Source of the DNA: Oopsacas minuta
Taxonomy: Eukaryota > Animalia > Porifera
Direction of reading: 5' to 3'
Length of the DNA stretch: 64,000 nt
NCBI GenBank assembly: GCA_024704765.1
Contig: JAKMXF010000339.1
Location: 161,555 to 225,554 of the forward strand
Shown: positions 1 through 64,000 of the stretch, in pieces
Numbering within the stretch: the first letter of the stretch is position 1
How the letters are laid out: each line of letters opens with the position of its first letter
Program-made: the position numbers and the translations under genes
The notes under the pieces: model-generated
Databases searched by the model: none
Seen by the model: the letters and a program-made list of their open reading frames with translations, nothing else
Told to the model about the DNA's origin: nothing

Positions 1-66
1 TGGGATGACGTCATCATTCAATTAGATGAATTTGAGAATAAAAAACAAAAATTAAATAATCACAAG

Positions 67-1032
67 ATGGAAATGGAAAAGCTCTTTCAAGAACTAAAAC
101 AATCTACGTCATCAATAGAGTCTGTATCCCTTTCTATAGAAGCAGCTATGAATGATTTAGATTTGAATATCCCTTATGTTAGTTTATTTTGGGCAATTGA
201 TGTCTTGGAAGATAGTATTGACAATATGTGTATTTATGAGCAACAGGACAATTCTATTCAAAAGAACACTGAATTTCAGTTGGAATTGGATAAATTTACA
301 GATAGTCCTGAAGATCCTTGGGGTATAGCGATCGACTCTGCTAATGATCTTGTTTATATTGCTGATAGAACTTTTGATAAAGTTAAGATATTCTGTAGAA
401 ATTATGGAACATGTATTGGCTGTATTGAAGGGGAAAAATTACAATTTCCAGAGAATATTATTCTAAAGCACAATTCTGTAATTGTACAGTGCAGTAAATC
501 AATTCATAAAATCGATTCATTAACTCTTAATACAGAATTAACCATACTTTCTGATTCATTATTGGCTGGTTTATGTATAGATTAGTTACACATGTATGTA
601 GGAGATTACTACAATGTGAGTCTCGTGGTACTGAGTATGAATTTAAAAGAAGAGAGGAGAATAACTCTCAAAGGTGAATACTGCAAAGCTAATGAAACTC
701 TGATAAAGTCCATCTCATTGGTTCAAGATGAATTTTATATTTTGTTTGTAAATACAGATTACCCTATACAAGCCTTGTCAATTGAGGGTATCCTTACAAG
801 AACAGTTATACCTTTACAATTATTGAAGTTTCCTCGCTGCTTCTCTCTCGATCAACAGTTAAACGTTATAATAGGAGATGTAGATGACGTGAAGATATTC
901 TCGAATGAAGGAAAATACATAACTAAGTTTGGGAGGTTTTCTGATATATTTGGCTTAGTAGTAGATGAGTTAGGGTCTATTATTACTGTACAACGAGGAT
1001 CCCCTGTGATACAAGAATTTAAAATAGTTTAA
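67..1032 (+). pseudogene. Short coiled-coil + NHL-repeat (TRIM-NHL-like) gene interrupted by one in-frame TAG
   Basis: ORFs 67-585 and 592-1032 are in the same frame and separated only by TAG(583-585)+TTA CAC. NHL blades are present: PEDPWGIAIDSANDLVYIAD, GLCID*LHMYVGD, FPRCFSLDQQLNVIIGD, IFGLVVDELGSII. Confidence 0.7.
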
Positions 1033-3188
1033 TTAATATTTCACTGACCTATATTTTTCTATCTCGATTGCTGTCTGATGATTTGTTTATTTATTCTGTT
1101 AGTGTTAGTGTTTGTTTGATTTTGAAAATTTACATTTTGTCGCTACTCAATTGTGAATCCATCTCTCATTTACCTGAGTATGTTTTCTATTAGTTGTGAT
1201 GTCATTCTCAGAACTATTCAAGTTTGTATAGTTGCTGAAGATAACTCGCCCACCAGACCCCCACCTCTTTCACTCACAGACAGAGACCGAGGAGACTCAT
1301 GATGAAGAAGACACTCCCCCCTCAGACTCCCCAGACAGCAACAAGTCCCTATTAGAGTGAGTACGTCAGGACATAATCCGTGTCTGTTTGAAGGACTACG
1401 GAGAGATAAGTGTTCTGGTGTTATACTGCAGGAATGGACATCTATTCTACAGACTCAGTCACAGACAGAGACCTACCAAGTTTAGAATTGTAAGGTATTA
1501 CACTTAAATATTTAATTATACGCTACCTACTGTACTTTAATACTTAGTATTTGCTGTTGTTGCCTTTTGGATAATATCTATACTATTAAATCTCAATTTG
1601 TGTGTCTGTCTGTCACGCTCCCATATAGAAAACATATAGGTTCAGTTCATAAAGTCCAGAACCAAATATTACACAACATAACAACAACAAACAACATCAT
1701 ACTGGAGTAATTGAGTATGCTAGGTTCAAATATGATATTGTAAACAACATTTCATAAATATTCGTTCACTTTTGGGTACATAAAGTAGGCAGATTTAAAG
1801 CTAATGTCAGTATCATGTTTGGAACTGTTAAGATTATGAGTTTAAGTACTCGAGGGCCGTAGGCCCGAGTGCGGACACTAAGTGTTCGCAATCGCGTAGC
1901 GCGAGCTAGCGAAGCGCGCTAGTATTAGTTAAAATACATGGGTTATGTATATTACGACTATCCATGTCAGTAAACATGAGTACAATGTAATTTTGAATCA
2001 TGGTATCATCGTATAGTATAAGTATAATGTCGTATATACGTTTTAGATGGTTTCAGGGCTGTTGGATATATGACATGTGTCTTAGTCCTGACAGTCACTC
2101 GTTACTAGAGGCCTGTAGTCACGGCATGCTCAAGATACTCTCTGTACTTCCAATACTATTTGATAACTATCTATCTGATGACGTGTTAGAGACACGAGAC
2201 ATTGACATTAAAATCAATCTCAGGTAATGCACTTTTTAATGGGAAATTATAATTTTAGTTCATTCATTTTGCCATATATTTCTCTTGTATTAGAAACTCA
2301 AATACACTGGAACTTCGTTTATACGAACACCAGCGGAAGGTCAAATATGTCTGCTTTAACCTGAGTTCGTATTAAACGGAGTAATACCAATTGAATAACC
2401 ATTGTAGGGACCTGATTTAGTGTAAATATTTGTTCATCTTAGCCATATATGCATATTAATCGTGTTCACATTAACGAAGTTTCGCTGTATATTATTTTTA
2501 CTGTTATAGTTCGTTAAATAAGGAAAGTTCCTTATTATTTCAGAATTGGATTCAATACCGAGTGCCTTATGATATGATTTAATTGAAATTATGTTGCATT
2601 CAGGTCTTACGGTTGTCCTACCTGTGTAGTCTGGTGGAGTGCTAGGAATGGAAATAATTTCGGGATTATCGGGTTTCAGAAATGTACAATAGTAATCGTG
2701 GATATGAATAATAAAGAAATACAGAAGGTTATAGAACTGGGATCAGAATATACTCCAAGAGAATTCCAGCTAGAACGGAAGCACCACAACTCATCAACTA
2801 GTCTATTCATATCAACCACATGTAATATTCATTTCTGGGGTCTTCTAGAGACTGCTGAAGAGCAAAAACTTATTGGTACACTCATCAACGGCAAGTACCA
2901 TGGATATAGTTAAAGTCCTGCTTATATAATTAGTTATATTGACTAGTGTATAGGAGCTAGCAGTAAATCTCGTGAATGTAGCAGCGATGAACAAATTGAT
3001 TATTTGAGTAGACAAGAATCTATTTCTAATATTCTACAAAAGTCCAGCTCAGATACAGAATTCTCTTCTCAAACAATTTTAAGGTGTGAAATAAAAACAA
3101 GGAATAATATATAATATGGGAAGGGTATATTTGATTCAAATGTAACAAAATAGTTATTACAAAGGAAAAGTAAACAAAGGTATGAATA

Positions 3189-4054
3189 TTAGTAAAATAG
3201 AAAATTATCAAAAATAATGAGATGATGTTCACCTCTATTACAAACTACAATAACTCTTCCTCTGTTATCCACTGTAAAACCGTTTGCATGAGTTATAGGT
3301 ATCCTGTGTATCAATTCTAATTGAGAGTTTAAAATAGAAATGGTGTTAGAAAAATTATTTGTAATAAGAACATTGTTGGAATTGTCAATATGGAAGGAAC
3401 AATGAATAATCACCTGTAAGTTGTTACATCCAATAGAAATAACACTCTTATGTAGAATAAGATTGTAGTCGTATAGATGAAGACAAGGATCAGATAGATC
3501 AAGAATATAAATGAATTCTTTTGTAAGATTAACATCAATTGGAGATTTGAGGTTATCTTGTCCAAACTGTGCCTTGAAGGTAAGTTCCTGGGACATTATC
3601 TGAATACGATGATTTCTAGGATCACATATGTATACCTCTCCGTTAGATTCATCAAATGTCAGACCACGAGGATAATCAAATTCCAAATCTCCTTTCCCAC
3701 GTTTCCCTTTTCTAGAAATAAACTCTCCATTCATTTGATAATTTAAAATACAGTGACTTTTTTGTGTAATCAGAATTCTATCTCTACATATAGCTACCCA
3801 ACTGGATGACACATCTTTCCCTCTCCTTCCTCATCTCCAAATTTAAACATAATCTTAGCATTACAATCGAATACTTTCACACAATTATTCAAACAATCTG
3901 CTACATAAATATATCCTGTAGAATTATCAATAGTTACTCCTTCTGGTCCATTAAGATATTCTAATTCCTCTCCCCTTTTACAAACACTGACTATAGGTTG
4001 TATCTTGCTCTTATAGTCTACAGAGAATATTCTCTCTAAAGTATTAGCTGCCAT
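3189..4054 (-). pseudogene. Short NHL-repeat paralog 1, frameshifted
   Basis: ORFs 3794-4087 and 3189-3812 join across a 1-nt deletion (ccagttgggt-agct versus ccagttgggttagct in the intact paralogs). ATG of MAANTLERIF is at 4054. Confidence 0.85.
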
Positions 4055-4429
4055 TAGTTCAGTTCTGTAATTAGAATAATGAAACAATTCAAATAATATA
4101 ACTTATCTATTTGACTATAAGTAATGAGCTCTAACTATAAATACAAATCAATACAGAGACCTATACAGAGAGATATCAAATTTATATAATTATATGAATT
4201 TAAATAGAATACAGTATATTCTGCTATGCTCTGACATTCTCATATTTAGAGAAGTTATTCTCAGGCACTGGGGTCTTGATAGCAAAATCCCAAGATCCTA
4301 GTGTCCTAGCAATGTTTCTTGGATCCTAAGGTTCCAGAGGTCCCAGGTCAAAATTTTTTCCCAGGACCCTAAGGCCCTAGTCTAAATATTCGCTCCAGGA
4401 CCCTATAATTACTAATGCAAATTTAACTC

Positions 4430-4830
4430 TGTTCGAGCCTTTGGCTCATCGCTTCGCGATGAACTCGGCGCATGGCGCCTCAAAGTATGCAACGGACAAA
4501 CAAACAGGCAAATAATAATTCATATTGACGAATATGGATGTTGTTTACAATATTCAGACTCAGCATACTCAAATATACCACTTTAGTCGTTGAAAGTATG
4601 ATTTGACCCCCTATTTTGAAATTTGTTTACTATATATTCATAAAAATAACATACATTTACATATGATTAATCCAAAAGTGTGAAAATCGGATTCCGCATG
4701 TTCGATATATATAATGAAGTTTTGTTGAATTCTGAATACTGCCTTTATACACACGAAAAATATGCTACAATTTCAAAATTGCATACCCTAAATCCTTTCC
4801 TTGACAACGGACAACAACCAGACAAATAAA
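4430..4830. repeat. Dispersed non-autonomous repeat (GCGAAGC mini-hairpin, ends in an (ACAA)n-like tract); Helitron/HINE-like by appearance
   Basis: The block catatgattaatccaaaagtgtgaaaatcg...ccgtaaatcctttccttgacaacggacaaac recurs at ~24630-25110, ~45010-46150 (inverted) and ~62940-63340. Family assignment is inference. Confidence 0.5.
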
Positions 4831-6269
4831 CAGACAAACAACAATCTATATTCCGATATCTCAATGATTATTTGTCCGTCTGTCTGTCTGTTTATTTGTA
4901 ACGATTGACTGGACTTTCTCTTCTTCACCTGCCTAGAGATATTGATGTAGACATCAATGAAGTGATAGATGAGTTTAGGCGAATCAATCCAACGAGACTG
5001 CAATTGTCTAACATTTTAGCTGATTGATAAACATTAAAATAGTCATTACTAAGTTTGATTTATTATCAAAGTATAGCTTAATAAATTTCAATGTCAATCC
5101 ATATTACTTAGTATCCCCAAATAGTCTCGAAACGCTACTCCAGACTGTACTACTCCTAAACACACTTTACCAATTAACAATTTGAATTACATAACTCTGC
5201 GAGTTGTTGATATTGTTTAAAGAAATTCAAGAATTTGTACGATAATCACATTCCGTAAAACATTCAAATCTCCTCTATCGAATGATATTAATCTCGTTAA
5301 TTTTTTGACAAGAGAAAGTGTGTCAAATTTGTGACTGAAGTAAATATGCAAAATATATCAAATATGCTGAATCTGATTTCACACATTTGAATTAAACATA
5401 TCACAAAAATCCGACACAAGAAATTCTGAGTCAAAACTGACATATAATAGTATTAACCTCTACAGGCATATCTTGCTGCATCCAACATCCACAGTTTATA
5501 ATCTGATTCTGCACACGCTGGACATATGTTTTGTGACCTTCAACCATTTTCGTTGAGACAAAAGGATCATGTTATCTATTCAGAATCAAACTAGGCAACT
5601 GAATTTTATCATAAACAATTCCTTCTCTCAAAAATCAGTAAATACATTCCTGATAAAGTTAATAGGCTAGGGAAATGCACGCTTTTGTGAGAATGTATAC
5701 AGAAAAGTTTGCATATCTTCATCAAGTTTTGTTAAACTTCACACTCGTTAAGTTGTGCGGATAATTCACGGCTGAAATTCGTTGCTGACTTCACACTCGT
5801 TCTAGGGAATTGGGTTCTAGGAACAAGATTGTTCCATAACTAGGAGCTACAGCACTCTCAAACAGTAGAGGCCTACCTTACCCCTGTTTACTTACTAGTT
5901 AGCCACGCGTCAGGAAGCTACTTCACAATGACGCCAGTACGAATGTCACACTTACCCTCCTTTATGATAATTCATGGGATTATCTAAAGATTTCTTGATA
6001 TAGGAGGACTAGTTAGTACTGCCAGACAGAATATTCCGCGACTGTTCTAATTCACGCTGAAATATACTTAACGATTAAATATAAGAATGTCAGAGCATAG
6101 CAGAATATACTGTATTCTATGTAAATTCATATAATTATATAAATTTGATATCTCTCTGTATAGGTCTCTGTATTGATTTGTATTTATAGTTAGAGCTCAT
6201 TACTTATAGTCAAATAGATAAGTTATATTATTTGAATTGTTTCATTATTCTATTTACAGAACTGAACTA

Positions 6270-7104
6270 ATGGCTACAGCTAATCCTTTAGAGAGAATAT
6301 TCTCTGGCGACTATGGCAGCGAGATACAACCTATAGTCAGTGTTTGTATAAGGGAAGATGAATTAGGATCTCTTGATAGTCCAGGAGGAGTGACTATTGA
6401 CAATTCTAGGAGATATCTATGTAGCAGATAGTGTGGATAATAGTGTTAAAGTTTTCGATGGTAGTGGTAAGATTATGCTTAAATTTGGAGATGAGGAAGG
6501 AGAAGGGAAGATGTATGGTCCAATAGCGTTAGCTATATGTAGAGATCGAATTCTAATTTCACAAAATTTCTGGATTTTGAATTATCAAATGAATGGCGGG
6601 TTTATTTCTAGAATAGGGAAACGTGGGGAAGGAGATTTGGAATTTGATTATCTTCGTGGTCTGACATTTGATGAATCTAACGGAGAGGTATACATATGTG
6701 ATTCTGATAATAATCGTATTCAGATACTGTCCAAAGAACTTACCTACAAGACACAGTTTGGACAAGATAACCTCAAAACTCCTCTTGATGTTAAACTTAG
6801 AAAAGAATTCATTTATATTCTTGATGAATCTAATCCTTGTCTTCATCTGTACAACTACAATCTTATTCTACATAAGAGTATTATCTCTAGAGAAGATGGA
6901 TTACTGAGGATGAATCCATGGTACTTCTGTATTGACAATTCTAACAATATTTATTTTACAGATTATTATTCTGACGAAATTATGCTCGTCGATTCTCAAT
7001 TTTATTTCAAACACACGAAATTTATAGCTTCTCTTACCGGTATTACAGTAGATAACAAAGGAAGAGTTATTGTAGTTTGTACTGGAGGTCTACATATGTT
7101 ATGA
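6270..7104 (+). pseudogene. Short NHL-repeat paralog 2, frameshifted
   Basis: ORFs 6237-6431 and 6397-7104 join across a 2-nt deletion (aattcta--ggagat versus aattctactggagat). Confidence 0.85.
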
Positions 7105-9973
7105 TAATTTTTCACTTTTGTTAGTGTTCATAGCTTTGTTTCTTTTTTCTTTCCTCCAATATTATGTATTATTCCTTATTGTTATTTCACATCTTATAGA
7201 GGATGCCTTTATGTTATAATAACGCCATAAGCCCGCATTCTATTTCTCTCTTTGCGATTAACGTTAAATAGCCAAAACTTCGATACGATATTCCCCATTA
7301 TTCAGATATCATTAATCCCCCTCCTTTAAGGAGATGCTCAGTGGTGTTTTTCCAAATATCGAAGTAGGTTGTGAGTGCTCCTTATTTCAGTTAAGCTATT
7401 TCTTAGAAAACTTAGTGAAAAGGTTAGCCCCGCGCCCGCCTCCTACCCCCAAGCACCACTAGAGATGCTTTGAGGACTAACAATGTATTATTGATCTAAT
7501 ATTGCCATATTTATCACATTTTTAGAGCCTTCATTACAGTCGATATTAGTTATCGTATATGATGAGACTAGTAAGTGAATTATAGGTTAACGAGATGTCA
7601 TGTACCATATGATAAGTTGTTTGTAGTGTAACAACAATTTTATGATTACAACGATACAAACTGAATCATTACTAAATCGATGTTTAGGATTATTTATCCT
7701 CCAGTACTCTACTAAACTGTATTCAATGCATGACTACTAAATCTGACTTCCAGTCAAAGGCAGGAATAGTTGACAACTTATCAACTGTCCTGCTTTTGAC
7801 TGGAAGTCCAAGGAAAGTCCAATGTCCATTGACATGTAAATATATTGTTGTTTTTGTGAATAGACAGGAAACAATTAGAAATATCTCAAAAATTACGTAG
7901 ATACTTGCTCTCAACGGCAACAAAGGGGGTTCATCTTACAAAATATTTCAATAATACATGTGTAATATACGCATATTTGTGAATTACATTGCGTTAAATA
8001 TATCTATATTATAATACTCAAAAGGACCGTCAATTTTTGGAGAATAATGGATACCTCGAGGCGTAATGTGGAGAGTTCATCGCGAAGCAACTACCCCAAG
8101 GGCTCGTAGTAATTTATAACAAAATTGTAATTATCCTATATAAGATCCTCCGGCCTGAACTCGGTGCCAAACTTATTACTCAAATATACAAAAACTGAAT
8201 TATATCAAAAGATCACAAAAATATTATCGCGAACCATGTACGCGAAATTTTATCTACCAAAGATTCACATACAAAGTGAGGCGGCTCAGGCCGCCCCTCC
8301 TCCGCCAGCCCTGACAAGTATACTGCTGTACGTATTAAACCGGTATCCACTATATAGAGTTCATTGCAATGGGAATTCCTTTTCTATAAACTCTATTATT
8401 CTTCAATTATCATACATCTACGTATTCGTTTCTAAAATTGGAAATAATGGAAATGAAATATAATCAATATACCTAAGTTGACTATTTCATTGAAACAATT
8501 CGTTGCACATTTAGCCTTGTAAATCACAGAATATTTTATCACAACAGTTTTCAAGCATTTCTTTTTCTTCTCACATAGGTGGTAATCGATCATCTCAATT
8601 TTGTCGAGAAATCAATAAATATCGAGTAATACCTCATAAATGACTTCTCATAATTCTATCGGCGAATATTATATGTACTACCATAGCATTCTATATACTA
8701 AGGCAATGGCACTCTATTGAAATTTTGGATCATGGATTGTCAGTACCATCGACTTTCAAAGTATAATGTATTATCTATAGGTGTGATTCTACTGCTCCTA
8801 GTTAATTATTAATTATCAGTTTCAAATGATTTACCACACCCCGGCCTGATTTATTTAATATTAGAATATTAAAAGTCAACATAATAGATTTTAATAAGTC
8901 AAACCATATATTTAACAGTACAATACGTATATGTGGCATACAACAAATAACATAATATATTCTCTTAGTAGTAGTAGCAGTAATATATTATACTATCATA
9001 AACGTCCAGCTGAACATAACAAATCGAATAACAATACAATAGCTTCAGTCTTCTATACAAACTTCTAACAGTAAAATGATCTATAAAAGAACAAAGGAAA
9101 ATTATTTGTATTTTTGAGCTTAGTATTATCCCTATTTAACACCATAAAATTGTAATTGCGGATTCTCTTCGACAAGATTATATTTGACCATGTAACACAC
9201 AATTTCTTCAATATTTCCCGATTCCAAACGCCACAGGAGCAACAATCATTCCAAACATCAGTATATTTCTCTGAAATGATTGTCATAGAAATGAGTACCA
9301 ACAAACTACGGGACTATGCAGAATAGAATTTCTTGCTGAGGAAATCACAGTTATCTATCATCAGAAAGGCTTTATACAAGATAGTAACAGACTTTACTAC
9401 ACAAGAAGAAGGATATTTAAGAGAACCTCGATCTACTAAATTAATCAAAGTATATTGAGAACCAACGTCATTATTAACTTCTAGGAGTCTATCTGTTGTT
9501 AAAAGATCGTAACAAGATTGACAAGCATTTGACTTTTTTATGTAAAAAGAAGGCTGCATATCCTGCTATTTAGATGAGGCATTCAATCTGAGAAACTTCT
9601 AATTCAATGAGCGAGATATCATTCAATATATTCATATAAGGTTCTATATCGAGTTGCTTTTCGTCACTTATAAACTCACAATCGTCTGCGAATTGCCTAG
9701 GGTATTCTTTTAGTGAAAATGTTATCTCCCAAACCATATTTTATGCCGTGAATTTTCAAACAAAAGACCTGGGTGATGATGTTATAACGTCGAGCATATT
9801 TATCAATGATTAGATATTTCAACTGATCGTGCAAAAAAGTAAGACGCATTCGTAAAGAAGCCTCAGCGATTTCGAAATATAATTTGGAATCAGTGTGCTC
9901 TAATGTATCAATAGCTTGACCAAGACTATGAATAGAGTTCTCCACATTTTGTATCAGAGATGTCGCAGAGGTA

Positions 9974-11275
9974 CGAGGGGCACTCGAAAAGTTTTGCCGT
10001 TTGATATGAAACCATTAATCTGTCGGATATTTTTCCGCATCCATCTTTTCAGACATATTTTACTAATCTACTTTGAAACTTTCATTCATTTCTTCTACTT
10101 TCATAAATTAGATAATTTTAGTATACAGGGCTTCTAAAATATCTCAATCTAAATCAGATCTCACAAAACGTGATTTTCGAGCAATGATATTGATCTTATT
10201 CAAACTACAGAAGACAAGAGTAGAAATCTATGAATCTTTACAGGAACATTTCCCAGATCTAGCTCCTTCTCAAAGTACAGTTGAACGATGGTACAGGGAA
10301 TTTATTCACAGAAACTTTGTTCTTGAAGATGCCCCTCGTTCAGGAAGACCGAATATTTCACATAATGAAGAAAATGTCAACGATATGCTAGATCTAATTA
10401 CTAAAGATCCTCATATTACGTACGCTCAGTTAGAGTATGAAACCGAGTTATCATCGGGGACAATTAATATCATTTTGCACAAGGAGCTTTGTGTCAGGAA
10501 GTTGTGTGTCCGATGGATCCCCCATTCTTTGAACTTTCAGCAAAAATTATCCCGCATAGACTTTTCAAAATTATGCTCAAAAGGTTTGCTAATGGAAGTT
10601 CAAGAGCTGTTTCTGAGATCCTTACAGGTGATGAGACATGGATATACCATTATGACCCAGAAACAAAGCGAATGTCAAAGGAGTGGGTTGAAGAAGATGC
10701 CCCACCTCCAACCAAAGTGTGGAGGGCTAGACCTGTTGGGAAACAAATGTGGGCGATTTTTTCAGATCTAGTGGGTTTGTCGAAGCTGTTGCTCTCGAGG
10801 ATAGAAAGACTGTTTCTGCCGACTGGTACACTACAGTGTGCCTACCCAAAGTCATCACAGCAATTGAGTCACAGCGGCAGAAGACAGGCATTAGAGGAAT
10901 TCTTCTTCATCATGATAATGCTTCATCGCATACGGCAATCAGAACTCGTGAGTTTTGGAAAATTCTGGACTCAAAAACATTACCTCACCCACCCTACAGT
11001 CCTGATTTAGCCCCTTGCGACTTCTGGTTGTTCCCTAGACTCAAAGATCAATTACGTGGGAGGAGATTTTCGACTAATGAGGAGTTGAGAGGGGCACTTT
11101 TCCAAGCGATCGGAGACATACCCAAAGAAGAGTGGAAAAAATGTTGATAATTGGTTTACCAGAATGAAAAAATGTATAGATTGTCAGGGACAGTATTTTG
11201 AAAAAATGTAATAGTCAATTTTATTATTACTATCTGATATGTCGGTCAACATCAAAACTTTTCGAGTGCCCTTCG
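9974..11275 (+). mobile_element. Full-length (1.3 kb) mariner element with TIRs and TA target duplication
   Basis: Left end ta|cgaggggcactcgaaaagttttg (9972-9996) versus right end caaaacttttcgagtgcccttcg|ta (11253-11277), 1 mismatch. Confidence 0.93.
10139..11211 (+). pseudogene. Mariner (DD34D) transposase with three frameshifts
   Basis: Three overlapping ORFs plus a C-terminal frame give WIPHSL (WVPHEL-like), TGDETW, HHDNASSH, HPPYSPDLAPCDFWLF and NWFTRMKKCIDCQGQYFEKM. Confidence 0.92.
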
Positions 11276-13269
11276 TATTTGTATTAGTACTTGGAGATAT
11301 TTCAAATAAATCAACTTAATGGGTAATGTTTTCTAATAACCTGATATCATTTATTGAGGAAGACGAGAGCTGAATTTTGTTCTTTTCTTTATAAAAAGAC
11401 TTACAAAATACACTTTCATCGACAATTATATATCGTTCGATAGTGGAAACTTCGTTACAAAATTAAATCTTAAGAAATAGTATGTTAGAAGAATCAGGGC
11501 GATGGAAAAGCCAACCGTTTGGGAGTATGATCATGTGCAACTTAGATATAATACAACTAAGACTCGAAATCATGAACATAGCTTCGGTCTCTTGAAATTC
11601 TGCTTGACTTTTCTTGTATACATGCTGCATCCTCTTCTCCTCTTTATCGTCTAGACTCTAGAGATAGCCTTTGGGTTTTAGCAACTGCATCTGTGAAATA
11701 AGTTAGACAATTTGCAAAGATACTAGGAACTGCAAATTTCTTAAGAACAACTTTATTCCTGGGCATCTTGATCATCTCAACTCCGTTATAATATACAATA
11801 TTCCTCTCGATATCTTCTTCACGGAATGATGTATACAGACCTATAAAGATAGAAATAATTATACTATATCACAGACAAATTTCTATAACAACTTACCAAA
11901 AATCGTTTATTCTCTTCATAGTCTCCTTTCGGTCGAGGAATCGCTCGAAACCACTTTTCACGAGTTTCAACATCAGTAGGAAAGGAAAAGTAGGCATATA
12001 TGAATCGAATCACCTTGACTGTGATAATTCGACTTACAACCAGGTACTAGGCATGTCATGTTGAATGTGTGATGATGCGGTACAAATATTGCAGTATTTG
12101 GAAGAAACGAAAATATTAACAATAATTATTATATGTTATCAACATTGAATACAAAATTTATGGGTGGGTAAAATATTTTCTATATTAAGAAGTTTAAGAC
12201 ACAAAATTTCAAAAGTAATCACAAATATTGACGCTAATACATAGCTTGCATGTTGCTACATAAGATCTCTATCCTCATAATGAATCATATATATTCTTAG
12301 AGCACTATAGGCGATTAATTCGCGCGAACAATACGACTGAATTGGATATTCAAATATGTGCAAAACTGAAGTTTTATAAATCAGGCAAAATTATACTAAA
12401 ATATGTTCTAAGGAGTAGCAGTTGTTGGATACACATAAATGTTGAAATCACTTTGATATATTAAGAAATACAAAAGTTGTGATGTAAAGTAGTCCGATGG
12501 TAATGACAATCCATGGTCAAAAATTTCGATAGAGTGCCATTGCCTTAGTATATAGAATGCTATGCGTTACTATATTAAATGATCCATCGTTGTAAACATA
12601 AAACATCTCTTTCTCTCTAAACTAGTTGTGTCTTAATTTAAGAAAATTTCCGAACTAGAAATCAGAGTTTAATGAATTCTATACATACAATTATTTCAGT
12701 AACACAGAATCTCAGCACACATTTATCACCAAATTACAATTAACCACATGCACAATTCGTGTTACATACTTAAATCTCAGAATTCTATACTCTCCTCAAA
12801 ATATTACATGAGTGTCCATGGTGTTACTTAATCGGAGGCGTCGATCTTGGGGGTGGGCAATGGGCTCGTGCCCCCCCCCCCCCTCCCAATATTATTTATC
12901 ATTTTTCACTTTTCCATCATTTATATTATTGATTAATTCTACAAATATATTCTATTGGAGTTATACAATTATTGCCAATAATTTGGCTTTGTGTATATTT
13001 GAATTTCAAAGGCATACAACAAATTGCCCAGCTTTCTTCACTTTATGTAGAGCACCAATTTTGTATTATGAATCAAATTTGTTTGCTAGAGAGTTTTAGT
13101 ATTTAATATTTGAGTGATTATTTTGTATTGGTTCATTCTAAAGTGCTTTCGTTTGGTTTCTTAGCACAATTGGCTTCACAGCCTTCACTCTCCAATACCT
13201 ATATTTCGTAATATAAATTAGTACAGAATCATGGTTACTTGTATTAGATTTCAATATTTGTATTAATTC

Positions 13270-14150
13270 ATTAATTGATGGCAAATATTTGGACAACAGT
13301 ACAGTTGATCTGCTTCCCAGCCCTAAGCGACCAAGAATTCTACAGAACTCTCCTAACCAACCTAGAGATATAACTTTTCCAATCGATCCAATAATTCATA
13401 AAAAGTATCGCTCCAAGCGCCATGCTAACTCATTGCCATATTCACTGTGTTGATCTCGCTGTTCAAGATGTAGTTATAACAATTCCTATAATGCGCAACT
13501 TTCTACATTTAGCAAATGATCTTATTGTATTTCTTAGAAACTCTCCAAAACGATGTGCTATTGTACATAAGATTGCACTGCAGTTAGACTGTCCGCAGAA
13601 TCACATAAGACTCCTTACCTCTACACGATTCACTGTAAAATATTCTGCGCTTTCTGGATTATATTAACAATTTGATGTAGTTTTTGATGAATTGGAAGAG
13701 ATAAACACACAAACCAGTGAAAGTAGGATTAAATCAAAAGGAAGTGGTAATATTAAGCGGTAACAGAATTTGATACATGTTCTGCTCTATGCTTATCACT
13801 CAAGCTATTTGAAATAACAGATAGGTTAAGCAAACGGTTTCAGTCTAAAGATGTTTCAGTCGGAGAAGGAAATTCATTTGTTAAATATCCAATCTCTATT
13901 TTAGAATCAATGGATTGTGAAGAAAAATTTAAATTACTCTGGTCAGAGGTGCAACAATTTTGTATAGAACACGGAACGGAATCTGCAAAACTTCCACATC
14001 AAAGACGACCTCCAATTCGATTTGATCTCTCTAGTAAAACTATTTTCAATACACCAGAAGAATACTATCAATCAATATACAATCAAGTTCTTGCTCATGC
14101 TTGTGATACTATACGATGTAGCATAACGAGCAAATACATAGTCTAGTATT
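13270..14150 (+). mobile_element. Decayed hAT transposase fragment (ZMYM1-like)
   Basis: HIHCVDLAVQD...FLRNSPKR...LLTSTRFTVKYSAL...KLPHQRRPPIRFD...TPEEYYQSIYNQV, spread over several frames. Confidence 0.65.
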
Positions 14151-14873
14151 AGAAAAAATCGAACACTTCTTAGTTGATAGTTGGAAAGGAGTTGCCATCA
14201 ATCTAGATTACCTTAAACTTGTATGTAAGTGTAGTATAGAGTTTAGTCAAGCGCTGTGTGCAATCGCAATACTTACTAGTTACTAACGAACACATTAGTT
14301 GTCAGCTATAAAAGCGACTAGCGCCTGTAATAGATATGTAGTTTACATTTATTTTTGTTACTGTGTATTACTCCTCAATAGCAAACAGAATCTTCCAGAG
14401 AGTAATGACAGAGCCAAGAACAGGCTCAGATGGATACTTGAGCCCCCTCGATCTGCTAATTGCAAGAGCTTAATTTGAGAAATTGAATCTCTGTCAGGAA
14501 TACATTCTTTATCAAAGTTAGCTTATCAATGCACAATCTGCACTCTTGAAACCCTTTCAAGAATTTATAGACCGAAAATCCTCTGACAAGCTAACGACTA
14601 GAGAATCTACTGAGTGTATTCAATTGATAATATATCACCAATTCTATCAAGATAATCCTCAAGAACTACAGTAGAACTCTGATATACAGTACCCTTCGGG
14701 AAATAAACAATAAACACATACTAACCGATCAGTGAACTATGCAATAGAGTAATTCGCTCCTAGAGGCGTATAGAATTGACCCCTCCTGTAATTAGGCGTA
14801 CAATAATAACTCCAGCTAAGTGTATTACATACGCCTAAAAGGATCGTCTGACGCTACTCGTTAGAAAGAACTA

Positions 14874-15560
14874 GTGTCAATTGTGAGCACAAAAATTTTG
14901 TGCGATGGTCAAAATATTCCACTTCTTGGAGATCATGACAATTCTACTGATCTGGAGAAAGATAACAATGAAAATCATGGAGACTTCCGTGTTCTTTTAC
15001 AATTCAGAGTCGAAGCAGGAGATTCAGTCCTCAGTAATCACTTACCACAGCAGCTAAAAATGCAACTTACACATCTTCTAACATCCAGAATCAATTGATT
15101 GATATCATTGCTAACAAACTAAGAAACAAGTTTCTTAAGAATATTTCAGAAATCCCAACGACTTCCAGTGATTTCTGATGAGATCACTGACATATCTAAT
15201 AAAGAGCAGTTGAGCCTAGTACTGAGGTATGTAGATCCTGAGAATCTGTTAGTTCGGGAGGAACTGATGAGTTTCTTGGAATGTGATACTACTTGGATCA
15301 CTGGCCGTTGCCTTTCGGATAAGATATTGGGCTGTTTGAACGATTATGGATTGGATATTCCCTAGCTAAGAGGTTAGGCGTACGATGGAGCTGGTAACGT
15401 GGCGGGATCAATAAAAGGAACAGCAGCACGTATTAATAAGAAGTACCCTCTTGCACTTTATCTTCGCTGTGCCTCTTACTCTCTTAATCTCGCTGTGGTG
15501 AAGTCTCTACAAGTCACCAGTGTTCGTAATATGATGGGTGTAGAGGATAGAGTATCAGCA
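14874..15560 (+). mobile_element. Decayed hAT transposase fragment (THAP12/PRKRIR-like, DUF4371 region)
   Basis: QNIPLLGDHD...NHGDFRVLLQFRVEAGD, SDEITDISNKEQLSLVLRYVD, AYDGAGNVAG and YLRCASYSLNLAVVK. Confidence 0.75.
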
Positions 15561-15695
15561 TAGTTCCACCGAAGAGTATCATGTCTTTATGAGAGGTAGC
15601 CAAATGATTTCTCCCAGGTTCTTATTTCTAGACCTTCCTGATATTATTCTAAATTTCAGATAGTGAGTCAAATATTCTACTTTGATTAGCCCAGA

Positions 15696-16250
15696 TTATA
15701 TTATATGTAACTTGTTTATACAAAATAATATTGTAAGGGGAGTTATATATGATATAATGGAATCATTACAGGGACATCGCAAGGATTTTCGACCTAGAGG
15801 GCAATAAATTACCAGGGGGTCCATAGTTACCAGAGGGTAGGACGAGGTGCAAGGTGTTTTCATGGGTTTAGCAGGAGGCATAGTCAGTGGTGGATCTATA
15901 GATTTTTAGTTGGGTATAACTATCCAGCTGGGCCGTGGGGTCGTGTGGCTTTGAATCTGGTTCGCAACAAGTTCTTGATGATGGTCTATGCGCGTCGTAT
16001 ACAATCAGTAAGGCCGCGGAGGGAAACCATCTCAAGAAATTTTGTTTGGTTTGCAATTGGTCCAGAAAGTTGACATTTTTCTGGTCTCTTCGACTAATAG
16101 TGTAGAACTCGGAAAATATTGGACTGCCGGGTACCCAGTCACATTTAGCACGATTGCACTGTAGCTGGGGTCTGGGAGCGCTTTAAGTCTTCCAGTGGAA
16201 TATTAGAGTCGTGACGTAGTCCTTGGACAACCAGCAATATATGCAACCAC
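15696..16250 (-). repeat. Decayed coding-like block of unknown origin upstream of the NHL gene (copy A; copy B at ~41065-41620)
   Basis: A GC-richer block present twice, each time ~0.6 kb upstream of an NHL gene. Minus-strand frame reads LKALPDPxYSAxVLNVTG...HQELVANQIQSHTTPRPSWIVIPN...MPPAKPMKTP in both copies. Confidence 0.55.
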
Positions 16251-16764
16251 ATTAATTATTTTTCTATTGTTTCGTTGGTTAGAAATTGATACAATTTCTC
16301 ATAACTGTGTAAACATAATTGGTTTGGTATATTTGGCCATTTACTATATAAGAAAAGATGGATACATTTGCTTAGGATAATACTAGAGATTATATAATAT
16401 TGTGGGAAAATTGCGAGCGAAGCGAGCCGAAATGTTACAGTCTGCCAATCGAGCCAAAGGGATGACATCTATGCCTCCCCGTTGCCACGTCTCTGGAGTT
16501 GCTTAGTAAAGGGAAGGAATCGCATATGAGAAATCCCTCGTGGGAATAGCCCTAGGAATTCGGTGTTAAAGGAAATCAAATGTATATCTCATTTCAAAAC
16601 TTAAGTGTCTTTATGCATTGCTTGGAGGACTAATTAGGACGGACAGGCCGAATATTTGGCTACAGAGCTAGTTTGCCCTAAAAAATACTTTGACAATTAC
16701 ATACATATGAATGTCAGAGCATAGCAGAATATACTGTATTCTATGTAAATTCATTTAGTTATAT

Positions 16765-16893
16765 AAATTTGATATCTCTCTGTATAGGTCTCTGTATTGA
16801 TTTGTATTTATAGTTAGAGCTCATTACTTATAGTCAAATAGATAAGTTATATTATTTGAATTGTTTCATTATTCTATTTACAGAACTGAACTA
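16765..16893 (+). promoter_or_regulatory. Near-invariant ~130-bp leader (promoter/5'UTR or small intron + acceptor) shared by all short NHL paralogs
   Basis: aaatttgatatctctctgtataggtctctgtattgatttg...tctatttacagaactgaactaATG precedes every short NHL copy. Function is inferred. Confidence 0.55.
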
Positions 16894-17756
16894 ATGGCTA
16901 CAGCTAATACTTTAGAGAGAATATTCTCTGTAGACTATAAGAGCAAGATACAACCTATAGTCAGTGTTTGTAAATTGGGAAAGGGGCTAGAAAATCTCCG
17001 CGGACCTAGAGGAGTAGCTATTGATAATTCTACTGGAGATATCTATGTAGCAGATTACGAGAATAGTTGTGTTAAAGTATTCGATTGTAATGGTAAGATT
17101 ATGTTAAAATTTGGGGATGAGGATGGAGAAGGAAAGATGTTTTGTCCAGTTGGGTTAGCTATATGTAGAAATAGAATTCTAATTTCACAAAGTAGCGACT
17201 GTATTCTTAATTATCAAGTGAATGGAGAGTTTATTTCTAGAATAGGGATACCTGGGGAAAGAGAATTGGAATTTGATTTTCCTCCTGGTCTGACATTCGA
17301 TGAATCTAACGGAGAGGTATATATATGTGATTCAAATAATGATCGTATTCAGATACTGTCCAAAGAACTTACCTACAAGACAGAGTTTGGGTCAGATCAC
17401 CTCAATTTTCCTCTTGATGTTAATCTTACAAAAGAATTCATTTATATTCTTGATCTATCTGATCTTTGTCTTCATTTGTACAACTACAATCTTATTCTAC
17501 ATAAGAGTATTATCTCTGGAGGATATGAATCAGAGCTGATTACTCCATATTTCTTCTGTATTGACAATTCTAAAATATTCTTATTGCTGATTATTCTAAT
17601 ATCTCTTCTTCTTGCTCTATTTCTATATTCAACTCTCAATTTGATTTGATATACAAGATATCTATAGATTATCCTTCCGGTATTACAGTAGATCACAGAG
17701 GAAGAGTTATTGTAGTTTGTCCAGGAGGTGGACGACCTCGTCTCAGTATATTTTGA
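16894..17756 (+). pseudogene. Short NHL-repeat paralog 3, frameshift in the last third
   Basis: 1-nt deletion near 17570 (tctaa-aatatt versus tctaacaatatt). The normal C-terminus (GITVDHRGRVIVVCPGG..RLSIF*) continues in another frame to TGA 17754-17756. Confidence 0.85.
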
Positions 17757-18944
17757 TAATTATTCTATTTTACAGTATACTTACACTTGTTTATGTTTCC
17801 TTTCTAGAATAACTCATTTGTTACACTTCATTAAAGCTAAACTATTTCCTATAACACTTGGTGAAAAGTTGGCTCCCGCGCCCGTATTATGTATACAGCG
17901 GTTGCCATCAATTTATCTCAAGTTTGACTCTTCTAATGTACTATTTTCGTAACATTCTCATGAGTTATACTTCAAACGCACGACTGAAGATGCTTTAAGG
18001 ATTAACAATGTAATATTGATCTAATATTCCCGTATTTATCACAATGTAATATTTATCTTATTGTGAACTTAGTACAAGTTTAGTAGCCCAGAATATATCC
18101 AATAATTTCATAAACCCATTTTTATCCTAGGTTGAAAGTCTGAGAGGATTAGTACTGATGTTAGAGATGACCACCATGATGGTTTTCCATTTGTTCATTC
18201 TTAGAGCAAAATTTATGAAACAACTAGTACATTCTTCAGAACTATTTCTCCATTCATGACTTGCACGTATTCTGATTTACTATTTAACATCTTAACAGTC
18301 CTCTCAGTTTGAAATTTCTCAACACAACCCTGAATCATCGATTTACAGCGCACATTTTTGATATCGAATCTATGCAACAATTCTTGTTTAATTGCCTTGA
18401 AGGATAACGTTTCAAAAATCACTGAATGCACGAAGACCTCTACAGAATACTCTATTACTTCGAATTTGGATTATGTACCTTATCTTTCAATAGTATTATT
18501 CTTATGTTTGACTGATGGTTTCAAGGTATCCCTGAATGTAGACGGTTCCGTTTTTGGTCCTCTGTTTGATTGATAATATAATGTCATGATTATATTCTAG
18601 ATGAAGCTGTCTCTCGTTTTGTGTTCACTCATACACAGTTTTCATATATCTGGGTTGAATATTTCGAGAAAACTTATTCTTATATATATATTGGCTTACA
18701 TATGAATATGTGTATCTCCTCCAACCTTAATCCCACCATACACAGTCAAATTGTTGCATGAAAACGCAATATAACATTGTTGTGCCGTGTATATTGCCTT
18801 GTCGTATAGAACAAATTTGCATCAAATATTTTGATTTCTCAAATTATATTCAAATTTTCCTTATTAAGATACTTAGAAGGTAGAATTTCATCGTCTCACC
18901 GGTCACTCAAGGATGATCAAATTTTGCTGATATTTGGAAGTACT

Positions 18945-21090
18945 CAGGGGTGTAGTGCTCAAATTTATGGTGGGGGAGCGCTTATACAAGAATATATCCC
19001 GAAAAATTGGTCCAACAAAGTTTTTTGTTTTTTAACGAAACATGTTTGTAATCCACATTATGAGTAATATACACTAAAAATATTCACAAATAATGTTGTC
19101 CTTCTTCTGTGCAAATGTTTTATCTTTCCAACTTCGACACACCGTAGCAGAATTATAATGTCTTACCCATGTTTAGTATATTCTGTGGGATTCCATATTG
19201 ATAAAGGAGGAACATAAATTTGGATGAACATCAACGAGGAAACATGTTTTATTGGTAATCTTCTGTTGCGTTTCTCATCTAAAATGATATTCATCAGGCT
19301 AAGCCGTGCGCTCACATCCCGATAAGCTACAGGAAATAACATCAATACATCTTGAGTCCCAAATCCTCATAGTAATCACATAATGCAGTAATTATCTTAT
19401 TTCAGATAATTAATCCAAACCGGTCACATAAAAGTTTGACTTCTCTTTCTCCATACCCAGGAGTGTGTTCAACAGGGCAACATTCTGGTGATAATACTTC
19501 CAGATTCTTTATTATAGATGAGTCATCTGCCACAGTTTCTTGAATAAACAAGCCTGCATAAACTTGATCAAAGTGCTAAGAAAATTGACTGTATTAATGT
19601 TAATAATAGATGCATTCGGTATGAGAGTTGTTAGATTGAATTATAAATTCCTACTAGCACATTCTGCCTATAGTGATCTCGTGCCTTCATTCTCGATCAA
19701 GTTTTCTAGACGTCGAATTGTTCTGCAAATCATTTTATCACATAAATAATTGTAGTGGTACGATGTTGTAATTCAGAAAGAGCTGATAACTAATAGAGAG
19801 TATCATACATTAGACCCAGATCGACAAGAAATCAGGTGTTCGAATTATTTGCAACATTCCATTTAGTATCGCTCTTTCAGTAGAACTTCTCTCAGGATCT
19901 TAAGATGCAACATCGAAATGTTTACATTGAGATTGGTAATGGACCAGACAGCTTTTACTGTCCGGAAAGAACTGGCAACCCACCTTGTATCAAGCATTCG
20001 TCCAATTTTTGTGGCTTGTTCACAGACAGACGATGAACATTCTCTCAATTCTCTTTGATTCTTTGGTGGGCGTGAATATCAAGTATATAATTTATAAAAT
20101 AATTTGAAGTGATTTGATAAAATTAATCTCTAAATTGCTTCAGATACAGATAACCTAGACGATGGTTTAAGCAGTGCCAGAGAATGATATTTGGATATTT
20201 TATCGTAGATGCTCGCACCAGCAGAAGCAAATCCGTAACCCTCCATACAATTCAGTAGAGTACCTAGGATGGTTGAGGCATCCTGCTTTGCCAGTTCAAT
20301 GAGATCCCACAACATGAATTTCGGATTTTCTAACTTTGAAGTTTCGCACTATTGATAAACTACTAGTGAAGAAATATTTGATAACGTCTTTGATTTATCA
20401 ATAATTAACACAATTTTCCCTTCAATTTCCTGTGTACGGGAACAAATCTTAAGTCTCATTTGGAACTTTATGTAATCAATGATTTCTGTTGCAGAATAGC
20501 GGGAACTAAATCGGGATGATCTGTATACGGTCAATTATTCTTGGCAAGATAGTAAGTTGTTTGAATAATTCGCTTAGTATCCTCTAATTGTAAATGTTTC
20601 AAAATGTCTGTGTGCGTTTTAATACAGGACTTTTCTACATTTAGAATACTTTCTTCTGAAATTGTGTGTGCGTGAGAAGTTTTGTGTCGAACAATTTTGT
20701 TACGTAATGATTTCAATCTTGCTTCTTTTGTATCACCATAATAGTTAACAAGATCTTTAGACAATTCTGTAGTGATATAAACACCTCTTCTCTTATGCAA
20801 GGATAGACAAGACACTTTCTGGCATATTCAACACCCCAGAGTGCCAGCTTTGCAAAGTATACATTGGTAATCCTTTTGTTTACTTTTACACATATCGGCA
20901 GACCAAATATCTGGAATTCTAATCTCGTCAGAATCACTGCAAGAAGAGGCTATCGTAATAATAGCAAGCCCAGTCTCAGTGCTGTGAGAGCTTACTTCAA
21001 TAATATAATCTTCTTCAGATTGTGAATTATCTAGAGTTCTTCGAAGGCGCTTTGTAGGAGGAGATTGATCAAAGTAAATCTAACAGAAAT
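18945..21090 (-). mobile_element. Decayed hAT element, KIAA1586-like transposase
   Basis: Fragments include LDTRWVASSFRTVKAVW, HKTSHAH, LIIDKS.TLSN.S.LVVY and the dimerisation-domain tail SLMNIILDEKRNR...HVSSLMFI..PPLSIWNP. Terminal sequence caggggtgtagtg at 18945. Confidence 0.8.
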
Positions 21091-21454
21091 AGGTAATAGG
21101 AATTTTCCAATTATACAAAGAGAAAGTAGACAAAAATGGTTTCAGTACATTATAAAGAGTCAGCAAGCCATTCTTGCCAAACGATTCTATATTAAATAAT
21201 CGTCTAAAAGCCTCAGTATTGAATTCTAGCTCCTTTTACTACTCTTTTCCACATCCCTGAGTAAGTTGAAAAATAATGAAATAATCTTTTATGGAATTTC
21301 ACATTACTGTATGTGTAAGGGGCCATTAATTATTGAAAGACAATATAGTAAAGCCAATTGCACTGTTGTTATAATGGTCCAGAATATGCTAAATTCCCAC
21401 ACTGTTGATACGATCACATGGCCAAAACAGTGCAGTGCGATATTAAATACTTCA

Positions 21455-21507
21455 AATAGGCAGAAACTAGCATCAAGTTTTGTGCCTGATGCTAGTTTCT
21501 GCCTATT
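21455..21507. other. Perfect 21-bp-stem hairpin upstream of the Rep relic (candidate degenerate RCR origin)
   Basis: aataggcagaaactagcatca-agttttgtgcc-tgatgctagtttctgcctatt. The hairpin is seen directly; the origin role is inference. Confidence 0.6.
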
Positions 21508-21630
21508 GGAATAAACTCTGTCCGAAAATGGTATGATTCATCCGACAGAGTATATATGGTTGTATATTTTTCATTCTTTACAGAAATTCATCAGCTCGGA
21601 CTATAGCTGTCTTATGATACTCTGACTGTC

Positions 21631-22333
21631 TGCAGGAACCTGTCTCCCCTGTCACATCCATCCCGCCATTGACTATACTCAAATGGGCTCGTAGTATGAT
21701 CAGTGGGAAAATCCCCCACCAGTTACAAAATCACAAGAAGAATTCCCCTCGCCGTCCAAACTCCAAAGAAAGCCGATATATAAATATATATATATCAGGG
21801 ACTCGTCGCGGATAATTCTATTTTGATCCCATCTGGGAGCAGCCAGAAAAGTATGAGTTCATATATTCAAAGTCAAAGCCATTCAGCCCAATCCCAAGTG
21901 TTGTATATGTGTGGCTTCACATGACTTGGAAAAACTCCTACAACTCTTCGTGGATTCGGACAATCCTTCTACAAGAAACCTCCTGGAGACAGCTGTTTTG
22001 AAGGGTACTCGTTCGAACGAGTTCATATATTTGATGAGTTCATTGGGCAGTACTAATGGAACAACTGTTCGATCCAAGTCCGCCACTTCACGAAGCTAAG
22101 GGTGGTAATCTCCCTAATGCAGCATCGCACTATATCGTTTTGTCGAACCACTCCCTCGACGTACAGTGACACCAGATCCAGGTGAAAAACCACAGGAACG
22201 GGAGGCATACCGCAGACGTATAACTTCCTCCCATCACTTAAACCCCACTTCTAATTCTCCAGGAACTACTACAGTTATTCGTAACAAGACTACAGAATTT
22301 GTTACTGGTTTTATTTCTAATATTGATAATTGA
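21631..22333 (+). pseudogene. rep: Endogenous CRESS-DNA virus (circovirus-like) Rep relic, copy 1
   Basis: CHI..AIDYTQ..S.YDQWENPP (motif III region), Walker A GFT*LGKT (21913-21936), YKKPPGDSCFEGY, Walker B VHIFDEF (22021-22041), EAKGG, motif C IVLSN (22134-22148), Arg finger EAYRRRIT (22202-22225). Stops and frameshifts are present. Confidence 0.85.
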
Positions 22334-22880
22334 CCTTTAATTACATTTGTATTTTCCCATGAGTTGACATTTCTAATTGTTATGCGAGCAAAGGGAAGCG
22401 AAATTTAACAGTTTGCACATTGTGCCAAGGGGATAACCGGGGGCACGAGATCTTGCCAAGGGGGATATAGCCCACTATACCCCCCGTGGAGACGTCCCTC
22501 GGGTTGACTTAGGAATGAGACGGAATCTTATGGATATCTTGTGGGAAATAGGAACGATTCTCATGTGAGAGATCCCATGCGGGGAAATCCAAAGAATTCC
22601 CATAGAGAATTATGTGCTAATGAGAATCAATAAGTAATTCCAATTTCAAACCTTAAGTGGCTCTATGTATCCCATGGAAGGACAAGTTAGGACTACCATA
22701 TCAAATATGAATATAAGAATAGAGGAATATACTAAATTCATTTAGTTGTATAAATTTGATATCTCTCTGTATAGGTCTCTGTATTGATTTGTATTTATAG
22801 TTAGAGCTCATTACTTATAGTCAAATAGATAAGTTATATTATTTGAATTGTTTCATTATTCTAGTTACAGAACTGAACTA

Positions 22881-23726
22881 ATGGCTACAGCTAATACTTT
22901 AGAGAGAATATTCTCTGTAGACTATAAGAGCAAGATACAACCTATAGTCAGTGTTTGTAATTGGGGAAGGGGATTAGAAGATCTTAATAATCCACAAGGA
23001 GTGACTATTGATAATTCTACAGGCGATATCTATGTAGCAGATTGTCGGAATAATTGTGTGAAAGTATTCGAAAATAATGGTCAGATTATGTTTAAATTTG
23101 GAGATGAGGAAGGAGAGGGAAAGATGTATCATCCAAATGGGTTAGCTATATTTGGAAATAGAATTCTAATTACACATCAAAGCTGCATTCTCAATTATCA
23201 AGTTAATGGGAAATTTACTTCTAGAATTGGGAAGCCTGGGAAAGGAGAATTGGAATTTTATGATCCTAGTGGTCTGACATTTGATGAATCTAACGGAGAG
23301 GTATACATATGTGATTATAATAATCATCGTATTCAGATACTGTCCAAAGAACTTACCTACAAGACACAGTTTGGACAAGATAACCTCAAATCTCCTCTTG
23401 ATGTTAAGCTTACAAAAGAATTCATTTATATTCTTGATCTATCTAATCCTTGTCTTCATCTGTACGGCTATAATCTTATTCTAAATAAAAGTTTGATATC
23501 CAGAGGATATGGATTACAGCTGATGTATCCATATTACTTCTATATCGACAATTCGAACAATACTCTTATTACAGATTATTATTTTAACTCTATTTCAATT
23601 TTCAACTCTCAATTTGAATTGATACACAAGATTTCTATTGCTTATCCTTCTGGTATTACAGTAGATAACAAAGGAAGAGTTATTGTAGTCTGTAGAGGCA
23701 AGCAAACTCATCTCGATATATTTTGA
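22881..23726 (+). CDS. Short NHL-repeat beta-propeller protein, paralog 4 (281 aa from ATG)
   Basis: Intact single-exon ORF with repeated PxGx(T/A)xD...xYxxD..NxRIQ NHL blades. Confidence 0.88.
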   Translation: MATANTLERIFSVDYKSKIQPIVSVCNWGRGLEDLNNPQGVTIDNSTGDIYVADCRNNCVKVFENNGQIMFKFGDEEGEGKMYHPNGLAIFGNRILITHQSCILNYQVNGKFTSRIGKPGKGELEFYDPSGLTFDESNGEVYICDYNNHRIQILSKELTYKTQFGQDNLKSPLDVKLTKEFIYILDLSNPCLHLYGYNLILNKSLISRGYGLQLMYPYYFYIDNSNNTLITDYYFNSISIFNSQFELIHKISIAYPSGITVDNKGRVIVVCRGKQTHLDIF

Positions 23727-25999
23727 TAATTTTTCTATTTTACAGTATACTTACAGTTGTTTATGTTTTCTTTTTTGGAATAACTCATTTGTTACATTTG
23801 TACAAATTATACTCTTCCCATATTATATATTATATTTCTGATTTTGCTATTAACTTCAAATTGCTAATCTAAAACCGCGATACGATATTCCCCATAATTC
23901 AGATAAGCAAAAACCACGTAAGAGCTCCATTGTTACCACAGAGGGCCGTTAAATGAAATTTGGAATGACCATGGATATTAACAAATTCACAAAAATTTAC
24001 CTCAAGGCACGTAGTACTAAGTATGTCCAGTCGCTTAGATACCCAAAAGCACTGACAAATGTAGTTGTTTCATACATTTGTTAAAATATGGGGAAATTTC
24101 GGGTATACTTCTGCCCTAGCAAGCGAAGCACGCTAGTATCCAATTATAACCCAATAATTTTTGAAATTCTTATCAAATCAGTATAACCAATTTGTAGTAA
24201 ATACCCGATTTCCTATACCCCCGGAATAATATCACTATTTGCATTAATTGCATAGTTCTGTTGCCCTATTAAGCGGAGTATATTGTATAATCACACAACT
24301 GACAAATGGTACGTATTTTACCACATATTTCTCTGTTTATAAATCAGATGACGTCATCTCGACCCGACATAAGTTTGATCATTTAGCTAGTATTTAATAT
24401 TCATTATCATTAATACATCTATTCGAGTCAAAATGTACCAATTATAACTTTTAGAGATTAATAGAATTGGTTACCAAATACAGAGCATTAACGCTCCTCA
24501 ATTGTTGGAGCCAGAGTTGGAATCGGGTCCACATTTCAGAACCCAACCGACACAAACCCGAAGTGTAAATAGGTGTAGATATTAACTGAATTCCCTCTAA
24601 AATATATGTTTTGTTGACATTTTAACTAATACGAGCATTTTGGCTCGTCGCTTCGCAATGAACTCGGCACATTCTGCCCTCTAGATATCCATTATTCTCC
24701 AAATTGACGGCCCCTTTGAGTAACATAATATAGAATATAGATACATTTAGAACAATACAATTCATGAATATACGAATATTGCATGTATATTATTGGATTA
24801 TTTTGTAAGATCAAACCTCTTTTGCAGCCATTGAGACAAGTATCTACGTAAAATTTTGAAATTTTGCTAGTTTGTTTACTTTATATTGATAAAAACAACA
24901 ATAAATTTACATATGATTAATCCAAAAGTGTGAAAATCGCAATCAGCATGTTCAATATATTTAGTGAAGTTTCATTGAATTCTATTTACTTACTTGATAA
25001 ACACGATAAATACATAGTTATGTGACAATGTCGAAATTGGATGCCGTAAATCCTTTCCTTAACAACAGACAAACAACAATAGAGATTTAATTATATTGAT
25101 TAGACAAACAATAATATAATTCCAAAATAGAATTCAATCATTGAATTTCTAAATTACGCACAAAATTCGAATTGATCAACTTCGACTCCGATTCTAAATC
25201 ACAATCTGAACCAGAACCCGATTCAAACTCTGGTTGGAGTGCGCTCCCATCTCCGCTCCTTACTCAGAAAAGGAGCGGACTCGACTCGAACCCGCTTAAG
25301 TCAAAATGGACCGTGCTCCAATTCATTCTTTCAGATTTACATTAGATTTGCATTTGAAGTAATTAGGAATTAATTTAACAATTGTAGATTCAGGAAATTG
25401 CTAATTGTGTAAACTCAAACCATTTTAATAAATTGTAGATTATACAAAAGTGTCTTATCATCATATTTGTATAGCAAAAATACTAAAGTTAATACAGAAT
25501 AACGATAAAATTTGTAAATTGTTTGCAATTGAATAGAAGCGCTTCACTTTCCTCTCCTGAATCATAAATCAAGCGTGTTACTGTAATGCCCTGTGTGCAA
25601 TAAATGCAGCAAAAATACTATACAAAAAAGGTAATATTAGGTCAAAGTTGAATTGTTAATCCTTAAAGTATCTCCAGTAGTAATTTGGGGCGTTTGTGGG
25701 TCCTACTTCTATCCTGGAAACGTTTTATAAGAAATACATTAACTTTAATGATAAGCGTCCTCATCACATTTCCTTTTTTTTGGCAAAACAACACAGTGCA
25801 TCTCCCTAAAGGAGAGTAACGTGAATCGCAAGGTAGAAATTGAAGGATAGTCCGGGCTTATGGCTTATTGGCATCCTCTGAAGTCTAAACAAAGAGGAAT
25901 AATACAAAATATGAAATAGTACAATTTGTTCAAATACAACAACTGATAATTCTAAAGGGAACATGAATGATTGAATGATTATTAGTAAAATGGAAATTA

Positions 26000-26854
26000 T
26001 CAATACATATTGAGATTACCTCCATAACAAACTACAATAACTCTTCCTCTGTTATCTACTGTAATACCGGTAGGATAATCTATGGGGATCTTGTGTATCA
26101 AATCAAATTGAGAGTTGTATATTGAAATAGAGCCAGATGAAATGATATCAGAAGAATCTGTAATAAGAATATTGTTAGAATTATCAATATAGAAGTAATA
26201 TGGATAAATCAGCTGTAATATATCTCTTCCAGAAATAATACTCTTATGAGGAATATGAGTATAGTTGTATAGATGAAGACAAGGAATAGATCGATCTAGA
26301 ATATAAATGAATTCTTTTGTAAGTTTAACATCAAGAGGGTATTTGAGGTTGTCTTGTCCAAACTGTGTCTTGTAGGTAAGTTCCTTGGACAGTATCTGAA
26401 TACGATTATTATGACAATCACATATGTATACCTCTCCGTTAGCCTCATCAAATGTCAGACCACGAGGATATTGAAATTCCAACTCTCCTTTCCCCAGTTT
26501 CCCTATTCTAGATCTAAACTTTCCATTCACTTGATAATTTAGAATACAATGGTTAGTTTGAGTAACTAGAATTCTATCTCTACATATAGCTAACCCAACT
26601 GGACGATCCATCTTCCCTTCTCCTTCCTCATCTCCAAATTTAAACATAATCTTACAATTACAATCGAATACTTTCACACAATGATTCCCCCAATCTGTTA
26701 CATAGATATCTCCTATAGAATTATCAATAGTTACTCCAATTGGGTTATCAAGATTTTCTAGCCCCCTTCCCCTTTTCCACACACTGACTATAGGTTGTAT
26801 CTTGCTCTTATTGTCTACAGAGAATATTCTCTCTAAAGTATTAGCTGTTGCCAT
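26000..26854 (-). CDS. Short NHL-repeat protein, paralog 5
   Basis: Intact ORF starting MATANTLERIFSVDNKSKIQ, with NHL blades. Confidence 0.88.
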   Translation of the reverse strand: MATANTLERIFSVDNKSKIQPIVSVWKRGRGLENLDNPIGVTIDNSIGDIYVTDWGNHCVKVFDCNCKIMFKFGDEEGEGKMDRPVGLAICRDRILVTQTNHCILNYQVNGKFRSRIGKLGKGELEFQYPRGLTFDEANGEVYICDCHNNRIQILSKELTYKTQFGQDNLKYPLDVKLTKEFIYILDRSIPCLHLYNYTHIPHKSIISGRDILQLIYPYYFYIDNSNNILITDSSDIISSGSISIYNSQFDLIHKIPIDYPTGITVDNRGRVIVVCYGGNLNMY

Positions 26855-27397
26855 TAGTTCAGTTCTGTAAATAGAATAATGAAACAATTCAAATAATATA
26901 ACTTATCTATTTGACTATAAGTAATGAGCTCTAACTCTAAATACAAATCAATACAGAGACCTATACAGAGAGATATCAAATTTATATTATTTAATGAATT
27001 TAAATACAATACAATATATTCCTCTATTCTTATATTAATATTTGATATAGTAGTTCTCACTTGTCTTCCCATGCGATACATAGAGCCACTTAAGTTTTGA
27101 AATGTGAATTTCCTTGATTCTCATTAATGCAGGATACTCTATGAGAATTTCTTTAGGATTTCTCACATGGGAATCGTTCCTATTTCCCACAAGATATCCA
27201 TAAACTTCCTTCTCATTCCCAAGTCAATCCGAGGGACGTCTACACGGGGGGCATGGTGGGCTATACCACCCCCTGGCAAGATCCCGTGCTCCATGTCATC
27301 CCTTGGCTCAATACGCAAAGTGGAAAATTTCGCATCCCTTTGCTTGCATAACAGTTAGAAGTGCCAACTCATGGGAATATACAAATGTAACAGAAGG

Positions 27398-28093
27398 TCA
27401 ATTATCAATATTTGAAATATAACTAATATCTAATTCTGTAATCTTGTTACGAATAACTGGAGTAGTTTCTGGAGAGTTAGAAGTGGGGTTAAAGTGATGG
27501 AGGAAGTTATACGTCTGCGTAGGCCTCCCATTCCTGTTTTTTCTTCCTTGATCTGGTGTCACTGTAGGTCGAGGGTGCGGTTCGACAAAACGATATAATA
27601 CGATGCTGCATTAGGGAGATTAGAACCCTTAACTTCGAGAAGTCGGGGACTTGGATCGCAACAGGAGTGCCATTGATGTATTGGTACTACTACGTGAATT
27701 CATCAAATATATGAACACGTTCGAACGAGTACCCTTCCAAACGGTGCTCTCTAGGATGTTTCTTGTGGAGGGATTGCCGAATCCACGCAGAGTTGTAGCA
27801 GTTCTTCCAAGTCATGTTGGGCCACACATATACAACCCTTGTGCTTGGGCTGCATGGCTTTGAGTTTGAATATATGAACTCGTGCTCTTCGAGCTGCTCC
27901 CAGATTAGATCAAATGAGAATGCTCGGTCGACAAGTCGCTGGTATATATTACACTTTCTTTGGAGTTTGGACGATGGGGGAGATCCTCTTGGGATTTGGT
28001 AACTCGTGGGGGATTTCCCCACTGGTCATACGACGAGCCCATTTGAGTATAGTCAATGGCTGCATCGATATGACATGGGAGACAGGTTCCTGC
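27398..28093 (-). pseudogene. rep: Endogenous CRESS Rep relic, copy 2
   Basis: Minus strand reads CHIDAAIDYTQMGSSYDQWGNPP, GPT*LGRT, EGYSFERVHIFDEF, CDPSPRLLEVKG and YIVLSN...LRRRITSS. Confidence 0.85.
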
Positions 28094-28217
28094 ACACACT
28101 CAAAGAGTATCATAAGACAGTTATAGCCGAGCTGATGAATATTTGTTAGTAAAGAAAAATATACAACCAGACATACTGTGTCGAGAGAATCATACTATTT
28201 CGGACAGGGTTTATTTC

Positions 28218-28270
28218 AATAGGCAGAAACTAGCATCAAGCATAAAACTTCATACTAGTTTCTTCATATT
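28218..28270. other. Degenerate copy of the Rep-upstream hairpin
   Basis: aataggcagaaactagcatcaag-cataaaa-cttcatactagtttcttcatatt. Confidence 0.55.
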
Positions 28271-28619
28271 GGAATTATTTAACATCGCACTGGAAGTGTA
28301 GCAATTTAGCATATACGGGACCATTATAACAATGGTGCAATTGGGCATTGCCAAACTGTCTCTCAATGATTATTGGCCCTTACACCAACAGTCATGTGAA
28401 ATTCCATAAGATATTATTTCATTATTTTCAACTTACTCAGGGATGTAGAAAAGAGTAGTAAAAGGACCTAGAATTCAATACTGAGGCTTTTAGACGATTA
28501 TTTAATATAGAATCGTTTGGCAAGAATGGATTGCTGAGTCGACTGTTTATAATGTACTGAAAGTATTTTTGTCTACTTTCTCTTTGTCTAATTGCAAAAT
28601 TCCTATTACCTATTTCTGT

Positions 28620-30530
28620 TAGATTTCCTTTGATCAATCTCCTCCTACAAAGCACCTTCGAATAACTCTAGATAATTCACAATCTGAAGAAGATTATATT
28701 ATTGAAATAAGCCCTCACAGCACTGAGATTGGGCCTGCAATTAATACGATAGCCTCTTCTAGCAGTGATTTTGGCGAGATTAGAATTCCAGATATTTGGT
28801 CTCCTGATATGTGGAAAAGTACACAAAAGGATTACCCATAGTTATTTGCAAAGATGGGACCCTGGGGTTTTGAACAAGCCAGAAAGTGTCCTGTCTATCC
28901 TTGCATAAGAGAAGAGGTGTTTATATCACTACCGAATTGTCTAAAGGTCTTGTTAACTATTGTGGTGTTACAAAGGAATCAAGATTGAAATCATCATGTA
29001 AGAAAATAGTTCGACACAAAACTTCGCACGCACACACTATTTCAGAAGAAAGTATTCTAAATGTAGAAAAGTCCAGTACTGAAACGCATATAAATGATTT
29101 GAAGCATTTACAATTTTGAGGACACTAAACGAATTATTCAAACAGCTTGCTATCTTGCTAAGAATAATTGATCGTATACAGATTATCCTGATTTAGTTGA
29201 GCTACAACAGTTGAATGCACTGATCTTGGGGTAGATCTTCATTCCCGCTATTCTGCAACAGAAATCATTGATCACATAAAGTTCAAATGAGACTTAAGAT
29301 TTGTTCCCGTATGCAGGAAATTGAAGGGAAAATATTGTTACTTATTGATGAATCAACTACCATATCAAATATTTCTACACTAGTAGTCTATCTAAAGTGC
29401 GAAATTCGAAGCTAGAAAGTCCGAAATTCATGATTTTGGATCTCGTTGAACTAGCCAAGCAGGATGCCTCAACTATCCTGGGTATTCTACCGAATTGTAT
29501 GGAAAGTTACGGAGTTAATAATATAGATTATCTCAGCCAACGTTTATTAGGATTTACTTCTGCTGGTGCGAGCGTTTGCTATAAATTATCCAAATATCAT
29601 TCTCTGGCACTGCTTAAACCATCATCTAGAGTTATCTGACATAATTTAGAGACTAATTATATCAAATCACTCCAGACTAGACTTAAGAAAGACTTAGTTG
29701 CGTAAGGGAAATTATGTAAATACTTAGTTTGTACTTATTTTCCTTTGTGAATACTAACTTAACTTTTGCTGTCTAATGTAGCAAATACTTAACTAAAACT
29801 AACGCGAATATAAAGTATATAATTTATCAAAAAACTTGAATGTGACTTAACTCAACATATTGTTATTATAAGAGTGTACTTTCCTAGTTTAGATGTTTTA
29901 TCATATTTAAGATTCCTTCTTGTCTTGTAATTCACTTTTATTACGTAAATTTGACTGCTGAAGTGTGTAATGATTTTACTCGCTGTGCTAATTCCTGATT
30001 AACTCAATACATGATTTAATTAGTTTGCAATATACAGTTACACCATTGTGGTATCAATGACAGCTCTGTAATTAGTATAGCAAAATATATTTAAGGAAGA
30101 TCATAGATAACTCTTCTTAGAAGACTTATTACCTAACAAGTTCTACAAACGGAGAATTCCTATCATTAATCACGACACAATAGCTACTACAAAGACTCGA
30201 GCAAACAACTTTTCAGCTTATACTTAACTAATACTTAGTTTTTCATTAGTTTTCTGTCCAATTAAGTATATACTAAGTATTGGTTAAGTATATGTGCATT
30301 GATGAAAACTTGGCAAAAATAACTTTGTACTTAGTTTCGAGTTAAGTTTAAGTTTTAGCTTAAGGTACGTAGTTTAGTGAATAAGGCCCTAGGGTCTAAT
30401 ATATGATACTCTCTATGAGTTATCAGCTCTCTCTGAATTACTACAACATCGTGCCATTACAATTATATATGCTGATAAATGATTCGCAGAACAATTCGAT
30501 GTCTAGAAAACTTGATCGAGAATGGAGGGA
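28620..30530 (+). mobile_element. Decayed KIAA1586-like hAT remnant (third copy), interrupted at ~29670-30390 by a MITE-like insert
   Basis: ORFs 28886-29119 and 29397-29639 match the 20-21 kb and 50 kb copies. Homology resumes at ~30390 after ...gtttagtgaataaggccct. Confidence 0.7.
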
Positions 30531-31399
30531 CTAGTTAGTGGAAAGAATATTCCGCGACAGATCTAATTCGCACAAACATATATTGTAACGATTAAATATC
30601 AGAATGTCAAAGCATGGATTATTCTGTATTCTAATATAAACTATCAGTTTGAAATTTCATGTAATTTTTGTACATGATTGAAAAGGACTATATTCGGGAA
30701 ACTACCAAAGCATTCGATTATAAATAAGATTAAATCGATAGTATAAATGAATTTTGAAAAATTGAAAATATTTCAAGATGCCTTTAACTTAAAATGTCCG
30801 TAAATTACAAATGTCCATACATTTGGCAATGTATGGACATTTGTAATTTATCACGAAGTATTTGTGTTATTTTTGCGGACAACGATTTTGTCTGTTTACA
30901 ATCTTTCAAAATCCCATATACGCTATTGCTTTTAGCATTATTTTTCGTACAGTCGGCGCTGCCTGATGGTCGGGGCAGGTAGTGCCTGTGCCCCACTTGA
31001 TTATGAGTGTGCCCTACCTTTGAATATAAGTATGCCCCATTTGAACCACCTGTGACGTAATTATGCCCTACCAGTAGCAGCTGGCTAGCGCGACTCTGCG
31101 CACAGTATTACATAACATTGCTCTAATTGTATATTCATGTTTTTCTTACAACAAAACAGTCCGATAGTCTTCTCCGTTTCTTTCTTTATACAATTCATTA
31201 TAATACTTTACTGTCCTCAATTTATGTTCCTAATTATAGTTGCTCTGTTCTCTTTTTGATTTATCTAAAAACATATTTTTCGCCATTTCTAAGTTACCTA
31301 CACCAGACATACCCGGAACACTTTCCTTTCAACCTCTATAGCAATATCGAACTGCGGATCCAAAGGTAGGCAAACATTATATTATCATATCATAATATT

Positions 31400-31832
31400 G
31401 CCCATTCGTATCTACGTATTAGTGATATTAGAACACAATTGCTGGCGTGAATTACGGCGTTGTCCGCGGTTTAAAACATAGCAAAGTTAGTAGCGCTCAG
31501 ATCAAGGATGGTCATTTAAACATTGTGGTGTATAAACACAAAACAGGGAACTTCAATACTGCCATTGTTTTCACAGAAAAATTTGCGGCTAAAGCATTCA
31601 AAATTATCTTGAAAATATATTGCCATTGGTAGATACAGCTGATGTCAATGATCAGTTTTGTATATTTGAAACAGGGAAATCAATAACACACATGGCAATA
31701 CCAAATAGTATAGATAAATTATTACAAATGGCTGAGTTGAAAAAGAAAATAACTACTACTAAGTCTCGTATCACAGCGTCCACCTATATTGCCAGTTCAC
31801 ACCCACGAGAATCCCAAGTCGTTGCTGATTAA
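31400..31832 (+). mobile_element. Tyrosine-recombinase fragment (Crypton-like)
   Basis: GVVRGL....V..AQ....LNIVVYKHKTG...frameshift...FCIFETGK...KKITTTKSRITAST......SQVVAD*. This resembles the K and HxxR regions of eukaryotic YR domains; the catalytic Tyr end is missing. Confidence 0.5.
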
Positions 31833-32509
31833 TATCCGCATTTGACGTGATAAGCAAAATCAATAACAATAAATTCACTAATTACTCATAGATTAAATAT
31901 AACAAGAGGGAGAGTACCAAAAGTATCGTCACAAGAAGCAAAAGAAATTCAAGAAATGTTCCAAATCTAGATTATGTATACAGAATGATAGTACAATATT
32001 TGTGTATGTGGTGTGTGTGATAATTATAGTTGTATGTTAATAAATACAAAAGAACAATTCATATAAATATTTGATCATTATCATCAGAGTATTTAGCGAA
32101 TTTTACATTCGAAAAATAACTAAATGTGCAACGTGAATACATTTCAATAAAATGTGAAGTATTATATGTGTCTCAATATCCAATTTTGTAGCAAAAATAC
32201 AGAATTTCATCCAGAATAACTGAAAATTGGTGATTTTTGGACATTTTGAATTTATGAATATTTCCCTAAATTCCAAATGTCCACAGATTCCAAATAGGCT
32301 CAAATTTTCTAATAGACTTTCTATTGATTCCAATTTTGCCATTTACTATTAGTTTACTATTTATATTCATATAATTATATAAATTTGATATCTCTCTGTA
32401 TAGGTCTCTGTATTGATTTGTATTTATAGTTAGAGCTCATTACTTATAGTCAAATAGTTAAGTTATATTATTCGAATTATTTCATTATTGTATTTACAGA
32501 ACTGAACTA

Positions 32510-33373
32510 ATGGCTACAGCTAATACTTTAGAGAGAATATTCTCTGTAGACTATAAGAGCAAGATACAACCTATAGTCAGTGTTTGTAAAAGGGAAAAGG
32601 ACTTAGAATATATTGATGGACCAGAGGGAGCAACTATTGATAATTCTACTGGAGATATCTATGAAGCAGATTGTTGGAATAATTGTGTGAAAGTATTCGA
32701 TTGTAATGGTAAGATTATGTTAAAATTTGGAGATGAGGATGGAGAAGGAAAGATGAATGGTCCAATTGTGTTAGCTATATGTAGAGATAGAATTCTAATT
32801 TCACAGATTAGCCACTGTATTCTTAATTATCAAGTGATTGGAGAGTTTCTTTCTAGAATAGGAGAACCTGGGAAAGGCGAATTGGAATTTGATTATCCTC
32901 TTGGTTTGACATTTGATGAATATAACGGAGAGGTATACCTATGTGATTCTAATAATGATCGTATTCAGATACTGTCGAAAGAACTTACCTACAAGGCACA
33001 GTTTGGAAAAGATTACCTCATATCTCCTCGTGATGTTATACTTACAAAAGAATTCATTTATATTCTAGATGAATCCAATCCTTGTCTTCATCTATACAAC
33101 TACAATCTTGTTCTACAAATGAGTGTTATTTCTAGAGGAGATGAATTACAGCTGCTGGATCCATATTTTTTCTATATCGACAATTTTGACAATATTCTTT
33201 TTAGCGATTATTCATATATCTCTTCTTCTGGCTCAATTTCTATATTCAACTCTCAATTTGATTTGATATACAAGATATCTATAGATTATCCTAATGGTAT
33301 TACAGTTGATAACAGAGGAAGAGTTATTGTAGTTTGTGAAGGAAGTGGACTACCTCGTCTCAGTATACTTTGA
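32510..33373 (+). CDS. Short NHL-repeat protein, paralog 6
   Basis: Intact 287-aa ORF. Confidence 0.88.
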   Translation: MATANTLERIFSVDYKSKIQPIVSVCKREKDLEYIDGPEGATIDNSTGDIYEADCWNNCVKVFDCNGKIMLKFGDEDGEGKMNGPIVLAICRDRILISQISHCILNYQVIGEFLSRIGEPGKGELEFDYPLGLTFDEYNGEVYLCDSNNDRIQILSKELTYKAQFGKDYLISPRDVILTKEFIYILDESNPCLHLYNYNLVLQMSVISRGDELQLLDPYFFYIDNFDNILFSDYSYISSSGSISIFNSQFDLIYKISIDYPNGITVDNRGRVIVVCEGSGLPRLSIL

Positions 33374-33926
33374 TAATTATTCGATTTTACAGTATACTTA
33401 CACTTGTTTATGTTTCCTTTCTAGAATAACTCATTTGTTACACTTCATTAAAGCTAAACTATTTCCTATAACACTTGGTGAAAAGTTGGCTCCCATGCCC
33501 GTATTATGTATACAGCGGTTGCCATCAATTTATCTCAAGTTTGACTCTTCTAATGTACTATTTTCGTAACATTCTCATGAGTTTTTTTCAAACGCACGAC
33601 TGAAGATGCTTTAAGGATTAACAATGTAATATTGATCTAATATTCCCGTAATTATCACATTGTAATACTTATCTTATTGTGAACTTAGTACAAGTTTAGC
33701 AGCCCAGAATATACCCAATAATTTCACAAACCCATTTTTATCCTAGGTTGAAAGTCTGAGATGATTAGTACTGATGTTAGAGATGACCATCATAATGTTT
33801 TTCCATTTGTTCATTCTTAGAGCAAAATTTATGCAACAACAAGTACATTCTTCAGAACTATTTCTCCATTCATGACTTGCACGTATTCTGATTTACTATT
33901 TAAAATTTTAATAGTCCTCTCAATCT

Positions 33927-34352
33927 GAAGAAAATTGACTGTATTAATGTTAATAATAGATGCATTCGGTATTAGAGTTGTTAGATTGAATTATAAATTC
34001 CTCCTTACACATTCTGCCTATAGTCATCTCGTCCCTCTATTCTAGACGTCGAATTGTCCTGCAAATCGTTTTATCACATAAATAAGTGTAGTGGTACGAT
34101 GTTGTAATTCAGAAAGAGCTGATAACTAATAGAGAGTATCATACATTAGAACCCAGATCGACAAGAAATCCAGGTGTTCGAATTATTTGCAACATTCCAT
34201 TTAGTATCGCTCTTTCAGTAGAACTTCTCTCAGGATCTTAAGATGCAACATCGAAATGTTTACATTGAGATTGGTAATTGGACCAGACAGCTTTTACTGT
34301 CCGGAAAGAACTGGCCACCCACCTTGTATCAAGCATTCGTACAATTTTTGTG
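33927..34352 (-). mobile_element. Fragment of the KIAA1586-like hAT remnant (deleted copy of ~19580-20010)
   Basis: gaaaattgactgtattaatg...caagcattcg.acaatttttgtg matches 19583-20012, then jumps to the Rep relic. Confidence 0.75.
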
Positions 34353-34879
34353 AAGGAGCATCCCCTTTTAGTCTCATCTCGGGGCAGCCCGAAGAATACG
34401 AGTTCATACATTCAAACTCAAAGCCATGCATCCCAATTCCAAGTGTTGTATATGTGTGGCTCCACATGGCTTGGAAAAACTACTACAACTTTGCGCGGAT
34501 TCGGACAATCCTTCTACCAGAAACCTCCTGGAGACCGCTGTTTTGAAGGGTACTCGTTCGAACGAGTTCTTATAAGTGATGAGTTCATTGAGCAATACTA
34601 ATGGAACGCCTGTTGTGATCCAAGTCCCCCACTTCTCGAAGCTAAGGGTACTAATCTCCCAAATGCAGTATCGCACTTCATCGTTTTGTCAAACTGCTCC
34701 CTCGACGTACATGACACCAGATCGAGGAAGAAAAACCACTGGAATGGGAGGCATACTGCAGACGTATAACTTCCTCCCATCACTTGAACCCCACTTCTAA
34801 CTCTCCAGAAGCTACTACAGTTATTCGTAGCAAGATTACTGAATTAGTTATTAGTATTATTTCTAATATTGGTAATTGA
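34353..34879 (+). pseudogene. rep: Endogenous CRESS Rep relic, copy 3 (helicase half, best-preserved frame)
   Basis: One frame from Walker A to motif C with a single TAA (34599-34601): VLYMCGSTWLGKT...FYQKPPGDRCFEGYSFERVLISDEFIEQY*WNACCDPSPPLLEAKGTNLPNAVSHFIVLSN. Confidence 0.88.
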
Positions 34880-35333
34880 CCTTTAGTTACATTTGTATAT
34901 TCCCATGAGTTGACATTTCTAATTATTATGCGAGCAAAGGGAGGCGAAATTTTACTGTTTGCATATTGAGCTAAGGGATGACCTGGGACACGAGATCTTG
35001 CCAGGGGGTGGTATAGCCCACCATGCCCCCCCGTGGAGAAGTCCTTCTGGTGACTTAGGAATGAGAAGGAATCTTAAGGATGACTTGTGTGAAATAGGAA
35101 CGATTCCCATGTGAGAAATCCCACGTGGGAATCCCAAAGAAATTCACATAGAGTATTCTGCGTTAATGAGAATCCAAAAGCAATTCACATTTCAAGCCTT
35201 AAGTGGCTCTATGTATCGCATGGGAGAACAAGTTAGGACTACCATATCGAATATTCATATAAGAATAGAGGAATATACAGTATTCAATTTAAATATATTA
35301 ATTATAGAAATTTGATATCTCTCTGTATAGGTC

Positions 35334-37500
35334 TGTTGCGTGAGATTTTAACTCATTAATATTATTGGACCAGGGACGGTCTTTCATCGATAGATTTAAC
35401 TCATCTATATTCAACGAGTGTGAATTTGCAGGATATTCGACCAGGATCATTTCAATCACTAATTTGTCCTACTTGTACTCATCAGATTTACCCGAAATTA
35501 ATATCATTCAGTAGAGGAGTGTTGGACGTTTTATAAAATATAATTTTCTTAAATATTTCTAACTTTTATCTATTTATTGTTGTCATGACGAGTAGGGTCG
35601 CTTCTCTATTAAAAATGACGACCTAAAAGTGAGAATTCAAATCTGAAATTTTGTGTCTATATTTGTGAGCCATGAACGTTTATGGAAAAATATTTTCATC
35701 CAAAGGTACCTGAAACTCAAGATAGAAGTATTCAAAGTAGAACTCAGAGTTATATTGGAGGGGGTGAGTATCATTTTACAAAATGTACTATCAGTTCAAA
35801 TTGATATCTGATATCCCGAATCAAACTCAAATTATTATATTTTGACGACAATCGATAGCTGAGACATAGCTGAGACGTGGATGTATACCATTATGTCGTT
35901 ATAATCATGAAATTCTTTCCCTGCCAACGTATTAGCAGATAAGATGTAGAATTATTTTTGATCTCACTTTGGCAATGTATTTGATGCCCAGGAACAGAAA
36001 GGGGAATATTTGGTAACATATCTTTGTTAATACTTAGATTAGAACATCCTATAGAATTCAGATGGCTCTGTGCGTATTTGTAACAAAACTACTAAATACA
36101 ATTTTATTTTATTTTTTGATGGATTAATATAACTTAATTTGCTCTTTTTCCTTTTGGACCACTCCTCCCTACAAATCTTCCTCATTCTCCACAACAATTT
36201 TTCGGATTTTTGTTTAAATGCTTCACGTGCTAATGTTATAAAAGCAAATTTGAATGTAATAATTCTGTCATCGATATTAACGTATTTCGACCTTTTCGTA
36301 ATTCAAAATATTATGTTTTACTATCCTAAACCAATTCTACACTAGCGTTACTATCTCTTACAGTATTGTCTTTGTCACTACATACTCTAAATAAAATATT
36401 TCAGAAATAATGAAGTATGATTCAATAAAGATAAGGTAAATATATGATTATTTGTCAATTTTGTATACTTCATTGAGATGGATAAAAATAGAAAATGTAA
36501 ATCATAACTTCAGTATTTTGCAGTTTCATTATTCGCTTGTTGTAGCAACATTAGAATGGGGACCAAGAGAAGAGTTATGACATGTGTTACTTCATGCATA
36601 ATAACAGTCATGCTCGATAGTCTTATGAAATAATCTAGTAATGTCTAGACAATGTGAATAATGATGAGGCTAGCGGAAAACATATTTTCATAAAATATTA
36701 TTTTTGTAATATTCATTAGAAAAGTACTAGTGACCCCTGTTTATTTTAAAGAAAATAAATGATATAATATAAAAGAAGGAGCTTGTGAAGTTTCAGGCGA
36801 TTCTGGGTTAGAACTATTTTTGAAATTTGAGTCTAAACTGAAAATTCGAAAATACACAAAAAACGACAATTATGTCATTTTTAGAACCCCATTGTGACTA
36901 TCTTTCAGAATTTCATGATTATAACGACATAATGGTATACATCCCCGTCTCAGCTATGTCTCAGCTATGTCTCAGCTATCGATTGTCATCAAAATATAAT
37001 AATTTGAGTTTGATTCGGGATATCAGATATCAATTTGAACTGATAGTACATTTTGTAAAATGATACTCACCCCCTCCAATATAACTCTGAGTTCTACTTT
37101 GAATACTTCTATCTTGAGTTTCAGGTACCTTTGGATGAAAATATTTTTTCATAAACGTTCATGGCTCACAAATATAGACACAAAATTTCAGATTTGAATT
37201 CTCACTTTTAGGTCGTCATTTTTAATAGAGAAGCGACCCTACTCGTCATGACAACAATAAATAGATAAAAGTTAGAAATATTTAAGAAAATTATATTTTA
37301 TAAAACGTCCAACACTCCTCTACTGAATGATATTAATTTCGGGTAAATCTGATGAGTACAAGTAGGACAAATTAGTGATTGAAATGATCCTGGTCGAATA
37401 TCCTGCAAATTCACACTCGTTGAATATAGATGAGTTAAACCTATCGATGAAAGACCGTCCCTGGTCCAATAATATTAATGAGTTAAAATCTCACGTAACA
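35334..37500. mobile_element. Non-autonomous long-TIR (foldback-like) element, 2167 bp, TGTT...AACA termini, no TSD
   Basis: TIRs are 35334-35916 and 36907-37500 (near-identical; the right one has one extra 11-bp gtctcagctat unit). It is inserted between ggtc|tctgtattg of the NHL leader. The ~1-kb core has no credible ORF. Confidence 0.9.
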
Positions 37501-37603
37501 TCTGTATTGATTTGTATTTATAGTTAGAGCTCATTACTTATAGTCAAATAGATAAGTTATATTATTTGAATTGTTTCATTATTCTATTTACAGAACTGAA
37601 CTA

Positions 37604-38452
37604 ATGGCTACAGCTAATACTTTAGAGAGAATATTCTCTGTAGACTATAAGAGCAAGATACAACCTATAGTCAGTGTTTGTATGTCTGGAAAGAGGCTAG
37701 AAAATCTTAATAGACCACAAGGAGCGACTATTGATAATTCCACAGAAGACATCTATGTAGCAGATTGTCGGAATGATTGTGTGAAAGTATTCGATTGTAA
37801 TGGTCAGATTATGTTTAAATTTGGAGATGAGGAAGGAGAAGGAAAGATGAATAGTCCAGATGGGTTAGCTATATGTAGAGATAGAATTCTTATTTCACAA
37901 GCTAACGACTGTATTCTGAATTATCAACTGAATGGGAAGTTTATTTCTAGAATAGGGAAACCTGGGAAAGGAGAATTGGAATTTACTGATCCTCTTGGGC
38001 TGACATTCGATGAATCTAACGGAGAGGTATACATATGTGATTTTACTAATAATCGTATTCAGATACTGTCCAAAGAACTTACCTACAGGACACAGTTTGG
38101 ACAAGATCACCTCAACTGCCCTCTTGATGTTAAACTTACAAAAGAATTCATTTATATTCTTGATCGATCTAATCCTTGTCTTCATCTCTACGACTATAAT
38201 CTTATTGTATATAAGAGTATTATTTCTAGAGGAGATGGATTAGAGCAGAAAAATCCCGATTTCTTCTGTATTGACAATTCTAACAATATTCTTGTTACAG
38301 ATTTTACTTCTCGCTATATTTTTATTTTCAACTCTCAATTTTATTTAATCCACAAGATATTTATAGATTATTCTACCGGTATTGCAGTAGATAACAGAGG
38401 AAGAGTTATTATAGTTTGTGATGGAGGTGAACACTGCCTCAATATATTTTGA
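37604..38452 (+). CDS. Short NHL-repeat protein, paralog 7 (leader interrupted by the long-TIR element)
   Basis: Intact ORF. Confidence 0.85.
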   Translation: MATANTLERIFSVDYKSKIQPIVSVCMSGKRLENLNRPQGATIDNSTEDIYVADCRNDCVKVFDCNGQIMFKFGDEEGEGKMNSPDGLAICRDRILISQANDCILNYQLNGKFISRIGKPGKGELEFTDPLGLTFDESNGEVYICDFTNNRIQILSKELTYRTQFGQDHLNCPLDVKLTKEFIYILDRSNPCLHLYDYNLIVYKSIISRGDGLEQKNPDFFCIDNSNNILVTDFTSRYIFIFNSQFYLIHKIFIDYSTGIAVDNRGRVIIVCDGGEHCLNIF

Positions 38453-39319
38453 TATGTTGCCTATTTTACAAATTTTCATATCTTTGTTTATGTTTCCTAT
38501 TTAGAATAACTATTTTGTTACATTTGAAGAAACTATATGTATCATACCTTTTTGATATTTCACATCTTATAGAGGTTGCCTTTATTTTATAATGACGCCA
38601 TAAGCCCGTAATCTTCTTCTATTTCTAGTTTTGCGATCAACTCAAATTTCTATTCTAAAACCTCGATATGATATTCTCCATAATTCAGATATCATTAGTT
38701 CCTCTTCCCTTAGGGACATGTTCTGTGATGTTTTTGCCAAAAAACAAAGTGCGATGAGGCCCTCCCCATTGAAGTTAACAAATATTGAAAACGTCTCCCG
38801 TATCGAAGAACGGGAGACGTTTTCAGGCGCCATTAGAAATGCTCTAAAGATTAACTATTTAGCATTGACCAAATTTTTTAGACTCAATATTTGTTATTAT
38901 GTATGATAGGACTGGTTAGTGAATTTGAGGTTAGCGAGGTGTCATGTACCATAGAATCAAATTTAGTAATTACAACGAAACTAACTGAATCATTACTAAA
39001 TCGATGTTTAGGATTATTTATCTTCCAGTACTCCACATAACCTTTCAATTGCATGACCAATAAATTGGGACGTCCTGTCAAACGCAGGACAGTTGACGAG
39101 TATATCACTGACGCATTGAGCAGGTAACCATTATCAAGTGTTCATTGCAATGGGAATTCGGAGGAGGAAGCTTTCACATAACCGTTATGTACACTTTACC
39201 ATTAGTATGTATACAGAAGTTGCCATCAATTTATGTCAAATTTGACTGTACTACTATACTATCTATATTATATATTCTCATTGTTGTCTGTTTCTTTCTT
39301 TCTTTGTTTGTCCGTTGTC

Positions 39320-40500
39320 AAATTAAGGGAGAGCGGTCTCTAGCATGAATATACGAATATGCCCCTGAAGTGTAGTGTCCTATAGGGATAGGTTCTCTAT
39401 GCTGTCGCATATTGAATACGTGAAATACTCGGAATTTTGCTAGCTTTGATTTGAGTAAATGAGAGGTGAGTTTATGAATTAAAGAAGAATGAGGTTTACC
39501 AGTCATTTCACCAAAAGGCATGGACTTAATTAATGGGTATTCTTCGAATTAAAATCTTTAGATTCACTGAGAAAGACAGCTGCTTTTGAGACACAAATCA
39601 ACTTCCATTTCATAATATCTCTAGTTGTTCTCATTGCAAGACCATGTGTGTAGGAAATCTCTATAGAGTTTGTACCAATATATTCGCCGATTTCAATATT
39701 TTACTTGCGCTCTGCCTTACTAGCCAATTCTCTGAAGTCCAATCTACCCTTAGTATTTCCTAATATGTTCAATTCTTTCTGAAGTCTGGAAGAGATTTTG
39801 GAATTATTTGTTATGATATTTTGTAGTATTCACAGGTCTTTTCGTGATCTCCTAACCCTGATCATGAAGCAGCCATTCTAAATTGAATTTTGCCAGCAGT
39901 GGTGTCAAGTTTCACGGCAGTCTCTGCATCTGAGAGAGATCTTTCAAAATGTTCCAACTGGATATAGCATTGAGCTCGATTGCTCCAATAGACATGATTG
40001 ACCTTGCCTATATCAATTGAGAGGGTATAGCAACTGATTGCCCTTTCATAGCTCTCTGTTTTGTAGTATTCGTTTCCTTCCTTCTTGCAATCATCCTCAG
40101 ATATTAATGGATATAATCTTGTTTCTAAAATCACAATAACTTCATCTGGAGATTCTTGTCGAATATATATATATAAGGATCTATCAGAATCTAGGCATAA
40201 TTCGACTATAATTGTTATATCGTGACCTCGAATGTTGACTAAAGTTCATTGCATCTAGGATTCTTTCTTCCTGGCTTTGGCTAAATGTTTTATAATTATC
40301 ATGATAATTCCATGTAATACGAAGGTAAATCTCATCTGTATGCTTCGCTCTCTAAACTTTGGCTGATCTTGGACGAAACAAAACCTACATGTTTCAGTAT
40401 TTTTCCTAGTCTAATATTTCTTTTGGGATAAAACGAAGAGCGGGATCACCTAAACTTTTTCCATAACTTTGATTTAGAATCAAAGTGGCCACCAACAATT
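39320..40500 (-). pseudogene. TPR + SET-domain protein pseudogene
   Basis: IRQESPDEVIVIL, then TPR helices (KKEGNEYYKTESYERAISCYT...YWSNRAQCYIQLEHFERSLSDAETAVKLD...S*SGLGDHEK). After a frameshift comes EYIG..IEISYTHGLAMRTTRDIMKWKLICVSKA, like the SET N-terminal GxGLxATRDIxxG motif. Multiple stops. Confidence 0.6.
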
Positions 40501-40552
40501 ACCCAGCCATCAATACAATTTTCGATTCGTATTCGAAATAGACAATTGCATC

Positions 40553-41002
40553 TATATTTCCTAAAGGCCTAGCTATTGATAAATCATATGGAGATGTATA
40601 TATTAGCGACTACCTTAACAACATCCGCATTCAGATTCTCTCCAGAACCTTCATAAAGGTTCTCAGTTTGGTAGTGATATTATGGAAAGACCATGTGATA
40701 TGAAACTCAATAATGACGACATTATTTTACTGGATAAGTCAAATTCTTGTCTTCGCATTTTCAACAAAGATGTAGTTCTACAGAAGAGTATCATTTCAAT
40801 ATGAGAGGTAGACCAAATGATAACTCCCAGGTTCGTATTTCTAGACCACCTTGATATCATTCTAATCTCAGATAATGATTCAAATAGTATTCTTATTCTC
40901 AATTCGAAATTTAAATTTGTCCCCAAATTCTTCATTATCTTTCCAATGGGACTTATTATGAATGATAAAGATAGAAATATTGTTATGTGTCGAAACTGGT
41001 AG
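40553..41002 (+). pseudogene. Divergent decayed NHL-repeat gene
   Basis: FPKGLAIDKSYGDVYISDYLNNIRIQILS / QFGSD..ERPCDMKL / FLDHLDIILISDNDSNSILILNSKF...FPMGLIMNDK, with frameshifts and stops. Confidence 0.75.
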
Positions 41003-41064
41003 AAATATTTACAGATTTCTAATTCTGTGATGTAGTTTCTACTTTGAATGGTCAAATTATATTG

Positions 41065-41620
41065 TATGTAACTTGTTTGTACAAATAATATTGTCAGGGG
41101 AGTTATATTTGATATAATGGAATCGTTACAGGGACATCGCTAGGATTCTAAACCTACGAGGGCAAATATATTACCAGGGGATTCATAGTTACCAGAGGGT
41201 AAGACGAGGGGCAAGGTGTTTTCATGGGTTTAGCAGGAGGCATGCTCAGTGATGGATCTATATATTTTTTGTTGGGTATAACTATCCAGCTGGGCCGTGG
41301 CGTCGTGTGGCTTTGAATCTGGTTTGCAACAAGTTCTTGGTGAGGCTCCATGGGCGTTGTATACAATCAGTAAGGTCGCGGAGGGAAAGCATCTTAAGAA
41401 ATATTGTTTGGTTTGCGATTAGCCCAGAAAGTTGACATTTTGCTTGTTCCTTGGAGTAATAATGAAGAACTTGGTAAATATTGGATGGCCCGGCACCCAG
41501 TCACATTTAACACGACGGCACTGTAGTCGGGGTCTGGGAGCGCTTTAAGTCTTCCAGTGGACCATTACAGTGGGTCGTAGTCCTTGGACAACCAGCAATA
41601 TATGCTACCACATTAATTAT
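41065..41620 (-). repeat. Copy B of the unknown decayed coding-like block
   Basis: Homologous to ~15696-16250 and in the same position relative to the downstream NHL gene. Confidence 0.55.
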
Positions 41621-42253
41621 TTTTCTATTGTTTTGTCTGTTTGAAATTGATTCAATTTCTCACAACTGTGTAAACACATTTGGTTTGGAATATTTGACCA
41701 TTTACTATATATGAAAAAATGGATACATTTGATCAGATAATACTAGAGATTACATAATATTGAGTGAAAATTGCAAGCGAAGCGAGCCGAAATGTTACAG
41801 TCTGCCAATCAAGCCAAAGGGATGACATCTATGCCTCCCCGTTGCCACGTTTCTGTGTTGCCTTACTAATGGGAAGGAATCGTACATGAGAAATCCCACG
41901 TGGGGATAGCCTTAGGAATTCGGTGTAATGGATATCAAATCTAAATCCCATTACAAACCTTAAGTGTCTTTATGCATTGCTTGGGAGGACTAGTTAGGAC
42001 GGACACACCGAATATTTGCCTACAGATCAAATCCCCTCTAAAATATACTTGGACAATTACATATTTATGAATGTCAGAGAAAATCGGAATATACTGTATT
42101 CTATTTGAATTCATATAATTATATAAATTTGATATCTCTCTGTATAGGTCTCTGTATTGATTTGTATTTATAGTTAGAGCTCATTACTTATAGTCAAATA
42201 GATAAGTTATATTATTTGAATTATTTCATTATTCTATTTACAGAACTGAACTA

Positions 42254-43117
42254 ATGGCTACAGCTAATACTTTAGAGAGAATATTCTCTGTAGACTATAA
42301 GAGCAAGATACAACCTATAGTCAGTGTTTGTAAACTGGGAGAGAGGCTAGAAAATCTCATCGGACCTAGAGGAGTAGCTATTGATAATTCTACTGGAGAT
42401 ATCTATGTAGCAGATTGGCTGAATAATTGTGTTAAAGTATTCGATTGTAATGGCCAGATTATGTTTAAATTTGGAGATGAGGAAGGAGAGGGAAAGATGT
42501 ATCGTCCAGTTGGGTTAGCTATATGTAGAGATAGAATTCTGATTCCACAAAAAAGCCACTGTATTTTGAGTTATCAAATGAATGGAGAGTTTATTTCTAG
42601 AAAAGGGAAACGTGGGAAAGGAGATTTGGAATTTGATTATCCTCATGGTCTGACATTTGATGAATCTAACGGAGAGGTATACATATGTGATTCTAGAAAT
42701 CATCGTATTCAGATACTGTCCCAGGAACTTACCTTCAAGGCACGGTTTGGACAAGATAACCTCAAATACCCTCTTGATGTTAAACTTACAAAAGAATTCA
42801 TTTATATTCTTGATCAATCTAATCTTTGTCTTCATTTGTACAACTACAATCTTATTCTACATAAGAGTTTTATTCCTGCAGGAGATGGAATAGAGCTGAT
42901 TTTTCCATATTTCTTCTGTTTTGACAATTCTAACAATATTCTTATTACTGATTTTTCTAATATCTCTTCTTCTTGCTCTATTTCTATATTCAACTCTCAA
43001 TTTGATTTAATACACAAGATATCTATAGCTTATCCTTTCGGTATTACAGTAGATAACAGAGGAAGAGTTATTGTAGTTTGTCCAGGAGGTGAAATACCCC
43101 GTCTCAATATATTTTGA
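42254..43117 (+). CDS. Short NHL-repeat protein, paralog 8
   Basis: Intact 287-aa ORF. Confidence 0.88.
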   Translation: MATANTLERIFSVDYKSKIQPIVSVCKLGERLENLIGPRGVAIDNSTGDIYVADWLNNCVKVFDCNGQIMFKFGDEEGEGKMYRPVGLAICRDRILIPQKSHCILSYQMNGEFISRKGKRGKGDLEFDYPHGLTFDESNGEVYICDSRNHRIQILSQELTFKARFGQDNLKYPLDVKLTKEFIYILDQSNLCLHLYNYNLILHKSFIPAGDGIELIFPYFFCFDNSNNILITDFSNISSSCSISIFNSQFDLIHKISIAYPFGITVDNRGRVIVVCPGGEIPRLNIF

Positions 43118-43490
43118 TAATTTTTTTTATTTTCCGGTATACTTACACTCGTTTATGTTTCCTTTATAGAATAACTCATTTGTTACACTTCATTAAAACT
43201 AAGCTATTTCTTATAAAACTTGGTGAAAAGTTGGCTCCCGCATTTCACACCTTAAGTGGCTCTATGTATCGCATGGGGGGACAAGTTAGGACTACCATAT
43301 CAAATATGAATATAAGAATAGCAGAATATACAGTATTCTATTTAAATTCATATAATTATATAAATTTGATATCTCTCTGTATAGGTCTCTGTATTGATTT
43401 GTATTTATAGTTAGAGCTCATTACTTATAGTCAAATAGATAAGTTATATTATTTGAATTGTTTCATTATTCTATTTACAGAACTGAACTA

Positions 43491-44345
43491 ATGACTACAG
43501 CTAATACTTTAGAGAGAATATTCTCTGTAGACTATAAGAGCAAGATACAACCTATAGTCAGTGTTTGTAAATGGGGAGAGGAATTAAGATTTCTTGATGG
43601 GCCAGAAGGAATTACTATTGATAATTCTACTGGAGATATCTACGTAGCAGATTGTTGGAATGATTGTGTGAAAGTATTCGATTGTAATGGTCAGATTCTG
43701 TTTAAATTTGGAGATGAGGAAGGAGAAGGAAAGATGAATAGTCCAGTTGGGTTAGCTATATATCGAGATCGAGTTCTAATTACACAACGTAGCCACTGTA
43801 TTTTGAATTATCAAGTGAACGGAGAGTTTATTTCTAGAATAGGGAAACCTGGGAAAGGAGAATTGGAATTTGATTATCCTCGTGGTCTTACATTTGATGA
43901 ATCCAACGGAGACGTATACATATGTGATGCTAATAATAATCGTATTCAGATACTGTCTAAAGAACTTATCTACAAGACACATTTCGGAAAAGATAACCTC
44001 AGAATTCCTCTTGTTATCAAACTCACAAACGAATTCATTTATATTCTAGATCGATCTAATCCTTGTCTTCATCTGTACAACTATACTCATATTCCTCATA
44101 AGAGTATTATTTCTGGAGGAGATATATTACAGCTGATTTATCCATATTACTTCTATATTGATAATTCTAACAATATTCTTATTACAGATTCTTCTTATAT
44201 CATTTCATCTGGCTCTATTTCAATATTCAACTCTCAATTAGAATTGATACACAAGATACCCATAGATTATCCTACCGGTATTACAGTAGATAACAGAGGA
44301 AGAGTTATTGTAGTTTGTTATGGAGGTCATCTCAATATATATTGA
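43491..44345 (+). CDS. Short NHL-repeat protein, paralog 9
   Basis: Intact ORF (MTTANTLERIF...). Confidence 0.88.
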   Translation: MTTANTLERIFSVDYKSKIQPIVSVCKWGEELRFLDGPEGITIDNSTGDIYVADCWNDCVKVFDCNGQILFKFGDEEGEGKMNSPVGLAIYRDRVLITQRSHCILNYQVNGEFISRIGKPGKGELEFDYPRGLTFDESNGDVYICDANNNRIQILSKELIYKTHFGKDNLRIPLVIKLTNEFIYILDRSNPCLHLYNYTHIPHKSIISGGDILQLIYPYYFYIDNSNNILITDSSYIISSGSISIFNSQLELIHKIPIDYPTGITVDNRGRVIVVCYGGHLNIY

Positions 44346-45188
44346 TAATTTCCATTTTACTAATAATCATTCAATCATTCATGTTCCCTTTAGAATTATC
44401 AGTTGTTGTATTTGAACAAATTGTACTATTTCATATTTTGTATTATTCCTCTTTGTTTAGACTTCAGAGGATGCCAATAAGCCATAAGCCCGGACTATCC
44501 TTCAATTTCTACCTTGCGATTCACGTTACTCTCCTTTAGGGAGATGCACTGTGTTGTTTTGCCAAAAAAAAGGAAATGTGATGAGGACGCTTATCATTAA
44601 AGTTAATGTATTTCTTATAAAACGTTTCCAGGATAGAAGTAGGACCCACAAACGCCCCAAATTACTACTGGAGATACTTTAAGGATTAACAATTCAACTT
44701 TGACCTAATATTACCTTTTTTGTATAGTATTTTTGCTGCATTTATTGCACACAGGGCATTACAGTAACACGCTTGATTTATGATTCAGGAGAGGAAAGTG
44801 AAGCGCTTCTATTCAATTGCAAACAATTTACAAATTTTATCGTTATTCTGTATTAACTTTAGTATTTTTGCTATACAAATATGATGATAAGACACTTTTG
44901 TATAATCTACAATTTATTGAATGGTTTGACTTTACACAATTAGCAATTTCCTGAATCTACAATTGTTAAATTCATTCTTAATAACTTCAACTAATCAATG
45001 TAATTCAATCTCTATTGTTGTTTGTCTGTTGTCGAGGAAAGGATTTACGGTATCCAATTTTGATATTGTCACCTAACTATGCATTTATCGTGTTTATCAA
45101 GTAAATATCATTCAATGAAACTTCACTAAATATATTGAACATGCTGAATCCGATTTACACACTCTTGGATTAATCATATGTAAATTTA

Positions 45189-45859
45189 CAGTGGTGTCCT
45201 GCTGTGGGCAGGGGGAGCGCCGCTCCCATACTTTTTAACAAATCAAATTGGCAAGTAACAATTTGTACTATACCTGATATCTACAGTAGCATGCAATCAA
45301 TATTTGAAATCAATTGAAATTTGTTCCAAATATAATTAAGTCGAGTTGAGAGAGCAAATGTTTACTTTATAGCGCCGTGAATATATCGTAGAAGTTATTC
45401 CATGCAACTCATCTGAATGCGAAAGGGGGTTCAGTTAAATGAATATCATATTGGATGAGAAACTAAACCGGCTTACAATAGAACACGTTTCTTCTTTGCT
45501 GTTTATCCAGATTAATGGTCCACCACTGACTATTCGGAGACCATTAGAATATTCTATATCTTGGCTCTTGCACCATACTTCAGCAACAGATATCCATGGA
45601 TTGAAATCCAAAATTTCTGAGCCCCATAAACAAGAAGAAATTTGGAAGTATTATTAGTTAAATAATTTTGGGTACTCAATCACTTGTTAGAACTCTATTT
45701 TCAGATTTACTACTAAACCTTTGATATTATTCATATCTTATCTTTTAATTCAATTACCGTATATTGTTTGAATTTTGTATTAGAAATTAGGATATATTCA
45801 ATTGAATTTAAAATTTGAAATACCGCTCCCATACTTATAATTAGAGAAGGACATCCCTG
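45189..45859 (+). mobile_element. Non-autonomous hAT deletion derivative (KIAA1586-like family) with 8-bp TSD
   Basis: Imperfect TIRs cagtggtgtcctgct / agaaggacatccctg. TSD taaattta (45181-45188) / taaatata (45860-45867). The empty site is present in the mirrored arm (~24900). It carries the transposase tail MNIILDEKLNRL. Confidence 0.88.
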
Positions 45860-47045
45860 TAAATATATTGTTGTTGTTTTTATCAATATAAAGTAAACAA
45901 ACTAGCAAAATTTCAAAATTTTACGTAGATACTTGTCTCAATGGCTACAAAAGAGGTTTGATCTTACAAAATAATCCAATAATATACATGCAATATTCGT
46001 ATATTCATGAATTGTATTGTTCTAAATGTATCTATATTCTATATTATGTTACTCAAAGGGGCCGTCAATTTGGAGAATAATGGATATCTAGAGGGCAGAA
46101 TGTGCCGAGTTCATTGCGAAGCGACGAGCCAAAATGCTCGTATTAGTTAAAATGTCAACAAAACATATATTTTAGAGGGAATTCAGTTAATATCTACACC
46201 TATTTACACTTCGGGTTTGTGTCGGTTGGGTTCTGAAATGTGGACCCGATTCCAACTCTGGCTCCAACAATTGAGGAGCGTTAATGCTCTGTATTTGGTA
46301 ACCAATTCTATTAATCTCTAAAAGTTATAATTGGTACATTTTGACTCGAATAGATGTATTAATGATAATGAATATTAAATACTAGCTAAATGATCAAACT
46401 TATGTCGGGTCGAGATGACGTCATCTGATTTATAAACAGAGAAATATGTGGTAAAATACGTACCATTTGTCAGTTGTGTGATTATACAATATACTCCGCT
46501 TAATAGGGCAACAGAACTATGCAATTAATGCAAATAGTGATATTATTCCGGGGGTATAGGAAATCGGGTATTTACTACAAATTGGTTATACTGATTTGAT
46601 AAGAATTTCAAAAATTATTGGGTTATAATTGGATACTAGCGTGCTTCGCTTGCTAGGGCAGAAGTATACCCGAAATTTCCCCATATTTTAACAAATGTAT
46701 GAAACAACTACATTTGTCAGTGCTTTTGGGTATCTAAGCGACTGGACATACTTAGTACTACGTGCCTTGAGGTAAATTTTTGTGAATTTGTTAATATCCA
46801 TGGTCATTCCAAATTTCATTTAACGGCCCTCTGTGGTAACAATGGAGCTCTTACGTGGTTTTTGCTTATCTGAATTATGGGGAATATCGTATCGCGGTTT
46901 TAGATTAGCAATTTGAAGTTAATAGCAAAATCAGAAATATAATATATAATATGGGAAGAGTATAATTTGTACAAATGTAACAAATGAGTTATTCCAAAAA
47001 AGAAAACATAAACAACTGTAAGTATACTGTAAAATAGAAAAATTA

Positions 47046-47891
47046 TCAAAATATATCGAGATGAGTTTGCTTGCCTCTACAGACTACAATAACTCTTCCT
47101 TTGTTATCTACTGTAATACCAGAAGGATAAGCAATAGAAATCTTGTGTATCAATTCAAATTGAGAGTTGAAAATTGAAATAGAGTTAAAATAATAATCTG
47201 TAATAAGAGTATTGTTCGAATTGTCGATATAGAAGTAATATGGATACATCAGCTGTAATCCATATCCTCTGGATATCAAACTTTTATTTAGAATAAGATT
47301 ATAGCCGTACAGATGAAGACAAGGATTAGATAGATCAAGAATATAAATGAATTCTTTTGTAAGCTTAACATCAAGAGGAGATTTGAGGTTATCTTGTCCA
47401 AACTGTGTCTTGTAGGTAAGTTCTTTGGACAGTATCTGAATACGATGATTATTATAATCACATATGTATACCTCTCCGTTAGATTCATCAAATGTCAGAC
47501 CACTAGGATCATAAAATTCCAATTCTCCTTTCCCAGGCTTCCCAATTCTAGAAGTAAATTTCCCATTAACTTGATAATTGAGAATGCAGCTTTGATGTGT
47601 AATTAGAATTCTATTTCCAAATATAGCTAACCCATTTGGATGATACATCTTTCCCTCTCCTTCCTCATCTCCAAATTTAAACATAATCTGACCATTATTT
47701 TCGAATACTTTCACACAATTATTCCGACAATCTGCTACATAGATATCGCCTGTAGAATTATCAATAGTCACTCCTTGTGGATTATTAAGATCTTCTAATC
47801 CCCTTCCCCAATTACAAACACTGACTATAGGTTGTATCTTGCTCTTATAGTCTACAGAGAATATTCTCTCTAAAGTATTAGCTGTAGCCAT
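47046..47891 (-). CDS. Short NHL-repeat protein, paralog 10 (identical protein to paralog 4)
   Basis: Intact ORF, inverted copy of 22881-23726. Confidence 0.88.
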   Translation of the reverse strand: MATANTLERIFSVDYKSKIQPIVSVCNWGRGLEDLNNPQGVTIDNSTGDIYVADCRNNCVKVFENNGQIMFKFGDEEGEGKMYHPNGLAIFGNRILITHQSCILNYQVNGKFTSRIGKPGKGELEFYDPSGLTFDESNGEVYICDYNNHRIQILSKELTYKTQFGQDNLKSPLDVKLTKEFIYILDLSNPCLHLYGYNLILNKSLISRGYGLQLMYPYYFYIDNSNNTLITDYYFNSISIFNSQFELIHKISIAYPSGITVDNKGRVIVVCRGKQTHLDIF

Positions 47892-48438
47892 TAGTTCAGT
47901 TCTGTAACTAGAATAATGAAACAATTCAAATAATATAACTTATCTATTTGACTATAAGTAATGAGCTCTAACTATAAATACAAATCAATACAGAGACCTA
48001 TACAGAGAGATATCAAATTTATACAACTAAATGAATTTAGTATATTCCTCTATTCTTATATTCATATTTGATATGGTAGTCCTAACTTGTCCTTCCATGG
48101 GATACATAGAGCCACTTAAGGTTTGAAATTGGAATTACTTATTGATTCTCATTAGCACATAATTCTCTATGGGAATTCTTTGGATTTCCCCGCATGGGAT
48201 CTCTCACATGAGAATCGTTCCTATTTCCCACAAGATATCCATAAGATTCCGTCTCATTCCTAAGTCAACCCGAGGGACGTCTCCACGGGGGGTATAGTGG
48301 GCTATATCCCCCTTGGCAAGATCTCGTGCCCCCGGTTATCCCCTTGGCACAATGTGCAAACTGTTAAATTTCGCTTCCCTTTGCTCGCATAACAATTAGA
48401 AATGTCAACTCATGGGAAAATACAAATGTAATTAAAGG

Positions 48439-49141
48439 TCAATTATCAATATTAGAAATAAAACCAGTAACAAATTCTGTAGTCTTGTTACGAATAACTG
48501 TAGTAGTTCCTGGAGAATTAGAAGTGGGGTTTAAGTGATGGGAGGAAGTTATACGTCTGCGGTATGCCTCCCGTTCCTGTGGTTTTTCACCTGGATCTGG
48601 TGTCACTGTACGTCGAGGGAGTGGTTCGACAAAACGATATAGTGCGATGCTGCATTAGGGAGATTACCACCCTTAGCTTCGTGAAGTGGCGGACTTGGAT
48701 CGAACAGTTGTTCCATTAGTACTGCCCAATGAACTCATCAAATATATGAACTCGTTCGAACGAGTACCCTTCAAAACAGCTGTCTCCAGGAGGTTTCTTG
48801 TAGAAGGATTGTCCGAATCCACGAAGAGTTGTAGGAGTTTTTCCAAGTCATGTGAAGCCACACATATACAACACTTGGGATTGGGCTGAATGGCTTTGAC
48901 TTTGAATATATGAACTCATACTTTTCTGGCTGCTCCCAGATGAGATCAAAATAGAATTATCCGCGACGAGTCCCTGATATATATATATTTATATATCGGC
49001 TTTCTTTGGAGTTTGGACGGCGAGGGGAATTCTTCTTGTGATTTTGTAACTGGTGGGGGATTTTCCCACTGATCATACTACGAGCCCATTTGAGTATAGT
49101 CAATGGCGGGATGGATGTGACAGGGGAGACAGGTTCCTGCA
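48439..49141 (-). pseudogene. rep: Endogenous CRESS Rep relic, copy 4 (mirror of copy 1)
   Basis: Near-identical reverse complement of 21631-22333. Confidence 0.85.
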
Positions 49142-49264
49142 GACAGTCAGAGTATCATAAGACAGCTATAGTCCGAGCTGATGAATTTCTGTAAAGAATG
49201 AAAAATATACAACCATATATACTCTGTCGGATGAATCATACCATTTTCGGACAGAGTTTATTCC

Positions 49265-49317
49265 AATAGGCAGAAACTAGCATCAGGCACAAAACTTGAT
49301 GCTAGTTTCTGCCTATT
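49265..49317. other. Mirror copy of the 21-bp-stem hairpin
   Basis: aataggcagaaactagcatca-ggcacaaaact-tgatgctagtttctgcctatt. Confidence 0.6.
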
Positions 49318-49679
49318 TGAAGTATTTAATACCGCACTGCACTGTTTTGGCCATGTGATCGTATCAACAGTGTGGGAATTTAGCATATTCTGGACCATTA
49401 TAACAACAGTGTAATTGGCTTTACTATATTGTCTTTCAATAATTAATGCCCCCTTACACATACAGTAATGTGAAATTCCATAAAAGATTATTTCATTATT
49501 TTTCAACTTACTCAGGGATGTGGAAAAGAGTAGTAAAAGGAGCTAGAATTCAATACTGAGGCTTTTAGACGATTATTTAATATAGAATCGTTTGGCAAGA
49601 ATGGCTTGCTGACTCTTTATAATGTACTGAAACCATTTTTGTCTACTTTCTCTTTGTATAATTGGAAAATTCCTATTAC

Positions 49680-51831
49680 CTATTTCTGTTAGATTTACTT
49701 TGATCAATCTCCTCCTACAAAGCGCCTTCGAAGAACTCTAGATAATTCACAATCTGAAGAAGATTATATTATTGAAGTAAGCTCTCACAGCACTGAGACT
49801 GGGCTTGCTATTATTACGATAGCCTCTTCTTGCAGTGATTCTGACGAGATTAGAATTCCAGATATTTGGTCTGCCGATATGTGTAAAAGTAAACAAAAGG
49901 ATTACCAATGTATACTTTGCAAAGCTGGCACTCTGGGGTGTTGAATATGCCAGAAAGTGTATTGTCTATCCTTGCATAAGAGAAGAGGTGTTTATAACAC
50001 TACAGAATTGTCTAAAGATCTTGTTAACTATTATGGCGATACAAAAGAAGCAAGATTGAAATCATTCTGTAACAAAATTGTTCAACACAAAACTTCTCAC
50101 GCACACACAATTTCAGAAGAAAGTATTCTAAATGTAGAAAAGTCCTGTATTAAAACGCACACAGACAATTTGAAACATTTACAATTAGAGGATACTAAGC
50201 GAATTATTCAAACAACTTACTATCTTGCCAAGAATAATTGACCGTATACAGATCATCCCGATTTAGTTCCCGCTATTCTGCAACAGAAATCATTGATTAC
50301 ATAAAGTTCCAAATGAGACTTAAGATTTGTTCCCGTACACAGGAAATTGAAGGGAAAATTGTGTTAATTATTGATAAATCAACGACCTTATCAAATATTT
50401 CTTCACTAGTAGTTTATCAATAGTGCGAAACTTCAAAGTTAGAAAATCCGAAATTCATGTTGTGGGATCTCATTGAACTGGCAAAGCAGGATGCCTCAAC
50501 CATCCTGGGTACTCTACTGAATTGTGTGGAGAGTTACGGATTTGCTTCTGCTGGTGCGAGCATCTACGATAAAATATCTAAATATCATTCTCTGGCACTG
50601 CTTAAACCATCGTCTAGGTTATCTGTATCTGAAGCAATTTAGAGATTAATTTTATCAAATCACTTCAAATTATTTTATAAATTATATACTTGATATTCAC
50701 GCCCACCAAAGAATCAAAGAGAATTGAGAGAATGTTCATCGTCTGTCTGTGAACAAGCCACAAAAATTGGACGAATGCTTGATACAAGGTGGGTTGCCAG
50801 TTCTTTCCGGACAGTAAAAGCTGTCTGGTCCAGTTACCAATCTCAATGTAAACATTTCGATGTTGCATCTTAAGATCCTGAGAGAAGTTCTACTGAAAGA
50901 GCGATACTAAATGGAATGTTGCAAATAATTCGAACACCTGAATTTCTTGTCGATCTGGGTCTAATGTATGATACTCTCTATTAGTTATCAGCTCTTTCTG
51001 AATTACAACATCGTACCGCTACAATTATTTATGTGATAAAATGATTTGCAGAACAATTCGACGTCTAGAAAACTTGATCGAGAATGAAGGCACGAGATCA
51101 CTATAGGCAGAATGTGCTAGTAGGAATTTATAATTCAATCTAACAACTCTCATACCGAATGCATCTATTACTAACATTAATACAGTCAATTTTCTTAGCA
51201 CTTTGATCAAGTTTATGCAGGCTTGTTTATTCAGAGAAACTGTGGCAGATGACTCATCTATAATAAAGAATCTGGAAGTATTATCACCAGAATGTTGCCC
51301 TGTTGAACACACTCCTGGGTATGGAGAAAGAGAAGTCAAACTTTTATGTGACCGGTTTGGATTAATTATCTGAAATAAGATAATTACTGCATTATGTGAT
51401 TACTATGAGGATTTGGGACTCAAGATGTATTGATGTTATTTCCTGTAGCTTATCGGGATGTGAGCGCACGGCTTAGCCTGATGAATATCATTTTAGATGA
51501 GAAACGCAACAGAAGATTACCAATAAAACATGTTTCCTCGTTGATGTTCATCCAAATTTATAGTCCTCCTTTATCAATATGGAATCCCACAGAATATACT
51601 AAACATGGGTAAGACATTATAATTCTGCTACGGTGTGTCGAAGTTGGAAAGATAAAACATTTGCACAGAAGAAGGACAACATTATTTGTGAATATTTTTA
51701 GTGTATATTACTCATAATGTGGATTACAAACATGTTTCGTTAAAAAACAAAAAACTTTGTTGGAAACAATTTTTCGGGATATATTCTTGTATAAGCGCTC
51801 CCCCACCATAAATTTGAGCACTACACCCCTG
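49680..51831 (+). mobile_element. Decayed KIAA1586-like hAT element (mirror of 18945-21090)
   Basis: PDIWSADMCKSKQKDY...GTLGC.IC, then HKTSHAH, then RWVASS-region and dimerisation-domain fragments. Terminus cactacacccctg at 51831. Confidence 0.8.
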
Positions 51832-54399
51832 AGTACTTCCAAATATCAGCAAAAGTTGATAATCCTTGAGTGACCGGTGAGACGATGAAATTCTACCTTC
51901 TAAGTATCTTAATAAGGAAAATTTGAATATAATTTGAGAAATCAAAATATTTGATGCAAATTTGTTCTATACGACAAGGCAATATACACGGCACAACAAT
52001 GTTATATTGCGTTTCCATGCAACAATTTGACTGTGTATGGTGGGATTAAGGTTGGAGGAGATACACATATTCATATGTAAGCCAATATATATATAAGAAT
52101 AAGTTTTCTCGAAATATTCAACCCAGATATATGAAAACTGTGTATGAGTGAACACAAAACGAGAGACAGCTTCATCTAGAATATAATCATGACATTATAT
52201 TATCAATCAAACAGAGGACCAAAAACGGAACCGTCTACATTCAGGGATACCTTGAAACCATCAGTCAAACATAAGAATAATACTATTGAAAGATAAGGTA
52301 CATAATCCAAATTCGAAGTAATAGAGTATTCTGTAGAGGTCTTCGTGCATTCAGTGATTTTTGAAACGTTATCCTTCAAGGCAATTAAACAAGAATTGTT
52401 GCATAGATTCGATATCAAAAATGTGCGCTGTAAATCGATGATTCAGGGTTGTGTTGAGAAATTTCAAACTGAGAGGACTGTTAAGATGTTAAATAGTAAA
52501 TCAGAATACGTGCAAGTCATGAATGGAGAAATAGTTCTGAAGAATGTACTAGTTGTTTCATAAATTTTGNATTAATTCATTCGTGCTAATTTTAGCATTT
52601 AAACTGTCATTTTGACTTATATAATCGCAATGTATACTATTTTGACTGTGTTTGTCTCGTTACCCAGCATTTGATTAGAAGAATACACAAAATTTTAGAT
52701 AAATTCCTGCTATTTTGAGTGTTTTAACCTTCAAATGACCTTCAGGTGACCTTTTAGATGGTCAAAAGTATAAAAAATTAATTCCTTGTCCCTCAAAACC
52801 CCATGTTAGACACCAAGATGAAGGTTTTAGCATGTGTACAACCCAAGTTCCAGGCCCCGAGCATAGGAGATACTAGTCCTTCTATTTAAGGAGTCTATGG
52901 TTTAACCTCAAACCAGCACTGATAACAAGCAAAGAATACAAGGAAGCACAAACCAAATTATAAGACATTAAATGTCATTCATTGTAGAATTACATTTCAA
53001 AAATAAAGAATCTATTTTCATGCAATATTCGGACAAATTGTATAGCTTGTGAATACATTAATCTAACACCAAATGCGATCTAAGATATGTGGCATGAAAG
53101 ATGCTACAAAACTTTGTGTGTCGCCAGTAGATATTAAGGTTTGATACCAACATCTGCCTGTCCCATTGGCATTTTCGTAGAGCTGCTATAGGTTAACCTG
53201 ACCAATTCAAAATCTGTGGCCCTGAGCTAAGGATTTTTGGTTCTATTTTTTGTAATTTTTGTTTGTCATATCAGGAAATTCGTATACACAATATTCGTAT
53301 TTTACAACTTTCCTTTGAAGTTGTAAATCCAGAATTTTCAATTTCAAATTAGTATTTATGTAAAAGAGACTGAAACTAGCAAATATTTCAATTGAATCTC
53401 AAATACATCCCTGGTGGGTTTCTTGTAAATATCCGTGATGGAAGTTTCTCATATGTATACTTTTGTTGTTTTTATGAATATAGATTATGGAGTAAACAAA
53501 TACTTGCAAATTGTTGAAATATATATTTATTCATTCAATTTTGCAATTGTATACTTTGCTAAATTAGAATTCGATTTTAACATTTTATGATGTCTAACAA
53601 GATTAGTAAAATTCTATTTTATCTTCCTTGCCAAAATGAATATTTTTCAATAATCCACTAAAATTACTTTGGTAAATTTAAGTCGGAACAGACGGTGATT
53701 TGAGATTTATATTTCGAAATTCTAACTATTGAATCTTTACATTTGAACTACAGTCAACTTCTGTTATACAGAAGCTCAAGGGACTGCTATAATTACTGCG
53801 AAAATAGCGGAGTACGGCATAACCGATGAAATGTATTTACTTAGAAGGTTTGGGACCATATTGATGATAATCCATAATTCGGTGTAAGTATTTCTGTATA
53901 TCCGAGCAGGAGTTGACTGTACTTGTATATGATAATCCACAGCTGTTACAAACCTGAGGTACACAGGATCTCATAATTTGTATTCCATAGAATGTGCTAA
54001 AATTATTATATAGAAGTAATGCTGTCTTAGATATACACGAGTTCTAATTGTATTTAAGCAATTGATTAAGTTCTCATATTATTACCACTAACACCTAGCT
54101 CAGCTCCGATCCTTTGACAAAACTTCTAACACACACATCTGTAGCTTAATACTCTCCTTCTGATTGGTAACACAATAAGTAGGTACGGAGCCTTGTTGCT
54201 GTTCTTCTAGGAGTTGTCTGGTTATCTAGTTATTTCTTTGTCATTTCGTCTTCCCTCATCTTAGCTAATTTCTCAGCCAATTTGTAATTTTGTGGAATTA
54301 TTATTTAATCCCAGATTCGTAGTACCGTAATTATTAATATATAAAGAGTGAAATATGATAATTTAATTACAAACAAATATGTAAATAACAACAATATAA

Positions 54400-55569
54400 T
54401 TAATATATATTTATTTCACAATCATCAAAACTAGCACAAATAATATCGAAGTTATTATTAACAACTATTCCTCTAGGATAAATACATTTAATTTTGTGTA
54501 TCAGCTGTCCATCTTTAGTAAATATTTTAATTGAATTTCTAAAATAATCGCTAATTATAATATTATTATACAAATCACAACACAGAAAAATATATTCTCC
54601 AACTCCAGTTTCTAATTTTATTATACTTTTCAACAAATCACCTGATTTAGAGAATATGTGTATATTATTAATCTTATTACTGTCTGCAACAAATATCTTA
54701 TTATTATATATTTTGACGTCATGCGGGAATATGAGTTTGTCTTTTCCTATTTCTCTAATATAGTATAAATCAGAGCTGAATACTGCAATTCTATTATTTT
54801 CAGAATCTGCAACTAACACTTCTCCATTTGTGTCAGTTGTTAGACCAAGAGGGAAACTAACATCTCCCTTAACACTCTTAATTAATTCGTAATTTGTTTT
54901 AGAGAATGTATATATAGTATCAAGTATCCTATCACTTATAAACACCCGTTCCTTATTTAATGCTATACCGTGTGGATACTTTAGCTCCCACAAATCAAAT
55001 TCATGAATGAACTTACCCTCTGTAGAGAAGATCAGTATTCTAGTATTGTCTCCATCTGCTATATAGATCTTTTCTCCATCTAGAGCTAGTCCACTAGGAA
55101 TATACCGCTCTCCTTTCTTTCTGCTCTGACCCCCAATCTTTCTGATGGGCTTTGTCTTGTTTCTGTATAGTACAGCTATATCCTGAAAAGACCCCAACTT
55201 CTCCAGCTGTTTTAGTAGAGAGTCTAGACCCTCAGTATTGAGGGAAGGGAATGGGATAGGTGTTTCATTTTCGTATTTCTGTATTTCAGCTCTTGTTTGC
55301 CTCATCTGTTCTTCTTGAAACTTTCCTACTTCGTTCTGCTGAATGCTAGTTTCCATTAATTGTTGGATGAGCTTCTCCAGGTCTGCTACTTGTTTCTTTC
55401 TCGTATTCTCCTTGTTCAGATAGTCCTGCTTGATATCGAACAGCTGAACAAGCAGCTGATCTCTCCTCTCTGTTACAATCCTAATTATCTTCTCGAAGGT
55501 GGAATAGATCAGTTGTTCCGTTAGTTCGAAATGGTTTGTAGGATTTTCATCTGTGTATTGGGTGGCCAT
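54400..55569 (-). CDS. Coiled-coil + NHL-repeat protein (TRIM-NHL-like, no RING/B-box), 389 aa
   Basis: Intact single-exon ORF. It has an N-terminal heptad-rich helix (ERRDQLLVQL...LEKLIQQL) followed by NHL blades (PSGLALDGEKIYIAD, YPHGIAL, FPLGLTTD, FPHDVKI, YPRGIVV). Confidence 0.9.
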   Translation of the reverse strand: MATQYTDENPTNHFELTEQLIYSTFEKIIRIVTERRDQLLVQLFDIKQDYLNKENTRKKQVADLEKLIQQLMETSIQQNEVGKFQEEQMRQTRAEIQKYENETPIPFPSLNTEGLDSLLKQLEKLGSFQDIAVLYRNKTKPIRKIGGQSRKKGERYIPSGLALDGEKIYIADGDNTRILIFSTEGKFIHEFDLWELKYPHGIALNKERVFISDRILDTIYTFSKTNYELIKSVKGDVSFPLGLTTDTNGEVLVADSENNRIAVFSSDLYYIREIGKDKLIFPHDVKIYNNKIFVADSNKINNIHIFSKSGDLLKSIIKLETGVGEYIFLCCDLYNNIIISDYFRNSIKIFTKDGQLIHKIKCIYPRGIVVNNNFDIICASFDDCEINIY

Positions 55570-55767
55570 TTGTTTGTTGTTCTGTTTATGATCAGTCTCA
55601 TTTACAGACTGTATTTATACAAGTTTGTAGGTTAATTATTGAGATAGAAAGTTACAACTAATCACATTTCCTTAAACTCTACCACGAGACTATTATCTCA
55701 CAGAATTACGGATGTGTTAGGTCAGATAGCTTTCAACATGAAAATTAGTTCCAGTTATAACTACCCA

Positions 55768-56173
55768 CAGGGTTTCATCCAGGCGCGTATTTAAAAAGAT
55801 ATTATAGTTAAGCGCGTGAAAATTTTAACAGCTAGGCGCATGGACGCGCCTAGGTTAGTATCGATAAATAAAATAATTTAATGGGTTACGTCGATGTATA
55901 AAATCCTATATATTGAGTTGTATTACAGTTTATAAGATGAATTCAGTTGTTGAATTCATTAATATTGTAAAATAATTCAAAAAGGCATAATAACGTATTT
56001 GTGTAGTGATCTGAATGACACCCTGGAATGTAGTATACGTTTATTATATGTAATGGATATGGTTTGTTTATAAATTAAGTTTGGGACTCTCGAAAATTCA
56101 AATTATCTAGGCGCGTAAGTGAAATCGAGGAATCATTTAGGCGCGCTACATTTAAAAGCTGGATGAAACCCTG
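55768..56173. mobile_element. hAT-type MITE, 406 bp
   Basis: Perfect 15-bp TIR cagggtttcatccag / ctggatgaaaccctg, flanked by 8-bp actaccca / actacaca (7/8 match). Confidence 0.88.
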
Positions 56174-56736
56174 ACTACACACATTCCTTGTATAGAATTA
56201 GTTGCTATGCTATATTAGCTATCAATTTCAATTCGTGATCCTAATCATTTCTTGTATATTCCTCCCTGAAATTTAGCCGTTAAGAATATGAAAATATTGA
56301 GTTTTTGATAATTCATACGTTATACAATATTTTACATTGTCAAAGGTGTCAAAATATGATTAATCACAATATATGCAATTATAATTAGAGAATAGTTCTA
56401 TGCAATATTTCTATTTTAGAAATACAAACTGCTAAAGGCAGAATAATTCGTATTGAAAGAGACTTTCTCATGGAAATATAGTCAAATACCTCTTGTCTTA
56501 ATGTTATACAAATACCTTTCTGAGTAATTAAGGTTTGTCTAGGTGGTCTGAATACCTTTTATCTTTATGCTAATCTGGCGCCTAAACAATCCAAGAGACA
56601 GTGATCAATATCAGTGAGGTTATATAACTTTCCTGAGAGATTATTCATATCTTAAGTGATAATATTTAAGCTAGGGCGTCATTATTTCCGTCTTTTTCTC
56701 ATTAATTGATTTATCTATAATTTACATACACCATAC

Positions 56737-57124
56737 ATGAGTATAGAATTTACATACATGAATATAGAATTTACATACATGAATATAGAATTTACATACA
56801 TGAGTATAGAATTTACATACATGAATATAGAATTTACATACATGAGTATAGAATTTACATACATGAGTATAGAATTTACATACATGAGTATAGAATTTAC
56901 ATACATGAATATAGAATTTACATACATGAGTATAGAATTTACATACATGAGTATAGAATTTACACACATGAGTATAGAATTTGCACACATGAATATAGAA
57001 TTTACATACATGAGTATAGAATTTACATACATGAGTATAGAATTTACATACATGAGTATAGAATTTACATACATGAGTATAGAATTTACATACATGAGTA
57101 TAGAATTTACATACATGAGTATAG
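56737..57124. repeat. 21-bp minisatellite (atgagtatagaatttacatac), ~18.5 units, truncated by an N at 57125
   Basis: Direct head-to-tail repeats with few variants (agt/aat, cac/tac). They generate spurious 7-aa repeat ORFs. Confidence 0.95.
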
Positions 57125-57270
57125 NGCCCGTCGTTTTGATAGAAATCTTTGTTCTTGCTGCTGAACTTCATAACATTTCACCAGCTGCGTATAGAATGCT
57201 ACGAAAATCTGGTGCTATTGCATTACCTCGAGTAGAACTGTTGAAGAAACTTCTTTCTAATAGTCTACAT

Positions 57271-59597
57271 CAGTGGTTCTCAAACTATTCTATCACACCG
57301 CCCCCAAGCACTTATTTACCCTTTTCATCGCCCCCCTTCCGCCCACAGCCCCACACTAATGAAATTCTAATATTTTTGCAACTCGTATATCAGTTTTAAT
57401 GTGCTAATAATGTGTAGACTATGGAGTGTAGAGTTTAGACTACTCAGTTTGAAGAGTGCACTTGTGTGTGGTTGTTCTGGATAAGACTTTTCACGTCTGG
57501 TATCATATTTGTGAGCAGCAATCTCAAATCTCCACCTAGTGATATGTTAAGTCTATTTCTGTTTGGTTAGCAATTGAACTACAGCACTGAAACCTTTCTC
57601 CACTAGATATGATGTGGGGAATGCCAAAGATAGCAATTTGGCTCTCTTCCATAATGCTGCATATTGGCTACGTTTGGAGAATGCTGGCCAAAATTGTTCA
57701 TTACCCATCATTCTAAAACGCGCTTTCTCCTCGCAGTCATTCTGCAGGTCGATTAACTCTTCTTGAAAACTTAGTGAAACGGTTTCAACGTGCACACAAA
57801 ATGGGTCAATAATCCAATCTGGTATTTCCAGTTCTAAGAGATCCGTGAACCGCTTAGTCATGTCCATTTTGAGCTCATCAAGATGATCACAGTAAGCAAG
57901 CATGTCGTCATCAGATACCTCAAGCTGTGCTAAACGGGAAAACTGGTAGAATTCTCTTCTACCAATGTTTTGTTTAAACAAGGTCAGTTTTCCAATAAAT
58001 GAGCAGATAACTGTTTTGCACTTAATAAGAGTAACTACACTGCCTTGAAGTTGCAAGTTCATCGCGTTGAATTTGTCATATATGTCCGATAGGTAAGCAA
58101 CATCAAATTTAGCTTTTTGAACATCCTTAATTAGTTGCGGGTTCGCTTTCTCCAAAAATTCAACAATAGTATCAAAAAGAGAATAGAATCGACTGAGATA
58201 ATTTGCTTTCGAGAGCCATCTAACTTCAGTATGGAAAAGAAGACGTTCAAATTCGGTTTCATTTTCGTGACAAAGTTGACGAAATATCCTGTCATTGAAT
58301 GCGGAGGATTTAATTTTGTTGACCACAGTAATGACTATATTTAATGAGTCATGCAAACGCACGCTAAGATGTTTAGCGACCAAATGTTCGCGATGAACGA
58401 CGCAGTGAATAGCAAAAAGTTCGGGAACAGCTCTTTTCATGTATGAAATAAAGCCACGTTGTCGACCAACCATAGCAGGGGCACCATCCGTTGCACACGC
58501 AAGAATATTACTCAAAGGAATTTCTTTTTCCGTAAAAAAATATTCCACTACTTTGAAAATTGATTCGCCTTTTGAATCTGTTACAAGCGGTCTAGCAAAG
58601 AGCATTTCTTCAACCAGCTTTCCCTCTTGAATGAAGCGGACATATGCAAGAAGTAGCGCTTCATTGCCTGGAAGTGTAGATTCATCGATTTGTAGTGAAA
58701 ATTCCGTCCTTCTAAGTATGTTGCATAGTGAATTTTCGACATCAGTAGCCATCATATTTATTCTCCTTGCAACCGTGTCATTGCTCAGAGGAATGGACTG
58801 TACTACACTATGGCCATTTGCATGCATGACAGTAGTCACTACTTCTTGAATTGCGGGAAGAATGAGTTTTTCACCAATAGTATGTGGCTTTCCAGTTTTT
58901 GCTATTAATAGCGAAATGTTGTATGACGCAACCAAGCCATCTATGTTTTGTTTGTCCACTTTTCCAAACATTCCGCCCAGCGTTTTGCGATTGTCTCGCA
59001 AATTTTTGAAGAATTCAACATCATTATCTGACTTGTCGCCGTGCCGTGATTTTAAATGAACAATCATCCTTGAAGGCTTCATTCCTTCGTTAGAAAATAC
59101 TTGATCGCATAGCAAGTACATTGGAAGCTGCTCATTGCACGGAGATTTCACAAAGCCGTATTTGATATAATCAGCGCTATACTGTCTATACTTCTTTTTA
59201 CTATCCATATTCCTTGATCGAGTTTATCAGATTCTATTTACTTAACTTATTTATATAGTTACCCGCTTTAAGACATATTCATTTGTTATGAATTAACAAA
59301 ATTGTGATCATGATTGTTCTTATTGGGGAAGCCATCACCAGTGTAACTATGTTATTTGATATATTATCAACAACCTAAACTGATTATTATATTCATTATT
59401 GTTTATTAACACTGACTGGTTATTCATTTCAAGAATATCCTGTTACCAATTATGATTTGATGTTTGTCAGATGCTTTGCTACTAAAACCCGTGGCGCCCC
59501 CCCAGCGCCCCCCCAGCGCCCCCTTGTGGTATAGCCGCCCCCCAATACGCTTCCAACGCCCCCTAGGGGGCTCTATGGCCCACTTTGAGAATCACTG
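57271..59597 (-). mobile_element. Full-length Buster/Charlie-type hAT transposon
   Basis: TIRs cagtggttctcaaact / actttgagaatcactg; perfect 8-bp TSD gtctacat (57263-57270 and 59598-59605). Confidence 0.95.
57553..59208 (-). CDS. Buster/ZBED5-like hAT transposase (551 aa; last ~38 aa lost to a frameshift)
   Basis: YRQYSADYIKYGF, FSLQIDEST, CATDGAPAM, IHCVVHREHL, HTEVRWLS, FPTSYLVEKGFS. The conserved tail RNRLNI..GDLRLLLT lies in another frame. Confidence 0.9.
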   Translation of the reverse strand: MDSKKKYRQYSADYIKYGFVKSPCNEQLPMYLLCDQVFSNEGMKPSRMIVHLKSRHGDKSDNDVEFFKNLRDNRKTLGGMFGKVDKQNIDGLVASYNISLLIAKTGKPHTIGEKLILPAIQEVVTTVMHANGHSVVQSIPLSNDTVARRINMMATDVENSLCNILRRTEFSLQIDESTLPGNEALLLAYVRFIQEGKLVEEMLFARPLVTDSKGESIFKVVEYFFTEKEIPLSNILACATDGAPAMVGRQRGFISYMKRAVPELFAIHCVVHREHLVAKHLSVRLHDSLNIVITVVNKIKSSAFNDRIFRQLCHENETEFERLLFHTEVRWLSKANYLSRFYSLFDTIVEFLEKANPQLIKDVQKAKFDVAYLSDIYDKFNAMNLQLQGSVVTLIKCKTVICSFIGKLTLFKQNIGRREFYQFSRLAQLEVSDDDMLAYCDHLDELKMDMTKRFTDLLELEIPDWIIDPFCVHVETVSLSFQEELIDLQNDCEEKARFRMMGNEQFWPAFSKRSQYAALWKRAKLLSLAFPTSYLVEKGFSAVVQLLTKQK

Positions 59598-60151
59598 GTC
59601 TACATGATGAAAACTTGAGGCAACTTCTTCAAGAGCTTCAACCCCAGCAGCGTCTTGTAAACATTTTATTTGATGAGGTGAAGCTAACAGAAACTCTTAG
59701 GTACTCTGGTGGTCATGTTGTTGGTTATGCTCAAAATAGATCTGGTGACGCTGAAGTTCTCGCAACACATGCTTTAGTGATCGAGGTTGTATGCCATTTT
59801 GGTGGCCCTAAATATATTCTACGTATTCATCCTGTCGCGAAACTCAATTCAGATCAACTCAAGGGTATATTACTCGAAGCTCTCGCAGCAGTTAGCAATG
59901 CTGGTGGCACTACAATTTCTTGTATATGTGACAATTGCAATACAAATGTCTCAGTCTATGCTAAATTAGGTGGAGCTGGTAGAGTGTTTATAGACATCTT
60001 AAACTCTCACGCTTTTCTCGTTTATGACTATGTCCATTTATTCAAAAACATTAGGAATAACTGGATAACTGTGCCTCATAAGGAACTCGCATTCACAAAA
60101 GATGGTAAATCACACATAGCACGTTGGAAAGACATAGAAGCACTTTACATT

Positions 60152-60339
60152 NNNNNNNNNNNNNNNNNNNNNNNNNNNNNNNNNNNNNNNNNNNNNNNNN
60201 NNNNNNNNNNNNNNNNNNNNNNNNNNNNNNNNNNNNNNNNNNNNNNNNNNNNNNNNNNNNNNNNNNNNNNNNNNNNNNNNNNNNNNNNNNNNNNNNNNNN
60301 NNNNNNNNNNNNNNNNNNNNNNNNNNNNNNNNNNNNNNN
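60152..60339. other. Assembly gap (run of N)
   Basis: Seen directly. Confidence 0.99.
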
Positions 60340-61489
60340 AACTGAATTTTAAGCTCAAAAACTATAATTTATGATAATATGAAAGGTGTCAATGACGTCA
60401 TAACTTTTTAATGAGATGACCTAGATTTTTTTTATGCAGAAATCGTTTTCTCAGGGGTAATTTCCTATTGGCTAATAATGCATTATATATCTCTATCTTG
60501 CATGGTTTTCCTATTTCCATTTCACCCCCCAAAAATGCCCACTGTGCGATATTGGTTAAGATATATTATAGGATTAGGTAGTGAATTTCAGGCTAGCGAG
60601 GGGTCATGACTATAAGATCAAATTTATTAATTACAACGATGCAACCTGAATCATTACTAAATCGATGTTAACGATTATTTATCCTCAAGTACTCTACTAA
60701 ACTTTATGAATTGCATGACCAATTAATAGGGACGTCCGGTCAGATTTGAATTTATTCCATTCTGTATTGGAGAAATTTCTGAATAATTCAAATGGAAAAC
60801 TAGCTCTGATGCATAGCTCAGCACAGACTAGATCTGCTCAAAAAATCTGTAATGTTAGATTTAGTTGAGATTGTACCGTTTATGATGGTGAGTTAATATC
60901 TATTTGTTACTAGCAAGCTTCATTTACTTGGAGTGGCGAGGCTATGGTGGCTACGGTGATAAGCCCATGAAATTGAAATTCTCGCCCCTTCCCAATGATT
61001 GCGAGTTAGTTCACTTAATTATTCAATTCATTATTGTTGCTCTTAACTCAAATGTGTAATTTATCATTCTTAATAATTTTGTGTTCTGGAGGGTAAGCCT
61101 TCTTGCTCGCTGACCATATATCCGTACTTTATACAATTCTTGGTGTCATCCTAGACATTTATAATGCGCTCGCGAATTAGGTTCTAGGAACGAGATTGCT
61201 CCATACCTAGGGATACAGCCCGCCTTACCCCATTTTACTCATTAGTTAGCTACGCGTCAGGAAGCTGCTTCACAATCACTCATGTACTCATCTCATACTT
61301 ACCCACCCTTTGTGATAATTCCTGGGATTTTCGAATGATTTCCATTCAGGATTTCAATGTTATAAATGCATAAATAGCAATTTTAGCCAATTATTTCCAA
61401 AAAATGGTATATATTTTCGAATTTTCACTTGATTCTAAAATTCTTTCCAAAATTTCTTGTGAATCCCGAGCTGTACATCTACCCAAAAT

Positions 61490-62710
61490 AAATAACTTGA
61501 AGAAAACAATAGTGAGGAGCAGAAATAAAGCCGAAAACGTTCCGCCTGAACCACTATCACTACAGTATCTCGAAATACCAGAATGCTATACTAAAACAAA
61601 AAGGGCCAACAATATTTGCTCTACGATTCTGCCGCGCAAAGTGGAAATAAGTGGATTTAATCTTCGGAACTCAAGCAAATATGGATTTACTCTCATCTGC
61701 AACTGTCTGGTTAGCAGATGCCACCTTTAAAACCCTGCCCAGCTTGTTTTATCAACTGTACTTGATACATGCTATGAAAGGAGGCCGGACCTGATATTCG
61801 CTGGTCATATTTTCCCATGTTTATTCGTATAGCTAGCAAACAAGGCGCAAGATACATGTGGAACAAAGTAGATGATTTATGTCCAACCGCTTGGCCGACA
61901 CATCTAATTGTGGATTTTGAAATAGCCTCCATTAATGCATTTTCACAATACTTCCTAACTATAAAGGTTCAAGGCTGTATCTTTCATCTATGTCAAAATG
62001 TCTGGCGTAAAGTTCAACAATTAGGACTAGCAGCAAGATAATGCAAGATGTAGAATTTGCAATAATAGTGCGAATGCTACCTGCACTCTCGTTTGCAACT
62101 CCTACTGACATACCTCAACTTTTCAATAGTCCTTTCTTACAACTATCTGTGGAAGCTTACGACCTGGCATTATTCTTTGAAGCTACTTATATTGGTAGGC
62201 ATATCGATAATTCCCCCCTTCATGTCCTCACCAATATTTCCAATGGAAATGTGGAACAACCACTTCATGGTTCAGCATGGGTTGCCAAGGACAAATAATG
62301 CAGTTGAGGCATGGCACCGTTCATTTGCTTGTCACATGTCTTGCCATCATCCTTCTATATGGCGTTTTCTAATGATACTTAAGAGAGAACAAGGGTTGGT
62401 TGAAGTAAAACAAGCGTTTTATATAAGTGGTCGGAATCCTTCGAAACACAAATTTTTGTAGAAGAGAAAAAGCATTACAAAATTTAGTACAGAATTACTT
62501 GCTGCGACCAAAGTTTGAATTCTTAAGAGGAGTTTCCCACCATTTTACTTTTCAAGATTAAAAGTTCTTTAATTTAGAGTTATTTTATACTCTTGTTTCT
62601 GTAACTACAACTTTTATTGAATATAATATTATCACCTATACCATGTGTGTAAATATACCCATCTTGTCACGAAAAGTCTCTGTCACGAAATGTCCCGTCA
62701 TGAAAAGTCC
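61490..62710 (+). mobile_element. Decayed MULE/Mutator-like transposase with subterminal repeats
   Basis: WLADATFK..P..FYQLY.IH, IVDFEIASINAF, GCIFHLCQNVWRKVQ, RTNNAVEAWHR, HPSIWRFL. Repeated (c/t)gtcacga motifs at 62665-62705. Confidence 0.85.
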
Positions 62711-63543
62711 TGTCACGGATAGTCTGTATCTCAAAATCAAAGTATGTGAAATTGGTTGTATACTATTTGCATTTAAGATTATTTGACCATAACATTAATA
62801 GACATTGATGAATATTGGTAAAACTTTCATTTTGATATTTTGTAATGAAACAGCCTGAAAGCATACCGATCTGGTGATGTCATTTCATCCAGACGAGCCG
62901 CTTCGTTTGCTCGCGCTGCGCGACTTGTGAATACTCTGTGTTCGCATGTAACTCGGCACTTTGTGCCTCGATTTTGGCAAAGGATAAAATTGCAAAATGA
63001 ATTAATAAATATATATTTGAACTACTTACTTTATATTCATAATAACAACAAAATTTAGATTATAGAAACGTAAATGCGAAATTCAGATTCAGCGTACTCA
63101 GTCTTTACATATATTTTGACATTTCAGTTATTTTTTATGATATATTCAATAAATATATATATGATTAACCCAAAATTGTGAAAATCGGATTCAGCATGTT
63201 CGATATTTTAGTGAAGTTTTATTGAATTCAATTTACTTCCTTGATAAACACGATAAATACATAGTTATGCGACAATTTCAAAATTGCATACCGTAAATCC
63301 TTTCTTGACAACGGACAAACAAACAAACAAATAATAATTGAGATTAAATAACATAGATATACACACATGATTAATTGTGTTTGAATTGTATAGATTGATT
63401 ATTAACAGTATTCTAGAGTCACAAGGAGTGAAAAATATTTCCCATTTTTTCAAAATTAATTCTATGAATTAGCCAGCTTCCTGTGAAAATAACAACAAAA
63501 ACATTATAACACAATTATAACACAATGAAAATGAATTTTTGAA

Positions 63544-63655
63544 GCATAGTAGAATATACTGTATTCTATTTAAATTCATTTAATTGTAGAAATTTGATAT
63601 CTCTCTGTATAGGTCTCTGTATTGATTTGTATTTATAGTTAGAGCTCATTACTTA
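63544..63655 (+). other. Orphan, truncated copy of the NHL leader with no downstream NHL CDS
   Basis: gcatagtagaatatactgtattcta...aaatttgatatctctctgtataggtctctg...gagctcattactta, then unrelated sequence. Confidence 0.85.
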
Positions 63656-64000
63656 ATATAATAGGAGTACAACCGTTATCTTCAGTATATCAGTAATTAT
63701 TATGGATAAAATGATGTATTAGGATAAGTAAATTGACAGAAAATACATCTGAATATGAGAATATATATTTCTAACAAATAATTGACTTTAAATGCTATTA
63801 ACTGTTTAACCCATAGACTCCTTAAATAGAAGGACTAGTATCTGGCAATCTCGGATTACGGAACTTGGGTCCCACTGTATCATGACGCAACGACGTCATT
63901 ACGTAATAAACATGGCAGGTCATGGAAAGCTTTTGCTTTATCGCCGCTCCTGGCGTCACCTGACGCTGTCCGTAGCTCATGCTGCTGTATTATGTTTTTT

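Follow-up and report, generated by a model that had tools for sequence, protein, structure and literature searches.

A decayed CRESS-type Rep gene fragment, probably integrated once, in an NHL-repeat gene array of a likely glass sponge

Rep fragments and their surroundings

The window, that is, the whole stretch of 64,000 nucleotides analysed, is AT-rich (30–39% GC) and carries an array of NHL-repeat open reading frames (ORFs) and transposon relics. About ten related NHL-repeat ORFs lie on both strands within positions 3189–47939 and 54400–55614, together with a 404-aa NHL ORF. Where compared, they are 85–89% identical to the NHL gene beside the first Rep copy, and the nearest named relatives of one of the encoded proteins are TRIM71/NHL-like proteins of O. 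minuta (up to 79%), which makes a glass sponge, this species or one related to it, the likely host. The Rep copies and the features around them are as follows.

21631..22333, + strand: copy 1, decayed Rep fragment with motif III, linker, SF3 helicase and C-terminus
27398..28093, − strand: copy 2, same extent as copy 1 and 87% identical to it
34353..34879, + strand: copy 3, shorter at the 5ʹ end, without motif III
48439..49141, − strand: copy 4, 99.9% identical to copy 1
18945..21262, − strand: decayed transposase-like element upstream of copy 1, parts of which also precede copies 2 and 3
21455..21507: hairpin with a perfect 21-bp stem (z = −8.7), about 120 nt upstream of copy 1, without the viral nonanucleotide
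22380..22733, + strand: GC-rich host repeat downstream of the copy 1 Rep
22833..23726, + strand: NHL-repeat ORF downstream of copy 1 (PF01436, E 2e-28), a host gene family
26000..26902, − strand: NHL-repeat ORF downstream of copy 2
37556..38452, + strand: NHL-repeat ORF of the copy 3 block
47046..47939, − strand: NHL-repeat ORF downstream of copy 4
35334..37500: 2.2 kb insertion with 550-bp terminal inverted repeats (99%), parting copy 3 from its NHL gene
18207..24911: 6.7 kb block with an inverted counterpart at 52569–45858, the pair holding copies 1 and 4

Elsewhere, the window contains a frameshifted Tc1/mariner-type transposase (10112–11147, +; HTH_48 and DDE_3 matches), a TPR-repeat exon or ORF (39862–40245, −), and a transposase-like RNase H N-terminal domain (59567–60352, +; PF21787, E 1.5e-14) that runs into an N gap (60152–60339). 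A 556-aa open frame (57553–59223, −), with no convincing Pfam match (ELO only, E 0.025), is adjoined by a 21-bp tandem array (56732–57124) that ends at an N.

The first-pass annotation had placed four Rep copies at these positions and on these strands, with one order of motifs, and this was borne out by a six-frame scan and by profile scores of 50–110 bits. In the motif scan, the motif III region CHI..AIDYTQ was found at 21650 (+), 28075 (−), and 49122 (−), and Walker A at 21913, 27823, 34458, and 48859. EGYSFERV, DPSP, ExKG, IVLSN, and RRITSS follow 3ʹ of Walker A in each copy, and the order of Walker A, Walker B, motif C, and arginine finger is that of an SF3 helicase. Upon scoring the window with a profile of ten intact relatives from the databases, we obtained 110, 67, 50, and 50 bits for copies 3, 2, 4, and 1, respectively. 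Outside the copies, the same profile scored no higher than 4.2 bits in the rest of the window, and all 20 of the 20 locally shuffled windows stayed at or below 12.3 bits; the copies are therefore not chance matches.

None of the four copies retains an intact ORF, just as the earlier reading had stated, and stops and frame changes occur in every one. The lesions were counted against P0126, an intact relative of 379 aa. Copy 1 has four in-frame stops and at least three frame changes (four P0126-matched segments in three frames), copy 2 has three stops and at least two frame changes (two segments counted), and copy 3 keeps the helicase core in a single frame with one stop, with two frame changes among its three matched segments. 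Using tblastn, P0126 residues 132–374 were matched on copies 1 and 4, residues 132–333 on copy 2, whose C-terminus was reached by other relatives, and residues 181–374 on copy 3. Copies 1, 2, and 4 thus begin at about residue 132 and copy 3 at about residue 181. The motif III that had been read in the copies is present in copies 1, 2, and 4, with the tyrosine kept, but it is without the conserved lysine of the relatives and is absent from copy 3. The HUH nuclease motifs I and II were absent across the window in a profile search (best score 8.5 bits, at unrelated places). As both motifs are present in the intact relatives, their absence from the copies was read as truncation, and none of the copies, all lacking motifs I and II, could yield a working Rep.

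No capsid gene was detected by Pfam in the six frames of 21263–21640 and 22300–22740, a search that a divergent, decayed capsid could escape. PMC4498126 describes the nonanucleotide NANTATTAC in a stem-loop as a feature of CRESS-DNA virus genomes. The nonanucleotide core has 22 matches in the window compared to 20.9 expected, and no match lies within 600 nt of any copy.

Flanks of the copies

The same order is found at every copy: transposase-like remnant, spacer (lost in copy 3), Rep, host repeat, and NHL gene. In copy 3, a piece of the remnant is joined directly to Rep, and the inserted 35334–37500 element gave no Pfam match in six frames. The 18945–21262 element, which may be hAT/KIAA1586-like judging by its motifs and its short CAGGG-type ends, also gave no Pfam match, and Rep lies outside its putative ends. 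Within this element, contigs from all four public runs that contain the region skip about 2.05 kb (19118–21170), as in internally deleted non-autonomous copies. The hairpin upstream of copy 1 is partly decayed at copy 2 and occurs within the window only beside Rep copies; contigs of run X3 have loose ends at it.

The 350 nt of GC-rich sequence downstream of Rep were considered as viral intergenic DNA and rejected. This repeat, at 71–76% identity, also lies upstream of NHL genes without a Rep fragment (near 16412 and 41777), which marks it as not viral, and the hairpin it contains, at z −1.75 to 0.15, is not significant. As the GC-rich stretch after the Rep stop codon is a host repeat, the viral part is confined to about 700 nt, 21631–22333 in copy 1.

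The two 6.7 kb blocks are 99.5% identical, with 34 differences, and copies 1 and 4 are 99.9% identical over their 703 nt. Since this inverted block ends at an assembly N (52570, its outer end), the copies were counted as three distinct ones; the four loci claimed at first are present, but not as four independent sequences. Copy 4 is either a recent inverted duplicate or an uncollapsed haplotype of the copy 1 block. That it is an assembly artefact, with the second haplotype left uncollapsed and scaffolded in reverse, has a real but minor chance: in its favour, the identity across 6.7 kb stops exactly at the N, but there is no N at the other block end (45858), and inverted similarity of 90–93% continues beyond it (24902–27104 vs 45188–43241), which fits a real, repeatedly rearranged array.

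Identity of the fragment

As the search query, we used the copy 3 helicase in its single frame, with the stop read as X. Among four listed PDB matches, the two significant ones were the Rep entries 8XMS and 7LAR of porcine circovirus 2 (PCV2; E 3e-5 and 8e-5). HMMER against 1.84 billion proteins gave 37 matches at E ≤ 0.001, the best of which was P0126 (E 9.8e-26, 59% identity over the helicase). When 24 of the 37 were scanned for domains, RNA_helicase was found in 23 and Viral_Rep in 15 (E ≤ 0.01); eight of these 15 passed the Viral_Rep cut-off, with the closest relatives below it (16.7–24.9 bits vs 26). On the copies themselves, the Pfam check proposed earlier did match RNA_helicase (PF00910), and nothing else, in two of five pieces, but under the cut-off (E 0.012 and 0.004). 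A word-index search for the copy 3 helicase among longer proteins was negative (0 of 47 candidates).

In P0126, motifs I, II, and III precede the helicase. Its structural model has a mean pLDDT of 68, with the N-terminal 50 residues under 50. Against BFVD, the model matched CRESS Reps first (E 1e-22, 16–25% identity). Against PDB, Vientovirus FB Rep, PCV2 Rep, and the nuclease domains of nanoviruses and circoviruses ranked above picornavirus 2C, and the nuclease and helicase domains taken separately both matched CRESS Reps first. The three best clusters in the ESM Atlas were Cressdnaviricota Reps (0.97–0.98). Together, the PDB, HMMER/Pfam, and P0126 fold matches identify the donor as a CRESS-type Rep, in agreement with the initial proposal.

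A helicase from a picorna-like 2C protein, a parvovirus NS1, or a cellular AAA+ protein has next to no chance of being the source. The sole Pfam match on the copies, PF00910, is shared with 2C proteins, and 2C structures do turn up lower in the fold search. However, an HUH nuclease with motifs I–III stands ahead of the helicase in the intact relatives, copy 2 aligned to the motif III region of these relatives (probability 94.6), and the HMMER, domain, fold, and ESM Atlas matches already contradict a non-CRESS origin.

An unclassified lineage of intact relatives

In a profile search, 18 proteins were found at E ≤ 1e-15 among 7995 candidates: 12 ENA proteins (E ≤ 7e-60), then the O. minuta protein LOD99_6441 (P0127), and then five proteins at 25–28% identity. 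The 12 ENA Reps are 52–64% identical to the copies over the helicase and colinear with them from motif III to the C-terminus; P0126, P0177, P0176, P0163, P0129, P0131, P0178, P0180, and P0181 belong to this clade. The intact relatives are 374–417 aa long, with a long N-terminal extension of low confidence. All 12 are encoded on contigs of 8.3–20.7 kb. Near-identical Reps, some of them frameshifted, occur in sets of two or three on contigs of equal length, with five such cases recorded. From the two to three Rep copies per contig, we infer that these contigs are concatemers of small circles in long-read data; large viral genomes of 8–21 kb were set aside, as several of the contigs carry two or three Rep copies.

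Further Reps were also recorded. For the P0133 cluster, five Rep copies are given on contigs of 8,253 bp, and for the P0143 cluster six on contigs of 12,408 bp, consistent with concatemers built from circles of about 2 kb. The related Reps P0140, P0141, P0144, P0149, P0146, and P0136 lie on ENA contigs of 28–523 kb and probably represent additional endogenous elements, belonging to sister lineages; P0140, P0146, and P0149 carry both domains. Scans of IMG/VR with P0001 or P0126 gave no match, and scans by alignment returned five loci with each (24–32%), distant Reps only. A JGI scan covering 12 of the 64 parts of the collection returned five loci, again distant Reps, at 28–30% over long stretches or 41–48% over 33–40 residues.

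A helicase tree was built from 42 rows and 128 columns, with nine ENA Reps, no named family, and a bootstrap that had not settled. Near-duplicate, frameshifted, and short matches (P0128, P0130, P0132, P0134, P0151, P0154, P0156, P0164, P0179, and other cluster members) were left out. Copy 3 and P0127 formed a group (97/89), which was sister to P0126 plus P0177 (91/87, under the threshold of the tool). The placement in a Rep phylogeny that had been suggested as a check therefore came out in part: the copies fell inside a 14-row group with the nine ENA Reps and three long-branch rows, but with support under the tool's threshold (88/93), and as no named family is in the tree, no family was assigned. 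The label "circovirus-like" fared similarly. PCV2 Rep is indeed the best solved-structure match, but membership of the circoviruses was not shown: the nearest kin form an unclassified clade, and an identity of about 30% to PCV2 argues against Circoviridae on sequence grounds. The donor likely belonged to this unclassified Rep lineage, whose intact members are found on concatemer-like long-read contigs.

Integration, junctions, and copying

Host genes flank the Rep fragment on either side, which places it within host DNA. Over 3.86 kb, the block of copy 1 matches that of copy 2 at 83% identity. Among the distinct copies, identity is 86–89% for Rep, compared to 86% for the spacer, 86–88% for the downstream repeat, and 87–88% for the NHL ORFs. 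The shared flanks and a Rep divergence equal to that of its neighbours point to one old integration followed by segmental duplication, which supports what the first-pass annotation had supposed about the history of the locus. Differences in Rep at codon positions 1, 2, and 3 were 17/142, 19/141, and 19/142 in one pair, 10/113, 13/113, and 11/112 in another, and 18/112, 15/112, and 18/111 in the third. This even spread (Fisher p 0.75–1.0) is as expected if Rep was dead when copied, though the test has low power: in the NHL control, a third-position excess appeared in one of two pairs (p 0.011 and 0.39).

Between copies, identity is higher in the transposon-like flank than in Rep (91% vs 87% for copies 1 and 2; 97% vs 89% for copies 1 and 3), so a single clean block duplication is insufficient and later conversion or recombination is needed. 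No empty pre-insertion site was found within the window. Together with the low power of the codon test and the additional joints in public contigs described below, these points allow for conversion after the duplication and, with less likelihood, for a flanking element having mobilised the fragment.

P0127, a decayed annotated O. minuta ORF on a separate 386 kb contig, starts where copies 1 and 2 start and has an off-frame stretch in common with them (68% over 62 aa). The same start and the same off-frame stretch indicate descent from the same decayed element.

The four public runs that contain the region derive from a single sample and were possibly themselves used for the assembly, so they do not give independent support; no RNA dataset containing the region was present among the runs listed. 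The junctions between Rep and host DNA, proposed at the outset as a check, were recovered in part. The 5ʹ junction of copy 1/4 was bridged with 0–1 differences by listed contigs of X2, X3, and X4, that is, in three of the four runs, but all from the one sample, and the 3ʹ junction was bridged by one listed X4 contig, in another copy. Public contigs also contain joints absent from the window, from 22845 to 21636 and from 22845 to 21821 (each in two of four runs), so the Rep fragment also has other 5ʹ neighbours. Five to ten variant contigs per run cover the Rep sites, which hints at more copies elsewhere. In run X3, the depth over Rep relative to the flank was above that in the other runs; all variants checked were found in several runs, and depth gives no copy number.

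We consider it improbable that a mobile element, be it the GC-rich repeat, the hairpin, or the hAT-like remnant, carried Rep along as cargo, or that Rep came from a capsid-less Rep-based rolling-circle element, rather than that segmental duplication alone was at work. The public joints that put the 5ʹ edge of Rep (21636, 21821) after another sequence would suit such spread, as would the variant contigs, the perfect hairpin upstream of Rep, and the lack of a visible capsid gene. Helitrons and Replitrons are known types of Rep-based transposon. Their hallmark, discrete shared ends with unrelated flanks, was not seen among the window copies, which share flanks beyond Rep on both sides, the NHL gene included. 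Nor is Rep enclosed by the putative ends of the hAT-like element, and every copy is without motifs I and II. As a precedent for cargo, PMC3198968 describes a terminal-inverted-repeat transposon of truffle that carries a geminivirus-like Rep.

Retention of the fragment for a host function, as a source of antiviral small RNAs or as a regulatory element of the NHL genes, is very improbable. Its position 0.4–0.5 kb upstream of an NHL gene in each block would be compatible with regulation, but Rep diverges as fast as the non-coding flanks and evenly over codon positions, and other NHL copies in the window have no Rep fragment. Most likely, the Rep fragment does nothing now.

Discussion

We read the locus, with a probability of roughly 0.8, as a broken piece of the Rep gene from a CRESS-DNA virus, in three distinct copies and a near-identical duplicate, which likely stem from one germ-line integration in a likely glass sponge and were then likely copied passively. 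A circular ssDNA virus would have replicated in sponge nuclei, and part of its Rep gene would have been captured into the germ line upstream of an NHL-repeat gene, presumably by end-joining repair or Rep-mediated nicking, as general knowledge of such elements suggests. The fragment may have been dead already at capture or soon after. Unequal recombination and inversion, while expanding the NHL gene array, would then have multiplied it. The apparently inert fragment thereby marks duplication events in that array.

The sponge as the true host of the virus is itself inferred. Sponges filter and phagocytose microbes, and the integration could be real while the donor virus infected a symbiont or a food organism such as a protist, with the viral DNA entering the filter-feeding sponge by uptake; in that case the fossil would be no host marker. 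The ENA contigs with intact relatives have no stated origin, and the sister lineages lie on ENA contigs of 74–523 kb, both of which are compatible with such a source. We nevertheless regard this, the main rival reading, as unlikely, since germ-line integration needs access to sponge nuclei, the site of CRESS replication (PMC3198968), and a Circoviridae-affiliated contig, perhaps of the present clade, is reported from O. minuta data (PMC10280926).

The Rep fossil connects a likely glass sponge with a compact unclassified clade that has intact members (52–64% helicase identity), and the host assignment becomes directly testable. Few kinds of evidence for the host of a virus are better than a fossil in the germ line, and sponges are likely the host of this unclassified, sequence-only lineage. 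Tentatively, and at somewhat short of even odds, we suggest that the fossil marks a lineage of ssDNA viruses that would be the first to be linked with glass sponges: an undescribed, family-level CRESS clade with long Reps (374–417 aa), whose intact members circulate as small circles caught as long-read concatemers and are possibly capsid-less nuclear replicons of sponges.

The literature searched, which missed most subscription papers, contained no account of a CRESS Rep integrated in a sponge genome. Zhao, Lavington and Duffy in 2021 reportedly made a broad survey of endogenous CRESS Reps, which may include sponges. A Rep fossil in a sponge would extend CRESS fossils to Porifera; what is new here is this host phylum, together with the connection to an unclassified lineage of which intact members exist.

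Comparison with known systems

PCV2 Rep (7LAR, 8XMS), the best solved-structure sequence match for the copy 3 helicase, has the same motif order and arginine finger, and its ATPase domain superposes on the P0126 model at 2.6 Å. Its identity to P0126 is about 30% in the ATPase domain and 22–24% in the nuclease domain. PCV2 Rep has 314 aa compared to 374–417 aa in the relatives, and neither a capsid gene nor the nonanucleotide was found at the copies. Over the full length, the top fold matches of P0126 were Vientovirus FB Rep (PDB 9PQQ), which we take to belong to the family Redondoviridae, and unclassified CRESS Reps of BFVD; at 16–25% identity, this is a likeness of fold and no family link. 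The ENA Reps are intact with motifs I–III, unlike the window copies.

Two sponge-associated cases are described in earlier studies. Santini et al. (2023, PMC10280926) reported the Circoviridae-affiliated contig of O. minuta, which is likewise circular ssDNA virus-like and associated with a glass sponge, but is a separate viral contig and not integrated, unlike the window copies. Rosario et al. (PMC4498126) reported one sponge-associated circular genome.

Rep fossils in invertebrates are well documented in PMC3198968 and PMC6069186, the main texts of which hold no mention of a sponge. Liu et al. (2011, PMC3198968) listed 302 Rep hits in 35 species, Trichoplax and Hydra included, and described segmental duplication following one integration, and Dennis et al. 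(2018, PMC6069186) listed 93 invertebrate sequences, all the new ones from rep. As described there, these endogenous Reps are, like the window copies, Rep-only, truncated, and decayed, and they too occur in multiple copies with common flanks ascribed to duplication after one integration. The present copies differ from the known invertebrate cases in their likely hexactinellid sponge host and in the unclassified clade of their donor.
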